DNA of 63,908 bases, counting the filler, from Vezdaea acicularis (taxonomy: Eukaryota): NCBI GenBank assembly GCA_026025075.1. It is 5 parts of 5 records of this genome, joined end to end, with 100 filler letters (N's around TTAATTAATTAA, not from the genome) between each part and the next. Parts side by side here need not be neighbours in the genome. Positions count along the whole stretch, not along the records: positions 15,401 to 29,993 come from JAPEUI010000227.1; 4 more parts are not named here. One strand, written 5' to 3'. Below the pieces are notes generated by a model. That model was not told where the DNA came from. It did no database searches and saw only the letters and a list, made by a program, of their open reading frames with translations. Shown one piece after another: positions 1 to 63,908 of the stretch (positions within the stretch are counted from its first letter, which is position 1; each line of letters starts with the position of its first letter). The translations under genes and the position numbers were made by a program.

Positions 1-2
1 GA

Positions 3-575
3 CAGCGCGTCTGGTCCCTAACACTAACCATCCACATTCTGTCCGACTCCGGCAACCTCCCCGACGCCATTGGCCTTGCCGCCATCGCGACGCTCCTCCA
101 CGCCCGCCTCCCCGTCACCGAAGTCCGTGGCGGCGAGGTCACCCTTTGGAGCGTCCGTGAACGCGTGCCTCAGGCTCTAGGCGTACTGCGCGTGCCCATC
201 ACCATTACCTTCACGTTCATCCAGCCGACCAGTCCCGACGCCGCATCCTCGGCCCCCAGCGATAGCATGGATGACGAGGCCGCGGCAACGCCCACAGCAA
301 TCGATCAACAACTTATCCTTCTCGACGCCACACCCCTCGAAGAAAGCGTCAGCGTGGCGCGCCTGAGCGTCACAGCCACAGCGCAGGGGGAGGTAGTGGG
401 CATATCTCTACTCGGCGGCGGCCCCGTCGAGGCGGTGCTGCTCCTGCGGTGTGCGGAGCTGGCGGTACGGAAGGCGGGGGAGTTGACGGGGTGGCTGAGG
501 GGGGAGGTGGACCGGGATTTGGAGAGGAGGGATGGGATTGTAGTCAGGGAGGGCGGGGCCGAGAATGAGCGGTGA
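3..575 (+). CDS. RRP45: Exosome complex RNase PH-like subunit Rrp45, 5'-truncated at the window edge
   Basis: Frame open from base 3: QRVWSLTLTIHILSDSGNLPDAIGLAAIATLLHARLPVTEVRGGEVTLWSVRERVPQALGVLRVPITITF...LLDATPLEE...AENER*. Matches the RNase PH fold pattern and the typical Rrp45 C-terminal AENER. Confidence 0.85.
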   Translation, partial: QRVWSLTLTIHILSDSGNLPDAIGLAAIATLLHARLPVTEVRGGEVTLWSVRERVPQALGVLRVPITITFTFIQPTSPDAASSAPSDSMDDEAAATPTAIDQQLILLDATPLEESVSVARLSVTATAQGEVVGISLLGGGPVEAVLLLRCAELAVRKAGELTGWLRGEVDRDLERRDGIVVREGGAENER

Positions 576-1184
576 GTGCTTGGTTGGGGGGCGCTTTGGG
601 TTTGGGGGCGAGTTTGGGGAGAGAAGGGGAAGAGGGTTTCACTTTATTTGGGCATGGACGGGAAGAGCATTCCAGGCGTTCTGGGCCAGTATGTCGCAAC
701 GGCGGCGGGCAGGTCAGATCCACCCATACACAGCGCATAGCAAGCAAAGCAACCGCGCAACCCAAGCTCCAACAAACATGCCTTTCTCACCTCATCTAAC
801 CCCCCCTTCCCTCTAAACCCCACCCACCCACTCCCCTTCCCCACAACACCTAAACCCCCCACCACCCTCCCTAGCATTCACAAACAAACAAACAAGCAGC
901 ACGAGCGCAGACGACTTTCGACAAGAATATAATTCTTCTAAAAGACAAAACGAGATGTTCCATCTGTCCATCCATTCATCTAGCGGCCTACCTGTCTTGT
1001 CGCCACAACACAAAAAAAGGGGATATACACAGAGAAAAAACGAGATGAGAGTCTATGCAAGCACCAACAGGCTGATGCGAGGGCCCAGTGTTTTGCAAGA
1101 TGAAGGTGGAAGGGGGGGTAGTAGGAGAGAGAGGAGCAGTCGGGGGGGGCAAGCCAGTGCCGAGTGACGGGGCGCCAGCTCACG

Positions 1185-1211
1185 TACATACATAGATACA
1201 TACATACATAC
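1185..1211. repeat. (TACA)n microsatellite in the 3' region of the PUF gene
   Basis: tacatacatagatacatacatacatac. Confidence 0.85.
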
Positions 1212-1452
1212 GCCAACCAAAAAAGGAGGGGTTGGTGAAGGCGGGAAGGAGCTAACAAGAACATCGAGTGTGTGAGAAAGAAGAAAGAACATGGCTGGGG
1301 ATGAGACGAGTGTAGTATAGCACACATGCGAGTGAAAACCCAATACAGTTCCAAACATGGCCGCCCGTACACCGAGCCAATAATCAGATCCATCTCTCCT
1401 TGGGATATGCTGTTCCAAAAAAGAAGCATGTGTGAAGCCAGGACGCCCTTGG

Positions 1453-4400
1453 TCAACGCTAGGAAGCGGCGTGTCAGTGAGAGCGGATCTAAGTATTCCT
1501 CGCGGAACTCACCCTGCCTCTTCGTCCCCCGCCTTGCTGATGCATCTGCTGCTGCTGTTGCTGCGGGAAGAACGACATCTGCGGTATGGCGGCGGCCGGA
1601 TAGGCGAACCCACCCGGCATAACGCCGTTGCCAAGAGACATCCCAAAGCTGGCCTGAGGCACAAAGCCCTGGCCGACGAGCGGGTTGGGGCTCATCTGGC
1701 CCTGGGCGCCGTTGAGGCTAACTGCTTGCGCTTGAGCATTTCGGAAGGATTCGAGTGAAGGAGAGGGGGTAGGGTAACCGCCTAGACCGGGTGTGAAGCC
1801 GCCGTAGAAGGGTCCGGATTGCATGGTGCGTGCTGCTTGCGCGGCAAGAAGTTGCTGATACTGCAGCTGTTGAGGAGTGATGGGAGACAGAGGAACGTTC
1901 GGGTTAGGAGTAAACATTGGGCTGTTAAGACCGTTGAGGCCAAATTGTTCAAATGCTTGCATAGTGTTGCTCTGCTCGGCGCTCGGGTTGCGTTGCATTC
2001 CAGCTGCTGGTTCGGCCGGTGACGCGACGTTGGGAAAGTATTGTCCACTATACTGACGTTCTGGAGCTTGCTGGGGCGTTTGAGTACCTGCTGTCCTGTT
2101 TTGCGAGCCTGCTCGACCTCGTGCTGGAGACTGGCTGGGTGGATGTTCTCTAGACGCATCGCGGCTAGTGGCTGGACCGTTGGCAGCATTGCGAGTCGAC
2201 AGACCAACTTCGTCCATCAAGCGTTTGTATCCCTGGGCCGGCTGGGCTTTTAGGCGGAGAAGAACATCGCGGACGTTCTGTACCACATCGGTTCGCATAT
2301 TCTCGTCGAAGAACGGTGTGGTCAGTACCTTGAAGATGAGAGTCGCACCACAAACTTGGTCGCTAAGGATGTCTTGCAGTATCTGATCGTTTGGCGAGAA
2401 GAAAAGGGCCTTGAGTATCATGTCTCGAGCTTCGGGTTCGTTCCTTTGATTGATGACTTTCAGTACGGTCAAGTAGGCAACCTTATGGGTACAAAGGTGA
2501 ACCAAGTGAGGCACAAGCTTCGGGGCTAGGACTGTGCGTCGGCCAGGGAAAGTGCAAGTGTCGAGGAACCATGTAAGTAGCAGGGCGCCGTTTGCATTTG
2601 TAGCTAGCTGGACACTATTCAAGGCGACTGAAGCTGCCAGCATCCGTTGCTGATCTTTATTTGCATGATGGCTCTCGAGACATGCCCGCATCGCACGAGC
2701 GCCAAATCGACCTTGAGCAATGTCCCACATACGGCTCAGCATCGCTTCAAAGATGAAGTTGTTGAAAGGATAGCCGAAACGAAGGCAGCATTGGATGACG
2801 TAGTTTCCATATTGGTCGAGGAACAGCGGAACGGTGTATGATCGCAGACTGTCCACGATCATGCCCATCTGCGTAGGGGTCTTGGCGACATCGATAATCT
2901 TTTGCGCAGCCCAAGTCCCATTCTTATGGCAGCCAATCTCAGCGAGGTGCGGGGCGATCTGATTCAACATCATCTCCTTCACATTTTCAGGACAGAATTC
3001 AAAAAGCTTCTGTACCACCGTATTCCCGAGATAGTCCGACGAGAGTTCGGCGATCTCTGGAATCATACCCTTCGCGATCTCTTCTATCTCGGTCTGAGAG
3101 CAGGAGCTGTTATCGATTCGCTTTCGGATCTCCCTCAACTTCGGTGCATCGTGTATCCTACTATGACTAGGCTCTGGTATTGAAGGGACTTCTGATTGGA
3201 AATCCTGGAAGCTAACCGCCTTCTCGATTATACTAGAAATATTGGCTTGCTCCGTCTCTGTAGCCCCGAACTCTTCCACAATTTTGAGAATATCCGCATG
3301 AATATCATGAAGGTCCATTGTCGTTGGTTCCTCGGCTTCTTGTGCTCCTTGCAGTGGGCCCGCGGCGCCGACACTTCCCTGTCGAACGGCGCCTGGTTTA
3401 GATTCGGTAGAGTTCTTCGCGAATGGGTCGGGACTTGGTGATGGGTAAGTACCGTTGTGACCGGGTGTACCGTTGGCGGACGAGTCGGGAACCTTGGCAT
3501 ATCCAATTCGGACGGGTCCAGCTCCAGGGAAGATTTCCTTTCCATTGAGAATTGATTTTGCTTGGACGGCGCTGTCTGGATGCTCGAAGTTGACGAACCC
3601 GCAGTTCTTGTGAGTCAAAACTCGAGCTGATTCGATTTTTCCAAACGGAGCAAAGATTGCGTTCAAGGAGGTGACAGTAGTCGACGAAGGGATACTGCCC
3701 AGCCATAAAGCTCTAGTTGGGGGATCTAGATTGTTGTCACCATTACTGGCGTCAATCATCCGTCCCGTCTGACCTCCAAGGTGCAACGCTCGCGCAGCAT
3801 CAGAGAGGCTCTCGTAGTCCGCTGCACTTAGCTCCGCTGCAGTGATACTATTATCCAACCGAGACGGGGTTGCCAGGTAGCTTCGCACCGACCGTTGTGG
3901 CGAGGCTTCAAGCACCCCGACGGTCCTTGCTCTCGGCCGATTGGCTGTTGCTTGGTTGACGAAAGCTTGTACGGCAAGGTTATGTTGATGAATCTGCGCC
4001 TGGGTAGCGGCGTTGGCAGCTGCAATGGTTGCAGCGGATGGCGTCAAAGACCCGCTGTGGTGAGAAGGATAATGAACGCCATGGCCTTCGTCATCTTCTT
4101 CGTCTTCAGCATACTTCTCTGTCGCATTAACTGAGTATGATCGGAATCGGTTTGCGTTCTTGTTCAAGCCGACCAGGTCGGTCATGAAGGGCTGTAAAGC
4201 CGCAGATCGGTGGGCTTCCAACACGGCCTCCATGTTAGTCTGAGCTAGCGTGGCTCGAGCTTGTTGTGGTGTAGAATCAGCGAGTCCTAGATAGTCGAGC
4301 GTTCGTATGGTATCGTTGTCTCCCATTCCATCTTTAGAGAATGAAGATTGTGCGGGTGAGATGGGGCCATCGCCCGAGCGGATACTGCTAAGCGTGGTGG

Positions 4401-5161
4401 ATCTCTCTCGTCCGCCGCCCCAACTGGTGGAGAATAATGTGGGCCCAAATGGACCAGCTGGTGTAGCGTAATTGGTCCGTTGCGGCATTGATCCCGACCT
4501 CAATCGAGACAACAGAGCTGAAGTACTGGCCGCTCCTTCACCTATTGCTGCGTCCATTTCGCCTGGTACAGGGGACTGCGATTTGTATGGAGTTGCGGAT
4601 GGAGTAGGTCTTGATGTCTTTGGCAGGGTTGACTGCAAGATGCCTGATCCATTCAGGACGCCACTGGGGGAGAAACGGGAAGGTAAGGTCCCTGCCCGAG
4701 ACCGACGAGCAGAATTCGAAGCTATGGCCTCCGCTGTGGTCTGATTGAAGTCAGGGAAACCATCAGTCGGTGACTCGGGAATGTTTTCTCGCAGTGGGGT
4801 CGATTTTCCGCTTGTAGGCGGTCCCCAAGGGTTTGGGTTTAGTCCTTCCTGAACTTTGATTTCTCTTGCACTGGAGTGTGATCAGCCTTGGTTAGCAAAA
4901 AAAGAACGAGCAAATAGCATACCGCTTTGAGAACAACCTGCTAGCACCCAATTCATGCGATGGGGATCCAGCCCCAATTCTCGTCGTAGACCCGATTCCT
5001 CCCAGTCCGTTCGTACCTCCATAGGTGGACCTAAGTCCGTTCGACGTGGGCTGCTCGATTGGAGAATTATTGCCTGTCGATGAACCAGACCGAGGTTGTG
5101 CAGTAGGTAGTTTTGGGATGTAACCCATATTGAGGCCTTCTGCCTTTGAGGAAGCCATCAT
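1453..5161 (-). CDS. JSN1: Pumilio-repeat + RRM RNA-binding protein (Jsn1/Puf1-Puf2 family), ~1200 aa
   Basis: RRM (RALWLGSIP...KNCGFVNF) followed by PUF repeats (SDYLGNTVVQKL, HKNGTWAAQKII, DQYGNYVIQCCL). Exons 5161-4923, 4870-1513, 1458-1453. Introns 4922-4871 (GTATGC..CAG, restores SKRAREI) and 1512-1459 (GTGAGT..CTGAC..TAG). Total 3603 nt, in frame. Confidence 0.9.
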
Positions 5162-8100
5162 ATTATATTATTGTAGGTCCTAAAACGGAGCGCCAACGAG
5201 CCGCCCGAGAAAGAAGAAGTATCTCGAAGCGTGGTGATAGGCTTCGGATAGACTAGTGAGCAGCCGTCAAGGATGTTATAGAAGGCACCGTCCCGTTCCA
5301 CAGGATGCCAGCGGGATCTTCGAAATGTTCAGAGTAGCCTGCCAGGGCCTCTATACAAAGTACGCACGTACACAGATAACGTTTGCTAACCTCGACCGTC
5401 GTAATGGCAGAATGCAGAACAGTCTCTAATTATATCCTTGTTGTAGTTAAGCCTGCAGGCTTTGTAGTTGTCGGGGTGGTCCCTGCGTATACCCGCGACG
5501 TGGTCCGGAACTGAATACTCTGTGGTGTGTCGACTGGGGATCTGGAAAGAGTATATCTCCGCCGATAGTCCGAAGGTGTCGATGGGAGGACTTGGCAAAC
5601 ACCGTCAGGAGTCTATTTGCGAGACGACAGTCGTATGACCGATAGACTAATCAAACAGTATACTTTATGAACGGCAACCTGAGTCAGGTGTCGTTTTCCT
5701 CTTTCTCAAGGTGTTGAATCTGGGGGGGGAAATAATGGATGGAAAGCTCGGCGAGGTGACGGCGATTCGTGGGTTCTAGACGCCTGGTAGTTGTGAAAAC
5801 TTTCGAAGGCGTCTGACAATAGACAGGCCGAAGTGGGAGGGCGCAGCTCTCGACCTGGAGAATGCAAGATGATTAGGGACAAAGAAGGGGAATAACAAAA
5901 GCTTGAAGAGGTCCGACAGGAGAGGAAAGTCGAAGGAGTGTGGGAGGCGGCGAGACGATTATGGTGGTCGAAGGAGGTGCAAAAATGTCGTAACCCGGCG
6001 AGCAGGGCCCCAAACGTATAGGGTCCGCGCGTGTGGGTTTGGCACCAGCGAGCTAGGCGAGCTGATCGGACGGACAAGGGGGTCGTTTGGCTCTGTTGCA
6101 CCAGGCGCAGACACCAGCACGAAGATGCTCGAGGAGAGTTCAGCGGTCGACGGTATCGCAGACTCTGACTGTTCTTTGCAGTGCGACACTGTTCAGTTCT
6201 GGCTCGGGCTCGGCGCGCAATCGCGGTGCCTTGACAGGATCTGCTGCGGTGGTGCAAAGCGGCGGTCCTGGCCTGCCTGTCGAAAGGGGGTTGCCGAGAG
6301 GGCAGCAGGCTCTGCTGGGTTCTCCCTGGCGTGCAAAAATTCAACTGGGCGGGAATGATATTCAAGGGCGCTGGCAGGGCGAACAGGCGCGAATAAGTTG
6401 GAATCGACGACCAATCGGCGCTGGTGAAACGCAATGCGCGCCTCACCCAATCGACGAGGGTCGACGGCCGAAAAGACCTTGCTGCAGCAAGGCACTGCCC
6501 TTGGCCCTACGGCGCGGCCGCTTTCTCTCGCTCGCCCAACCCGTCAGACGGCGTATGAGACGGTGAGGTCTGTAATGAGAGGTCGAGGGTGCGGGTATGG
6601 TATGCTTCCAGTCGTCAAAGGTTGATGGGGTCCGCTGGCGGCCTCTAGGACGGTGATGTGGCTGAAGGTAATACGCGCGTACCAAAGATCCAGCGTTCAA
6701 GATTCGACAGCCTCGCTCTGAACGGCTGGTGATGGCATTCACACGGCAACAGCGGGACTTGGACGTCTCGAGGCGTTCACGTCTTCACGAGGGATCATCA
6801 TCAAGCTATATTCTGGGACGGCTGGCGAGGAAGGCGATCTTGATGCCACTGCAGCCTCCACGGTACAAAGCCTTTTTCGTTGAATCGAATCACAGGCAGG
6901 TCCGTGGGCGGGTGCAACATGTCTATCCACCACGCGAACAAGTACCTCGTCACGGCCGTTTCTATGCAAAGGGACTTTAATCTGGGGGTCTCTGCGTGTT
7001 ACGACTTGCTGCAACTCCCCCCCTCCCCGAAGGCTTATCGATAAGCCACCGGCTGTGTCTGAATCAGTTTCACGCCGCGCGACCTTGGGGAGTCGGAATA
7101 GTCGCTCCAGTCCGGGAGGCGGAGGACCCTGCCTGTGGGCAGCAACAGAGACAGGGGGATCCCCCTTTACCGGCAGCACGTCAACGAGCATCCGTGCTGT
7201 GTTTGGCGACGTGATATGAGGATCTTGTCGACGGAGCCTTCGTTCAATATCGCATGAAGGTCGCTCGCGCTCACGATACGAGAGAAGCAGCGGCCAGCCC
7301 TCTCGATCACGAAAGGCAGGACGATAGAACGACGGATGTCTCTCGCTGTGTCGCCTTGATACTCGTCTGTCTCAGCTTGGGCCTGGTCCAGACGAGTGCA
7401 CAGAGCACCTTAAAAACGTGGTGCCGGTGACAGCACCACGATGGCCCGTACCGCATCGCAGTCATCTAACCAGCTCCTAAGCTCCTTACCGGCAGATGAG
7501 GGGAAGGGGCGGGGTTAATGAAGCCATGGTGCAATGAGCAGCGGCGGCCGGGGTCACAGGTGATGGAGCCAGGCGCAACAGGATGCAACTCGGCGCCCGC
7601 GCATAAGCTGAAACGCGCAATCCGGCTACAAATCGATTGTGATGCGAGTGGACCTGGGGTTGCCGTGCCTGCTTCTCCCATTCCGCCTTCCGGCGCGACG
7701 CCCAGGACGCTCGCCGCCCGCCAATGAGAATCCTCCGGTCGTCGAACGATCTCTGGTAGCGACACATCGAGGAAACACTCGAGATCGCGACGCTGCCTCG
7801 ATCCGTCTGGTAATCGGGAATGCCGTGGAAGAGACAAGAGGGAAGGCTGAGCAAGAAAGCTTTCGTTAGTGATGGAGGGTAGAGCGCAGACTGAGCTGTG
7901 ACGCCGAGCTGTGACGCTATTGGAATGTCCGGCTTGAAGGGGGAGCTGCTCAGTGTCAGATGGAAGTCGGCCCCTCACCAACACGATTTCATCACTGTCT
8001 GAATAATGTCACGACTAGATGCATATGCTTTTGAAACTTCTGTCTCATTCGAGATCTGGAAGTTCGGAAGATTACGGCCAGCGCGGTCTCGAGTAGGACC

Positions 8101-9095
8101 CTACTCGAGAAGTGGAAGGGCAGTCACAACGCACCGAGCCATGCCCTGAAGTGAATCACAAGAATGATGTGCACTTTTTCATAGGCTGGTAGCACAACGG
8201 TCCTAGAGGCTGTTGCTGCTACGGATAGACGGAGAATTTCTACTATTCTACTATCCCCTAGCAAAGACGAGAAGAAGAGTGATGCCTGAGATGGTCAAAA
8301 ATCAAGCATCAATATCAAACGGGGGAAGCAGGTGTGTGAACAGGGATTTACAAATCTCAATCGGACGACATATCGTCCAGGTATGCAGAAAGCATAAGAC
8401 GAGAGCTCGAAAAGTCACCCTCAAGGTCGATTACCGCCGCGTCTCCACTTCTTGGAGAAGGACGGGCAATTATCTGGAATTGATGGTAGTGCTGGCCAAT
8501 GCTCGAAGCGACCACCGCAGATAATACGGAAGCGAGTGCGAGCAACTCTTTAAAAATCCCGTCGGGTCATATCACATTGAACTCGGACGCGGCGTCCTCG
8601 ACCTGTCCCTCGCTCCATCCTCCATCGATCCAATCAGACATGACTCTATAGCCACATCGACAGCTGGAGGATTCCTCCTTCGACACCCTTTCACATCCAG
8701 TCTCGCTGTGTCAGCGACGCTCCTCGCTCGTCGCTGAGACACGTCGCCTCGGTTGCTTGACCATTCCTGCTGTCTGACGCAAAGCGAAGTCCTCCTGCCC
8801 ACCACCAAACATCCTCTAACCTTCAGCCTCCCGTGTCCTCGAGCTGCTTGGACGTGCGACACGGCACATTTCCCCCTCTTTCGCGCCATCCGCGCACTGT
8901 CCTTCCCCAGCCTGCAACGAGTCTGCACATCAATTTTGCACGTTCACGCTCGGGTTAGTCAATCGACCGCCTCTGCTGGGTTTTCGTGATCGCTTAGAGA
9001 TTTTTCATCCCCAACTCTGGATCGCTTTTACGCGACACCCGTTGCTGGGACCGAACCCTTCGCCAATCTTTCGTGGACGCGTGGGAACCACGATA

Positions 9096-10714
9096 ATGAG
9101 CAGTAGAGTGCACGATGCTACGGAAGAACCACTCTCGGAGGACGAGTCTACCTCAGGAAGCGACGATCAGGATCCCGAAACGCAGATAGAATGGTTGGCG
9201 GCTGGGCGCGAGAAGAGATCCACTGCGGGAAATCGGCTGGCGGCACTACTCGATGAGGCCGAGGATGAGGAGCTTGCAGCACTGTTCGAGGAACCCGAGG
9301 ATGATGTCGAGTTCGAGGGAGAAGAAGATAATCAGTCTGATGTCGACCTTGGTTCCTCCGACGAGGACGAGGAGCAGGGTCACGCCGGAGACCATGCGGA
9401 CGAGGACCTTACTGGCGAGAAGGCGTTGCAGAGGGAGGTCAGGGAGGAAAGGCGGGCGAAGAAGAGGAAGACAGAGGCCGCTTCGATGAAAATTCCTGCG
9501 TTCCGCAAGCGGGTCAAGATCGATCCGACTGCCACGAAAGGCCCCACCACGCCCGCTTTCAAGCTGAAGAAGAACGAGAAGTCCTTGGCCGGCACGCCAG
9601 AGGATGGACCGGTCCGATCATCATTACGAAAGGCGACTAAGCATAACAAAGAAGTCACTCAGGCTCGCATCAAGCTGAAAGAGCTACGAAGGCAGAAGAC
9701 GTTGGCATCGATGGCGGCAGCAGCGAAGAGGAAGGAAAGGGACAAGCCGAAAGAGATGACCCAAGCAGACCGGATGGCAGAAGCCGCAAGGACCGAGAAA
9801 GCCAACAGCAAGAGCCTGAATCGGTGGGAGCAGGCTGAGAAGAAGAGAGAACAGGAGCAAAAGGCTCGCCTCGCGGCATTACAGAATCGCCAGATGGAGG
9901 GTCCATACATCAGCTGGTGGAGTGGCCTAGCCGGCTGGGTAGACGGGAAGCTTGCGTATGTTGGAAAGAAGGTCCGCATCGAGGCTGCAAAGGAGGTATC
10001 AAGACCGGGGACGAGCAAAGAAGGCTCAGCAGTGGTAGCAGGAGGGTATGATGGTTCAATACCAGGAAGCACCACTCCCAGAGGCACCACAATACCCGCA
10101 GGGCCCGTACGACCCGAACCAGCCCTAGGGGACGAATCTACAAAGACATTGGAAGTATCGAACGCGCAGCCAACTGGGACAGAAGCCGCACCACCGACAG
10201 ACTTTCTGGAGGAGATACACTACTATGCTTCACTGTCGGAGTCGACGAATAAGCCCGAGCCAGCACGCGATGCGGAGCTCACACCGCGTCCGCGTTCGCC
10301 TCCGGTACCGGTGCTGGTGGAACGGTCGACACGGAATGTCCTCATCTTGGAGAACTTTGATGCCACTGCGATCCAGCATCGCGACGTGCAGCGGCGCATC
10401 ATCATGGGCAGCGCCAAGGCGGCGGCCAAGATGCATAGTAAGTGGGAACAAATACGACTTAAAAGCATGTGCAGCAGCCCGCTAACCACGTTTTTCTTGT
10501 GCTACGAACAGAGGTCTTCCGTGAGCTGTGCGCCATCACGTCGGAGCCGGCGAGGTTCCGCGACCCTTCCACCGGCCTTCCATATGCGAATGCGGACGCC
10601 TTTAAGAGGATTCGGCTGTTGAAGGAGGGGAGGTATCGGTGGAGTACTCTGGTGGGAGCATATGTGGGACCCGTCGGCGTGGCCGCGAAGGGCGTGCCCG
10701 AGCGCTTTCTCTGA
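9096..10714 (+). CDS. VPS72: SWR1 complex subunit Vps72/Swc2 (YL1), ~514 aa
   Basis: N-terminal REKRSTAGNRL, acidic tract and MTQADRMAEAARTEKANSKSL. YL1_C domain CAITSEPARFRDPSTGLPYAN lies in exon 2. Intron 10438-10511 (GTAAGT..GCTAAC..CAG). Confidence 0.9.
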
Positions 10715-13700
10715 ATGTTGCTATTTGAAGGCTACCGACAGGTTGACGAGGGGAGTCCATGGAGGAGTTGAACGGCGCAGTTGAGGAGGGTCGATGAGGG
10801 TCGATTGGGAGGTCGAGGAGTGGTCGAATGGGGTGGAGGAGTGGTACACGAGGGTCGACGAAGCTCGTCGAAGGCATCCAACTGATCATGTAAACAAAAC
10901 CCCACGAAACCACCCGTCGCAACGGCGCGCAAGATAGAGATCTACCCCCGCCCCTCGATCTCTCCGATCCGCACCCTCGGATTACGGGAGTACGTCGCCA
11001 TCGCCGCATCGGCACTCCATCGCTCGTCTTCTGCCTGTCGCTGCCCCTCTCTGCCCGCCTCGCTCGGCTTCCCGCCGCAAGGGCATGGCGACGTGGACCG
11101 AGTCTGCGCCCGCTCGCCGCTGCACTATCTCTGATACTGGATGTAGACCGGGGTGGTGGGAGGTTGCTTTCTCGTCGCAGCTCGCTCGCTCCTCTGAGTA
11201 AAGGGCCCGAGCACTCCCCCCCAGATATGAGGATGCCCTTCCTTCGGCCCATCCCACTCGCGCGGTGGCTTCGTCGGCGCCGGCCAACCCCGCCGCTTGC
11301 TCCGTGGCTAAGGGCGGGTTGCGGGTTGCGTTGCGTGGGGTAGACTGTTTGATGGCTGCTCAACTCGTTGGACAAGTCCCCCCCAGGCAACGTTGTCGGT
11401 CGTCAATGGCATCATTGTGAAGGAGACGGTAGAGGGGCAGGTCACGCGGTCGAACGCCCGCAGTCGCATCTACATACATACAGCGGGCGTGGCGTTTCGA
11501 TATTCCACCATCTGTGTTGTCCTGGGGGCGTCGCGGTATCAGCTTCACTCACTCTCTCTCTCACTCCCGCTCTCACGCTCTCCTCTCGCACCCCACGCCG
11601 GCCTTGCAGTCCGAGCGAGCTTCCCGCGGGACCAACCCCGCAACTCTCGCCTGATCGGCGGGTTCGAGGCTTTCGCGCATCCCGCATTTCGCGCAGGCGT
11701 CACGGGGAAAGGGGACGGGGGGCTTGAATGCGGGATGTTCGGGGCAATGGGGGGCCGTTTCTTGTCGATCGCTGGTTGTAGTGGGGGAGAAGGGTCTGGA
11801 AGAAGGAGGAGGAGGAGGAGGAGATGCAGATGGCTTATCGATTAGATTCGGGGGCAAGGACAGTGCCAAGCCAGGGCCAGGGCCAGGGCAAGGGCAAGGG
11901 CAGAGGACTTCAGAGGACGGGGGAGTCTGTGACTGCAGCGTTGGTCGCGGCCCCGACGCTGGGTGGTTGGACCCTGGTACGACGTGGGGGGAGCACAAAC
12001 TCCGACACCGCGAGATATCCCTCCGGCGCGCCGCCCCCGCGGTCGTACCAGACTCGAGCAAGTGTCACACCGTCTGCGCATGCAATGGCATCGGGGAACC
12101 ACCGGTCCGCCGCGGCGACGTGCAAAGGATGCAGTGGAACAACCGACGAGCTGCCCGTGGTCGCGGACGGAGGAAGGGCGCGAGATGGGGGGACGCGATG
12201 GAAGCGCCATGGAGGGGCAGCGAGTGGGGGGCCGTGGTGTTTTGGTCCGCTCTGGGGGGGCCATGTGGTGGGCGTGGGTGGTCGACGCCCTCTCCCTGGC
12301 GCTTTCCCCACCATGCGGGCCATGCGCAGGACCATACTACGTGCGGACGATGGGAGGCCCCGTCGGCGTCGTCGGCGTCGTCGTCGCGCTGTGTGATGCA
12401 GCGGCCGTCGACGGGCGGCGTCGATGCTCGACGACTTATCAGGCCGCACGCGTTGCGCGGTGGATGGCGCGGAGGGGGGAGGTGGAGGGCGTCTTACTTT
12501 TGGGAGGCTTTTCTTGCACGACCAGCTCTTCTCTGGGCCGCACGAGTGCGCCGCGCCTGCTGGCAGAAGAGCTGCTTTGTCCGACGGTCCTACTTAACGT
12601 TGCGTCTTTCCGCTCGTTCTTGTCGTCATTCCTGGCCTTCCCTCGACCAACAACAACTCGCCGACCACGCACTTCTCCTCCTCCGCCATCAGCCGCCTGC
12701 CTCAGACCGCCCCACCCACTCCCGAAATAGGCGCCGTGCGAGGGTACCTTGCCGCGTAGCCGCTTACCGCGAGCGCTGCCCGGGAAGCGAGAAACTCTAT
12801 CGAAGGGCCGAGGGAGAGCGCGAGTGAGCGCGAGAGAGCGAGAGATAAAAACGAGAGAGAAGAGAGAAAGCGGCCACAAAGAAGCACCACACGGCGCACA
12901 TGCGACGCACGCACACGCACGCGGCGCCCCTTCTCCGAAGCCGCTGAAACGTGCGCGAATCCCTCTCAACGTGTTGGTCCGCGCGCGCGCCATTCGTGGT
13001 CGGGATTGCCTCTTCTTCGTCTCCTCTTCAATACCCCCCCACCGGAGTCGTGAATGTGAGGAGAAGAGTCACACCTCCTCCGTCTACTTCTTTGATAGAC
13101 CACGCACGCACGCACGCCATTTGAGATCAAGCACGCATCACCGCTCGCCGCGCTATATCAGTCTCTGTCCTCCCCCCGTGGACCTTTCCTCGTTGCATCG
13201 ATAACTCTCCGTCTCACCTCCGTCTCGGCCCCGCTCACCGTCAGCAACAATCGATTCGCCTCCGTGGAGCAAGACTGAACAAGAAAAGAAGCGCAACCGT
13301 CATTCTTCGTGTGAGCACTAGGCGGTTAGAAAGAAACCTAAAGCTGAGGTTAGTATCACGCTCTCACGCTTCGAGTCTTACTCGACATCTACACCTTCAC
13401 CTCCACCTTCCTCTGCACCTCCAATTGGCTTGAGGGAGGTCGCACACATGCATGTTGCCCCTCCCTCAGTTCCCCCACCTTGGTCGGCCACTCGACCGGC
13501 TGCATGCATGCACTGAAAATCTTTCTGGAACGTTGCCCAAAACCGAGATCGCTTGCCCCACCCCACCACCACCACCACCCCTCCTTCCGCCACTCACACG
13601 CTCTACTTTATCACTCGCTGCGATCTCGCTCCGACAACGTCTTTTGCTAATCTGAATGCATCCGCTCCGCTAGATAAGATACGCTTTGTTGTCCGAGTAC

Positions 13701-14193
13701 CGCTGATTTTTGGGCACGGTTGTCCTGGATTTACTACGACTGGGTTGTTCTCAAGATCGCGATAATTGAAATACGACTGCTTCGGCGCCATTTGCAAGGT
13801 GGACTCGTGCTGGAAAAAACAAGACATTCCTGGTGTCCTCTCTTCCGAGGCGACTCGCAGTATAGAAACCAAACCCCATCCTAAATTCTCTCTCAATCGC
13901 AAAAATCATCACCATACGAACCAACTTGAGCTCCATCTTCCGAGTCGACTCGCGATATAAAAACCGAGCCAAGTCCATTCTTCTCTCGAGAATCACCGCT
14001 CAACCTGGCTCAACAACGCTCCCCGCCCTCCTCCCGCTCGACGTCTGCCAGCAAGAAGCATGTGCAGCACCGCGCAGCCCGTCCAACCCCTCTGACGCGT
14101 CGCTCGACGCCTCGCGACAGTCCGCGGTCGTCGAGGGCCGAGAGATTGGGCGGCAGCGGTGGTGATGGTGGCGTAGACGACGAGCTGGACCCC

Positions 14194-15236
14194 ATGGCGA
14201 CCTTCCTACAGTACTGGTAAACAAACTCTTTCTTTCAAACCCTCAATTGGCAGCCTACAGAATGTGCCTCTTTGCTAACCACGATATGATTCACAGCGCC
14301 ACGTGCGAGAAGCAGATCCCCTCTGCTAGCAGCTCCACGCTGTACTGCTCGGAATCGTGCCGCCGCAAGGACCACCAGCGCACCGCGCAACCGCCGTCGA
14401 CGAACTACCCCTCTAACCCCTCTCCACCATTAACGCCCCTCACCACAACCAGCGTCCCCCCTCCAAACCTCGCCCCGCAACGATTCTCTCTCGCGTCCCC
14501 CACAACAGCTGCGTACCTCCCCTCGCCCCAACCCTCGTCCTCGTCATCATCCACCTCCTCCTCCGCCGCCGCAACTTCAACACACACCCCCTCCTCAGAC
14601 CGCAGCGCGACCTCCACCCCGCGCCCCAAATCCTTCTCCGCGGCCGCCGACTCCCTCCGCAAATTCCAAGCCTCCACCTCCACCGCCCCCTCCTCCGCCG
14701 CCGCAGCAGCAGCAACCTACTACACCACCACCAACCCCTCCACCACCCTAACACCCCACGCCCGCAACCCAAGCATGCCCAACCTCTCCTCTCTGACCAT
14801 CACACCACTAACCCCCTTCTACCCCTCCACCACCACCACACCAACCTCCCCCACCTCCTCCCGCGCCCGCCCCCCCTCCTCCCGCTCCAAAAGCGGCAGC
14901 GGCACCGCGCCCACCACCCCCATCGGCTCCTTCTCCACCTCCTCCCGACCCGGCGCTGCTGCCACCGAGTACGGATACAATAGCTACATCTACCCCTCCT
15001 CCACGCGGCCCCTTCCCAGTCGCACCCCGGGCGTGTATAGCAGTAGTACACCCCGCAGCGTCGAGCTGGTCACACCACATGTGCCGTGGTTGCCGGGTGC
15101 GACGGCTGGGGATGCTGGTTCTGGTGCTGGGGGTAATGGTGGGGGGGTGGGGAAGAGGAGTGGGAATGGGAATGCGGGGGCGGGACAGTCGGGCTTATTC
15201 GCCTTTCGGGAGATGCGAGGGGGCGGCCGGGGCTAG
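14194..15236 (+). CDS. ECL1: Ecl1-family life-span regulator (Cys motif + S/T/P-rich tail), ~320 aa
   Basis: Spliced N-terminus MATFLQYCATCEKQI...LYCSESCRRKD. Intron 14217-14296 (GTAAAC..GCTAAC..CAG). Confidence 0.8.
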
Positions 15237-15300
15237 TCTTGTTGTTGTCCGGGTGATGTATGTGTCTTGCTCCGGGTCAGCGCTTTCTTGAAAGGGGGGC

Positions 15301-15400
15301 NNNNNNNNNNNNNNNNNNNNNNNNNNNNNNNNNNNNNNNNNNNNTTAATTAATTAANNNNNNNNNNNNNNNNNNNNNNNNNNNNNNNNNNNNNNNNNNNN
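15301..15400. other. Artificial contig-joining spacer
   Basis: N44-TTAATTAATTAA-N44; stops in all six frames. Confidence 0.98.
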
Positions 15401-15702
15401 CCCTATAATGGGAGTTCGCATACGATCTGGGTGACCCGGCGGTCGTCTAAACTAATGGTACATTCCTGAGGAACATGGTCCAAGAAGTACGTGATGCTGA
15501 CTACGTGAGTCATGCAATCCTAAAGCAACCTTTAGCATCCAAAGGACACACATGAATGGGCGCTAAGCAGCTGGTAAGAACGCTAAAACGAGATGTGGTA
15601 TAGAGTGAAAGGAAATGGGGGGGAAAACCAAATAACTTCATGTCCTCCCCTCCGGAGCCACAAGTTCTTCCTCTCATCGATCGGTCCCACCCAAGCTCGC
15701 AA

Positions 15703-18227
15703 CTAGTCCAAATCCACTGGGTCTTCTCTTGAGCCTGCCCCACTATAGGGATGAGGCACTGGATTTTGTCTTAAAGTCCTGATCCTACGACGAGCAACCC
15801 TTCGTGTAGTAGCGTTCTGTTGGTGTTGAGCCACTTGCAACTGGGGCACACCTCGGGTTGCGGGAGGAGCAACCCTTGGCGTGGTAGCATTCTGTTGGTA
15901 CTGAGCCACCTGCAACTGGGGTACACCTTGAGCTGCAGGTAGAGTCAAGCTTTGTATCGTAGCGTTCTGTTGGTGCTGAGCCGCCTGCAATTGGGGTACA
16001 CCTTGGCTTGAAGGAAGAGCAAGCCTTGGTATGGTAGCGTTCTGTTGGTGCTGAGCCACCTGCAATTGGGGCACACCTTGTTGTGAGGGAACAGTAACCC
16101 CTGATGTGGTAGCTTTATCATGGTTCTTAGCCACAAATTTTTGGGCACAATCAGGGCAACGTCGAGCTGACCAGATTTCGCCCTTATTTTGTTTACCCTT
16201 TTTACGGCGATTTTTATTCTGTCTGGCAGACTCATTTCCCAGTCCGATAGGCTCGTTTCCCAGTCTGAAAGACTCGTTTCCCAGTCTAACAGGCTCGTTT
16301 CCCAGTCTGACAGGTTCGTTTCCAGCATTCTGGGCTCGCCTTTGTCGTTCCGCCGCAATTCTTGCTAAAAGCTCAGTGTTACTGAGCTCTTCCAGCGGTT
16401 CATCCTCTACGCTGGCTCCGGTGGGCATAAGAGGTTGAAGTGATTGATGCTGTACATCAAGTTTCATCCCCCCCCGGTCATTCCCTTCTTCCTTTAGCTC
16501 TCTTAAAGGTCGATCTGACAATTGGATCTGTGAAAGTGAATCATTCAAACTAGTGAAATTTGGCGCGGCAGGCTGTTGCGGGTAATGCAATCTAGCCCGG
16601 TCAAGAGGCCTGTCAACGACTGGACAAACTGTAGGACCAATGATACTTCCAGGGGTCGCATTCTCTTTACCGATATTGCTAGTCCTGGAAGCCTGACAAG
16701 GATTTATCTGGAGATATGGGTCGTTGCGCTGTATTTGGCGCTCTCTTCTCTTCAGACCTGACATAGTGAGACCTTTAGCTCCAAGAAAGTTCCCGAGTTG
16801 AGAAAGCGTAAGCGAGGGCGGAACTTGAAATCGATGTTCAGGGTACACTTCGCGAAGTCGCTGAGCTCGGTATTCATTCTTCTGCTGAGTCGTCGTCTTC
16901 GAGAGTCGTCCATTGACCCAATTCTGATCTGGCTGACGTCCATTCGTTCCCCGTATCTGATGAGGAGAAGGTTGTTGCGCCTGCAGTTCGTGACTCTGAG
17001 CTCCTTGAAGGAAAGCTTTATTGACTTGTGCGCTTGCCGGTTGCTGTCTTTGTACTATTTGACGACCTTCAAGTTGTCCTGGCGTCTGGGGAGGGAAGGG
17101 CCATTGCACATGGGATTCATGACTCTGGGCTCCTTGAAGGAAATATTGATTGATCTGGGCATTTGCCGGTTGCTGTCTTTGTATTCTTTGAGGGCCTTCA
17201 ATTTGCCCTGGCCTCTCTGAAGGAAAGGGCCGTTGCGCCGGGAACTCATGAATTTGAGCGCCTTGAAGGACAGCTTGATTAATTTGGACGGCTACCGGTT
17301 GCTGTGTTTGTGTGCTTTGAGGTGCTTCAGCAGGTGGTTGCCATAGACCCTCGAAATATAAGTTAACAGCTATGTGAAAGAGTCAACCACGACATCATCT
17401 ATATTATCAAGACTTCGGCGTACCATTCTCCATGTCACCACCTGCCACCTTTCTAATTTCTGTCAATGCCACTGGAGTGAATCTTCGATCTACGATGGTC
17501 TCAAATAGGTCCGCATCAAAGTCATGCGGAGTGACTCGGGTGATTTCCTCTTCCGCTGTCTCATGTTCGAAATCTGCTAGTATTGACCTCTCTCTCGGGT
17601 TGGAAGGCTCAGGGTAGTCGAGTACCATCTGATTTGGATAGTGTGTGACCACGTCGGCAATTGAGGCCTGAGCAGCAGGTTCTTTCGGGACAAGGATGCC
17701 TAAAGACTGCTCCGCTCGGTTTTGTGCTTGATTGGATACCATACGGGTATATTCGTGATTTACAAGAGTAGAGAACATGTAATTAAATGGAGCAGGCGAG
17801 CCATACTTAGAGTGAGGCGAGTGGCGCTGGAAATCGACGGGATGATCGTTTATTTCCCTGGAGTTGGACCCAGTGGCCTTGAGCAGAAGTCAGCATGGGC
17901 CTAACTTGAGTTGCAAGTTCACAGCATTCCAGCAGATCTGTTGAGTGTTCTTGCCGCATAGTTAGAGGTAACGATGCTCACCATTGTAGTTTGCTGTGCC
18001 CATACTGGGGCGCGGGGGCCATAGGCGGGTATCTGCAAGCTTCGAAGCCCTCCGTGGTTAAGGTTAGTACGATCATGGCTATTGTCTGTATCATCTAGAG
18101 CAGCTTCTGAACCCGCTGTAAGCAGAGGTTGGTCATCAGCTACCATCGTTGAACGCCTCTCGAGGTTGAGTGTTTGAGGTATCCTACTATGTTCCAATCC
18201 ACCAGCCATATCTTCATAATATCTCAT
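15703..18227 (-). CDS. Orphan repeat-rich protein (~788 aa) with a UBA-like segment and a C-terminal SIM-like motif
   Basis: Exons 18227-17982, 17877-17424, 17369-15703 (2367 nt, in frame). Introns GTGAGC..GCTGAC..AAG and GTACGC..TAG. Splicing creates FDADLFETIVDRRFTPVALTEIRKVAGGDMENAVNLYFEGLW. Ends GSREDPVDLD*. Start codon uncertain. Confidence 0.6.
15790..16085 (-). repeat. 4 x 75-nt coding tandem repeat (GVPQLQVAQHQQNAT..., 25 aa)
   Basis: ttctgttgg recurs at 15815, 15890, 15965 and 16040. Confidence 0.9.
16231..16325 (-). repeat. ~4.5 x 21-nt coding tandem repeat (GNEPVRL)
   Basis: ctcgtttcccagtctRacagg-type units; protein GNEPVRLGNEPVRLGNESFRLGNEPIGLGNES. Confidence 0.9.
16960..17330 (-). 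repeat. ~3 x 129-nt coding tandem repeat (43 aa, QQP..QIN..FLQGAQSHE)
   Basis: ccttgaagg recurs at 17003, 17132 and 17261. Confidence 0.85.
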
Positions 18228-18291
18228 TTCTTCATTCCTAACCACCGGTAGACTTAGTAAAGATCGTACCGACTTTTCTTGGCCATGAGCT

Positions 18292-20645
18292 TCACCTCTC
18301 TTGATACAGCTCGTTTAGCCTTTTGCGATGCCACGTGAACGATGAGTAATTTCCTCCGAGAATAGGCTCCAAAATACTCTTGCCTACACGATCAGCAGGA
18401 CTCGCATTTTCCAGATTACCCATCTGCTGTCGAAGGGTATCATAAGCATCTGCAAAGCATTTTAGGACCCTAGCAATATTCCCAGAGCCACCAGATATAT
18501 CGTTGGAAGCATTATTAGGATCTTCTATCGAAAGACGATTCATGTTCTTGTAGTGAATGAATTGATGTTGAGACTCAAATGAGCGTGTCAGCTTGGTTCA
18601 GACAGGTAAGGAGAAGCATACCTTTTCAAAGTATCCAGGTGGACTCAGTCTAATGCCCACTCTGTCAATATCAAATTCTTTGCCATACAGCTCGAAGAAC
18701 GCCATCAGTAGCTCTCCAAGGTTACGTGTAGTAACCATGTTTCCACTCTGGACTGCACCCATATTCTGCAAAAGACTCGTGACCATACAGGTGACCGAGA
18801 ATCCGCCTAAACCTCCGGTCGAGACGTCGTTCAAATTCCGCATTGCCAACAACTGTTTGACTAGAGTCACAATGATCGGCATTGCCGGGAATTGATGTTT
18901 CCAGAGGTTGAAGGTCTTATTTGCAATGATCCCGGTCATGTTCTCCAGCGACAGATCGACCCGAAGCCGCGTCTTTCGATCAACGAATTTGATGAGTGGA
19001 ACTCTAGATTTCGGGATGACAATTATTGAGTCAGGAATAGCGATGTCTTTCTCAATAAGCAATTGTTGAATGCTATACAAGTATTTACGAGCGGGCTCGA
19101 AGTGCTTGTACGACCCAGAAGTAAAGGCGGCAGAGTTCATTACAAGGTCCATATCAGCATCTGGCAGATAGAGTCCTGCAGCAAAAGACCCAAAGCTGTG
19201 GATACTTGCTTCTTTCCATCTTGAACACAGGGTGCTGGAAAGACGAATGACGAGCTCATCACGAATAATTTGCTCATGGCGCTGAGGTCGGACATACTCC
19301 CAAAAGTCGTGGATCTCCTCATGTAGCCTATGTATACAATAAGCCGGACTAGCAGCTGGAAAGGCCCACAAAGATAGTAGATTCAAATAGAAGAAGCTTG
19401 ATTAAATGTTCGAGAGACTTACCAGATTGAAACATCCTGGTCTTTTCGGCTTCCAATATTGATCCAGGGTGTGGTGGTCTGCCCCCTAAGCGGAGCCCAA
19501 GCATGCACGATTCTGCCGTTACCAGCCCTCCTTATTTTGGAAGGAAGAGGAGGCTCATCCAGATCATCATCACTTTCCAAATGTCTCTTTCTCTTTCCAA
19601 GTGTAGCACTTGGTGGAGCTCTTTCTTCCTCTAAATGACGTCGGCTCGCTTTGGTAGAGACTAAGTTTTCGTGCCCATCCTTGCCATTTGCACGTATGGG
19701 TGTGTTTAGCGTACCCTGTGCCCTTATCTTATGAGAAGAGCCACTATCAGTCTTATGCTCGTCACCACTAGAGTCTAGCGAGATGAATCCCTCGCGACTG
19801 GTAGCCTTTGCGTCAGTCTGAGGCTTTTCAGCCACGCGGGCCTTTCGAATGAGTTTGACAACGTCCTTCTTCTTTGCCTTAGCGTCATTCGGTGGTGGTA
19901 AGGCTGAATATGGGTCCGGATTGGACCACTTTTGATTGGGAGTATCGTTACCGAGGGCACCTCTGAGTGACTCTTGAGCTGCTTGCGATACGACTAGTTC
20001 TTCCGGGCGGTTCTTGTCAAGAGCTGAAGAAATTCCCGAAGCCTCAAGTCTTTCGTCCTCCGACTCTAGGTCTGATTGAATATCCATCTCGTCTTCCTGA
20101 CTATCAGAAACGTCATTCACGTCAATGTATTTGTGACTACCATCATTTTCTAGGGACATTCCTGCCAGTTGCTCAGGAGTTCGCTCCCTTTCAGCCTGTA
20201 AAAGTGGGCGAGTCGCAGCAACCTTGTCCACTCTGATGTTGGAAGGCTGTCCGAAACGCTGTGAACGTCCATTGCGTACGCGCCTTTTTTTATGGGTTGG
20301 TGCTGTGCCATCGGCTCTTGGCTGATAGCTTTGAGGCCCGTGAGGGAATCGAGGAGCAGCTGGAATGTTGCTTGGCAATTGTGGGTTAAAGGCAAAATGT
20401 CCCATATCTCGATCGTGTAAGGGATAATTGCTGTTTTGGCTGTTTATGGGAGGCATAGAACGAGAACGATGCTGTGGAGTAGCCAACTCAAATCGGGCTG
20501 GGCTTGAAACGTAATGTGGTTGTGTTTGATTTAGACCATTTGGATACATAGGCAGCCCGTGGTGAGGACCAGTGAAGACTGGATTACCATTTTGAAGATA
20601 GCTTGACTCATATCCATAAGGGTTTTTAGGGGGAGGCTGCCCCAT
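18292..20645 (-). CDS. TRF4: Non-canonical poly(A) polymerase Trf4/Cid14 (TRAMP), ~736 aa
   Basis: WLHEEIHDF; nucleotidyltransferase motif FGSFAAGLYLPDADMDLV; GGLGGFSV; PAP-associated LSIEDPNNASNDISGGS. Exons 20645-19423, 19327-18622, 18573-18292; the second acceptor appears to be GAG. Confidence 0.9.
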
Positions 20646-21420
20646 GATGTACTGCCTCAGCTTGACGTTGTGGAGTTATATGTTAACTCTTGAAGAAAGA
20701 CCAAAGAGACAAAGACGGTGTTGACACTCGACTTGTGTGCGATCGGTGTACGAGACCTTCGCAGACTTTACAAGAAAGGAAAGGGGGAAGAGAAACGATA
20801 CAGCAGAGAGCCTACCACGAATGGCTAAAGTTGAAGCTGACGGAGATGTACCATACGCTGTAGCCTTTGCAAGGAAGGAAGTGAAAGTCCACGACGGAAT
20901 GAAAACAACAAAAGAGCCTCGACTTTGTGGGCAAGAAAAGTTTTCGCTTCGATAGGCGAAATGAGGCTCTGATAACGTGATTGTATGCCCGTGTCAATAG
21001 TGTTCTGCTGCTTCCGGTTGATACAGAGAGTGGCGAATCCGCTAGGTCGCTGCTACAGTAGAGGTGTGCTCTCCGAAGATATGAATTGATGGCCTAACTC
21101 TGAGCAGTAACCTCAAGGTTAGTCCCTGACTTTCGGGATGACGGAATGTTACTATTTACCCTCAGTCCTTCTTAAGCATATGAATACCACATTGAATCTC
21201 AAAATAGCCTTCAAATCGTTACGCAAAGTTGGTGAATAAGCTTGATCCTTTGTTAGTAGCCTCTTTATTGATTCCTTGTTCATGGCTACCGAGAACAAGG
21301 ATCATTCGCCGCTTGCTTGGATGACTAACATTAGCTTTTAACCTTAGCCGCGGCAAGGTATTTTAACAAATCAATTGTTTTGACACGAACCTCTATCCTA
21401 CCCGTTTTGGATTTTTCGTA

Positions 21421-22471
21421 ATGGGTAACGATGGCGGAAGGTTAGTCTCCACCCTTCATCCATGATACACAAACTAATGCCATCCACCACAGCATACCAA
21501 AGCGCCGCGAGTTAGTGAAAGAAGCGGCGCGCAACCCTACCAGCTCCGAGCTTAAGGAAACACTGCAGGAGCAGCAGGCATTTCAGTGGACAACATGTCC
21601 TCTTTCCCATGAGCCCCTGATACGGCCTGTAGTCTCCGACTCGTCAGGTCGGCTGTACAATAAAGACGCCATCCTAGAATTCCTCCTTCCCTCCGTTGAT
21701 GAGATATCCGTTAGCAAGGAAGATGGGGAAGAGGTACTCCAAGGAAGAGTCAAGGGGCTAAAGGATGTAGTGGAGGTCAAATTCGAAGTCGAAGAGGGCA
21801 GCCTATCCAAGGATGCAACAAGTGAGCTCAAGCGCGAGAGATGGGTCTGCCCGGTGACACGGAAGCAGCTTGGTTCAAAGGTCAAGTCTGTCTATCTAGT
21901 ACCCTGCGGACACGCTTTTTCAGAGAGCGCCGTGAAAGAGATTGCTGGCGATAGCTGTTTACAGGTGAGCTGAGTCCCAAGATGTCTTAGAGAAATTCTT
22001 ACCAGACCTCAGTGTAACGAGTCGTTCTCGCAAGAGAACGTCATTCCCATCCTCCCCCTCACCTCACCTGAGTTGGAAAAGCTCGAGTTGAGAATCGCAA
22101 AGCTGAAAGAGCAAGGCTTGACGCACTCGCTCAAGAAAGCTTCAGGCGCAGGTAAGAAACGAAAGAAGCATGGTGATACGAACGACTCATCTGAAGCACT
22201 ACCAAATGATTCAAAAAAGCCTCAGAAGAGCTCAGCTCCACAGGACGGAAGTAGTGCATCGCTCTCCAGCGGCAAGATCCACAATGAGGCCACGGCTGCT
22301 TTGACGGCAAAGGTCCTTGAGTTTGAGAAAGAGCGGAATAAGCGGCGAAAGCTCGGTCTGAACGATAATCTGAAAAGTCTGTTCTCAGGAACGAAGGACG
22401 GCGAGAGTCTCAACAAGACTGGCGATTTCATGACGAGGGGCTATTCGATACCAAGCGGCGCAAAGAGATAG
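21421..22471 (+). CDS. RTF2: Replication termination factor Rtf2 (RING-like), ~316 aa
   Basis: MGNDGGSIPKRRELVKE, WTTCPLSHEPL, WVCPVT, PCGHAFSE, CLQC. Introns 21441-21492 and 21965-22012. Confidence 0.92.
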
Positions 22472-22665
22472 GTGGGAAGGTCTGCGGGGGGCATTAGGCG
22501 GCGTATTGGCTTTAATCGGGGGCAAACCCTCGAACAGAAGGAAAACTACCACATATTGCTCAATGCCGAAGAATTCTGCTTTGGGGACATGTAGATTCTC
22601 GTGCGAACGCTATTTTATAATGCCAAAATAAATGGGAATATTCTACCATCTCCCAATTGATAACC

Positions 22666-24471
22666 TCACAGCTCATCCTTCCCACTAACTTTCTCCTTCT
22701 CACTCCCCTCACAAGCAGCCGGGGTTCCAACCTCCATCTTATAGACACATTTCTCCACCTCCGCGACCCTCCAAATCTCCTCCTTCTCCGCACACCCGAG
22801 CACAACAGTCGTGCTCCTACTCGGCCCGTTCCAGCAGTGCTGCCCACCCTCATACAGCAACGCGAGCCGCTCCCCGACGCCCAACCCCTTGCCATCGGCA
22901 GGCACGTCCTCATCCACAACCACCTTGTCGAACCTCACGAAATTGCCCAAGTTCGTCCCACCGCCGCCTTTCTGGGGAATCTGCATGGTTTTGTCCATCC
23001 AGCAGAGCTCGTAGGTATACTCGCCACTGTCGGTCTTGACACAGTGACCCTTGAGGGCGCGGAAGATGTCCGAAGGGCCGTGGTCACGAGCGAGATCCTC
23101 GTTTTGGGCCGTGAGGTCTTTCTGTTTGTTGTCGCGGTCGGTTTGGGCGGCTTCGAGTGCGTTGCGGGCGGCGGAGACGAGGTAGGATTCTGCGCCGTTG
23201 CCGTTGTCGGCGAGGATGCCGTTCTCGATCAGCATTACGCGGAGAGAGCGGAGTTTCTGGTCGAGCCAGTGGCGCAGGGATGGCGGGAGGTAAGCTTCAA
23301 ACTGGTATACTGCCAGTATGTTAGTATATCGTAGAGACTTAAACGAGTGGGGTTACACGTACGAACACCAACGTCATCCTCCTCCCCTCCTTCCCACTCC
23401 GCCCAATTGATGCCTTGGTCCTGTCCATCCGGCTTGAGAATCTCATTCAGGTCACGTTCTTCTGCAGCGTTGTCATCTACGCCAACCGTCGCCCCGGATT
23501 CTTTGCCAGCAGCATAGTCATCCCAGGCCTTGACCGCTCGCTTCACGCCCTCGTCGTTGAAGTTCGGGTTGTAGTCCACCCGGAAGTTGGTAAGAATCTC
23601 CTCGAGCTGTTTGACCTTGTTGTGGTATATATCTCGCTGCGAGCGGACGGATAGCAGATTCGTTCTTAGCTCTTCAATCCGATCTTTCGCAATGCCAGCT
23701 AAGACATTGACTCGGCTTCCACCGGGAGAACCCTTCACCACCTTGCCCTTCTCTTTTATTTCTACATCTGCCAACTCCTTCTCCAGAACCAATACTCGCT
23801 GATCTGCACTCTTCACCTCCGTGCTCAGCTGCGCGATCCTGCTCTCAACTTCCTGCCTTTTCGTCGTCGCCTCCAACACCATCTCTTTCCTCCGCTTGAG
23901 GGCAGCACCCATAGCCTTCTTTCTCGCGTTGTCCAGTGCCCGCCATTCCTTTCCTATCTCCTTACACCGGTTCTCGCACGTAACGCCCCCTGCCCCATCC
24001 CATTCATCGCTACCGTCACAACATAATTCATAGTCGCAGACTCCGTCATTAACATTGGTGAAGGGTATATAGCCAGGGTTGTGGCCCTTGTTCTTGCAAT
24101 AGAAGCCAGGGAGTGATATTACTGCTTGTTGACTGTCGTTCTGAGAGAGAGGAAAGACGTGTGAGCAGGCAGAGGTTCCAGGCTCGTCGGAGCCATCGGG
24201 GCAGTCGCAGTAGTCGTCGTTGACCTGGTCCAGAGACAATATGATGGTCGGGTTCGATATGCAAGCGAACCTGTCTGCCGCCTTGTAGAACTTCGCGACT
24301 ACGTATTGTCAGTGAGAAGCACTATCACGCGCAGCGAAACCCCATGGTCCTGCTTTGGAGGGGGCTGCAAAACTTACATTCAGGTCCAACACCTCTAGGC
24401 CGTGGAGCATCTGCAGCAACGGCTAAACCAGCAGCCGAGCTTAGCAGTATTAACGCATGCAATCGGCGCAT
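22666..24471 (-). CDS. GTB1: Glucosidase II beta subunit, ~557 aa
   Basis: Signal peptide; VNDDYCDCPDGSDEPGTSAC; MRH domain (YTYELCW...GQHCWNGPSRS...KCVYKM..TPAAC); C-terminal KDEL. Introns 24377-24299 and 23362-23310. Confidence 0.93.
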
Positions 24472-24639
24472 GTTGTCATGCAATCTGTACTACAATTGGT
24501 GAACATCAAAAGGGGAATGTTGATGCGCGTTTCGAGATCGCGGTTTTCGGCCAGATCCTCGCTAAGAAATTTCGAGGGACAGGGGTATGAGCTTCATAGG
24601 ATGTTAAGCTACAAAAGCCGGACCCACCAACAAACCAGC

Positions 24640-24908
24640 TGTTACTGTGAGGCGCGTGCGTATGGGCAGGCAACAGACTAGTCTCACTTCGGATGGTCGC
24701 ATGCGTATCGCATGCGAGTCGCAGGCGGTAGTCAATAGTAGATAGTATTCAATAGATGTCTCTTAGGATTGATACGATTGAATACTAAGGAGCTATTCTA
24801 CAGTGCTTCCCCGCTTTCCTATATGACGGTGGTCACATGACGTATACCTAGCGCTTGCCAAGCGCAGTCGAGTCGCAGGCTAAGTCACGGGAAGGTAGGT
24901 TCGTGACA
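24640..24908 (-). repeat. 3' LTR (~263-269 bp)
   Basis: Minus strand starts TGTCACGAACC at 24908, right after the PPT. Far end is TGTTAC (24640) or TGTGAG (24646) on +. Bases 24782-24908 match 63782-63908 in reverse complement. Confidence 0.85.
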
Positions 24909-24923
24909 ACTACCCCCCCCTTT
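24909..24923 (-). other. Polypurine tract (plus-strand primer)
   Basis: Minus strand AAAGGGGGGGGTAGT directly 5' of the LTR TG. Confidence 0.85.
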
Positions 24924-25169
24924 ATGCCTGCGGTCCCCGCAGGGCTTATTGTGGCTGATAGGTAGGGGTTGTCATTCCGATACTTCAGAGTCCCCTCAGC
25001 CGCGCGTGCCGTGAGCAGGCCTCCCTGTGCAGCGCTATCATGGTCTTCGTGGTCCGCATGCGAGTCGTATGCGAGTCGCATGCGTCCTTACCCTTATTGG
25101 GAGCCCCTGACCTGTTGAAATGTGGGGATATCTAGTCCGTTTGAGAGGGACCTTCAGGCACGACGCTGT

Positions 25170-25366
25170 GGGGGCTCTTAGGGGCCGCATATTGTCCGCG
25201 TGCGGACCGCATGCGGGGCTCCTACCCCCTAACTCCTGTTAGGGTCCCTTGCTGTTTTCCTCTTCTTACTTCGTGGGTCTTAAGGGGCCGCATGTTGGTC
25301 GCGTGCGGAACGCATGCGGGGGCTCTACCCCCTAACTCCTGTTAGGAGTCCCTTGCTGTTTTCCTT
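25170..25366. repeat. 2 x ~103-bp direct repeat inside the retrotransposon 3' region
   Basis: ggggccgcat...cgcatgcgggg...ctaccccctaactcctgttagg..tcccttgctgttttcct recurs at 25181 and 25284. Confidence 0.85.
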
Positions 25367-25978
25367 ATTCCCACTGCGTAGTCCGGCTTCAGCTAGCTCT
25401 GCCGGCCTCGATGAGAAGTCTCATGCGATTTGCATGCAGCTCGCGCGCGGCAATCCTCTGGTGGACTGTCCTTGCCTTTGTTGACGGTCTCTGGCAGAAA
25501 AGGGGTTACCATCGCCAGCGGCTTCTATCGGCATGGGAGAGCCCCTTTTGCCTGCGCGCGGCGTTTCCTACCCCGTCTCATCGGCTTGTAGGACCCCGCA
25601 AGCCGTCATTCACTGTTGGAGGCTCGCATTAGAGCTCCCGCGCGCTAGCCCTCTCTGTTGTGGGACAGCGGGATAGGGGCAGAGAGTAGCGACACACTAT
25701 AGGGGCAGGGAGCAAGGACGATATATACTAACAGACGCAGCCTCCTTATAGCGCCTGCCCATAGGGCCAGCGCTATGAGGCATGCGACTGCCCTGCAACG
25801 GACAGCGCTTACCGCGCTGTCCTGATCGGGCAGTCGTGACCGGGCACGTGATGGCCCGTATATATAGCATATCTCCTTAGATAGAATCAATGCAACTCTT
25901 TCATCATAAACCCGTACCAGGACGCCTTGTCCTTGCAGTGTCTGGACACCTCGTGCCCTGACACTCTCGCTAGGGGGC

Positions 25979-26160
25979 TATAAAAAGAACCCTCCTCTTC
26001 TTCCTTCTCTTCTTCTTTTCTTCTTTCTTTCATATCATCTTCTACTACTCCGCGGGTCTCGTGCTTTTGCCGGCCCGCTCTTTTCTCTTTCTCTTCCGGC
26101 TTTGCCGTCTCTCCTCTCTTCTCTCTTCGGCTTCGCCGACCTCTCTTCTCTGCCTGCTCG
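25979..26160 (+). promoter_or_regulatory. TATA box plus pyrimidine-rich leader for an antisense gene inside the retrotransposon
   Basis: TATAAAAAG at 25979, followed by a CT-rich tract, upstream of ATG 26184. Confidence 0.55.
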
Positions 26161-26183
26161 CAGGCGTTTCGACAGCGTTTGCT

Positions 26184-26773
26184 ATGTCGAACGTCCGTCC
26201 TCCTGCCGGGCCCCTGATGCCTTATGAGCCCGGGGTCATTCCAAAACGTCTTGCCGGTGGTCCGCCCTTGGATCGCCGGTGCTGCTATGGCTGTTTTCAG
26301 AAGCTTCGGACTGAACCATGGTGGATCTGCGAAGGCGATCCGATGCAGAAATGCAAGGCTTGCCAGAAGTCTAAACACTTCACTTCCCCTGTCCTCTCAC
26401 TTCACTTCTTTCCCCCAACCCCTTGCGTTTCGCCTGCGAATCTAAGGCGATATGCTAACGTTTTGATAGATTCCGGATCTTTTCCACGAAGCAGTTAACC
26501 TCATGATGGGAAAGGCGATTCAACTTTCGGAATTGGATAAGTCTCTTGCGTTTCCCTTGCGATTCCCTTGCGAAAGGCCAATGCTAACTGCTATTAGGGG
26601 CTCATCTTGCTTCGCACGAGTCGTACTGGGTCTTCTTGGAATTCCAGCGGCTCATAGTACAACTCTGCTTGGAAATCCGGATCTGGCGTAAGGACAACGA
26701 TCCGACTGCGGGAAAAGCATGGGCTGGTCGACCATATGCGCTGGCACTTCGTCCGCTTGGCGACTTCAGATAG
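26184..26773 (+). pseudogene. Antisense spliced ORF with Zn2Cys6-like motif inside the LTR element (degenerate donors; may be decaying)
   Basis: Exon 26184-26390 encodes ...CCYGCFQKLRTEPWWICEGDPMQKCKACQKSKHFTSP. Putative introns 26391-26469 and 26537-26597 both have GCTAAC..TAG, but donors are GTCCTC and ATAAGT. Model gives 149 aa. Confidence 0.5.
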
Positions 26774-26934
26774 GCCACCATTCTCCGATGACAATCCGCC
26801 AGCTCGCTCCGTTTCTCGCTCTCTTTGTTGTCAAGTTCTTCGTGATCCTCCTGAATGCCCAGTGAACCAAGGGAAAACCAAGCGCCGTCGTTGTTCAGAC
26901 ATCTCAGTAGAGCCGTGCGCAACCTCCGGCCTGA

Positions 26935-27136
26935 TGATACGAATTCCTCCTCTTGAGTCCATAAATCTCTGCAACTTCTTGGTCATTAGCACCATTTCGA
27001 TTACGAAGTACGGAGTAGAGATGAGAAAGAACCAGCAGCCCAAGATGCAGCATCACTGTCCGGCTTAGTCAGCAGTTGACCACACTAGCGTGGTCAACTG
27101 CTGACTAAGCTAGGGCCATGTTGTAACTATAGGACA
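26935..27136. mobile_element. Possible nested solo LTR / MITE-like insertion (202 bp) with a long hairpin
   Basis: TG...CA ends; flanks CCTGA/GCTGA (4/5 TSD-like); 21-bp perfect inverted repeat at 27063-27110. Confidence 0.45.
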
Positions 27137-27165
27137 GCTGATGCGAGGAGAGGTCTCCGGTTCCG

Positions 27166-27711
27166 GTGGGCCCACGTGAGACGAGGACGCCCCGAGTGCA
27201 AAACGCTGCTCCTTTGCCTCGTCCTAGTCCTCCGGTTGTTTTGGCCCCTCCCCCTCGTCCGCGGCTTGCGCAAAGCCTTCAGCTTTCCGCAACTTCTCCT
27301 CCGACCTTGTCTCCGTCTGCTTGTCGCGTGGATACGCCTCCGGCTCGCAGCGGCTTTTGTTCGCCGAGCCTTCCTCCTTTTCTCTCGCCTCCGGCCGCTC
27401 CTTTGTCGCGTCCGGCCCTTCCAGCGTCCCCCTTGGCACCAGTCGCCTCGTCCGGGACTATTGTCTTCCCGCTGCCAACACCGCAGCCAGCCCGACGTCC
27501 TTCCGCTTCCCGTCCGCTTGTGACGTACGAGGGACGGGCGTCCCGGGCGGCTTCCGTGATGTCTGCTGCGTCCCGGGCAACTCCCGAGCTCGAGACTCGA
27601 GCGTCTTCTGTGCGGCCTCGGGTGTCTCCTGAGCTTGAGGCTCGCTCTCGTTCCGTTGTGGCGGATAGCCGGGCGGAGGATGATGGGGAGGAGTCGGGAT
27701 GGGAGGAGTAG
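27166..27711 (+). CDS. Antisense Pro/Ser/Ala-rich ORF with acidic end, probably the distal part of the antisense cargo
   Basis: 181-aa frame ending EDDGEESGWEE*; the frame opens at a GTG and has no ATG near its 5' end. Confidence 0.35.
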   Translation: MGPRETRTPRVQNAAPLPRPSPPVVLAPPPRPRLAQSLQLSATSPPTLSPSACRVDTPPARSGFCSPSLPPFLSPPAAPLSRPALPASPLAPVASSGTIVFPLPTPQPARRPSASRPLVTYEGRASRAASVMSAASRATPELETRASSVRPRVSPELEARSRSVVADSRAEDDGEESGWEE

Positions 27712-27968
27712 GGGGTGAAAGCGTTTCGCCGCAGTAACGCGGGCGTTCGCTATAAATTGAACGGGAATTGGTTTGGGAGTTCGGGAGTTTGAGACTGCGG
27801 GAAGAAGGGGAGTTAGGGAGTTAGGGCCTTGCTTTTACTGCTCCTCTTAGATAGGAATAAAATCTGCTGCTCCTCATCTCCTTGTGCTGGTGACTCAAAC
27901 CCTTCCCTCCCCCCGTGCCTCGTTCCTTCCACGTTTCGCGTGCGAGGCAACTGCGGCCTTCAGCCCGA

Positions 27969-29993
27969 CTACGTGACGGGGCGCCTACGGCGTCGGGCTG
28001 TTTTCCATTGCCAGCGTCCCTCCGCAGAGAGGTCCGCCTTTGTTGGATACCGCTTGTGGAACTCAGCACCGAGGTCCTGTAGCGCTCGAGTCCTTTCCGT
28101 CTCTTCCGCGGCTACCCATTCGTTCTCGATATCCCCCCTATCCTCGTAGCTGACCAGATATCGCAGCTTGCCATAGTGCAGTTTGCTGTCAAGGATGCGA
28201 GCCACCGTTGAGTCGCCATCGCCCGCGACTCGCAGCGGTAGCGCGCCCGTATCGCCGCGTCCCTCTCCGGTCCTATATGGTTCCAGCAATGATACGTGGA
28301 ATACAGGGTGGATCTTCGTTCCGGCGGGTAGATCAAGGCGATACGCCTGCGTCCCTATTGCGTCTGCAACACGGTATGGACCGTAATATTTGTAGTCAAG
28401 CTTCTTGGACGGTCTGATGGTGTGAATGTTTCTCCCAGACAGCCAGACCATATCGTCAATGGCGAAGTCCATCGGCTTATGCTTCGCATTGTAGTACTCG
28501 GCTTGTTTGGCTACTGCCTCCTGCCAACGGTCCGTAAGGTCCTTTCGGGTCTTTTGCATTGCGTCGATTCGCGACTGAACCGCAGGTACGTCGCAGTCGG
28601 CTCGCATTACCTCGTCCCCGGTGAGGGGATGCTCAGCCCTGGCGAGGAAGAAAGGGGTATGCTTGGTAACGCTATGGACACTGTTGTTGTATGCGAATTC
28701 GGCGCTGCCTAGCCATTCAACCCAGTCGTCCTGCTGATAGTTGATGTAGCTCCTAAGATATTGCTCCAGCGTCTGGTTCTGCCGCTCTGTCTGCCCATCC
28801 GTCTGCGGGTGGAATGCGGTACTCAAGCGTCTCTTGACACCGAGTTGATAGCAGAACGCAGACCAGAACTTCGACGTAAATTGGGTTCCCCTGTCTGTCA
28901 CTATAGACGCAGGAACGCCATAGTTTCTCCAGATACGCTCGTAGAAGAGCTCCGCCAATCCGGCCGCGTCTAGAGTCTTCTGGGTCGGGATGTACTGGGC
29001 CATCTTAGAAAGCCGATCGACGACCACGAGTATCGAGTCGTATGCGATTCCGCTGCGACTCGACGGCGGCAGGTCAGTTATGAAATCCATGGTTATGTCC
29101 CTCCATAAGCCTTCTGGCGCGGGAAGGGACTGGAGCTGCCCGTAAGGCTGATGCCGGGTTGTCTTGGTCCGGGCGCAGGCGTTACACGTGCGAGTATACT
29201 CCTCCACGTCCTTCGCCATGCCCGGCCAGTAGTACTTGCGACGAAGTGCTTCCAGCGTGCGCAAATAGCCAAAATGGCCTGCATGTGGATCATCGTGATT
29301 GCTCCGCATGGCTTCCCCTCTTGCGGGAGCGGGAAGGTATGCTAGAGTTCCATGGTATAGCAGTCCATTACTGACTATCCATTCCGGATCATCTCCTCCA
29401 GGCGGCGCCTGCGGCGAAACCCCTGCGTCTCCCGTGCGCTCCAGAGAGCCACCGGGTGTGCGCTGCCCCTTATTGCGGGTAAGGAAAGATAATAACTCCT
29501 GAGCGAATCCGTCGTCCTCTTGGAGTTCGGCAACAAGCTTGCGAAACGACTGCGAAGGATCGGCGTACGCACTTTCTTCCCGGGCGTTCTCCCTGACCTC
29601 ATTCAGGGGTACAATGCGTCGAGGCCTACCGCTCCGAGACAAGATGACGGTAGCCATTGCGCGCAGGGAGAACGTGCTGTCATGGGGCGACTCGTCCTGC
29701 TCCGCTCCTTCCCCTGTGCTCAGGGGCTCGAAGCGCAGGTCCGGCGATAAGTCCGCGAAAGCTGCATATACGACCGTCTCCTCCTGAAGAAGGCTACCTC
29801 CTGTCTGCTGGATCCCTTCGTCTTCCCCATCCGCGTCCGGCTCGCAGTCGGAACGCAAGGGAGACTCTTCTTTGGGTCCTCTGCGCCGCGTTGTCTCACC
29901 CGAGGATAACTCCCGCGAGAGCTCTTCGTGTGCGGCACTTGCGCGCGCCTCTCCCCCGGAGGGGATCCCGCCATCCTGCTCGAGGGTAGAGAT
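27969..29993 (-). CDS. Pol C-terminus: linker, integrase (HHCC, DDE, GPY/F) and chromodomain
   Basis: HDDPHAGHFG..CNAC; ITMDFITDLP; IVTDRGTQF; TDGQTERQNQ; KYYGPYRV; IHPVFHVSLLEPY; ARILDSK..RYLVSY..NEWV. Frame open to the contig end. Confidence 0.93.
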   Translation of the reverse strand: MSTLEQDGGIPSGGEARASAAHEELSRELSSGETTRRRGPKEESPLRSDCEPDADGEDEGIQQTGGSLLQEETVVYAAFADLSPDLRFEPLSTGEGAEQDESPHDSTFSLRAMATVILSRSGRPRRIVPLNEVRENAREESAYADPSQSFRKLVAELQEDDGFAQELLSFLTRNKGQRTPGGSLERTGDAGVSPQAPPGGDDPEWIVSNGLLYHGTLAYLPAPARGEAMRSNHDDPHAGHFGYLRTLEALRRKYYWPGMAKDVEEYTRTCNACARTKTTRHQPYGQLQSLPAPEGLWRDITMDFITDLPPSSRSGIAYDSILVVVDRLSKMAQYIPTQKTLDAAGLAELFYERIWRNYGVPASIVTDRGTQFTSKFWSAFCYQLGVKRRLSTAFHPQTDGQTERQNQTLEQYLRSYINYQQDDWVEWLGSAEFAYNNSVHSVTKHTPFFLARAEHPLTGDEVMRADCDVPAVQSRIDAMQKTRKDLTDRWQEAVAKQAEYYNAKHKPMDFAIDDMVWLSGRNIHTIRPSKKLDYKYYGPYRVADAIGTQAYRLDLPAGTKIHPVFHVSLLEPYRTGEGRGDTGALPLRVAGDGDSTVARILDSKLHYGKLRYLVSYEDRGDIENEWVAAEETERTRALQDLGAEFHKRYPTKADLSAEGRWQWKTARRRRRPVT

Positions 29994-30093
29994 NNNNNNN
30001 NNNNNNNNNNNNNNNNNNNNNNNNNNNNNNNNNNNNNTTAATTAATTAANNNNNNNNNNNNNNNNNNNNNNNNNNNNNNNNNNNNNNNNNNNN
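29994..30093. other. Artificial contig-joining spacer
   Basis: N44-TTAATTAATTAA-N44. Confidence 0.98.
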
Positions 30094-30537
30094 TGAGATG
30101 TTTTTGCATGGCTTGCTTGATCATTGGTGGGTGTCAATTGACAGGAGGCGGTCTGGATACAAAGTATGCGTGCATGTAGCAAAGATCTAATGCCTATAAC
30201 CGTCCAAGACCCTAGCGATGTCACATGCACAATGAAACGTACGTGCATGGGATGTCAGTAGAGTCATAAATCGATCTAAGGTTTTCGGTCTAAAATAGAC
30301 AGAGCGGCCAAAGCCTGTGCAACTTGCAAAAGTATCATGGGACCATGTCTATTTCCTAGTATGCGTACAGATGTGCCGAAGAGAGACAATCAAATGCCGC
30401 TCCGAGAGCAAAGGCGCAAAGGATCAGTCAGATAGAGGGGATTTGCATAATGAATAATCGCCGCCAGGGAACCTCCACAAGCAAACTACCTCCGAACAGA
30501 CTGTTTGAATAGTTGGTTCAAGGGAAATTGCCATGAT

Positions 30538-33203
30538 TCACGACCACTGGATCTGAGCGGTCATGAAGGAGTATTCGCTCTGAAGCGATGCAGGGTTCTG
30601 GCCGGTTGGCATGGTCCAGCTCAGGAGCATCCTCTTTCCACCATTTGTGATATCGTCTTCATCAAAATAACCAGCTTGGATACCTCCAGCATAGATGTAC
30701 TGGCCTTGCGGGCCTGCTGGGGCCTTAAAGAGGGTCTCTTCCTTCGACCATGGGTATCTCATCATATTACCAACGTAATCCTCTGTCGAGTCCGCGCCCG
30801 GAGCACTGGGAGGTAGAAGTGCGTGGTCGGCCATCAAATACCGGTAATAAAAAGTATTGTCGGCATATGGGTTAAGGTACACGAAGATGAAGGTCATATG
30901 GTAAGGCGAATAGATGATGTCGCCATCCATAAAGGCCCCAGAAACGAAGACCCCTGACGATGTGTGCGATTGCATCGTATTACCCCAGGTTGCTCCGTCC
31001 CAGTATTGATACTAAGCCCAAGTTAGCATTAGACACGTTTGAATTCTTTGTAGACTTACTGAGTCGCGTTCAGTGATCTTATCAGCGTCCACGCGACCGA
31101 TGAGGAGGCCAGCTTTAATGCACCCGAATACGTAGACCTTGCCATCATTGCCACTCATACCAGATGGTCCGTAACTTCGAATACCTCCAATGGTACCCCA
31201 CTCTACTTCATCTTGCATAAAGAGCTTGTCAACAATACGATCAGCTCGGGGCCCACCTTCAGCCTGTGCAGTGATCAGCAATAGAGTTGTACCAGTGTAG
31301 GTATAGTTATGAGCCTTGCTCGTCATATCCACTTGAAGGTAGACGATCGGCGAATAGAGTAAGGCGCTTGTTTCGTTCAAAGGAATGATCGAAGATTCAG
31401 GCCAAATGGCGTAGCGGTATCCTTGGCCTTGCATGACAAGATTATAGCTCTGTTCTCCAGTAGTCAAGGGGGAGAATCCGCGAGTACGTCCCGCGCTGTC
31501 ACTCCATTGGGCAATGCCATCCTGAATTACAAGGCTCTTATTGTCTTTTCCATTGGAGCCTATATCAATTGCCACGGAGCTTGAGACAAAGCCCAAGAAG
31601 TTTCCATCCTGCTCCTCGGTAGTGTTCGCGTACGATCCAGTATCACAGAAAATGAACATCTTCTGCCCATCTAAGTAACCACCTTTTCCTCCATCGCGGG
31701 ATAGATGGGGAATGCCATCCATATCAGCAAGTAAGTCTTTGGCCGATTTGTCGTAAACCAAGATCCCTGTGTCTGGAGACAGTCCGTAATTGGTTGACAG
31801 CGCGCCGTCAACTCCAGGTATTAGAATGCTGCTTGCAAGGCTGACCTCTTGAGGAGGATTCCACGGAATATACTTGTTAGACGGGTCGTTCGAGCTGGGA
31901 CCGTGTAAGATATTCAAACCCACAGAAGGTGCGATGACAGACGATCCAGAGCCGTAACTGATGGATAGTGTACTGGCTGCGTAGGTCGGTCTTGAGCTGT
32001 TCGAAGCCAGCGATTGGCTTGAAACAGTGAGTTGACTTAATGCCAGGGACTGACTTGAACTATTGGAAGTTGTACTGCTGGGAGTACTGAAGGCAAATGG
32101 AGGCGAAAAGGCTGACGTAACGCTGTAAACGCTCCCTGCAGAGATGACGCTCTCGCTCTTGAGAGCGAATGGTTGTAGATAAGAGCTTGAGGAGGTGCTT
32201 TTAAAGCTTGGGAAGAGCTCTATATAATTGGTGGCTGTAGAAGTAGATGCTGTAGATGTAGCCGATTGGGACGTCGAAGCCAAGCTAAATACCTGACTCT
32301 GCTCATCGTTAGACTGCTGAGCTGGGAATGCAGGTGGTGGGTATCCCGAAATGCTCGGCAGCGCTAGATCTGAATAGGAGTATGACACGACTATTGGATG
32401 AGTGAAATGTTAGCAAACGTAATAAACCAGCTAGGAATTACCTTACCAGATGGGCAATATTTACCGGAAAGAGTCAATGTCTGCATGATTTGCTTTGTCT
32501 CCGTAATAGTAAAAGTGGTTGTAGTCTCCGCTGGAACCGTCTCAAACTGATTTAGCGCTGGTTCGCCTATTGATGATTAGTTCTTGTTCTACTGTGGTGA
32601 AGGAATACAATTACTCTTATCTGATGAAGCTGGGTCCTCGACAGGCTTGGTAAATTCCTCCGCTCTCACGGTTGCAGGCGTGGAGACATTTTTACTAGAC
32701 GATGTGGTCGAAAACTCCCCGGACGAAGCTGCCAGATATGAGTACGCTAAAAGGGGGGTAGATGACGAGGTTGTAGAGGGCTTGTCATCGTGAATCCGTT
32801 GATGGGGACCTGTGGGACCTAGGGCACGGTTTGGCTCGGGAATCGTAGATGAGAACGTTGGCGGAGGGCTTGAATACTTGAACTTGGCAGCATCCAAGGT
32901 CACCGTGGTTGTTTCCAAGTTCAGAATTGTAGTGGTAGTCGCAGTGGTGATAACAGTGTCTGTCTTTTGTTCCTTCAAGCTATTCAAATCACCCGTAATT
33001 TTGGGAAAGAAGGAGTAACCCTGCGTGTTGTTACCATTTACTGGGTGGATTATCTTGCCCGTTTCATTGAAAGAGCGATCATAGAGTTCACGGTGAAGAA
33101 GGCGGCGACGGTGAAACGGGCTTATCGCCGAAATAGCACTTATGAAAATCAAAACCACGAGTGCGAGTGACGAAGTGCCATAACGACTGTGTGAGATCCT
33201 CAT
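30538..33203 (-). CDS. Secreted or signal-anchored Ser/Thr-rich protein with C-terminal DUF4185-like propeller domain, ~837 aa
   Basis: N-terminal hydrophobic helix, long S/T tracts, then SRDGGKGG..MFIFCDTG..FVSSSVA and SYQYWDGATW. Exons 33203-32615, 32566-32447, 32390-31060, 31011-30538 (2514 nt, in frame). Domain name is from recall. Confidence 0.7.
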
Positions 33204-34205
33204 CTTGGCCTGCAAGACTTGGAGTCAGATCTAGGAATATCGCCTGGACGTCCTCGGTATCGTCGAAAAGATGATTGCTAGGATTGAAAGAGTGTGTACT
33301 CGAATAGAGAGAGCGTGAGCCCGAAATTTACTCACGGGACTCTTGAGGTGAATTTCGTGATGGTCGTGTTTCCACAAGCACAAGAGAGAGATCCGGGATT
33401 GAAGGCAAACGAGCGGAAGTGTCCTAACGACACAAGAAAGAGCTTGTCATCTAACAAGACTGCTTAAAAATTCAGAAGTGGATGCAGGCCAAGGAGAGAC
33501 GTAAGCGTTTGTGAAAATTGGAGGGGTCGCCAACGGAAGTGTCAACAAACGCTAAGACCGGCAATACTATACGGCTCCACCACACGTCGGCCCGTTCTAG
33601 AAGGTATGACACGGCACAATAGTTTCAAGGTTTCAGAATGCTTGTCTGGAATGACTTCCGGACTCCGAATCTCCTTAGAATACAAAGGAATGGGTATTCT
33701 AAATAATTTGCTTCCAGTTTCTTACATCTCTGGTTCCGGCGTGTTGGCACAAATTGGCTGCGGGGAATCAACTACTGGGCCATGGAACGCCCACGAATAA
33801 ATTATAGAGGGAGTCAAAGGGCCGGCTTTGGGTAGAAGAAATTGGAAAGCGTGGCGCCAGTCCGGACCTGGCGCCCCGCGTATAACCTAGGGCATCTCCC
33901 ATTAACGACATGTATAGGAAATTCAGAAGACATGCTATCTTCGCATTTATATTAGGAACATCGAACCAGAAAGAAGCTGTCATGTCACAGCTTTAAGGAA
34001 ATTGCTAAGATAGAAAGTGAGCTCGCTCGTTTGAATATGTACTAGATCCCAGTGCTACCCTCTCGAGCATATTGTGCCGACCATAAGACGTCTGATCTTT
34101 TTTCGAATGGCCTTATGCATGAACGTTAAAGAAGAGTCTCCGCTGGTCGGTCCAAGGAGGACCAACTTAACATATACCGGATTACCGGTACAACTCTACC
34201 GGCGA

Positions 34206-35148
34206 TTAAGAAGCTTTATCAGCTTTCTCCACCAACTTCGGTGCGGTAGTGTTACCCTTCTCAATATCCGCAGCCCAGAGCGCGGCGCCAACGGTATTTG
34301 TGAAGGAGAGAAAGATACCCGCAACAGGCACTAGCTCTAAGAGAGTAGTGACAGTACCAAAGCTGTTCAAATTAGTTCAACGTTCATAGGTTAGATATGT
34401 ACAATCTATACCTCGTATATTCAGCTTTACGCTCTTCGATAAATTCTTCTTTCTCTGCACCTGTCCATTTCTTAAGCTGGAAATAGCGATTATGCGCAGA
34501 TGGACCATTTCTCCTTCCTATATAACTTGTCAGAAGATTGTGTGTAGCGGTCAGAAAAGGCACTTTACCCTGGAGAATAATGAACATAACTGTACCCACG
34601 ACTGGAATAAAGTTAAGCGGCAGATACATGAAGTACCGAATGATAGCCTTAGGTGAGAACTTCTCGAAGGGTTTCTTGAACAGCTTCCCAAGCTTCGCAA
34701 TGGGGTCGGCACCAGAGTTGATCTGCCGCCCCTGAGCGACGACACTAGTCATATCCTCTGCCAACAGGGTGCCATCAAAGGTGTCTACCAACGCCTCCTC
34801 AATGATAAATGTCTTGCTTAGCACGTTAAGTAGAGTCGAGCTCTCACTCAGGACCAGAAGCGCAGAAGAGAAAAATGCGAGAGGTCCATTGAAGATCGCT
34901 AGCACAGTGGCCTGAGGCACGTACGTGAAGACGAACATGAATGTCAGGATGCCAATGCCTAGCGTGATCGTTGGGACAAGCTTGCTGAGGAGAGGCCTCC
35001 ATAGCGATTTATGGGCAACGAAGTAGTATATGCCTTTGATAGGGTAGAGATATGTCCCAGATCGTGCCGCCTTGGTAGTGAGATGCTTGACGCGATCCAC
35101 CTCTTCAATCACGGTCTCCTTGACCTTATCGGGCACTCTCGACGACAT
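34206..35148 (-). CDS. EI24-domain membrane protein (Rrt8/Lds-like), ~280 aa
   Basis: YLYPIKGIYYF; LNFIPVVGT; HNRYFQLKKW; SFG..LELVP..FTNTVGAALWAAD. Introns 34568-34518 and 34411-34363. Confidence 0.8.
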
Positions 35149-35577
35149 CGCGACGACTTGTCAATAAGGGAGAGTTGAAATGTATTTCTTTCAACCGGAA
35201 TGTGATAATAAATTAGGAGCTGCAAATATTATGGGCTTTGTGGAATGGCAAAGTTTAGATGTGGGCGCCATGTTTTTATGGCATGTGAAGGAAACCTGGT
35301 CGCAAGCAGCTCGCGTCGGGTCTACGTCATGCCTGTCGAACACAATCGTCGAGGTCGGACTTGAGCTACGCGAAAGGTCACATATCTCCAACATCGCCGC
35401 AGAACGCCAGAAGCGGACGACATCTCACCATATAGGGCAGAGGAGCGCACATGCCATTCGCTCTCGACACATTCTCCCTCATCGCCATATAACACACTAC
35501 TCCCCGGAAGTCGGAGACATCTGGACATAAAAGGCGGAGGAGCGCGCAAACTCTCACTCATCGCGTTGTGCATCAGC

Positions 35578-36432
35578 ATGTCCATCCTAAGTTCCCCCCT
35601 CCTCCCCCTTCTTCCTCCGCCCATCCTCCTATTCATTTCCTCCCTCGCCTCGCCGCCTCCTTCCTACTTCTCCTCTAAGAACAACGTCTTCAACCTCTTC
35701 TTCGTCAAGATCCTTTGGGCCTGGACAACAGTCGCTTTCTTCCTGCTCCGCCCTACAAGGAATGCCCTCGCGCGCTACCTGGCTTTTACAGCCTATTGGA
35801 TCGTCTGGACGCAATGGTTCTTCGGCCCGCCCATCATCGATCGTGGTTTCACCGTCACGGGCGGCAAGTGCGAGGGCGAGGTGAGCGGGGACCATTTCAC
35901 AAGCTTGGCATGTCGTGCCTCTGGCGGGAAATGGGTCGGCGGTCATGACATCTCCGGGCATGTCTTCCTCCTTTCAATCACCAGCGTCTTCCTTTGGATG
36001 GAGGTGCAGGCCATACAGCTCCAGACCCCCGCAACACAGAGTTATGCCACTAAGCCTGGGCCCATCGAGCTCGAGATCCGGAACAGCTTGCAAAATGCCA
36101 GTCGCGGGGCAGGTTCTCCGGCGAAAGGAACGGCTACACCGAGTACGACAATGGCTAGTAAGGCCCCGAAGCCAGGCCAGTGGACGCTAGAAATGAAGTT
36201 CGCGATGGGTGTCGCTTTGATGAGCCTGTATATGCTGATGATGACGGCGGCGTACTTCCACACGGCGTTTGAGAAGGTGAAGAGCTTCTTGCAACTTTCT
36301 AGATATAGAGCTAATTATTTCAAAAAACAGATATCTGGCGTTATTGTGGCATATGCTGCGATTCTCGCCGTCTACGTACTTCCGATGGTGGTTCCAGCGT
36401 TGCAGAGCTACATTGGAATGGTGAATAGATGA
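35578..36432 (+). CDS. SCS3: FIT-family acyl-CoA diphosphatase Scs3
   Basis: KNNVFNLFFVK; QWFFGPPIIDR; WVGGHDISGHVFLL; YFHTAFEK|ISG after removing the in-frame intron 36277-36330. Confidence 0.88.
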   Translation: MSILSSPLLPLLPPPILLFISSLASPPPSYFSSKNNVFNLFFVKILWAWTTVAFFLLRPTRNALARYLAFTAYWIVWTQWFFGPPIIDRGFTVTGGKCEGEVSGDHFTSLACRASGGKWVGGHDISGHVFLLSITSVFLWMEVQAIQLQTPATQSYATKPGPIELEIRNSLQNASRGAGSPAKGTATPSTTMASKAPKPGQWTLEMKFAMGVALMSLYMLMMTAAYFHTAFEKVKSFLQLSRYRANYFKKQISGVIVAYAAILAVYVLPMVVPALQSYIGMVNR

Positions 36433-36767
36433 CCTTGCTCTCGGGATAGTGCACTGGATGCTCTCGTGAACAGGCGGCTTGGATGCATAGTGTGTTTTTC
36501 TTGGTGGGCGTAGAGCCAGCGATCGCGCGTGGTCTGCTGCGTGAAGTATCAACATAGCGATCGGAGTTAATAATATTATCCCATCTCACATCAAACCAAG
36601 TCATGAAAGTTAATATGCTCTACATATCTCGGTAACTTGGAAGATTCTTGCTGGCCTTTACTCAAACGGTGGATTGCTCGATTCTGTAAAACGTCTTGTA
36701 GAACCCAACGAACGATATCTCAGCTCAAAACGCCGGGTACAAATTATCTCTTTCTCTACCCCCCTCG

Positions 36768-37508
36768 TCAGCATGCACATCCTTCCTTTGCCCCCGCATC
36801 CCTCGCGGCGTTCAAATTAACCCTCGCCTCTCCATCGCCCCCCACCTTGGGCTTTGGCCCCTTAAGCGTGCTCTCCGGGATTCCACTGGCGATGGCCTCA
36901 AAGACTTCACTGACATTCTCGCCCGTCTTAGCGCTCGTTTCGAAGAACAGCAAGCTCTCCTCCTCTGCATACGACTGTCCCTCCTCAGTCGTGATCTTTC
37001 GCCCTTCAAGGTCCATCTTGTTGCCTACAAGTGCGATAACGATGCCGGGGCTAGCTTGCCGCTGAAGCTCCGCTACCCAGTGTTTCGCTTTTGTGAGCGA
37101 GGCCGGCTTGGTGAGGTCATAGACGACGAGAGCGCTCTGCGCGTTGCGGTAGTACATCGGAGCAAGGGATGCGAAGCGTTCTTGGCCTGCCGTGTCCCAT
37201 ATCTCGAATTTGATCGTCCGGGTTGGCAAGTTACACTTCTGGGTTAGGAATGCCGCTGTGGCTGTCAACAACTTTCTTTCAAAGCATTGTTGGATAGCTC
37301 TCACCTCCAATAGTGGGCTCCTTGTTTTCTTGGAAGTCATCATTCACGAATCGGAGGACGAGCGAAGACTAGGGATGTTAGCTGCTAGAATGGCAAGATG
37401 AGAGACTCTCTATGAACTAACCTTCCCCACGGCAGCTTCACCGAGCAAGACCAGCTTCACACTGCTGCTGGGTTTGGCTGCCGACGTGGCCCCACCTGGC
37501 TCTGCCAT
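36768..37508 (-). CDS. VPS21: Rab5-family GTPase (Vps21/Ypt51-like), 212 aa
   Basis: GEAAVGKS, PTIGAAFLTQ, WDTAGQE, GNKMD, ETSAK, C-terminal CAC. Introns 37421-37369 and 37304-37256. Confidence 0.92.
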
Positions 37509-39601
37509 GTGCTTGGACGAAGCTGTTGTCTGATTATATAGAGAAGCTGATGTCACGCAGAACACCGGGCGAAAGAGCCTATACCAGCTTTTTCAAGCTT
37601 GTCCACTGATATAGTCGATGGTACTGCGTCGTGTTATCCCTGTGGGGGTGAATAAGAAAATGATGTCGACAGTTAGATGTTGGATATTGGACGTTGCGAT
37701 CTGAGCATGACGACGTCCGCGGCTAAGACAGATTCGCGTATTTACTCAAACATGGTTTGTCCAGACTTCGCCCTCTCCAATCATATTAATGTTACATTTT
37801 ACATGCACGAGGACGGTTCAATTCCGTCCGTCCAATTCCTAAAACGCCTTTGGATATGATGGGATTTTCTTAATTTTAGAAAGGGTTAAAATGACCAAGC
37901 GTTATGGGGGATTCGTGCAACAATGCTTCTCGTGGAACAGGCCACAAAATGCTGTAGCCCCCCTTCGCAAGAGATAAAGTCATATCAACAGTTCCGGCCG
38001 ATTGTACCCGACATTCAAGCTCGGAGACTAAATAGGAAAATCAAACCGAACCAAAGTTTTTTCGATCACCAGGAGCTCTGGAAGGGTTCATACGGGGCTC
38101 GCTGCATTGCGTATATGTGCGATTCCCAGGCACAGTCCTATTCTAGGGTCTTCACCCCGTTCTGTGCCGGATACCCGTGGAAGTACAAGAATCTGGGGGC
38201 GGAACTCAGAGCACTTGGTCCACCCATGTAGTTTTCTGGAAAACCTGCGCTTTATCGTGAGATCATGCAGTTATCCTTCTTCGCGTCACCATGCGCGGCA
38301 CCTACCCTCCCAAAGGATGAAAGGAACAGTTTCAGGCTTTCGGAGAGTGGGTGCTAAATGATCTTCCAGTCTCGTTTCACGATACCCCACATGCGCAGAT
38401 CATGTACTCAGAAGGTGTGCCCTAAGCTGGCGTGGGTCAGGGGCAGTCACAGATACACACAAACTCGCGAGGAGCTCGCACCCACGCAAGTCCTATGTAC
38501 CTTGTCATAATCCGCCGCACCTCGCCTCCCAAATCATATTCACCATGCATCTCCGAGCAACTTGCTGCTTTACCTCATCAACTGTCCGATCAGACGATGA
38601 GGAGGACTACCATTTCACTGATTAGTCTTAGCGGAGTGAAAGGACTTTACAGGTAAGCAAGCCAACGCCCTTCTCATCTCCCCATTACTTGACGAAGCAC
38701 GTAGATCAACTTCAGTCACTCCCCGTCAATTGTGTGATGAAGCTTGCATCAGGTATCCACCTGCCACGTTCCCCGACCGACGGAGGGTGGAAGGTGAGAA
38801 GGCACATCACATCCTGAAACTTTTTCTTTGCTGGGCCGCTGATAATTGTGGCCTGACTTTGTGGTATGGTCGGGTGTTCTAGACATGAATCAGCTGTAGG
38901 GATTCTATCAGAGTAGTAGACACAAGCGACTGTCGATCGCCGCAGCGCCGTAGCCCCAGCGATGCCCAGCGATTCTGTACCAAAGCGGTTGGTCAGGACG
39001 CGGCTGTAACAAACGGATGAATACGCTTGCAAAGACGCAACGACCCAGCGTTCTTTAGAAGAGGTCCAGGAACGCCATCGGTCGACCCGGTATCCGCGCG
39101 TGGGACTTGCATCTTAGTTTCCCCGGGAGCATCAAGCCGACGTGCAAGGGTCGCAGCCAAGGACAACCGCGATCAAGCCACCGGCAGAAAATTTTTTCGG
39201 AACGAAGAAAAAGGGCTGGAGTGCGAGATTACGGCATGTCCGCTATTTCTCAGGTGGGGACTTGACTCCTCAGCAGCCTCATCGGCTTGGTGGGGGCGGA
39301 CGGGGGATTTTTCCGTTGAGTTAATCGGAATGAGACCAATTAGAAAATCCGGCCGACGAAATTGGCCGTTATCATCGTCCGCGCCAAAAGCAAGCAGCAG
39401 GCGTTCGTTTACCAACGCCGATTCTTATTTCCTTTTGGCACGGCGGTGACTCCCGGGCAACTCTAGAACTCGAACTGGAGACTGATCAGAGCCCCCCCCG
39501 CGCCTCTCTCTTATCGGACGTGGGATAGCTGTGCCATTCTGACCAGGATCAGGATGAGAAGGGTGTTGGATGCTGTGCTGTGTCCCTGAAGCACAAGCAA
39601 C

Positions 39602-39647
39602 GAAGCATGAAGCAGGAAGCATGAAGCACGAAGCACCAAGCACCAAG
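39602..39647. repeat. Imperfect 7-mer (GAAGCAN)n tract
   Basis: gaagcatgaagcaggaagcatgaagcacgaagcaccaagcaccaag. Confidence 0.75.
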
Positions 39648-39867
39648 TGTGAAGCAAACAAAGGCGGAAGGAGTAGGACGATACCCCCGATACACCATCC
39701 ACTATCGCATGTCGGCAAATCTCTTTCCCATTCAGATTTACAAAGGAGATGAGGGAAGCCGATCGGGACAGCAAATCCTTCGGCAATCGAGAGAGCGCGA
39801 CAGCAAATGCCGTTCGCAGGGCAGGATGCGGCTGGCAGGCTGTCTTGGCAGGCTCAGGCCTCGATGT

Positions 39868-39896
39868 GACGATGGACGATGGACGATGGACGATGG
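39868..39896. repeat. (GACGATG)4 minisatellite
   Basis: gacgatggacgatggacgatggacgatgg. Confidence 0.85.
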
Positions 39897-42185
39897 CGCG
39901 CTGCGAGATGGATGCAAGGTACCGGGCGCCCTGTGCTGCGAGATGTGCAAGATGGGGACGCGCACGCTAAGACCAACATCGATCCCGTCCAGCCATGCGA
40001 CATTTTAATGCGAGCACGGACGACCAATGCGAAATCTCTATCCTCCGCGCGCAAGAGTGGTTCTGAGCGCATTTCTGACGCCGGGCATGCCGGCCACGCT
40101 TTGTCCCTCCCGTCGATCCTGTTCGAGTGAATTTTCCCCGGACTTTGCTCTTCTCACGGACGGAGGACGCCAGGGCCAGCTAGGGTACCGTCAATCTCCC
40201 CCCTCTCGACATCGCGAGTGCTGTATGGGATGAGGGCGCGGATGGAACCACGGGCGCGCATGAGACAAATATTCCGTAGTCAAGCCAACGGTGATTCCGG
40301 GTTCCCTCGGGCGCCTAGGAAACATGGCGACGTTTCCGCCTTCCACGCGTGGCGAACGCTCGATCGTGCGCCGTTGTCGAGCGTTGTCTCTTCACTTGCG
40401 CCGCTCGCTGCGTCGAAAGCCAATCGCAGGGCGTAACCGGGGACGAGGCCGACGTCCAAGAGTCGGCCGGGATGGCTCGATAGAGTTCAGGCTCACGGAT
40501 CCCGCCAGGCCGGTTGGTGGTCCAGCGGCGGACGACGGTGGCTCTTCAAATTGCGGAGAAAGAAGGTGAGGCCGAAGGATTCCCTCGTGTCATCGCTGCA
40601 GCCCGTTCTGCGGCCGCGGGCACAGTTTGTTAAAACACACGTCCTTCGGCTGCCTGGCTTGCGCTTGCACATCGCTGGCATCCTGATGGACGCGCGCCCC
40701 ACGATCAGGAATGCCCGCCCTGCGACGAACGATAAGATGAGGAGATACCGCATCCGTGCGTGCGTCGGTGATGCCTCGACGATGCGTCCGCTTGTAACCC
40801 GGTACAGATGGCACGCTCTCCCCGTCTGCCCTGTCTGGCCCCGGCGCGATTCCCGTGACTTCTGACACATCCTTGATACCGCCTCGCTTACCCACGACGG
40901 GTCACGGTGTAGATCGACGGGGTGACAGCGTCGGGCCCCACCCCCCCTCCCTTCCACCCCTTGGGAGGTTCCAAAAAGGAAGACGTGGAAGAAGCATGGA
41001 AGTCAAGTGTTTCGTCTGCTATCGTCGACGGCGAGAAGCCGCGGGCGCGGGTGCGGGCGCCGACGCGGACGGCCGCGAGGGCTGAGACGGCGAGCGGAAG
41101 CACAGGTGGTGGCTGTCCCACGCAGCGAAACACCGCTGTCTTAACGGGCCTCCCGAACACGGTGTTGTCTCTCGCTCGTCGCCGCGCCACTCCATCGAGC
41201 GTTCCACTGTCGCTCCCAGACATCCGACATGGCGCGGCGAGCCTCCGCCGCGACGCCATCGCACGTTGGCCGCTCGCATCGCTCGGGCGCGGTCCCACGT
41301 CTGCGGTGATGATAGGCGTCGGGGATTAGGGGTCCAGCGCGCCGGCCGGGGCAGGTTCTGACAGAGACGGTGGCTTGCAGATGGACCTTTCGATCGGGAA
41401 CGTAGCGCCCATGCCGGGGCCGGGGGGGGGCAGAAAGGGGGAAAGAAAACCCAGAGAACTACGGCAACGGTGTGTGTAATCGGCCGTAACCGGTCGTACG
41501 GCCGCGCAGTGGAGCCCTCTTTGCTTTGTACGGCGAACGGAGCAGCCCTGGTGCGTGGAGCCGCGGGGAGTTGCTGGGCGGGCGGCGAGAGGGGTGCGGC
41601 GAGAGGCGCGAGGCGAGAGAGGGGGAGAAGGGGAGGAGAAGGGGGCATGGAAGCGGACTAGGCGAGCAGGCGGCGGCCGGATCGGGGAAGGCGCGGCAGA
41701 CGCCGGCGGCCTCATGCAGGAACCCAACCCAACCGACCGGTAAAGCTCCTCGACGCCTCTTTGCCGGGATGGGCGACGGTCTAGTGGATGGGCCGCATCC
41801 CGGACGCTTTTGGGGTCGCCGACTGGATTTTCGCTGTGAATTTCGCTTTTTCTGCCAGTCGAGAGGATCGCAGGAAGAGTGGGAAGAGTGGAAAGGGCAG
41901 CTCATCCATCCTGGCCAATCCCCCGCGACGGCTCTTTCTGCCTCGGCCGCCGTCGCGCGGTGACTCGTCTCGCGCTGGGGCAGCGATCCCATCCCTCGAT
42001 CCAGATATACAGCGAGTGCGAGTGCGCGGCCCTGTCGTCTCCTCTGGCCCCCTCTTCCCTCCCATCCCTGAGCCCTGGTCAGGTCGCCAGCATCGAGTGA
42101 GGCCATCGAACCGGGCAATCAGCCCTTCAAAAGCCTCCTCCCTGTTCTGACACATTCCTACCCAACGTGCGCCGGCTAGCTGGAG

Positions 42186-42237
42186 GCGGACGCGGACGTG
42201 GACGTGGACGTGGGCGTGGGCGTGGGCGTGGACGTGG
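42186..42237. repeat. (GYGGRC)n hexamer tract
   Basis: gcggac x2, gtggac x2, gtgggc x3, gtggac. Confidence 0.85.
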
Positions 42238-42786
42238 TTGTGGGAGACAAATGCATTTGCAGGCAGCATCCAGCATTTGCGGATGAGCAGCGCAACGCAC
42301 GGCGGACGCAGCAGCCGGGGTTGGGGGGGGCCGCTATGTGAAACTGCCCCTGTCCGTCCGTCTCTCGCGACTCCCCGTCAGAATTTTTTCTGCGTCATAT
42401 TCCAGTCCGACCCATGGGCTCCATCATCCGTTTTGCCTTTTTGCCTTTTCGTGCGCCCTGCCTGCCCGGCCCTGCGTCGCGCTCGTCGCCCTTCGGAGGC
42501 CCAGCGCTCCATCGTGCTACTGGAGTTGAAACCCGCCGCCTTGGACGGAGAGGGATAGGCTCCCGTTAATCTCCTGCCTGCCTGCCTGCTGACTCGCGCG
42601 CCGAATCACCCTACGCTTCCTGGGCCCGCCGCCCGCCCGCGACACCCCCGTGTGCAGTGACGGCGCCGGCGCGCGCAACCCTAGCACCCGCCGCTTGAAC
42701 GCAAGATCCTGTCCCGCGCTACGACGAATAAGGGGAGGGAGGGGGGGCAGGTGGGAGCGGCGGCCCTGCATCAACGCGCCGGCTCT

Positions 42787-42985
42787 TATATATCTCGACC
42801 GGGTCCCTACTTTTCTCATCCTCATTCTCGCCGCTCCCTCGCCGTCACAACTTACTCCCTCTCCCACCGACCTCTTCCGCCCGCCCTTCCGTCCGCCTCC
42901 TCTTTCTTCTCTCGTGTTTGATCACAAATACCTCTCCGTCGGCTGCCTACCGTTGCTGGTCTGCGCCTTTTAAAATATATATCCT
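42787..42985 (+). promoter_or_regulatory. Putative core promoter (TATA + CT-rich tract) of a gene lying beyond the contig end
   Basis: TATATA at 42787, pyrimidine tract 42810-42915, AAG|GTGAGT donor-like site at 43235. Confidence 0.35.
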
Positions 42986-44671
42986 CCTTTCCTGCCGCCA
43001 ACATCAGGAAATCACCCTCACTCAAACCGCAACACCCGCCCGTACATCACTTCACGGACGTGCCCCTTCCAAGCGTGGTCTTGTCCCCATCAACTCAAAA
43101 TATCTGACGGTACCACTCACTACACGGCGGCGGGCCTGAGGCACGGTCTTGGTAATCCGTCACGAGCACCAACTAGCCCAAATCAAGGGGCCCATCCACA
43201 ACTCTACGAATCCTCCAGAAGCTTGATTCTCAAGGTGAGTCAGATGCGAGAGTTGCCTATATAGCCTCGACAAGCCCCCCCCTTTCGAGTGTTTTCGGTT
43301 CCAAAGACTGACTCTTCTCCCTCCGCTGCGTAGCTCCAGATCCTTCATCATGATCGTCAGAGAGGAACAAGTGCCCAACATGGGTCGCGGCGCGTACGAT
43401 ACAACGGGTGTGCAGAAGCCCAAACCACCGACCCCGAAGCCTTCAAGGCGATAGTACACGGACTTTCGCCCCTACCGCTCTCGCCTCCGTGCCACCACCA
43501 ACCACAACACGACCGATGATGGTGGGCATCATCTGGGGCAGGCGAGGGGTGTGGCACTTCGGAGCTGCACAACAGTATGTCTATCCTTTTCAGCTGCAGA
43601 ATGTCTTGGAACCCTCGTACTGACCCTGCACCTCAGAGCCAATTTCATCGTCCCCCTATGGCCCTCGCCCAACGACCTCTATAACACTAATTGCCGCCTG
43701 AAATTTCTCCGTCGAATCTCCTACAGCTGTATCAGTACCATTCAGACGAGGCAACGAAAAAAGTTCCACCCTGCATAATAATCCCTTTTTTATTTTATAA
43801 ATTTCGGCATCTCTCTCATTGGCATTCCTGGCGACGGATCCCCTTGCATTTTCTTCCATCCTTGCGATCACATTTCGACCGCTTTCCACACGCCGTCACT
43901 TTTCGTCATCGTCATCGCCATCCATCATATCATAAAAGTGCTTTTAGTTCAACAATCGGCGTTATGCACAGAACTCTTGGGACGGACTACTTTCACAGCA
44001 GGCAGCACTTTCACCCTTCTTTCGCCCCCCCCCATTCACCCCCATCCCCATCATGCCCCCTCGCGAGTGCGCATCTCCTATTCTTTCCTTTTGAAGATAC
44101 CATAGAATCTCTTCACTCGATTCGTTTCGGCCCCCAGAACAGTTTTTCCTTACTTGGCGGCGGATGGGTTTTTTGGGTTATGCGAGCAGGGCGGGAAGGA
44201 AGGGAGACGCGGCGACCGCCTTCCAGCGCTCGTAACATTACGGTTTTTCGGAAACACCAGAAAGGGAGAACCCCGGAGGACTCAGCCACGCACTCACACG
44301 ACAGCGGTGTCTGACGTGTCCAGACTCGGGAAAATGACTCAGTTCCGCTTGGAAACACTCATCCCTCGTGTTCGCGGCCGGTAGTCGCGTGGGGTTTCTT
44401 GCCTTTTTTTCCTTTTGACTCTATCTTTCGCCGCCTGCTTTTGCGGAACGCAAGGGTCTGTTGCTGCTGCGCACTGGGAGCAGAAAGGAAGCTGCTGCGG
44501 GATGATGGGCTGGGACCGTGCCTCCTTCTGACGGCTTTTTATTTTCTGCGTCACTTTGTATCATCGCCGTCGCGTTTCCCTCATCACCGGTTAGAATTAG
44601 AGACAGCTCCTATAGCTGCGAGCGCAAGCTTGTAATAGTCCATCCACGTTTTATTTCCTGCCACTACTATT

Positions 44672-44771
44672 NNNNNNNNNNNNNNNNNNNNNNNNNNNNN
44701 NNNNNNNNNNNNNNNTTAATTAATTAANNNNNNNNNNNNNNNNNNNNNNNNNNNNNNNNNNNNNNNNNNNN
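44672..44771. other. Artificial contig-joining spacer
   Basis: N44-TTAATTAATTAA-N44. Confidence 0.98.
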
Positions 44772-46432
44772 CTGGTGCTTATTCTCTGACTATCTCCCTC
44801 CCCGCCCGGGGAGGGGGGGGGCGAAGATAGGACGTGGATTTGCTATCACTTTTGGAGAATGGTTTCCTGCTGCTTTGGGAGTTGGGGTACTGGAGCGAAG
44901 GAGTTGTTGGAGGGGGAGCCGGTGGAGGGAGGTGAGGGGAGGCGAGGGGAGAGTGTGTGGTTTGTGGGGGTTGTGAGAGGGTTGGCGCTGGATCTTGTGG
45001 TAAAGGGGGGGGCTGAGTTGAGGAGGGGAGGGGGAGGTAGGTAAATCCTATGTTATAAGTCGCCTTTCAGGATATACAAAAAAAGACTGATCTAGAAATC
45101 GGGGACCACATTCCGCAAAGCGATATCCTCTGGAAGTGTTCTCTTGTAGTAAGGCGGATAGAGACCGTCACCCCCCCCCCCCCGGGGGGCATGCTTATTC
45201 CACGGCCGCCCCCGGCCCGTTCCGAGTCGATTCAAGTACAGCGTCAACGGAAAGAGAAAGAGATGTCATTCTCCTCCTCGAGGACGACTAGCTTCCTCCT
45301 ACCTACTCGCGCAGTAACAACCGCAGTGGATACAGGCCGCATAACGCCAAGCTAAGGTGACCTCTCACAGATAAGTCTTAGCAAGGAGGGGTGTTAACGA
45401 CGGTGAAGGCCTCCACCAAGCTAACCCCCATCCACAAAACCTTCGCGACTGCAACTGTTCCCCTCGCAGGTCTGAAGTGGTCAAGCGCCTCTACACGACG
45501 TGATAGAGCGTATACCACATAGATACGGGGCTGGACAGGACTTCATACCATCTGCTTGGCTATTCAGGCTTAAGCTGTGCCCAGATCTAGGGTACCCTAG
45601 GAAGTTCTTCTCTGTATATTCGAAAAAGGGCGCTGTTCTGCCTAGTAAAGGGGTACATGTAACACTTCATCCAAGGCGGGCGGTTTAAATGGGAGGTTCT
45701 CCGCATCACGGGAGATCAAGTTGTAGGTCATGTATGCTTCGATGCCGCATTTATGCGGGGTACAGGTAGCTACTAAGGTATTTTGGTGTGTGCTGCTAGT
45801 TAGAAGCAGCTTGAACGACTAGGGATAAAGACATAGTGGACTTTCTTCAATCGAAGCTAAGAGCGAAGCAAATGAAAAAAGGGCCGCGAAGTGAGAATTC
45901 ACTATCGCACTTCCTGGTTTATTGGAATTTAGTGGTCAATTAAGAGGAAAGCCTTAAGGTCCGTCGGAGAACGGGAGTCAGCGAGTACCACAATAGCTAG
46001 AACCAGACGTCTCTCTCTCGACAAATATCGCCGACTACAGCGAACGAGCACGCCATAAGAGTCTTCCCACAGTTGTCAGCGCGCTGAATGACCTCCCTTC
46101 ACGAGCCCTTCTGAGCTTCCATTCAGTCCGTTTGCACGCTGTGATCAGCCACTCTTGGAACGAGATGAGGGCCTGACGCGCGCAAAGGAGAAGTAGCTGC
46201 GGTCGGCGTGACAATTTTCGTTCCAGTCCCGCCTTGCTACACTGCCACACGACTGGCATCACAAAGACACTTGGACTGGGAATGCTCAGGAGAGCGTGGT
46301 TTGGAAAGTCGTGGTGTTATGCACATCAATCAATCAAGCAGTCGATCAGGAGACAATACGTGCCTTCTTTTAGAATGAATCGTGATCGCAGTCGCCGTGC
46401 CAGAATAGGGAAACCCACATGAACTCCTAATC

Positions 46433-47734
46433 TCACTCCGGGCCGCGTTTCGACCTCCCCTTGTTCTCCTCTGCTACTTCGTCTTCACTTTCTTCTTCGC
46501 CCACATCTCCCCACCCGGAGCTTCGCCGACTCATCTTGCCTGTGTGTTGCTCTTTCATGCTTACCTCTCTTGGGCTTGCCAAAGGGCTATTGGTTGCGCC
46601 AGCGCTGCCTGGCACACTGTCGTTTCGGCTGTGTCCGAGAAAGCCGCTGTGCATACTGGCGCCATCACCGCCAGTGGTCGTCGCCTTCCCAGCGTAGTAG
46701 CTGCTACGCTCGCTGGTCAAAGCTGGAGCAATGCCGGCCGTAGAGTAAACGCTGGCACGCTCATTGCCAGTCATACCGCCCACGGAGGGACGGCCTTGGT
46801 GCATTCCGCTAGCCGTTGGGACAGGATTATCGATGTTCGAGCTTAGTACGCTGAGGGGAAGGCTTTCCCGAGAGCCACCCCATACGGAGGAAGGCGCAAG
46901 CGCACGCACTGACGCGTCAGTATCAAGCGAGTGCCGACGGCGTCTTTTCGAGGACGAGGCAAGGGTGAGGATGGAGGCGTTGTCTGTGAGGAGGTTGTTC
47001 GCTATGGCCGAGCTGTAAGTGGTTGGGTTGCCGCCAGGCAGGTGCTGAGGGGCGAGGTGGGAGGGAATGGCAGAGGCGGAGGGCGGTGAAGATGGAAATT
47101 GGTTGATGTACTGTTGGTAGTGAGATGGTCCCGTCTGCGCACTATGTACCACAGCGCCATTCTGCTGAATAGTACCGGGCCCTAGTATGCCCGCTGGAGC
47201 TGTAGATTGAATAGTTGTAAGAGTAGTCGTCAAGGAGCGGACGGATGGTGCTGGCGAGGAAAACGTACTGCCCGCGCCTCCGCCGCAATGCGTGCTCATG
47301 CCACCGCCTAATGTACCACTGGCATCACCACCGGATGAAGCTTTTATTGATGTCGGGGTGCCAGTGGGGATGGTGTCGGGATTTGTAGATACCGTTGGAG
47401 CTGCGGATTTCGCGCTGAGCTCTCGCGGTCCAAGGCCGTCGGTGGACGAACGCGCAGACTCTCGCTCATTGACAGAGTAGCTGCTTCTTTGCTCGGGAGG
47501 AGAAGCGAAAGAGAGTGGACCTTTGCTGGTCAAATCTTCGTCGTGATTGTAGAGATGGGCTGAGGCAGGATATGGGTTATTCCGTTCGGCTGCGGATTTC
47601 TTCGATTTTGACATGGGAGTGAGCCTGGTGGAGTGATTTTGAGAGGGGGCTTCTGAGGACGAGCCCTTTAAGCTGGCTATCTTTTTCATCCATGTTGAGA
47701 ATGGTCTCCTCCGAGAGTTTCGATCTTTTGTCAT
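46433..47734 (-). CDS. Conserved fungal low-complexity protein of unknown function, ~433 aa
   Basis: Single ORF with blocks I recall from Pezizomycotina hypotheticals: RRRPFSTWMKK, STFSSPAPSVRSLTTTLTTIQS, TDNASILTLASSSKRRRRHSLDTDASVRALAPSS. Confidence 0.75.
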   Translation of the reverse strand: MTKDRNSRRRPFSTWMKKIASLKGSSSEAPSQNHSTRLTPMSKSKKSAAERNNPYPASAHLYNHDEDLTSKGPLSFASPPEQRSSYSVNERESARSSTDGLGPRELSAKSAAPTVSTNPDTIPTGTPTSIKASSGGDASGTLGGGMSTHCGGGAGSTFSSPAPSVRSLTTTLTTIQSTAPAGILGPGTIQQNGAVVHSAQTGPSHYQQYINQFPSSPPSASAIPSHLAPQHLPGGNPTTYSSAIANNLLTDNASILTLASSSKRRRRHSLDTDASVRALAPSSVWGGSRESLPLSVLSSNIDNPVPTASGMHQGRPSVGGMTGNERASVYSTAGIAPALTSERSSYYAGKATTTGGDGASMHSGFLGHSRNDSVPGSAGATNSPLASPREVSMKEQHTGKMSRRSSGWGDVGEEESEDEVAEENKGRSKRGPE

Positions 47735-48509
47735 AATTTTGTTAGTGGGATGGAGCAAATGGAGTGCGAGAGTTCACTATTATCGACTAACCATGAGGCC
47801 TTGCCGGAGCTGCCGCTGTCGCCATAGACAGTCTTTAGGCTAAGTGTATATATGGCTATGCGCAGACTTGAGCACGGTACTAGATCCAATAGAAAGCCTG
47901 TAAAGGTAAGCACCGTATCCGGCTTATAGTTTTGCTTGTGAGAATGTGGCTAGTTAAGACAGCGTCGCGACGTGGATGGGCGGTAGGGGCTCGTTCTGAC
48001 GGAGCTACTTTGTATGCCGTGTTACAGAGCTGAAAGGATGCGAAATGAGAATGAAGATGGGGATCAACTGGGCTGCATATAAGATTGCGAGGGTATAGTG
48101 CTGAACGAATGAACCGCTGATGGGTAGTAAGGTGCTCAAGAAATAAAATCACTGGGTTCCGCAGTAACGGTCCGATGCGGATTTAAGCTCATGCACGCCC
48201 TGTGGGAAACGCCGCTTAAATCTTGTCTCATTCACGCAACTCTGATTACGAGCGAAAATCCTGAGATTCAACATCGAACATTCCACCGAAATACTGGGCT
48301 TCTACAATACTTAATTGTAAAGCGCTAAACTGTAAAGAGCTGAAGAAGCCCTTTGAAAGGTTATACAACGATCTCATACATGGGGGAGGCACGACGAACA
48401 CACCAACCTTTAATCCGAAAACGGCAGCCACCTTGAAGCTAGGGCCTAGGAAGCTTATGGATACAATATTTCTGTTATGGCAATATAACCTAGATCTTCA
48501 AATGCCAGT

Positions 48510-51500
48510 ATGGATACAGAAGTTCCAGCTATTTTACCTCTGCCCCAGGAGGTTGTGGCCCAAATCAAGTCCTCAACGACCATCACGTCCCTTCCTATGG
48601 TGATTCAGGAGCTTATACGGAATGCTCTTGACGCAGACGCTAGTAGCATCAATATAAGTGTTGACTTCAAACGCGGTGGCTGTACTGTAGAAGATGACGG
48701 CTCAGGCATACATCCAGGAGAGTTTCAGGAGGCCGGAGGATTAGGAAAGCTGCATTGTATTTTGGCACTTGAGAGATCAACCTCAAGAGTACGCTGACGC
48801 TCGAATAGACACGTCTAAGCTTGGAAGCTCTTCAGTACTCCATGGCTTTCGCGGATCCTTCCTTGCTTCTTTAGCAGCACTATCCTTGCTCTCCATAACT
48901 TCTCGACATAAATATCATCGCTCAACGAACTCTCTATTACTTCAGCACTCCAAGGTTGTCAGTCGCAAGAAGATGAATGCTTTTGACAAGACAGATTTAC
49001 TTACAGATTGGAGTACTCGTGTCGTAGTCCGAGATTTGTTTGGAACCATGCCGGTCAGGGTTAAGCAACGAGCGTTAGCTGCTGAAGACTTCACGGCCAA
49101 CGATAGGGAATGGGAACAGATCAAGCATGGCATTGCATCACTTCTAATTCCTTGGAATAAGAGAGTCGAAGTGGTTGTTAAAGACGTGGACCGGAATAGA
49201 AGATTTGCTATTCGAGGCAGGGAATCTACTGAAAATGAGCGTGACCAGATTCAGCGCGTCATGCGATGGCAGTTGGATCTCACTTACATCAGATCAGTCT
49301 TGACGCAAGCTACGTACATATCGCCAACGAGTTGGGAATCTTGGGAGAGGTTAAGCGCATACACTTCAAAAGTCTCTATCATGGCAGCCATCTCACTCGA
49401 CCCGGCGCCAACCAAAAACATCCAATTTATCTCGTTGGGTGCTAGACCTCTAGAGATAGAGCATGGAAGAAACGTAATCTATGAGGAAGTCAACAAAGTT
49501 TTTGCAGCTTCAAGATTTGGTACGTCAGAAGATGAGGCAGAGATAGATGCAGCTGAAAGAGATAGAAGGCTGAGGGACAAGCGCTTCAAGAGGGACGGAA
49601 TCAATCAAAAGCAGATGCAAGGCGGTAGGAAAGGGGTCGATAGGTGGCCTATGTTCTACATCCGCATAGACCTAAAAGAAAAGGAGTCTAGTCATGTTAG
49701 GGTTGCAGATGACTGGATCGAAAACGAGGGCCGTCTGGGTACGATCCTTAGAGTCCTGAAGTCTCTGGTCATTGCATTCTTGAGGGAACATCACCTTCGC
49801 CCACAGCGCCATAACAAGGGTTGTAAAGCTGGTGGCGACGGGGCCCAAATCGCTCTCACAAGAGCTGAGCGCCTTTCGGGGCAACCCGCTGATGCGCTCT
49901 CGATTCTAATGACTTCTCATGGAGCTCCGAACCAACTGAGGCCATCTGCAAGCGCTTCTGATCTTGCGAGAGAACGTCCGAAGAAGAAGCGCAAGCTCTC
50001 TTCTAATATGCAAGGCGCACCTGACTTGGCTGAAGTCAGGCTCCCAAATTTCAAGGTTAAGTCCTCTTTACGTACTAGGTCTGACTTTAGTACATGGAGT
50101 CGCATTAAGAGCGGCCGGAGCACTTTATTCGAAGAGACTCATGTTGAATCGCGAGAAGAAGAGCGAAGCAGCTCTAGGGACGTGCCAAATGGGATATCTC
50201 TACCAGAGACACGAGATGTGTCTAATAAAGCCTTCAATCCAGTCAGCGGCTTAGCTGATACACTCAACGTATCCTGTGGTCATAGTCGTGAGTCATCTAC
50301 AAGCTCCTGTAACATGGGCACAACCCTGCAAGAAACTGCGCCTTCTTCGAGAGCCGGTGAAAGCAATAAAAAGGTCACGGACGAGACCGTCTCCTGGACT
50401 GATCCAAAGACAAAGAGAATAACACAATTTAATTCTCGCACTGGCCATACTACACTGAAAGTCGCTCTCCGCTCTACTTCCACTATCCCTAGCCATGCGA
50501 ACTCTTTACGTCCTGCGTCTGCGCCCATGCTTTCTACTCGTGGTGGAAGAATGACTGCGGACACCTCTGTGAAGCCTCACACTCGGCCGAGATCAACGAA
50601 TTCAGATCAATGGATTGACCAATACCTGCAGAAGTGGAAGAATCCAATATTTGCTCTAACAGAAAAGGCGATTGCGCAAGCTTCGCTCAACGGGCCGAGC
50701 CTGGAACCGGCAGATGGTTGCACAGAGGGTGGATTATGCACACACGCGGACGTTGATGGTGCTCATAAGGAGATGGTAAGCGCTATTTCTGCGACTGTCT
50801 CGAAGAAAGCTCTTGAGAAGGCGAAAGTGGTCGCGCAGGTAGATGGAAAGTTCATATTGGTCAAGATCCCGAGTGTGTTGAATGGAAAATATGAAGAAGG
50901 GAAGGATATGCTGGTGCTAATCGACCAGCATGCTGCTGATGAGCGCTGCCGCCTTGAGGACTTGCTTGCATCACTTTGCGGGGCTGCTCCCGTGGCCAAT
51001 GACCCAGCCCAAGCTCTTACTTCTTCGCTAGGTCTAGCTTCACCTATTCGAACCTACCGATTAGAGAAGCCTATCATGTTTACTGTCTCATTGCAAGAGG
51101 TATCCCTCTTCAGGAGACATGCAGCACACTTTGCCGAATGGGGCATTCTCTATGACACTCCTTCAATTCATCCTTGCACCTCGAAGCTTTTACAGAACCA
51201 GCATGAAAACGACTCGCAGAATAGAATCGCCGTAATCTCCATTCCTCCTGTAATCGCCGAGCGCTGCAAAGCCGAATCACATCTTATCACCGAGCTTCTC
51301 CGGCGTGAGGCCTGGAACATCTCAAAATCTCCAACACGGCTGAAGACTCTCGCGAAGGCCATACATCACGACAGGAGCGACTGGGTCAGACGTATTGCAA
51401 CTTGTCCGCCGGACCTGCTCAATATGCTAAACTCACGGGCTTGCCGCAGCGCGATCATGTTTAATGACAAGTTGAGTACGGAGGAATGCGAGGTCCTGGT

Positions 51501-51726
51501 GGAGAGACTGGCACGATGTATCTTTCCGTTTCAGTGCGCCCATGGGAGGCCGGCTATGGTGCCTTTAGTTGAGTTAGAAGCTGTGGGGGAAGGATGGGAA
51601 AACAGGCATATCGTGGAGAGTACAAGAGTGGGTGAGTTCGGCGCAAGTAGTGAAATTGCGAAGTGGGGAAGATGGACGAATGAGGGGCAGCACACCATGG
51701 AGGAGGGGCGTGAAGATAAGAGATAG
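48510..51726 (+). CDS. MLH3: MutL homolog Mlh3, ~1054 aa
   Basis: GHKL motifs (QELIRNALDA, VEDDGSGI, HYTSK, HGFRG); endonuclease DQHAADERCRLE; SRACRSAIMFND; FPFQCAHGRP. Intron 48757-48808. Confidence 0.92.
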
Positions 51727-52381
51727 AGCCGAATTATGGTATAATCTCTTTCTACTTGATGGTAAGCTTATAGGATGTCCAAGGGCCGTCTTGATCATAT
51801 TGTTCACCAGACAATTTTATGGGGTTTTGCTGTTATATCGTGTTCATGGTATATCAAGCATGACTGACATTGCTTGGCTAAATGAGCGACTAGCCGCCCT
51901 ATAGACCACATGCCTTTATAAGACTTACTTAGGGGTTGTTAGCCTCTTTGTCAATGGTGCGGTAAGGATCCACACTGAATACAAATCCTCTTTTTTTCTT
52001 TTCGGAAAGAACGTGTCTCACCATGCACCAAGAAGCTCTAAAATGGCGGCTTGAAGCCTTGTTTTCGGATGCTGCTACGTTCTCACCATCGTTATGGTTG
52101 CAACCTGCACGTCGGCGAATCGGCATAGAGAGCACCTCGCAACTGCGCTCTCGCCTCAGCCTTCCATCGCTCCTCTCAGCCTGATGGCTTTTGCCATTGC
52201 CCCGCTCTCCACGTCGACGAACGATTCGTTCGTAATGACCTTTTATGAGCTTTGCCTCATTAATTGCTGAAGGTCTTCAAGGAAATCATTTGCGTTGAAC
52301 GACTCTTATCATGTTCAAAGCCTTGAATATGTAATGTTGCTAGTTTAGTTGCTGGCTGGTACCCTTCAGCCTCATTCCGAT

Positions 52382-55300
52382 ATGGCAAACTCAATCACCG
52401 ACCCAGAGGTCTTTGAGCATGCCATGGCATCGCTTTTTGTCGCATCTGTGTTCACGGATTCAGACTTTGATAAGATGAGTCAGCTTCTTCTACAATTTGG
52501 CAAAGTTGAGTGGAGCTATAGGCCTAGGACATATGCCGTTCTTCGCATGATAGATGAAGTGGATCTATTTGATAGTATTATAGCTGAAGGGCTAAAAGAT
52601 ATAGCATTTCCTTATACTCCGGAACAGTTGCCGCAAGCTCTGAACAGTCCTTCACTTCGATCCAAATTTCTTGAAAACCAAATGATGGTTTCGACAAAGG
52701 CAACTGATTTGGAGAATAAGAGTGGCCGGCACAGGCATTTTGCCCAGGACGCGGATATACATTTTGATAACCTAGGGATTCTTGGGCGCGGTGGTTTTGG
52801 AGAGGTGCATCATGTTCGCAGCAAGTTATCAAGAGAAGAGTTTGCTGTATGTCTTTCTGTTCAGATATCGTATCGATACAATAGTTGACACTCTCTACTC
52901 CAAATTTTAATTTCTACTAAGTTATCTTAAGTTCACATATTTGATGGATAAAGCTAACTTTGCCTTTGATACTTAGAGAAAACGACTCCATCGAAGGAAA
53001 GCATTTTCTAGAGATAAAGATGCTGTTATGGCATTTGAGAATGAACTTACAAACCTCAAGAGACTCTCACACCTTCATCTCGTCCAATTTGTTGGTTCAT
53101 ATTCTGACCCTAAATATATCTGCATCCTTATATCTCCGGTAGCGGACTGTGATCTTAAAGAACTCTTACTCCAAACGCCATTTCCAAAGAAAGACCTGAT
53201 ACTGCTTCGTGGATTTTATGGCTGTTTGTGCTCTGCTGTTTCTTATCTCCATAATAATAAATGCCGCCATAAGGATCTAAAACCCGAGAATATACTAATC
53301 AAGAATCAAAAGGTGTTGATCACAGACTTTGGTACAGCACGGGACTGGAGTAATCGTTCGCGAAGTATTACGGCTGGAGATACGGGTGCCTATACTAAAT
53401 TATATGCTGCACCAGAAGTCATATCTGAAGATCCACGAGGTTCATCTGCAGATATATGGTCACTAGGCTGTGTCTATCTTGATATGACGACAGTACTCAA
53501 CGGAGAATCTTTAGATGACAAATTCGAATTTTTTGAAAAGCGCGGTACGCTTAAATGGACTCCTGCGGAAAATCTAATGGCTCTTGATATGTGGTGCAAG
53601 CGAGAGCTGCCAAAACATAGCGAGGAACAGCCCATCGAATGGATTCGGCAGATGATGCAAGAGGATCGAAACATTCGTCCAACTGCCGCCGCTCTACTGG
53701 ATCAAATCCAGACTGACAATGGACCTCAAGTCTATTACAATTCTTGTTGCAACGGAGAAAACGAAAGTTCAGATGACGCGTCATATCAGGGTTCAATCTT
53801 CGACGAGAAAATAACAACTCATACAGTGATAAAGCACGTCAATGAAGCGCTCACCCCTTCAGCCCTTCGAGGTGATAAGGAGGAGACATTTTCAGGAAAT
53901 TCTGATTCAATGGAAGCTAAGAAGATAAAAGATGACGAATATGAGAATGCGATACTGCTTCTGAAGATGAAAGGATTCTGGATTTCTTCGAAACCCTTTG
54001 AAATAGATGAAGCACTCTTATGGGCAGCTGAAAATGGGCACAAGGCAGTTGTGCAACTACTGCTAGAGAAAGGAGCGGACGTGGCCGCAAAGGACGACCA
54101 GGGTTGGACGGCGCTGCACGTTGCAGCTCACTACAGGCAGGAAGTGGTAGTGCGACTGCTGCTGGAGAAGGGGGCGGACGTCGCTGTGACGGACCACATG
54201 GGACAGACTGCGCTGCACCTGGCGGCCATATATGGACAGGAGGCGGTGGCGCGGCTGTTGCTCGAGAAGGGGGTGGACTTCGCCACGAAGGACGACCAGG
54301 GTTGGACGGCGCTGCACGTTGCAGCTCACTACGGGCAGAAGGTGGTGGCGCGACTGCTGCTCGAGAAGGGGGCGGACGTCGCTGCGAAAGACCACATGGG
54401 ACAGACGGCGCTGCACCTGGCCGCCCCTGAGGGGGAGGAGGCAGTGGCACGGCTGTTACTGGAGAAGGGGGCGAATGTCGCTACGAAAGACGACCAGGGC
54501 CAGACGGCGCTGCACGTTGCAGCTCATTACGGGCAGGAGGTGGCGGTGCGGCTGCTGCTCGAGAAGGGGGTGGACGTTACTGCGAGGGACCACATGGGAC
54601 AGACTGCGTTGCACCTGGCGGCCCCTGAGGGGCACGAGGCGGTGGCGCGGCTGTTACTGGAGAAGGGGGCGGACGTCGCTGCGAAGAACAACCAGGGGTG
54701 GATGGCTCTGCACCTGGCGGCCAAACACGGGCAGGGCGCGGTGGCGCAACTGCTGCTCGAGAAAGGGGCGAATGTCATCGAGAAGAGCGAAGAGCAAGGA
54801 GAGACGCTACTGCATTGGGCCACCAAATACAAACAGGAGGCCGTGGCGCGGCTGCTACTCGAGAAGGGGGTGGACGTCACTGCGACGGACAACCAGGGGT
54901 TGACGGCGCTGCACTGGGTAGCTGCAGGGGGGCAGGAGGCGATAGCGCGGCTGCTGCTTGAGAGGGGGGCGGACATTTCCGCAGAGGACATCCACAAGAA
55001 GTCAGCGCTGCACTGGGCGGCCAGACACGGGCAGGAGGCAGTGGCACAGCTGCTGCTCGAGGAGGGGGCGGACTTCGCCACGAAGGCCGACCAGGACCGA
55101 CCGGCGCTGCACTGGGCGGTCGCATTCGGGCATGAGGTGGTGGCGCGGCTATTACTGGAGAAGGGGGCGAACGTTGCCACGAAAGACGACCAGGGCCAGA
55201 CGGTACTGCACGTTGCAGCTCAATACGGGCACGAGGTGGTGGTGCGGCTTCTGCTGGAGAAGGGAGCGGACGTCGCTGCGAAAGACCACATGGGACAGAC

Positions 55301-55739
55301 GGCGCTGCACCTGGCGGCCATCTACGGACAGGAGGCGGTGGCACGGCTGTTACTGGAGGAGGGGGCAAACGTCGCTACGAAAAACGCCCATGGGTGGACG
55401 GCGCTGCACCTGGCAACCAAACACGGGCAGGAGGCGGTGGTACGGCTGCTGCTCGAGAAAAGGGCGGACGTCAATGTGCGGGACAACACGGGACAGACGG
55501 CGTTGCACCAAGCGGCCATAGAGGGCGAAGAGGGAGTAGCACGGCTATTGCTAGAGAAGGGGGCGAATATCGACCTAGCGAACATGTATGGCAAGACACC
55601 GGTGTACTACGCGGCGTTAAACGAGTTTCATGCGGTGGAGCGGATGCTACTGCAGAAGGGGCAATTCAATTCATTGAGAATGGACCAGCGCAAATTGACT
55701 AGGAGGGTGCGCAAAACAGCGGCTAGGCCTCAGAAGTGA
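52382..55739 (+). CDS. Ser/Thr protein kinase fused to 17 ankyrin repeats, ~1075 aa
   Basis: GRGGFG, FA|RK, HKDLKPEN, DFG, APE, DIWSLG. Intron 52847-52976 (GTATGT..GCTAAC..TAG) joins the two ORFs in frame. Confidence 0.9.
54009..55661 (+). repeat. Ankyrin array, 17 x ~99-nt units with high internal DNA similarity
   Basis: TALH.AA..GQE.V.RLLLEKGA.V..KD..G units; acggcgctgcac and ctgctSgagaagggg recur. Confidence 0.93.
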
Positions 55740-56898
55740 TGTGGGTAGGAAGCCCCCTTCCATCCTAACCCACCATGTAGCCTTAGAGCTTATTAAGTGT
55801 TTAATAGGTGTCAATGTTTCTTTCGGATTCTGGCTGTTCAAATCAGTAGCCAAGAATTAATAGCACAGGTTTAAGAATTGCTCAACCCCTCTGCATTTTG
55901 CTACTGTAAACACTGGGTTGGAACTTTCTAACAGGTGCCACCACGGTAGGGTGAGAGCCGTCTTGGCTTTATGGCACAGCTATGTCATTGATAACGGTTG
56001 AAGAAAGGCATTAAGCCCATCTAAACGGCTTGGACAGTTAAACGCTTGGGTCCAAGAATGTTCGCTCTCTTGTCACTTTTGTCGTTACCATCACTCCCTT
56101 TAAAGTTCATTACCCCTTACCTCCTGGATCACCGACCTCAGGACATTTAAGTTTCTCCTTCAGCTGATGGACAGGCGCGACGAACATGGAGTGAAGTCGA
56201 TTCAGGGGGTAAATCCTAGCATTTCATCGCCTCTATCGATTTTTGTTTAAGATATCATGGAACGATACAACCCTAGTACACGAATCCTGAGAATTGGGGT
56301 TTGGAGTATGGCCTTGACCTGAGCCCCAAGCCATGGGTTGGGCGGATTCGTGACAGGGACAAGGGGGTTGGCTATGCGTTTTAGTGGATATTAGGTGGAG
56401 GAGAGAGTGCGGGTTGGATCGAAGACATTGCAAAATTTCGAGAGATACTCGACAACATATTCTTCCACTTCTCAGGACTAAGTATAGGGTATTGGGTTAG
56501 GTCTGTGTAGTTGTTCCTGTCCGGGGCAGGCAATGAGGCTCTTTGAATAGAGGCGACCTCAGGGCCTGCTGTTCACGTGACTAGCGATTGATGCCTTACA
56601 TGAATGCCACCACAACCCTACTAGAGACTTAGTGATTAATTTACTATTGTCTGCTGGATAGTTTTCACATACCATTCAACTATTGATAATATGATCCATT
56701 AACACGCGTTTCCCCGTAGAGATTGCGTTGAGTCGTCGGCAGCGCGTCGCCGGCTGAGAAGAGTGCTTGCTGCGCCTTGTTTCCCAGATATGTGCTCCAC
56801 ACTTACTGATCTTCGAGCCTTGTCTAACGTCTTACACGTCTTCAAATGCTTCGGTTCTAGATTATCAGTCTCTGTTTATTAACCCAGCACAGTATATC

Positions 56899-59115
56899 AT
56901 GTCTGCAAGCATTCTTCAAGTGCCTTTTGAGGGCTTCCAAATAATAAAGCTAGCACAAAGCTTCAGCCTTAGGGCCTACCAGGCTCTTTATGACGACCGT
57001 ACGGAACCGGTCGGGATTGTCGCCGTTATTCAAGCCTTTGGCCTTGTAAACCCTTCTGCGCAAACACTGGACCGCTTTGCGCGAGAATTGAAAAATGGAA
57101 CAAGTCAACGGAAACTACAAGGCACGGGCATAGAACTAGTTACAGGGCAAAGCTCTACCACCAAGGAAATGACAAAAACACAGGAAGGCGAAGTTGCCTT
57201 GATGATCTTGTCATTTCTGTTGCATTCTCTAAGGATTGATACGGTGACCGAGATTGTCAAAGTGACGGTCAATAAAACCCCAGAACATCTTGTGCCAATC
57301 AAACCACGAAGGTCCCAGATTGATAGTTTGGTGAAAGCAGTCGATTCTCAAACGTCATGTGTGACATGGCAAGAGACGATCCGCGAGGCTGAAGTTTCTG
57401 TTGGTGAGATGCCACTCGCATCAGCGCGATCTAACTCACCACTGCCTTCTTGGGCTTTTGATGTGCCGGCTGAGAGTCTCTCTGAGTATTTCCGCGGCCT
57501 GTGCAGCATCTGTCGATTTCCGGATGAATATCTATGCGTGCTCGAGACAAGCGGCAGTCTCTCGGTCCCTTTTGCTCTGGCAAGTTCAATTTGTGGACTT
57601 CGTGTTTGTGTGATAGTTGACGGTGAAGTAGTCCATGGAAGCTCGTCTGCTGGACAGTGGCAAGTTCGACTTGAAAGAATTAAAGATCGTACCTGGACAG
57701 CAATCAAATTTGGACGGAAAATGGAGAACATTCAAGACTTACTAGTAGTGGATGAAGTTGGTCCAGTAAGAGCTAACAAGATTCCTGTCAAAGGAATAGG
57801 AAGGTCGACCACCGTTGGGCAAGGCATGAAAGAGCCTGAAGCAGACGATCTTGCGCAGTGTGCGATTGGCATCGCTTCAAAAGCTTTAAATGACATGCAG
57901 CGCGAAGTATTGGACTACAGTGAAGAAGATTTGGATTCTGTATCTTATCAGAGTAACTCCACATCGTCCAAGGGATCAAGGACCGCGTTAACGCCAGTGA
58001 AGACTCGTGTATGCGCTAGAGTCGTTGCTTTATGGTGGGATTGTTCGATCAGCCACGCGGCAGAGATGCTAGCGGAAGGACGAGGTTCCGTTGCTTTACA
58101 GGATGACAACCTAGGATGGGATCATATCAAATTTCCAAAGAGGACTCTTGGCAATATAACTAGCTTCGAATCTTTAGACGGGACCAAAAAAATGCAACGC
58201 TACCGTCAAACGTGTGAGCCTTGCTCTAGAGACGACTATGTTAGGCTTCTGCACACATTGACATCTCAGGTATTGTTGCTGAGCTTCCTAGAGTTTAACG
58301 ATAGGTCAGAAAACTCCATTCGTGTCCGGAATGGAAGCAGGCCACATAATACTGTTCTCGGCAGAGCGATAAATGGCACACGAAAACCTTCTTCTCTTGG
58401 TCAAACCGATGTTCTTCGTAGCTGGTATTATTGGATAGCGGGCATCTCCCCTAAAGAACTTGATCGAGTTGATGCATATTCTATGGAAGGATTCCTTGTT
58501 TACCGAAATCTTTTGTTTGACCTGAGTCTGGCACCATGCGCTAGTGAGACAGTCATTGTCGAGCCCGGTCACATCCTCTTCGAACATCGCCGATCAGATC
58601 TAGTCGTGAGCGCCGATCATGGATACGCGGTGATAGGACATCCTCAATATAGGGAGAGGAAAACTGGCCCTTGTCGGATAAAATCTGCCGATAAGACTGG
58701 ACCGGTTAACCTTATATACACTGTAGAAGAACAAGAAAATAAGCTGGAACTTACCTTGCAGCTCAAGGTTGGTGATTCGGTTACAATCGATACTTCCTTC
58801 CATGCAGTTGCCATGGAGAGTTGGAAGTTAGAGTACGATGACACAATTTTGGATTGCAGCCACGGAAGCGCTCCGCGAACCGAATTAATAAGTGGGGAAA
58901 CAATTGAAGAACTGACCCCTGGCTTTGGGCCTGAGCTAGAGACTGGACCACCGGCCTGGAGATCGCTGAAGGTTTTCAAGTCATACAACAACTCTCTCGG
59001 TGAAGTTGCAGCTTTGATGAGCGCGAATGGTCGGGGTTTGCTAAAAACAAAAGATTGCTTGCGCTGTTGTCTTTCTCATGCGCAATCAGCCGGTCTTGAT
59101 TTTGTTATTGACTAG
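56899..59115 (+). CDS. Hypothetical protein, 738 aa, intronless
   Basis: Uninterrupted ORF of globular composition with C-terminal DCLRCCLSHA; no motif I can name. Confidence 0.75.
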   Translation: MSASILQVPFEGFQIIKLAQSFSLRAYQALYDDRTEPVGIVAVIQAFGLVNPSAQTLDRFARELKNGTSQRKLQGTGIELVTGQSSTTKEMTKTQEGEVALMILSFLLHSLRIDTVTEIVKVTVNKTPEHLVPIKPRRSQIDSLVKAVDSQTSCVTWQETIREAEVSVGEMPLASARSNSPLPSWAFDVPAESLSEYFRGLCSICRFPDEYLCVLETSGSLSVPFALASSICGLRVCVIVDGEVVHGSSSAGQWQVRLERIKDRTWTAIKFGRKMENIQDLLVVDEVGPVRANKIPVKGIGRSTTVGQGMKEPEADDLAQCAIGIASKALNDMQREVLDYSEEDLDSVSYQSNSTSSKGSRTALTPVKTRVCARVVALWWDCSISHAAEMLAEGRGSVALQDDNLGWDHIKFPKRTLGNITSFESLDGTKKMQRYRQTCEPCSRDDYVRLLHTLTSQVLLLSFLEFNDRSENSIRVRNGSRPHNTVLGRAINGTRKPSSLGQTDVLRSWYYWIAGISPKELDRVDAYSMEGFLVYRNLLFDLSLAPCASETVIVEPGHILFEHRRSDLVVSADHGYAVIGHPQYRERKTGPCRIKSADKTGPVNLIYTVEEQENKLELTLQLKVGDSVTIDTSFHAVAMESWKLEYDDTILDCSHGSAPRTELISGETIEELTPGFGPELETGPPAWRSLKVFKSYNNSLGEVAALMSANGRGLLKTKDCLRCCLSHAQSAGLDFVID

Positions 59116-59208
59116 GCGCAAAGAGATAAACGCGATTGTTTCCAAAACTGCATGTGGTAGAGGTCTGTAACAGTCATATAGCCAAGCTAAATCTCAGTAT
59201 CCACGAAT

Positions 59209-59308
59209 NNNNNNNNNNNNNNNNNNNNNNNNNNNNNNNNNNNNNNNNNNNNTTAATTAATTAANNNNNNNNNNNNNNNNNNNNNNNNNNNNNNNNNNNN
59301 NNNNNNNN
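59209..59308. other. Artificial contig-joining spacer
   Basis: N44-TTAATTAATTAA-N44. Confidence 0.98.
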
Positions 59309-61089
59309 ACAGTCACACACCTCCCGAACCAAAGGACGACTGGGAGCTATCAAACGGGTGCTACGTCCTGTCGTGGTGCCGTTCGTGAATCTCTCATCCT
59401 CGTATTCTGCAGAATGGCATTCTGCTCGCTCTCACCGCGCCTTTCGCACTTGATGACTATATGATCCGTGCGCTCTACTTGTGAGGCCTTCATACGAAGG
59501 TGTCTTGGTGGGAAGCAGGCCAGCGATGGACCTTCCACTCTGGATGAAGCCGATAGCGGTGTCACGATGGAGGGGGAGAGAGCTCTGGAGCTGTCCTGCA
59601 CTGCCACGCCACCAGCTGCCTTTGTGGTGAGCTGCGAGCAACCGTTGGCCGGAGCTTTGCCCGTACCTCGGATCACGCAACTCGGTGCTAACCATAAGCG
59701 ATCTAGCTGTGTTTGAAGACCGCATCGGGAATAGTCTCGACTAAGCGAGTCTCGCTTGCCCTGAGCAATCTTGGTCTGCCACGGTCGGGCCTGATTGGCT
59801 GAACCGCGGTCCACTCAGCTTTGAGACAGGGCAGAGAGGCCGCGACAGCACGCTGCCACAAACACCATACAGAGCGGCGTTTGCATGACTTTTCTCCTTC
59901 GCGCTCAGCTGCGCCCAACAAGCCAATAAACATGTCCGCTGACACGCTCGCTGTCCATGTCGTCCAACTCATGCAGCAAAAGCTCTCAGCGTGTCTGTCC
60001 AGTACGCATGGGCGCTTTTTGAAGGCAGCGCTGTATGCGTGCGACAAAGGCAAACTCGCTGGTGGTGTCCACTCTGGTCGTCCCATATCTGTCTCGGTCT
60101 GGCCAACATTCCGCGAATGTCCAAGGAGACCATGGTGACGGATACCCTTGGCCTCTATTAGTGGAACATGGCCCAGTGAGGTCGCAAAGCCCAACGGGAG
60201 CGATCTCCAAGAGGTATCGACCGAAATGATCGCGACCCTGGACTCTCTCTCGCCGTTTCAACTCTTATGATCAATGCGATGACAGTGAAGAGGTGCCAGT
60301 CACGACCATGACCGTATTCATGCGAAACGCCCGCCAGGGGCAACGCCGAATAGGGCGTGGGCGAATGGCAGCCCTGAAGGCGCTTGCTCGGGGCGTCCCT
60401 GAACTCCACCGGCTTCGTGGTGGGCTGTCGCTGGTTTTCCGCAGTCACAAAGTCGGTGTGCCCGCGCGTCCGATTGGGTCGGTGCGCTCCTTCAGACGCA
60501 GGCCCCTGCGCCCGCCAGAGCCTAGAAGGCCTAGCTGCCGTTGGCCGCGGGGAGAAATGCGCCCGGGGCCGGTGCCCATTGGCCAGTCTCCCCTGCCAAG
60601 CTCCATCGCCAAGCATCGCACAGGGGCAAGGCCGGCCCTTCACAGCCGCACTGCTGGCTTTTTCGCTCGCGCCCCTCAATCCTCGTCCTACTTCAATCAC
60701 CACCGCCCACCTTCACTCTTTTCCCTTTCTCTCCTACTCCTTCACCCACAGGCTTGACGTCTTGTGCATTCTGTCTTTTTTCACACTCCTTCGGTGATCC
60801 CCATCATCACTCTTCTCTCGAGATTATCGAAATCTCATCCCTTCATTCATCTCGCGTTCAACCCCGAAAATTTGCGCAATATCTTCAAACAGGGCCAGCT
60901 CCCTCGACACTCAAATTCTGACGAACAGCGTTGACGCTCATCCCCAAGCACGATCTAGCATCGTATCACGAGTCGCAAGCCGATTCACCACCATCATTCA
61001 ATCTTGAAAAGACAGAACTCGCACAAGGCCTTCACCGCCGCCCACAGCTTCTACAGCAATCCAGCATCTGCCGATCCGACCCCGCAAAC

Positions 61090-61920
61090 ATGAAGAGCAC
61101 AAGCGCGGCACTCAGCCTCTCGGCCCTCCTCTTCTCCACCCTCGCCCTGGCAGTGCCCTACCCTCAGCACCAGAACTACAACAACTACGCCGGGTTCAAG
61201 CGAGACTTGTATGTGACGACCGTCACCGACTGGGTCGTTGAGACGGTAGACATCACCTCGACAGTCTACGTCTCTCCGTCCGACAAGCCGGCCGCCCCTG
61301 CCGCGCCCCCTCCAGCCTCGACGACGACAACCTCGAGCAGCTCTAGCTCCGCCGCCGCCTTCTTCCAGGCCCCGCCGTCCTCCAGCACCACCGTCAGCAC
61401 TACAAGCACCACACCCCCACCAGCCACGACCCCGGCCGTCCAAGCCGTCGTCCCCACCACATCTGCCGCTGCTGCACCCCCTCCACCCCCACCATCCTCC
61501 ACCTCCGCCGCCCCGCCCCCACCTCCCCCATCCTCATCCGCCCCCGCCCCCGCCGCTCCCGCCGTCTCCACCACCTCCACCAGCGGTGGCGGCTCCGGCG
61601 GCACCCCCAACAAAGGCGACATGACCTACTACAGTGCCGGGCTCGGCTCCTGCGGCACCACCAGCGCCGACACCGACCACATCGTCGCCCTCGCCCACGG
61701 CCTCATGGACACCAAAGCCACCGGCAACCCCAACTCCAACGGCTTCTGCGGCAAGACTATCACCATCAGCTACAAAGGCAAGACCGCCACCGCCACCGTC
61801 GTCGATACTTGTATGGGCTGCGACGGCATGTCCATCGACGTTTCCCCCGCCGTCGCCGAGGCGCTTGATCCGGGCTATCTCACTGATGGCCGCGTGGAGG
61901 TGGAGTGGTGGTTCAATTAG
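61090..61920 (+). CDS. Secreted expansin-like RlpA/DPBB protein (Asp f7-like), 276 aa
   Basis: Signal peptide, KR site, S/T/P linker, then GDMTYYSAGLGSCG..IVAL..NPNSNGFCGKTITI..VVDTCMGC..IDVS. Confidence 0.88.
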   Translation: MKSTSAALSLSALLFSTLALAVPYPQHQNYNNYAGFKRDLYVTTVTDWVVETVDITSTVYVSPSDKPAAPAAPPPASTTTTSSSSSSAAAFFQAPPSSSTTVSTTSTTPPPATTPAVQAVVPTTSAAAAPPPPPPSSTSAAPPPPPPSSSAPAPAAPAVSTTSTSGGGSGGTPNKGDMTYYSAGLGSCGTTSADTDHIVALAHGLMDTKATGNPNSNGFCGKTITISYKGKTATATVVDTCMGCDGMSIDVSPAVAEALDPGYLTDGRVEVEWWFN

Positions 61921-62529
61921 CCAAATGCTGTGAGAGGGCACGTGGAAGTTAGGAGGTGGGAAGGCAAGGCGCGCTTCTGTGAGGCGATTGCCGGTGTGGG
62001 GAAGCGAGAGAAGAGGAAAAGTTGGGAGAAGTGGCGTGTGCCTGGGGCAGCGCAGTAGAGGAACTCGCTCTTTGTATATACTCCTACAATCCTACAATCC
62101 TCCATCCTAGCCTCCTGTTCCCGTCCCAATAATCCAAAGCCCATGCGCAAGCGCACATGAACCTGATTCCGTCCCTCCCTCCCTCGTCTTTTTTCATCCA
62201 CGGTTTGGTTATGCCGTGGGAACAAAGTTTACGGAAACACTCCTTCCATGCGTGAGCTTTTGAAATCGCTGGTTTTAAAGATTTAGAGCTGAAATGGCGC
62301 TTGATTGCCTGCTTGTTTGTTTGATCGATCGCTTGGTTGATTGCTTGATATACAAATCCCACTCTACATGACCATGTCCTTTAGTGTATCGCATTAAATC
62401 CTCCTACCAACCCAACCCCCCAAGCCCTCTCTTCTGCTATATCCTCGCCCCTTCCCTCTCTGGAATTTAAGCCCCTCGACCACCATCCCCCCCTCCTTTC
62501 CCCCTCCTTCTCACTCCAAACTCAAGTAT

Positions 62530-63334
62530 TCACCCCTTCTTAACCCTCTTCCCAATATCCCAGCCCCAGCCGCGCAGGGTCTTGACGACCTTGGGGGTGA
62601 CGGCCGCCGTAACGGGGACGCGGAGGAAGATGAAAGATTTGTGGATGGCGTAGGCGAGGGCGAGTTGGGTCCAGATGCCTGATCAAATCGCACTTCATCA
62701 GTCCTCTCTTCATTTGAAAATACACACACACAAGGGGGGAGGGGGGGCAAAAGAAGAGAGTCTGATACATACTAGCGCCCGCAGAATTATTAGCCACCCT
62801 CGCCTCCTCCACGCCCCAGCCTTCACCCGCGCCCTGACTCTGCACCACCACCTCCCCTTCCTCCTCCCCATCCGCTCCACGCTCAAGCGCACGTCTATTC
62901 TTGCCCGGCCATTCAAACGGAATGGAACCCTTCACGAAATCAATGATGGTGTGTTCCCAGGCTCCGATGCGATCGGTGCCGAGCCAGCGCACGGCAAGGA
63001 AGCAGAAGGGAAAGTCCAGCGCGGAGAGCGCGAGGTAGACGCCTAGTGCCGACCAGCCGTATTCGCGGGAGAGTTTGCGGAGGCGCTGGGAGAGTGAGAG
63101 AGAAGGGGGGGAGGAGAGGTTGGGGGTTGGGTTTGGGGTGGGTGGTGGGTTATGAGGGGTGCTGTAGGGGCGTTGCGGGGGTTTTGTGGGCCGGATGGGG
63201 GGTAATGCTTGGGGCCGTGCTGGGAGGGGAAGGGTTCTGAGACGCCGGGTTTGACGCGTGCTGCTGGTGCGGAAGCGGTGGAGGAGGGCGGGTTGCCGGA
63301 GGGTGCGTGTTAGGAGGTGTTGTGTTGAGTTCAT
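62530..63334 (-). CDS. NAT2: Mitochondrial FAM210/DUF1279 (Nat2-like) protein, ~236 aa
   Basis: R/T-rich presequence; RLRKLSREYGWSALGVYLALSALDFPFCFLAVR; intron 62772-62679 then IWTQLALAYAIHKSFIFLRVPVTAAVTPKVVKTLRGWG. Confidence 0.85.
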
Positions 63335-63781
63335 GCTGGGCGTATATGCGCTGATGTGCGTGGGTGAACGGGTAGTTGCGCTCGTTGGTGCCGACAAGGC
63401 TGATTAGAAGGTAGGCCTTGATGGGTGAGAGGGCATGGTTGTTGGTGAGGGCGTGAGGGAGGCGTGGTGATAAGTGAGGGTTGGAATGGGCATGGAGTGG
63501 AAATTCTCGGATGACGTTTTAGCCCGGTTTCATGGCAGCTGCGGGAAGTTACTAGTCAGTACCGGGAGCTCGCTAATACCGGGAGTTCGCTGCGGGTTGC
63601 GCACCAAAACTAGTCATTTTTGACGCAATGCTGAGATACCCACAGCGCTTCAAATCAGCTGTGCTCACAGGTATAGATAGAGAAGTACAAGCTTATGAGT
63701 ATGTGCTAGCTATATTTGCGTTAAATCAAAGCATGCATTTGCAATTCAATTCGGCGCAAAATGATCATTTTACCGCCTAAA

Positions 63782-63908
63782 TGTCACGAACCTACCTTCC
63801 CGTGACTTAGCCTGCGACTCGACTGCGCTTAGCAAGCGCTAGGTATACGTCACGTGACCACCGTCATATAGGAAAGCGGGGAAGCACTGTAGAATAGCTC
63901 CTTAGTAT
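63782..63908 (+). mobile_element. Second LTR copy (5' LTR or solo LTR) of the same chromovirus family, cut by the window end
   Basis: 125/127 identical to the reverse complement of 24782-24908. Starts TGTCACGAACC; no PPT upstream. Confidence 0.9.

Follow-up and report, generated by a model that had tools for sequence, protein, structure and literature searches.

The TRF4 locus of Vezdaea acicularis (assembly GCA_026025075.1) raises the question of whether the polymerase ends at the first stop after its catalytic core or continues into the frames that follow. Together with its Air and Mtr4 partners, Trf4 marks defective nuclear RNAs for the exosome by giving them short A tails. We analysed a window of 63,908 nucleotides, meaning the whole stretch of DNA under study, which is composed of five parts joined end to end. 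Positions refer to this joined stretch, and the gene lies on the minus strand. A first-pass annotation had described a normal Trf4 and a downstream orphan, which alternative splicing could fuse. Our results suggested that 20645-15703 is likely to be a single six-exon Trf4/Cid14 gene, with an ordinary and old intron 3 and a long form of about 1527 aa as the main product.

Gene model and the junction after the catalytic core

Exon 1 (19423-20645) was identified from its ORF, the gene model and motifs common with homologs, and encodes a disordered N-terminus with conserved Trf4 motifs. Intron 1 (19328-19422, 95 nt, GTAAGT...TAG) is located at a position common with relatives, whose genomic ORFs read through the intron here. 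Exon 2 (18622-19327) encodes the nucleotidyltransferase palm and the start of the PAP-associated domain, and exon 3 (18296-18573) encodes the end of this domain and the last core helix. The Trf4 domains were detected with Pfam (PF22600, E 4.6e-23; PF01909, E 6.4e-9; PF03828, E 5.1e-10), and the catalytic GSF...DxD motif is intact in translation (residues ~452-468). For intron 2 (18574-18621, 48 nt, GTATGC...GAG), the rare GAG acceptor was assigned because the stretch up to the following conserved motif is then 12 residues long (12-14 in homologs), while the AAG alternative leaves 3. When exon 2 was used as query, 355 homologs were obtained at E<=1e-40, the closest being 58% identical in this exon. 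The named matches include TRF4 and cid14 of Aspergillus, and N-terminal motifs are common to the window and the homologs. The exon 3 query matched one protein at near length, and a quick tree left the window Trf4 unplaced among its relatives.

The TRF4 stop is a TGA at 18294-18292, and the next same-strand ATG is at 18227. The gap between them had been given as about 65 nt; it measures 64 nt, and the point held that so short a gap can hardly accommodate both 3' end formation and a promoter. The stop overlaps a donor, AG/GTGAAG, in which the final G of the last Arg codon is the first G of GTGAAG at 18295. A branch-like TACTAAG is found at 18259-18253, and a TTAG acceptor ends at 18238. Removal of this phase-2 intron 3 (18238-18295, 58 nt) bridges TRF4 to the downstream frames with the frame kept, as had been claimed. 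Together with removal of introns 17981-17878 and 17423-17370, it gives an open frame of 1527 codons that ends at 15703, encoding 1527 aa. Its retention leads to the immediate TGA and a 736-aa form.

Exon 4 (17982-18237) starts the tail and includes the ATG at 18227 that was earlier read as the orphan's start. Intron 4 (17878-17981, 104 nt, GTGAGC...AAG) is predicted from sequence; it can also be read as two introns of 44/45 nt flanking a 15-nt exon, with the frame unchanged. The last 30 codons of exon 5 (17424-17877) resemble a Rad5-type UBA-like domain over its first three quarters, and intron 5 (17370-17423, 54 nt, GTACGC...TAG, with in-frame stops) divides this segment. Exon 6 (15703-17369) carries the remaining tail to the stop and is Q-rich and disordered.

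The junction is also crossed by one DNA contig in each of two further runs of this study (X2 record 4 and X3 record 11), and among the variants listed, 18238-18295 shows no difference. An assembly artefact was therefore rejected as its cause. A further run from another study (X5) covers pieces of the TRF4 core, leaving junction and tail uncovered. Bridgeable stops numbered 9 of 13054 in 30 shuffled windows versus 4 of 509 in the real window, the latter including the TRF4 stop, under a splice rule that was written so as to admit the TRF4 case; this exceeds the chance level. The signals of intron 3 are weak, with a GTGAAG donor that lacks the +5 G and the branch TACTAAG. The first-pass annotation had held that an SCS3 intron needs the same donor. 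This intron (36277-36330, 54 nt, in frame, stop-free, on another contig piece of the window) indeed has the donor AAG/GTGAAG and is likely, but the frame does not force it. Taken together, the splice 18296>18237 is probably real in Vezdaea acicularis.

Probable homology of the downstream frames to the Trf4 tail

The supposed orphan is most likely a homolog of the C-terminal tail that Trf4 has in filamentous ascomycetes. Among 120 homologs listed, 29 lack exon 3, 22 end <=35 residues past the core and 69 have a tail. The tail is therefore common in Trf4 relatives (69 of 91 scorable), suggesting that the long form is the normal one. The proposed fusion with a second gene lost its ground here, and a fusion of two unrelated genes was rejected, since the tail motifs are Trf4's own.

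Two motifs carry this conclusion. The first is the tail module RA.RL..YP....P (16798-16893), which is predicted to be helical (model pLDDT 75). An HMM of this module was built from 64 instances in 57 of 68 homolog tails, with a seed pattern picked after the window's motif had been seen. Built from homologs only, it singled out the last exon of the orphan (E 4.6e-5) from 1878 window frames, the second-best frame having an E of 0.2. An unseeded whole-tail profile matched the same stretch with a domain E of 0.01. The first tail profile was contaminated by P0037, a TRF4-RTF2 fused model, which was left out of later counts. A module profile from the 21 Eurotiales instances alone gave no orphan match at E<=1, and one from the 43 others gave E 2.1e-4. 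The second motif is the acidic-hydrophobic, SIM-like end DPVDLD (15706-15741), which is like the ends of long Trf4 homologs. With a matrix of 24 distinct homolog C-termini, the orphan end ranked first of 1859 frame ends (9.1 vs 1.6), but each of the 24 homologs scored higher when left out in turn (9.6-32.6). By pattern, 29 of the 69 long homologs have a terminal DP[IV]x[IL]D-type motif.

The tail matches to homologs are short. Pfam holds no family for the tail module or the terminal motif, and neither was mentioned in the available text of the Trf4/Cid14 literature searched. Comparison of the module's predicted model with solved folds gave no match (Foldseek best E 4.0; best Z 4.1), and a likeness to the SAP domain, seen by eye, got no support from Pfam. 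The homolog search with exon 5 returned a single match (E 4e-4), to a repeat protein rich in Thr/Ser that was considered spurious, and exon 6 matched none of 8000 candidates, which were 307-979 aa long. An Atlas search for tail relatives returned nothing usable, and a metagenome scan for TRF4 relatives returned one unrelated weak locus (26% identity).

The core-tail intron in relatives and the competing readings

The position of the core-tail intron in relatives was deduced from protein pairs. In Letharia, Alectoria, Pseudevernia and one more relative, there are ORFs that continue across introns 1 and 2 and end at the core-tail intron; their tails are separate ORFs genomically, and annotated or intron-free sequences join core and tail. 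The Caloplaca aegaea annotation divides the gene into two adjacent models (P0251 and P0253), like the earlier reading of the window. The two tail motifs are homologous to those of relatives, and the relatives have the same split-and-join anatomy. In another fungus, whose tail also has the RA.RL..YP module, the intron-free P0268/P0075 diverge from the genomic ORF P0272 after Arg, codon 23 of the last helix. This codon is the site of window intron 3, and the read-through letters of P0272 fit a phase-2 GT donor, so the two introns appear to share codon and phase. In most relatives with evidence the intron is 9 codons further on, and 24 of 49 short sequences end at codon 32. Paecilomyces has a genomic ORF that continues from core to tail with no intron. 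In Leotiomycetes, where 11 of the 49 short sequences end at codon 29-30, tail-less Trf4 seems real, indicating that a short form can be viable.

Regulated alternative splicing, in which weak sites would cause frequent and controlled retention, so that both the 736-aa and the long Trf4 are made or the TRF4 level is tuned, is rather unlikely to be the explanation. The donor and branch of intron 3 are weak, as it would expect, and retention keeps the whole catalytic core, like the short Leotiomycete proteins. Intron-free P0048 leaves the frame exactly at the core-tail intron, and Xanthoria parietina has two proteins on one locus tag (P0221 and P0223), one of which ends at this intron. According to the available text of PMC5006051, alternative splicing in fungi most often takes the form of retention, but in Cryptococcus retention is not an efficient proteome diversifier. 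Against this reading, 9 of 10 intron-free relatives (sequences without introns 1 and 2) are spliced at the core-tail intron. Both P0075 and the second Xanthoria isoform terminate prematurely further along, a pattern that resembles general splicing noise. The main text of a paper that may or may not be the source of the Xanthoria annotation makes no mention of isoforms. The immediate stop was also rejected as proof of a selected switch, because any phase-2 GTAA/GTGA donor would yield one automatically. This agrees with the available text on Yarrowia, where retention nearly always gives a premature stop owing to intron boundary structure (PMC2911113). The first-pass claim of alternative splicing into two forms is at present putative, its support in relatives being thin: one of ten intron-free sequences is unspliced, and two isoforms are annotated in Xanthoria parietina. 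The 736-aa 'normal Trf4' is probably an intron-retained reading, and the long form probably the main product.

It is less probable still that the tail has split off, with TRF4 ending at 18292, the old tail surviving as its own gene from 18227 or as a decaying remnant, and the splice signals being relics. Short Trf4 does exist in other classes, the intron 3 donor is weak and an ATG lies 11 nt past its acceptor. The tail is also highly diverged, since 5 of 7 listed exonic strain differences change a residue, and exons 5 and 6 had no homolog found in the searches. These points are countered by the donor, branch and acceptor all kept in frame (chance rate 9/13054), by 791 codons open over three exons with both tail motifs kept, by a frame that no listed variant breaks, and by the 64 nt between stop and ATG. 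One gene with another join (other acceptors, the 15-nt micro-exon in intron 4, or a second in-frame donor at 18307, GTATCA, which shares its acceptor with 18295), leaving the 1527-aa model off by a few residues, is very improbable: on paper, 132 donor/acceptor pairs would keep the frame and intron 4 is readable as two short introns, but with donor 18295 the last helix retains its conserved Tyr and the intron falls at the codon where another fungus has it.

The single six-exon gene is therefore the reading that we carry forward. It corrects the gene model. Gene prediction repeatedly ends fungal TRF4 at this intron, with the tail left over as an orphan, so that a number of the short Trf4 entries in databases may be incomplete.

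The enlarged tail, its possible role and known Trf4 systems

Comparison of Trf4 lengths in relatives, which the first-pass annotation had proposed, gave tails of 82-393 aa (median 171.5) in 68 relatives versus 791 aa in the window. The window tail is about twice the longest tail among the relatives examined. It contains three tandem arrays, with units of 129 nt (16987-17329, 2.7 copies), 21 nt (16221-16323, 4.9 copies) and 75 nt (15792-16134, 4.6 copies).

The last 30 residues of exon 5, scored alone, match positions 1-30 of 40 of UBA_Rad5 PF24975 with 21.2 bits (E 3.2e-4; cut-off 27). In translation, the start of exon 6 offers a plausible last helix, which we take to be like that of the Rad5 UBA. 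A Rad5-type UBA-like segment was absent from all 44 long homologs scanned at E<=0.01, and a search of solved structures with this piece gave a chance match only. At the tail end, PVDLD has Val, Leu and Pro with acidic flanks and a D instead of T, a loose fit to a SIM; the homologs have PIEID, PVMID and PIVID. The available texts describe a SIM as a four-residue core, typically with three hydrophobic residues and an acidic flank (PMC12751080), and an alternative type as hydrophobic-hydrophobic-DLT (PMC5573446). Consistently with the first-pass annotation, the UBA-like segment, the repeats and the SIM-like end are present. Its link to ubiquitin and SUMO is at present putative, with a sub-threshold Pfam match behind ubiquitin binding and a loose motif behind SUMO.

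We infer splicing in Vezdaea acicularis, dominance of the long form and binding partners of the tail. The enzyme would act as Trf4 does, tagging RNAs with poly(A) together with Air and Mtr4 for the exosome. With intron 3 spliced, the main product would be ~1527 aa long. The stop at 18292 would be a by-product of a phase-2 donor starting with GTGA, and the 736-aa form at most a product of leaky retention. The disordered tail may serve as a docking arm, whose helical module and terminal motif, a putative SIM, recruit Trf4 to partners. Terminal docking has a precedent in yeast: the available text of PMC10767929 reports that a short C-terminal motif (NIM) of Saccharomyces cerevisiae Trf4 docks to Nrd1. 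In the Vezdaea lineage, the tail would have grown by tandem repeats and come to hold the UBA-like segment.

These results point to a tail module and a terminal motif that are conserved in the Trf4 of filamentous fungi. Should the terminal motif bind SUMO, nuclear RNA surveillance would be directly linked to SUMO in experimentally tractable species. With a functional UBA-like segment, the Vezdaea lineage would have added a ubiquitin reader to TRAMP. As a bolder and improbable proposal, the Trf4 of filamentous ascomycetes could have an undescribed tail, made up of the small helical module and a terminal SIM, with an old weak intron that switches between tail-less and tailed polymerase; in this moss-associated fungus, a functional ubiquitin-binding domain acquired by the tail could help to steer TRAMP to ubiquitylated and SUMOylated chromatin or ribosome precursors.

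The window protein belongs to the same enzyme family as S. cerevisiae Trf4 of TRAMP; the yeast protein is not known to have such a long tail or a UBA. The terminal motif in the window seems closer to a SIM than to a NIM. To the UBA-like domain of fungal Rad5 (PF24975), the last 30 residues of exon 5 show a resemblance that stays under the cut-off of 27. Unlike Rad5, the window protein has this segment in a Trf4 tail and is without HIRAN, helicase and RING. The Trf4 of Eurotiales (Aspergillus, Paecilomyces) also consists of a core and a tail with the helical module. Their tail is ~105-140 aa, no Eurotiales Trf4 ends in the terminal motif, and Paecilomyces has no core-tail intron, in contrast to the window gene. 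The long-tailed Trf4/Cid14 of lichen-associated and other Pezizomycotina include Sclerophora amabilis P0001, Letharia P0122, Alectoria P0144, Pleopsidium P0070 and Trichoglossum P0051. Such entries are annotated as hypothetical protein or polynucleotide adenylyltransferase. The window gene shares with them the core domains, corresponding positions of introns 1 and 2, the core-tail intron, the RA.RL..YP module and the terminal DP[IV]x[IL]D motif, and it differs from them in that its tail has three tandem arrays, a UBA-like segment and two extra introns.

The six-exon TRF4 model and its 58-nt intron

The stretch was strung together from fungal contigs of about 14.5 kb via N-linkers, and the TRF4 junction lies on the piece 15401-29993. 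The four linkers (15301-15400, 29994-30093, 44672-44771 and 59209-59308) are identical, each being a 12-base six-frame stop word flanked on either side by 44 N. Because separate contigs were joined, gene order across the linkers is meaningless, and the pieces possibly do not come from one organism. The DNA runs containing the junction piece are labelled as moss metagenome, and none of the runs on record for it is an RNA run. The best matches of the TRF4 protein came from lichen-associated and other Pezizomycotina, at no more than 58% identity over exon 2, and in a quick tree built on 38 core sequences it stayed unplaced, on a long branch.

On the minus strand, the TRF4 stop TGA (18294-18292) is followed by the next ATG at 18227. 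Sequence reading placed a donor-like AG/GTGAAG with the intron starting at 18295, a branch-like TACTAAG at 18259-18253 and a TTAG acceptor ending at 18238, in agreement with the coordinates of the first-pass annotation. Its in-frame join to about 1527 residues was also borne out: the six exons (20645-19423, 19327-18622, 18573-18296, 18237-17982, 17877-17424 and 17369-15703) give 1527 open codons, and without splicing at 18295 the frame stops at 736. Contigs of two other runs cross the junction, with zero differences within the 58 nt among the differences listed. Stops that could be bridged by a donor, branch and YAG within 45-80 nt, with at least 80 codons open afterwards, numbered 4 of 509 real (the TRF4 stop included) versus 9 of 13054 shuffled; this rule was drawn up so as to admit the TRF4 donor, which makes the figure indicative and not usable as a probability.

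The SCS3/FIT intron (36277-36330, plus strand), which had been said to need the same donor, does begin with AAG/GTGAAG. It is, however, in frame and stop-free and thus not required, so that, lying on a different contig piece, it supports GTGAAG donor use without being necessary for it. If retained, it would add 18 residues ahead of the last membrane helix. For TRF4 intron 2 (18621-18574, minus strand), agreement with the homologue spacing requires a GAG acceptor, which is rare, and intron 4 has AAG. Acceptors other than YAG may be tolerated in this organism.

The frames downstream of TRF4

The 120 listed Trf4 homologues comprised 29 ORFs ending before exon 3, 22 homologues that stop within 35 residues past the core and 69 with a tail. 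One of the 69, an Rtf2-fused model, was excluded, and the remaining 68 tails span 82-393 residues. The tail found here, at 791 residues, is twice the longest of them. Extra copies in three tandem arrays supply about 188 of these residues, and the tail is as disorder-rich as the TRF4 N-terminus.

Homologue tails commonly carry an RA.RL..[YF]P....P module, one to several times; in 29 of the 69, a DP[IV]x[IL]D-type motif forms the very end. The downstream frames, the "orphan" of the first-pass annotation, carry both. A profile of 64 homologue module instances, whose seed pattern was picked with the window's motif already in view, matched the orphan's last exon alone among 1878 six-frame window ORFs (E 4.6e-5; next 0.2). 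The 43 non-Eurotiales instances also matched the orphan (E 2.1e-4), and the 21 Eurotiales instances gave no orphan match at E<=1. An unseeded whole-tail profile aligned the same stretch (domain E 0.01). Under a matrix of 24 distinct homologue C-termini, the orphan's end ranked 1st of 1859 ORF ends and 2nd of 83347 positions anywhere, with a score (9.1) below every leave-one-out homologue score. Two independent tail hallmarks, in the correct order and directly behind TRF4, identify the orphan at sequence level as Trf4's own tail, and not as a foreign gene fused to it.

As to the UBA-like module suggested earlier, the last 30 residues of exon 5 align to the UBA-like model of fungal Rad5 with a score of 21.2 bits, below the cut-off of 27; the other ten positions of the model would fall on the next exon. 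None of 44 long Trf4 homologues showed this match, and homologue searches found no relatives of tail exons 5 or 6. Among the seven strain differences listed for the tail exons, five alter a residue and all leave the frame intact, as would fit a frame that stays open under loose constraint. The conserved RA.RL..[YF]P....P module was modelled as three helices (pLDDT 75, 11 sequences) that matched none of the solved structures compared. It occurs in two to four copies in several relatives, among them the homologues P0001 (Sclerophora amabilis), P0105 and P0012, which suggests that it is a small binding unit used repeatedly; Pfam has no family for it. The tail also has a lone CxxC within basic surroundings (about 16145-16160, minus strand); a second pair is absent, and Pfam gave only a weak noise match.

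Probable splicing of the core-tail intron

Cluster look-ups of 20 selected homologues covered annotated proteins, intron-reading ORFs and unannotated sequences without introns 1 and 2, which, on contigs of 2.8-4.0 kb, we took to be RNA-derived. Intron phases in relatives were inferred from protein residues. In Parmeliaceae-type clusters, read-through ORFs end at codon 32 of the last core helix with the tail as a separate ORF, and core and tail are joined in annotated and intron-free sequences. Teloschistaceae showed the same split-and-join pattern, and the Caloplaca aegaea annotation has two neighbouring models for one gene. Codon 32 is the commonest intron position seen in relatives, versus codon 23 in the window, which speaks against a fully shared pattern. 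In one relative, the genomic ORF (P0272) and two intron-free sequences part right after Arg at codon 23, the window's intron site; its read-through residues are compatible with a phase-2 GT donor, and the module is present in the tail behind. Three further proteins (Claussenomyces, Vezdaea and P0279) end at codon 22-23, which may reflect retention of such an intron or true ends. In Paecilomyces the intron is absent, and a genomic ORF reads straight on past exon 3 to the tail. Leotiomycetes also run counter to the split-and-join pattern: they end consistently at codon 28-32 (mostly 30), probably their true ends. Several short annotated Trf4 proteins (P0107, P0071, P0004, P0017 and P0279) end at the intron codon or soon past it; their gene models may be truncated and have missed the tail.

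Of 27 hand-picked unannotated sequences, 10 lacked both upstream introns, and 9 of these were spliced at the core-tail intron. We consider a single gene, with the long form probably as its main product, the likely arrangement. A regulated switch between two isoforms at this intron is unlikely. The weak donor and branch speak for it, as do the tenth sequence (P0048), which leaves the frame there, and Xanthoria parietina, where one locus tag has two proteins, one ending at this intron and the other ending early further on; the accessible main text of 10.1101/2024.08.16.608140, checked for the Xanthoria annotation method, names no isoforms. Against a switch stand the nine spliced relatives and the stop at the donor, which is automatic because any phase-2 GTAA or GTGA start gives one. 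In Cryptococcus retention is common, yet adds little protein diversification (PMC5006051, available portion), and in Yarrowia it nearly always produces a premature stop, via boundary structure (PMC2911113, available portion). Given the weak donor and branch, some retention here is plausible. That TRF4 and a former tail are now separate, as a split gene or remnant, is improbable, and a join made in another way is very improbable.

Neighbouring genes and a possible role of the tail

RTF2 (21420-22471, plus strand) lies head to head with TRF4. It is also beside TRF4 in Teloschistaceae, fused in one model (P0037) and on adjacent locus tags in others; this adjacency is an old microsynteny, with the orientation by implication different in Teloschistaceae. 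Elsewhere, 27969-29657 (minus strand), at a contig end, holds the integrase and SH3 region of a Ty3/gypsy-type retrotransposon, and 53028-55739 (plus strand) a 903-aa ORF in which about 16 ankyrin repeats come after a protein kinase. Two long ORFs, 56899-59115 (plus strand, 738 aa) and 46433-47734 (minus strand, 433 aa), had zero Pfam matches at E<=0.001.

Trf4 in TRAMP adenylates faulty nuclear RNAs. The core is intact by sequence and the tail homologous, and the tail could act as a docking arm. Its UBA-like segment may either serve as a ubiquitin reader specific to this lineage or be an insert that is decaying. The terminal motif would most likely be a SIM, with a loose fit to the definitions in the available portions of PMC12751080 and PMC5573446. 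In the literature listings covered for fungal Trf4/Cid14 (isoforms, tails, SUMO motifs), with subscription papers mostly outside them, no description of such a tail appeared. According to the accessible part of PMC10767929, yeast Trf4 docks on Nrd1 through a C-terminal short motif.

Follow-up and report, generated by a model that had tools for sequence, protein, structure and literature searches.

Layout of the locus

The window, a 63,908-nt stretch of Vezdaea acicularis DNA in which draft contigs are chained via N-TTAATTAATTAA-N linkers, contains the 3' half of a Ty3/gypsy element (Table 1). The contig end at 29993 cuts this element inside pol; the IN/chromo region, a spacer and one LTR are visible, and gag, RT and the 5' LTR would lie beyond that end. 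All 674 visible pol codons are intact. In Pfam they give, in order, a linker with no family match, an integrase zinc finger (Integrase_H2C2, 2e-20), the rve core (1e-08), an SH3-like domain (SH3_Tf2-1, 1.5e-20) and a weak chromodomain, whose match (Chromo, E 0.019, 15.3 bits) falls below the 25.1-bit cut-off. An H2C2 zinc finger with a DDE core and a C-terminal SH3-like domain is the arrangement of Ty3/gypsy chromovirus integrases, and PF00385 is carried by most of the 120 pol homologues listed out of the 2092 found at E≤1e-30. As in a chromovirus, the polypurine tract (PPT) adjoins an LTR with TG...CA ends. The start of this LTR at 24908 was placed from the 98% likeness between 24782-24908 and 63908-63782, and no PPT-like tract precedes the second LTR copy (63782). 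The LTR end at 24646 is inferred from loose contig ends at that position in two metagenome runs (X3 and X5, described below); contig depth is high (194-446) in the LTR bin 24655-24839. We infer that pol and the LTR are parts of one element.

Among seven related gypsy loci examined, LTR pairs were located in five. In two related loci with both LTRs, the gap from pol to the LTR is about 15 nt (L001) and 50-150 nt (L002), and in two further related loci (L007 and L008) it is about 1 kb. Thus, the spacer described here, which has the length of about 3 kb after the pol stop that the first-pass annotation of this DNA had given it, is unusual.

Table 1. Features of the visible part of the element and of its spacer, in window coordinates.
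Feature	Position	Strand	Remarks
3' LTR, TGTCACG...CTCACA	24646..24908	-	about 263 nt; end at 24646 placed from loose contig ends
Six CGCATGCG palindromes	24698..25318		two in the LTR and four in the spacer, within 620 nt
PPT, AAAGGGGGGGG	24913..24923	-	then TAGT; 4 nt before the LTR
Spacer, pol stop to PPT	24924..27968		3,045 nt; holds the antisense gene
Tandem unit of about 103 nt, two copies	25173..25365		89% alike; from sequence
Multi-copy stretch in metagenomes	25580..25963		just upstream of the TATA box; from depth
Antisense gene's putative TATA box, TATAAAAAG	25979..25987	+	read from the sequence
CT-rich leader	25990..26183	+	read from the sequence
Exon 1	26184..26390	+	69 codons, begins MS at ATG 26184; P0003 match
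Intron 1	26391..26469	+	79 nt; donor GTCCTC (atypical); GCTAAC at 26454-26459; acceptor TAG
Exon 2	26470..26536	+	22 codons + 1 nt; tblastn with P0003 residues 71-92
Intron 2	26537..26597	+	61 nt; donor ATAAGT in the window; GCTAAC at 26583-26588; acceptor TAG
Exon 3, as modelled	26598..26773	+	stop 26771-26773; in-frame model
Near-perfect palindrome (hairpin)	27063..27110		48 nt; about 290 nt past the gene's stop
Pro/Ser-rich ORF, acidic end	27142..27711	+	coding status unsupported
pol, 3' part (Ty3/gypsy)	27969..29993	-	open from 29993; stop 27969-27971

A predicted intron-bearing gene on the opposite strand

In the spacer, on the strand opposite to pol, a putative TATA box, a CT-rich leader and an ATG all lie where the first-pass annotation had put them. 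The exon opened by this ATG encodes C-x2-C-x11-C-x7-C-x2-C-x6-T-x-P, which is the Cys pattern read earlier, with Thr in the sixth place. Two intron-like segments follow, in both of which GCTAAC stands 10-11 nt ahead of the TAG; their removal joins three exons in frame over 149 codons, as had been proposed. An intron in a host gene on the same contig has GTAAGT and CTGAC, a style like that of the introns modelled here.

This model is matched by P0003, a hypothetical protein of 155 aa that is named from a MAG of Vezdaea acicularis and is the only true match to exon 1 among the 1,835,955,588 representative proteins searched (phmmer E 7.8e-5; 39% of residues identical; colinear alignment of residues 1-67/1-68). 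When P0003 was aligned to the window with tblastn, its residues 1-67 fell on 26184-26381 (26/67 identical) and residues 71-92 on 26470-26535 (11/22 identical), with an Expect(2) of 8e-11. The match therefore leaps from 26381 to 26470 with three residues between, and its second part begins exactly at the predicted acceptor of intron 1. Each of the two proteins begins with MS. At the position of the window's Thr, P0003 carries Cys, so that it possesses six Cys with the spacing 2/11/8/2/6. Exon 3 showed no significant likeness to the C-terminus of P0003 (6.75% of 2000 shuffles reach the score). Another protein, P0002, scored better than P0003 in the exon-1 search and has only AGGPP and T[DE]PWWIC in common with the window; it was rejected as a relative, its Cys columns being misaligned with those of the window and P0003 giving no match to it.

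Searches for the gene in other collections gave 245 pattern matches in JGI metagenome contigs and 68 in viral contigs, none of which was confirmed. Among 45 matches in prokaryote genome contigs, the single "confirmed" one was a 14-residue stretch of a bacterial chromosome (L020) and was rejected as chance. A loose five-Cys pattern has one chance match in L020 and one match in the window, at 61601-61681 on the minus strand. Word-indexed protein searches with P0003 (67 candidates) and with profile A3 (149 candidates) returned nothing but P0003, and the Cys motif was absent from all 19 related gypsy loci. As far as their sequences tell, the antisense gene product and P0003 form an orphan family in which P0003 is the only other known member; P0003 may itself be an ordinary host gene.

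The antisense, intron-bearing gene of the first-pass annotation is borne out by a P0003 homology that spans intron 1 and by the retention of the spacer in relatives (see below), and the sequence evidence argues that a plus-strand, protein-coding gene, antisense to the element and located between the pol stop and the PPT, is real. It could be asked whether the antisense RNA, rather than the protein, is what matters: transcribed from an internal promoter over the element's 3' part, it would be complementary to the genomic RNA and would feed or tune RNA silencing. Antisense promoters and dsRNA-based control are discussed for elements bearing antisense ORFs (aORFs) in passages of PMC7264820, and parts of PMC8365987 describe the Botrytis gypsy elements, including the brtn-bearing subfamily BcGypsy1, as strong sources of small RNAs. 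However, the 39-50% protein identity to P0003 over two exons points to coding constraint, at least formerly, and we regard a role through RNA as rather improbable.

The window copy shows three lesions, namely Thr in place of the sixth Cys and non-canonical donors at both intron 1 (GTCCTC) and intron 2 (ATAAGT), and this copy of the gene is, by its sequence, probably dead. These lesions are found while every visible pol codon is intact; therefore, the gene appears not to be needed in cis.

Related copies in metagenomes

The window was compared with four metagenome runs from two studies, three from moss (X1, X2 and X3) and one from soil (X5). Related copies, about 95-98% alike to the window and covering the gene, were present in 4/4 runs. 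In each of the three moss runs, related contigs cover 30/30 depth bins, the whole 3-kb spacer included. In X5, 8 of the 30 bins are uncovered, most of the host flank among them, and uncovered parts were not counted as evidence. Both ends of the spacer are bridged by related contigs: the passage from the pol stop into the spacer in X1 (27787-28076), X2 (27664-29993), X3 (27793-28158) and X5 (27846-28139), and the LTR, PPT and spacer together by one X3 contig (24879-25243).

A change of A to G at 26537, at full depth in all four runs (X1, X2, X3 and X5), turns donor 2 into GTAAGT, so that the GT whose restoration in a consensus of copies the first-pass annotation had set as a test is found at this site. 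Several variants of the gene exist, because position 26656 is overlain by 2-5 different contigs in each of the three moss runs. For the pieces listed, the difference from the window is 2.4-3.6% over 26376-26961, 1.6-3.0% in pol and 4.2-8.3% in other pieces of the spacer. The CT-rich leader is kept from 26030 onward in related contigs, with many 1-nt gaps. In one related contig, 25565-26029, which includes the TATA box, is replaced by about 257 other letters, and the same contig has about 51 extra letters at 26377. Summed over contigs, the depth is about 12-35 in the spacer and 6-29 in the host flank, two similar values. The element may have few copies, and some of the metagenome contigs could represent the same locus in related strains and not independent copies.

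These data bear on whether the gene is a passenger, that is, a former host gene, taken up recently together with introns and promoter by one subfamily through transduction, template switching or recombination, which is now decaying and serves no purpose in the element. In the window, pol is open whereas the gene lacks the sixth Cys and has neither donor in canonical form, the sole homologue bears the annotation of an ordinary hypothetical protein, and the depth suggests few copies, transduced aORFs being described in parts of PMC7264820 as present in one or few copies. Such a capture nevertheless seems unlikely, though it is by no means far-fetched: several gene variants occur per moss run, gene and pol pieces occur in the second study as well, donor 2 is intact in 4/4 runs, and the gene belongs to those portions of the spacer that have diverged less.

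Other features of the spacer and the integrity of the locus

Downstream of the gene lies a Pro/Ser-rich ORF with an acidic tail. The first-pass annotation had listed this further ORF after the spliced reading frame; the ORF exists, but its membership in the gene is not supported. All six frames of this region are open for at least 120 codons, and the first 140 or so codons of the ORF are without ATG. Its GC content at the three codon positions is 0.70/0.70/0.57, versus 0.62/0.47/0.65 in pol, and has no coding-like pattern. The ORF is compositional and not coding-like. Between it and the gene, the 48-nt palindrome folds at -56.4 kcal/mol (z -9.9), a stability reached by 0/200 shuffles. Rfam gave just two hairpin-shaped matches, scoring 29-31 bits where the gathering scores are 95-100.

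On the other side of the gene, one X3 contig omits one of the two tandem units of about 103 nt (joint 25243>25348). The stretch upstream of the TATA box has a depth of 58-303 versus about 20-40 alongside, with loose ends at 25781, 25816, 25839, 25851 and 25963, and is possibly a nested repeat. An alignment of 25690-25965 to the reversed LTR of the element's family gave 66% column identity with long gaps, and a search of a plasmid collection with 25560-26030 gave no match.

The spacer is thus patchy, with its multi-copy stretch and its 48-nt palindrome, and the 5' half of the element is outside the view. Both points would suit a composite locus, in which pol fragment, LTR and intervening 3-kb stretch are not parts of a single element (for example, a 3'-truncated element with host DNA and the terminal part of a second element as its neighbours) and the gene is a trapped host gene or pseudogene. 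We consider this very unlikely, since the PPT adjoins the LTR start and is absent before the other LTR copy, both junctions are kept in related contigs from two studies, and the host genes (glucosidase II beta, Rtf2 and a Cid1-type polymerase) start only past the LTR.

The Cys module and the Zn2Cys6 assignment

The signature of Zn2Cys6 proteins is C-x2-C-x6-C-x5-12-C-x2-C-x6-8-C. The first-pass annotation had called the gene product Zn2Cys6-like, an identity that the comparison does not uphold: the window has 2/11/7/2 followed by Thr in the sixth place, and P0003 has 2/11/8/2/6. Even at E≤10, Pfam returned no family for exon 1 or P0003, with no Zn_clus (PF00172) match, and it gave no match for any spacer ORF. 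No Zn_clus cluster was present among the ESM Atlas look-alikes, of which the best (scores 0.92 and 0.91) are unnamed Ascomycota clusters; the named leads, DUF8257/DUF8414 (0.75-0.80) and DUF3716 (0.78), are all under the tool's 0.9 line. A PDB sequence search gave a best E of 1.1 and none below 1. AlphaFold2 models of P0003 had a mean pLDDT of 48.9 for the protein alone and 45.9 with a three-row alignment, and the protein tail is predicted, at low confidence, to be helical.

Like the Zn2Cys6 transcription factors of the Gal4 type (PF00172), the protein is fungal and has, in P0003, six Cys, the second half of which (C-x8-C-x2-C-x6-C) fits. Unlike them, it has a first loop of 11 residues instead of 6, gives no HMM match, is without the sixth Cys in the window copy and, at only about 150 aa, is without the fungal-TF middle domain. 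By any test run on its sequence, the antisense gene product is not a Zn2Cys6 member. Our guess, from the Cys pattern alone, is that it is most likely a small zinc-binding regulator that binds nucleic acid or protein.

The arrangement of the palindromes could be taken to suggest that the element makes a Zn2Cys6-type transcription factor, for self-regulation or for countering silencing, which binds for instance to CGCATGCG. A 620-nt piece of LTR and spacer holds six of these palindromes, and 13 of the 15 window matches to GCATGCG fall in 24454-25786, with almost none elsewhere in the 64 kb; in addition, the last three Cys spacings of P0003 (8/2/6) are within the Zn2Cys6 range. The length of the first loop, the Pfam and ESM Atlas results and a Pro/Ser "activation" ORF that is not coding-like all argue against such a factor, and CCG-N4-CGG sites are not enriched (27 found versus 20.1 expected; 8/100 shuffles as high). 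The models, at pLDDT 46-49, give no confident fold. We think it highly improbable.

Discussion

We favor, with a probability of roughly 0.6, the reading that the spacer holds an independently transcribed antisense accessory gene, lying between the pol stop and the PPT of a Ty3/gypsy element of the chromovirus type. Transcription would run from the TATA box through the CT-rich leader to the ATG at 26184 and on over three exons, with two short introns in the style usual for fungi. The product would be a protein of about 150 aa whose N-terminal module has, in the intact relative, six Cys (2/11/8/2/6). Because the introns are antisense in the genomic RNA of the element, they would not be spliced out there, and each round of retrotransposition would copy them; once integrated, the gene would be expressed from its own promoter. 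Related copies have kept at least donor 2 intact.

A gene in this position, antisense to pol and lying between its stop and the PPT, is of a kind already known, as the extra antisense gene brtn in the fungal element Boty and as aORF-3R in plant elements. Reportedly, brtn was described as an additional antisense gene of Boty by Zhao et al. in 2011, in Virology 417:248. [quoted passage not shown] Our literature search found this one described antisense accessory case in fungi; it turned up no description of a fungal LTR element whose antisense gene has introns or is Zn-cluster-like. The gene described here resembles brtn of Boty/BcGypsy1 in belonging to a fungal Ty3/gypsy element with a chromodomain (here a weak match below the cut-off), in being antisense to gag-pol, in its position between pol and the 3' LTR and in having no assigned function. 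The host lineage differs, however, and the exon-1 search, in which only P0003 and one motif-level match were obtained, shows no detectable likeness of the N-terminal Cys module to any other protein of that library, BRTN included if it is present there.

[quoted passage not shown] In the same passages, these plant aORFs are described as having their own internal promoter, shown for Grande, as being carried by most copies, as having no database homologues and as suspected of a regulatory role; their functions are given as unknown, and attention is called for to antisense and spliced transcripts. The likeness to the present gene extends to position, orientation, an internal promoter (here putative) and a suspected regulatory role. 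In contrast, the plant elements are of the Tat/Retand type and not chromoviruses, the proteins are unrelated, and the gene described here has two introns and a six-Cys module.

Complex retroviruses offer another parallel. In HTLV-1, the antisense gene is HBZ, which is spliced. As in the present case, a small protein is encoded by a spliced antisense gene at the 3' end of a retroelement, the regulatory role being putative here. The proteins are unrelated, and the antisense promoter of HTLV-1 is in the 3' LTR (in the relevant part of PMC7264820), whereas that of the present gene is putatively internal.

A more specific reading is that a chromovirus lineage of moss- and lichen-associated ascomycetes encodes a spliced antisense six-Cys DNA-binding regulator, divergent but binuclear-cluster-like, which acts on the CGCATGCG palindromes and was acquired independently of brtn. 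In this form the proposal is a long shot; were it true, a fungal retrotransposon would have an accessory regulator like those of retroviruses. At present the case consists of a single copy, damaged and in a draft contig, and its value is that of a lead. Little is understood about the accessory genes that LTR retrotransposons carry. A second and apparently unrelated fungal case would add introns, a recognisable motif of the metal-binding type and a homologue. It would also offer a small protein that can be tested for zinc, localisation, DNA binding and effects on element expression, and would suggest that fungal chromoviruses have acquired such genes repeatedly.

The 3' end of the element

The window, 63,908 bases long, is made of draft contigs chained by linkers; features lying across a linker are not genomic neighbours. 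The element that the first-pass annotation called a chromovirus lies in contig 15401-29993 and is cut by the linker at 29994-30093; its gag, protease, RT and 5' LTR are lost beyond the contig end. The visible pol frame carries the Pfam domains Integrase_H2C2 (2e-20), rve (1e-08) and SH3_Tf2-1 (1.5e-20); its match to Chromo is weak and below the cut-off (E 0.019). Homologues at E<=1e-30 number 2092, the top one 73% identical and the others about 50% or less; among the matches listed, most possess a chromodomain. Domains and homologues together thus identify the 3' end of a Ty3/gypsy element with a chromovirus-type pol. Coverage of the query by the best homologues is only 53-82%, which suggests a lineage-specific linker in the N-terminal ~230 residues of visible pol (29290-29993, minus strand). 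Ahead of the integrase zinc finger, ~220 residues are acidic, of low complexity and without a Pfam match. The same contig also holds tandem arrays at 15725-16174 (75-nt period, 5 overlapping copies) and 16956-17342 (129-nt period, 3 copies).

Between pol and the LTR lies a 3-kb spacer. This is unusual, since in related metagenomic gypsy loci with both LTRs found the pol-to-LTR distance is ~15 nt (L001), 50-150 nt (L002) or ~1 kb (L007 and L008). The ~1-kb spacers of the last two, which are distant elements (L007 5311-6384, L008 6337-7541), contain ORFs on the sense strand, 70-118 codons long and with many charged residues, in which no Cys motif was found. Ordinary sequence, with no purine tract, precedes the second LTR copy, which is therefore either solo or a 5' LTR. 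A host gene resembling the glucosidase II beta-subunit, with a signal peptide, starts at 24470 on the minus strand, ~175 nt past the LTR end, placing the element in the promoter region of that gene; Rtf2 and Cid1-type host genes follow farther on.

Features of the element and of the window build
Feature	Position	Strand	Remarks
Linkers	15301-15400, 29994-30093, 44672-44771, 59209-59308		44 N + TTAATTAATTAA + 44 N
pol open frame	29993 (contig end) to stop 27969-27971	minus	674 codons
Spacer, pol stop to polypurine tract	27968-24924		3,045 nt
Putative TATA box TATAAAAAG	25979	plus	
CT-rich leader	between 25979 box and ATG 26184	plus	
Start codon ATG	26184	plus	
Exons 1, 2, 3 (predicted)	26184-26390, 26470-26536, 26598-26773	plus	
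Near-perfect palindrome/hairpin	27063-27110		48 nt, 22-bp stem; dG -56.4 kcal/mol, z -9.9; ~290 nt past gene stop
Pro/Ser ORF	27142-27711	plus	
Six CGCATGCG palindromes	24698-25318		two in LTR, four in spacer
Polypurine tract AAAGGGGGGGG	24923-24913	minus	4 nt, then LTR
LTR start TGTCACG	24908	minus	
LTR other end ...CTCACA	24646		LTR ~263 nt; placed by loose ends of metagenome contigs
Second LTR copy, start portion	63782-63908	plus	98% alike over 127 nt; cut by the window end

An antisense gene with one relative

On re-reading of the sequence, the features of the proposed antisense gene were all where the first-pass annotation had placed them. Exon 1 encodes the pattern C-x2-C-x11-C-x7-C-x2-C-x6-T. 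Two intron-like segments of 79 nt and 61 nt, each with GCTAAC 10-11 nt ahead of TAG, can be removed in frame, and the joined product has 149 codons with a stop at 26771-26773. Searched exhaustively with HMMER against 1.84 billion protein representatives, exon 1 gave two matches, P0002 and P0003. P0003, a 155-aa hypothetical protein of a Vezdaea acicularis MAG according to its source, is 39% identical to exon 1 (E 7.8e-5) and colinear from a common MS start. In a tblastn search of the window the match resumes, after a 3-residue step, exactly at predicted exon 2, where residues 71-92 correspond to 26470-26535 (11/22 identical, Expect(2) 8e-11). P0003 reads KHF-C-HE-IPD where the window reads KHF-T-SP/IPD; thus, the family has a sixth Cys that the window copy has lost. 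The likeness of exon 3 to the C-terminus of P0003 is not significant (6.75% of 2000 shuffles reach the score). No further family member was found by protein searches with P0003 or a profile, or in JGI metagenome, viral and prokaryote genome contigs. P0002, a secreted protein of 307 aa that has a signal peptide and a Cys-rich repeat in four copies, was rejected as a relative: its likeness to exon 1 is motif-level (only AGGPP and T[DE]PWWIC are common), its Cys columns are misaligned and it does not match P0003.

The proposed Zn2Cys6 identity was not supported. With spacings of 2/11/7-8/2/6, the Cys pattern departs from the signature in the first loop, no Pfam family matched the protein even at E 10, and a PDB sequence search returned nothing below E 1. 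Two AlphaFold2 runs gave pLDDT values of 46-49; look-alikes in the ESM Atlas were unnamed Ascomycota clusters (0.92 and 0.91), the named leads being DUF families only, all below 0.9. CCG-N4-CGG sites were not enriched. The transcription-factor version first proposed for the product is very improbable; because of the six-Cys module, our best guess from sequence is a small zinc-binding regulator.

Variants of the gene in metagenomes

Runs matching parts of the stretch came from two studies, four of them moss metagenomes from the first and one a soil run from the second; no RNA run was among them. Contigs, not reads, from three moss runs and the soil run were aligned to the window. They were 95-98% alike and covered 30/30 bins in the three moss runs and 22/30 in the soil run. 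Contigs bridged the junction of pol stop and spacer in all four, and one contig bridged LTR, polypurine tract and spacer; beside these joins, a composite locus seems highly unlikely.

Position 26537 is G at full depth in 4/4 runs, turning the ATAAGT of the window into GTAAGT, a canonical donor; the expectation that a consensus might restore a GT donor was thus borne out for intron 2. The window copy of the gene is probably broken. In each of the three moss runs, 2-5 different contigs overlie position 26656, which shows that the gene occurs in several variants. Among the listed pieces, divergence from the window was 2.4-3.6% for 26376-26961, 1.6-3.0% for pol and 4.2-8.3% for other spacer pieces. 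A decaying passenger gene is a rather unlikely alternative.

Other observations make the picture less simple. In one contig of 1,860 nt, ~51 additional letters stand at 26377, exactly at the KHF codons and just ahead of both the lost Cys and the unusual donor GTCCTC. CACTTCACTTC occurs twice in the window at this site, which could mean that the window has undergone a deletion or that the relative carries a duplication. The same contig exchanges 25565-26029, TATA box included, for ~257 other letters. Within that stretch of the window, contig depth over 25580-25963 reaches 3- to 10-fold the level on either side, and loose ends occur at five places; this segment, which ends ...TGACA just ahead of the TATA box, is perhaps a nested repeat or part of another LTR. 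Aligned with the LTR of this element, 25690-25965 shows 66% column identity with long gaps. Summed contig depth is similar over the spacer and the host flank. The copy number of the element may be low, and some of the metagenome contigs may represent this one locus in other strains.

Further sequence elements in the spacer

The Pro/Ser ORF could not be upheld as coding: its first ~140 codons lack an ATG, its GC by codon position (0.70/0.70/0.57) is unlike that of pol, the host gene and exon 3, and all six frames are stop-free for 120-235 codons around 27100-27850 (reproduced by 0/1000 shuffles). That stretch is poor in TA, rich in CpG and, on the plus strand, rich in pyrimidines, and we treat the ORF as a presumptive effect of this composition. 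The nearby hairpin lies in mid-spacer, and listed metagenome contigs end on both sides of it; it could act as a terminator or mark a transposon footprint or a break point. Rfam gave nothing real there. An RNA-only role for the locus appears improbable. The CGCATGCG palindromes are nearly absent elsewhere in the 64 kb, and 13/15 window matches to GCATGCG fall inside 24454-25786. One palindrome is kept in a variant metagenome contig that exchanges 25010-25096 for 35 other letters; possibly they are a protein-binding site. A ~103-nt unit is tandemly duplicated in the spacer.

Relation to known antisense genes

According to passages of PMC7264820, the region between pol and the 3' LTR holds an antisense aORF in maize Grande, rice RIRE2, Silene Retand and Phaseolus PvRetro13, and in the fungal element Boty it holds the antisense gene brtn, reported in 2011; brtn/BRTN also appears in passages of PMC8365987, PMC4227169 and PMC5987419. 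On the strength of these passages a characterised fungal example exists, contrary to the earlier statement that none was known. Literature searches turned up no fungal LTR element described as carrying an antisense gene with introns or with a Cys cluster. The reading we favour, at a probability of roughly 60%, is that the element carries its own antisense accessory gene, of the same kind as brtn and aORF-3R (aORF-3R being the plant counterpart), with a product that is otherwise an orphan. Its introns would have been retained in the element owing to their antisense orientation in the genomic RNA.
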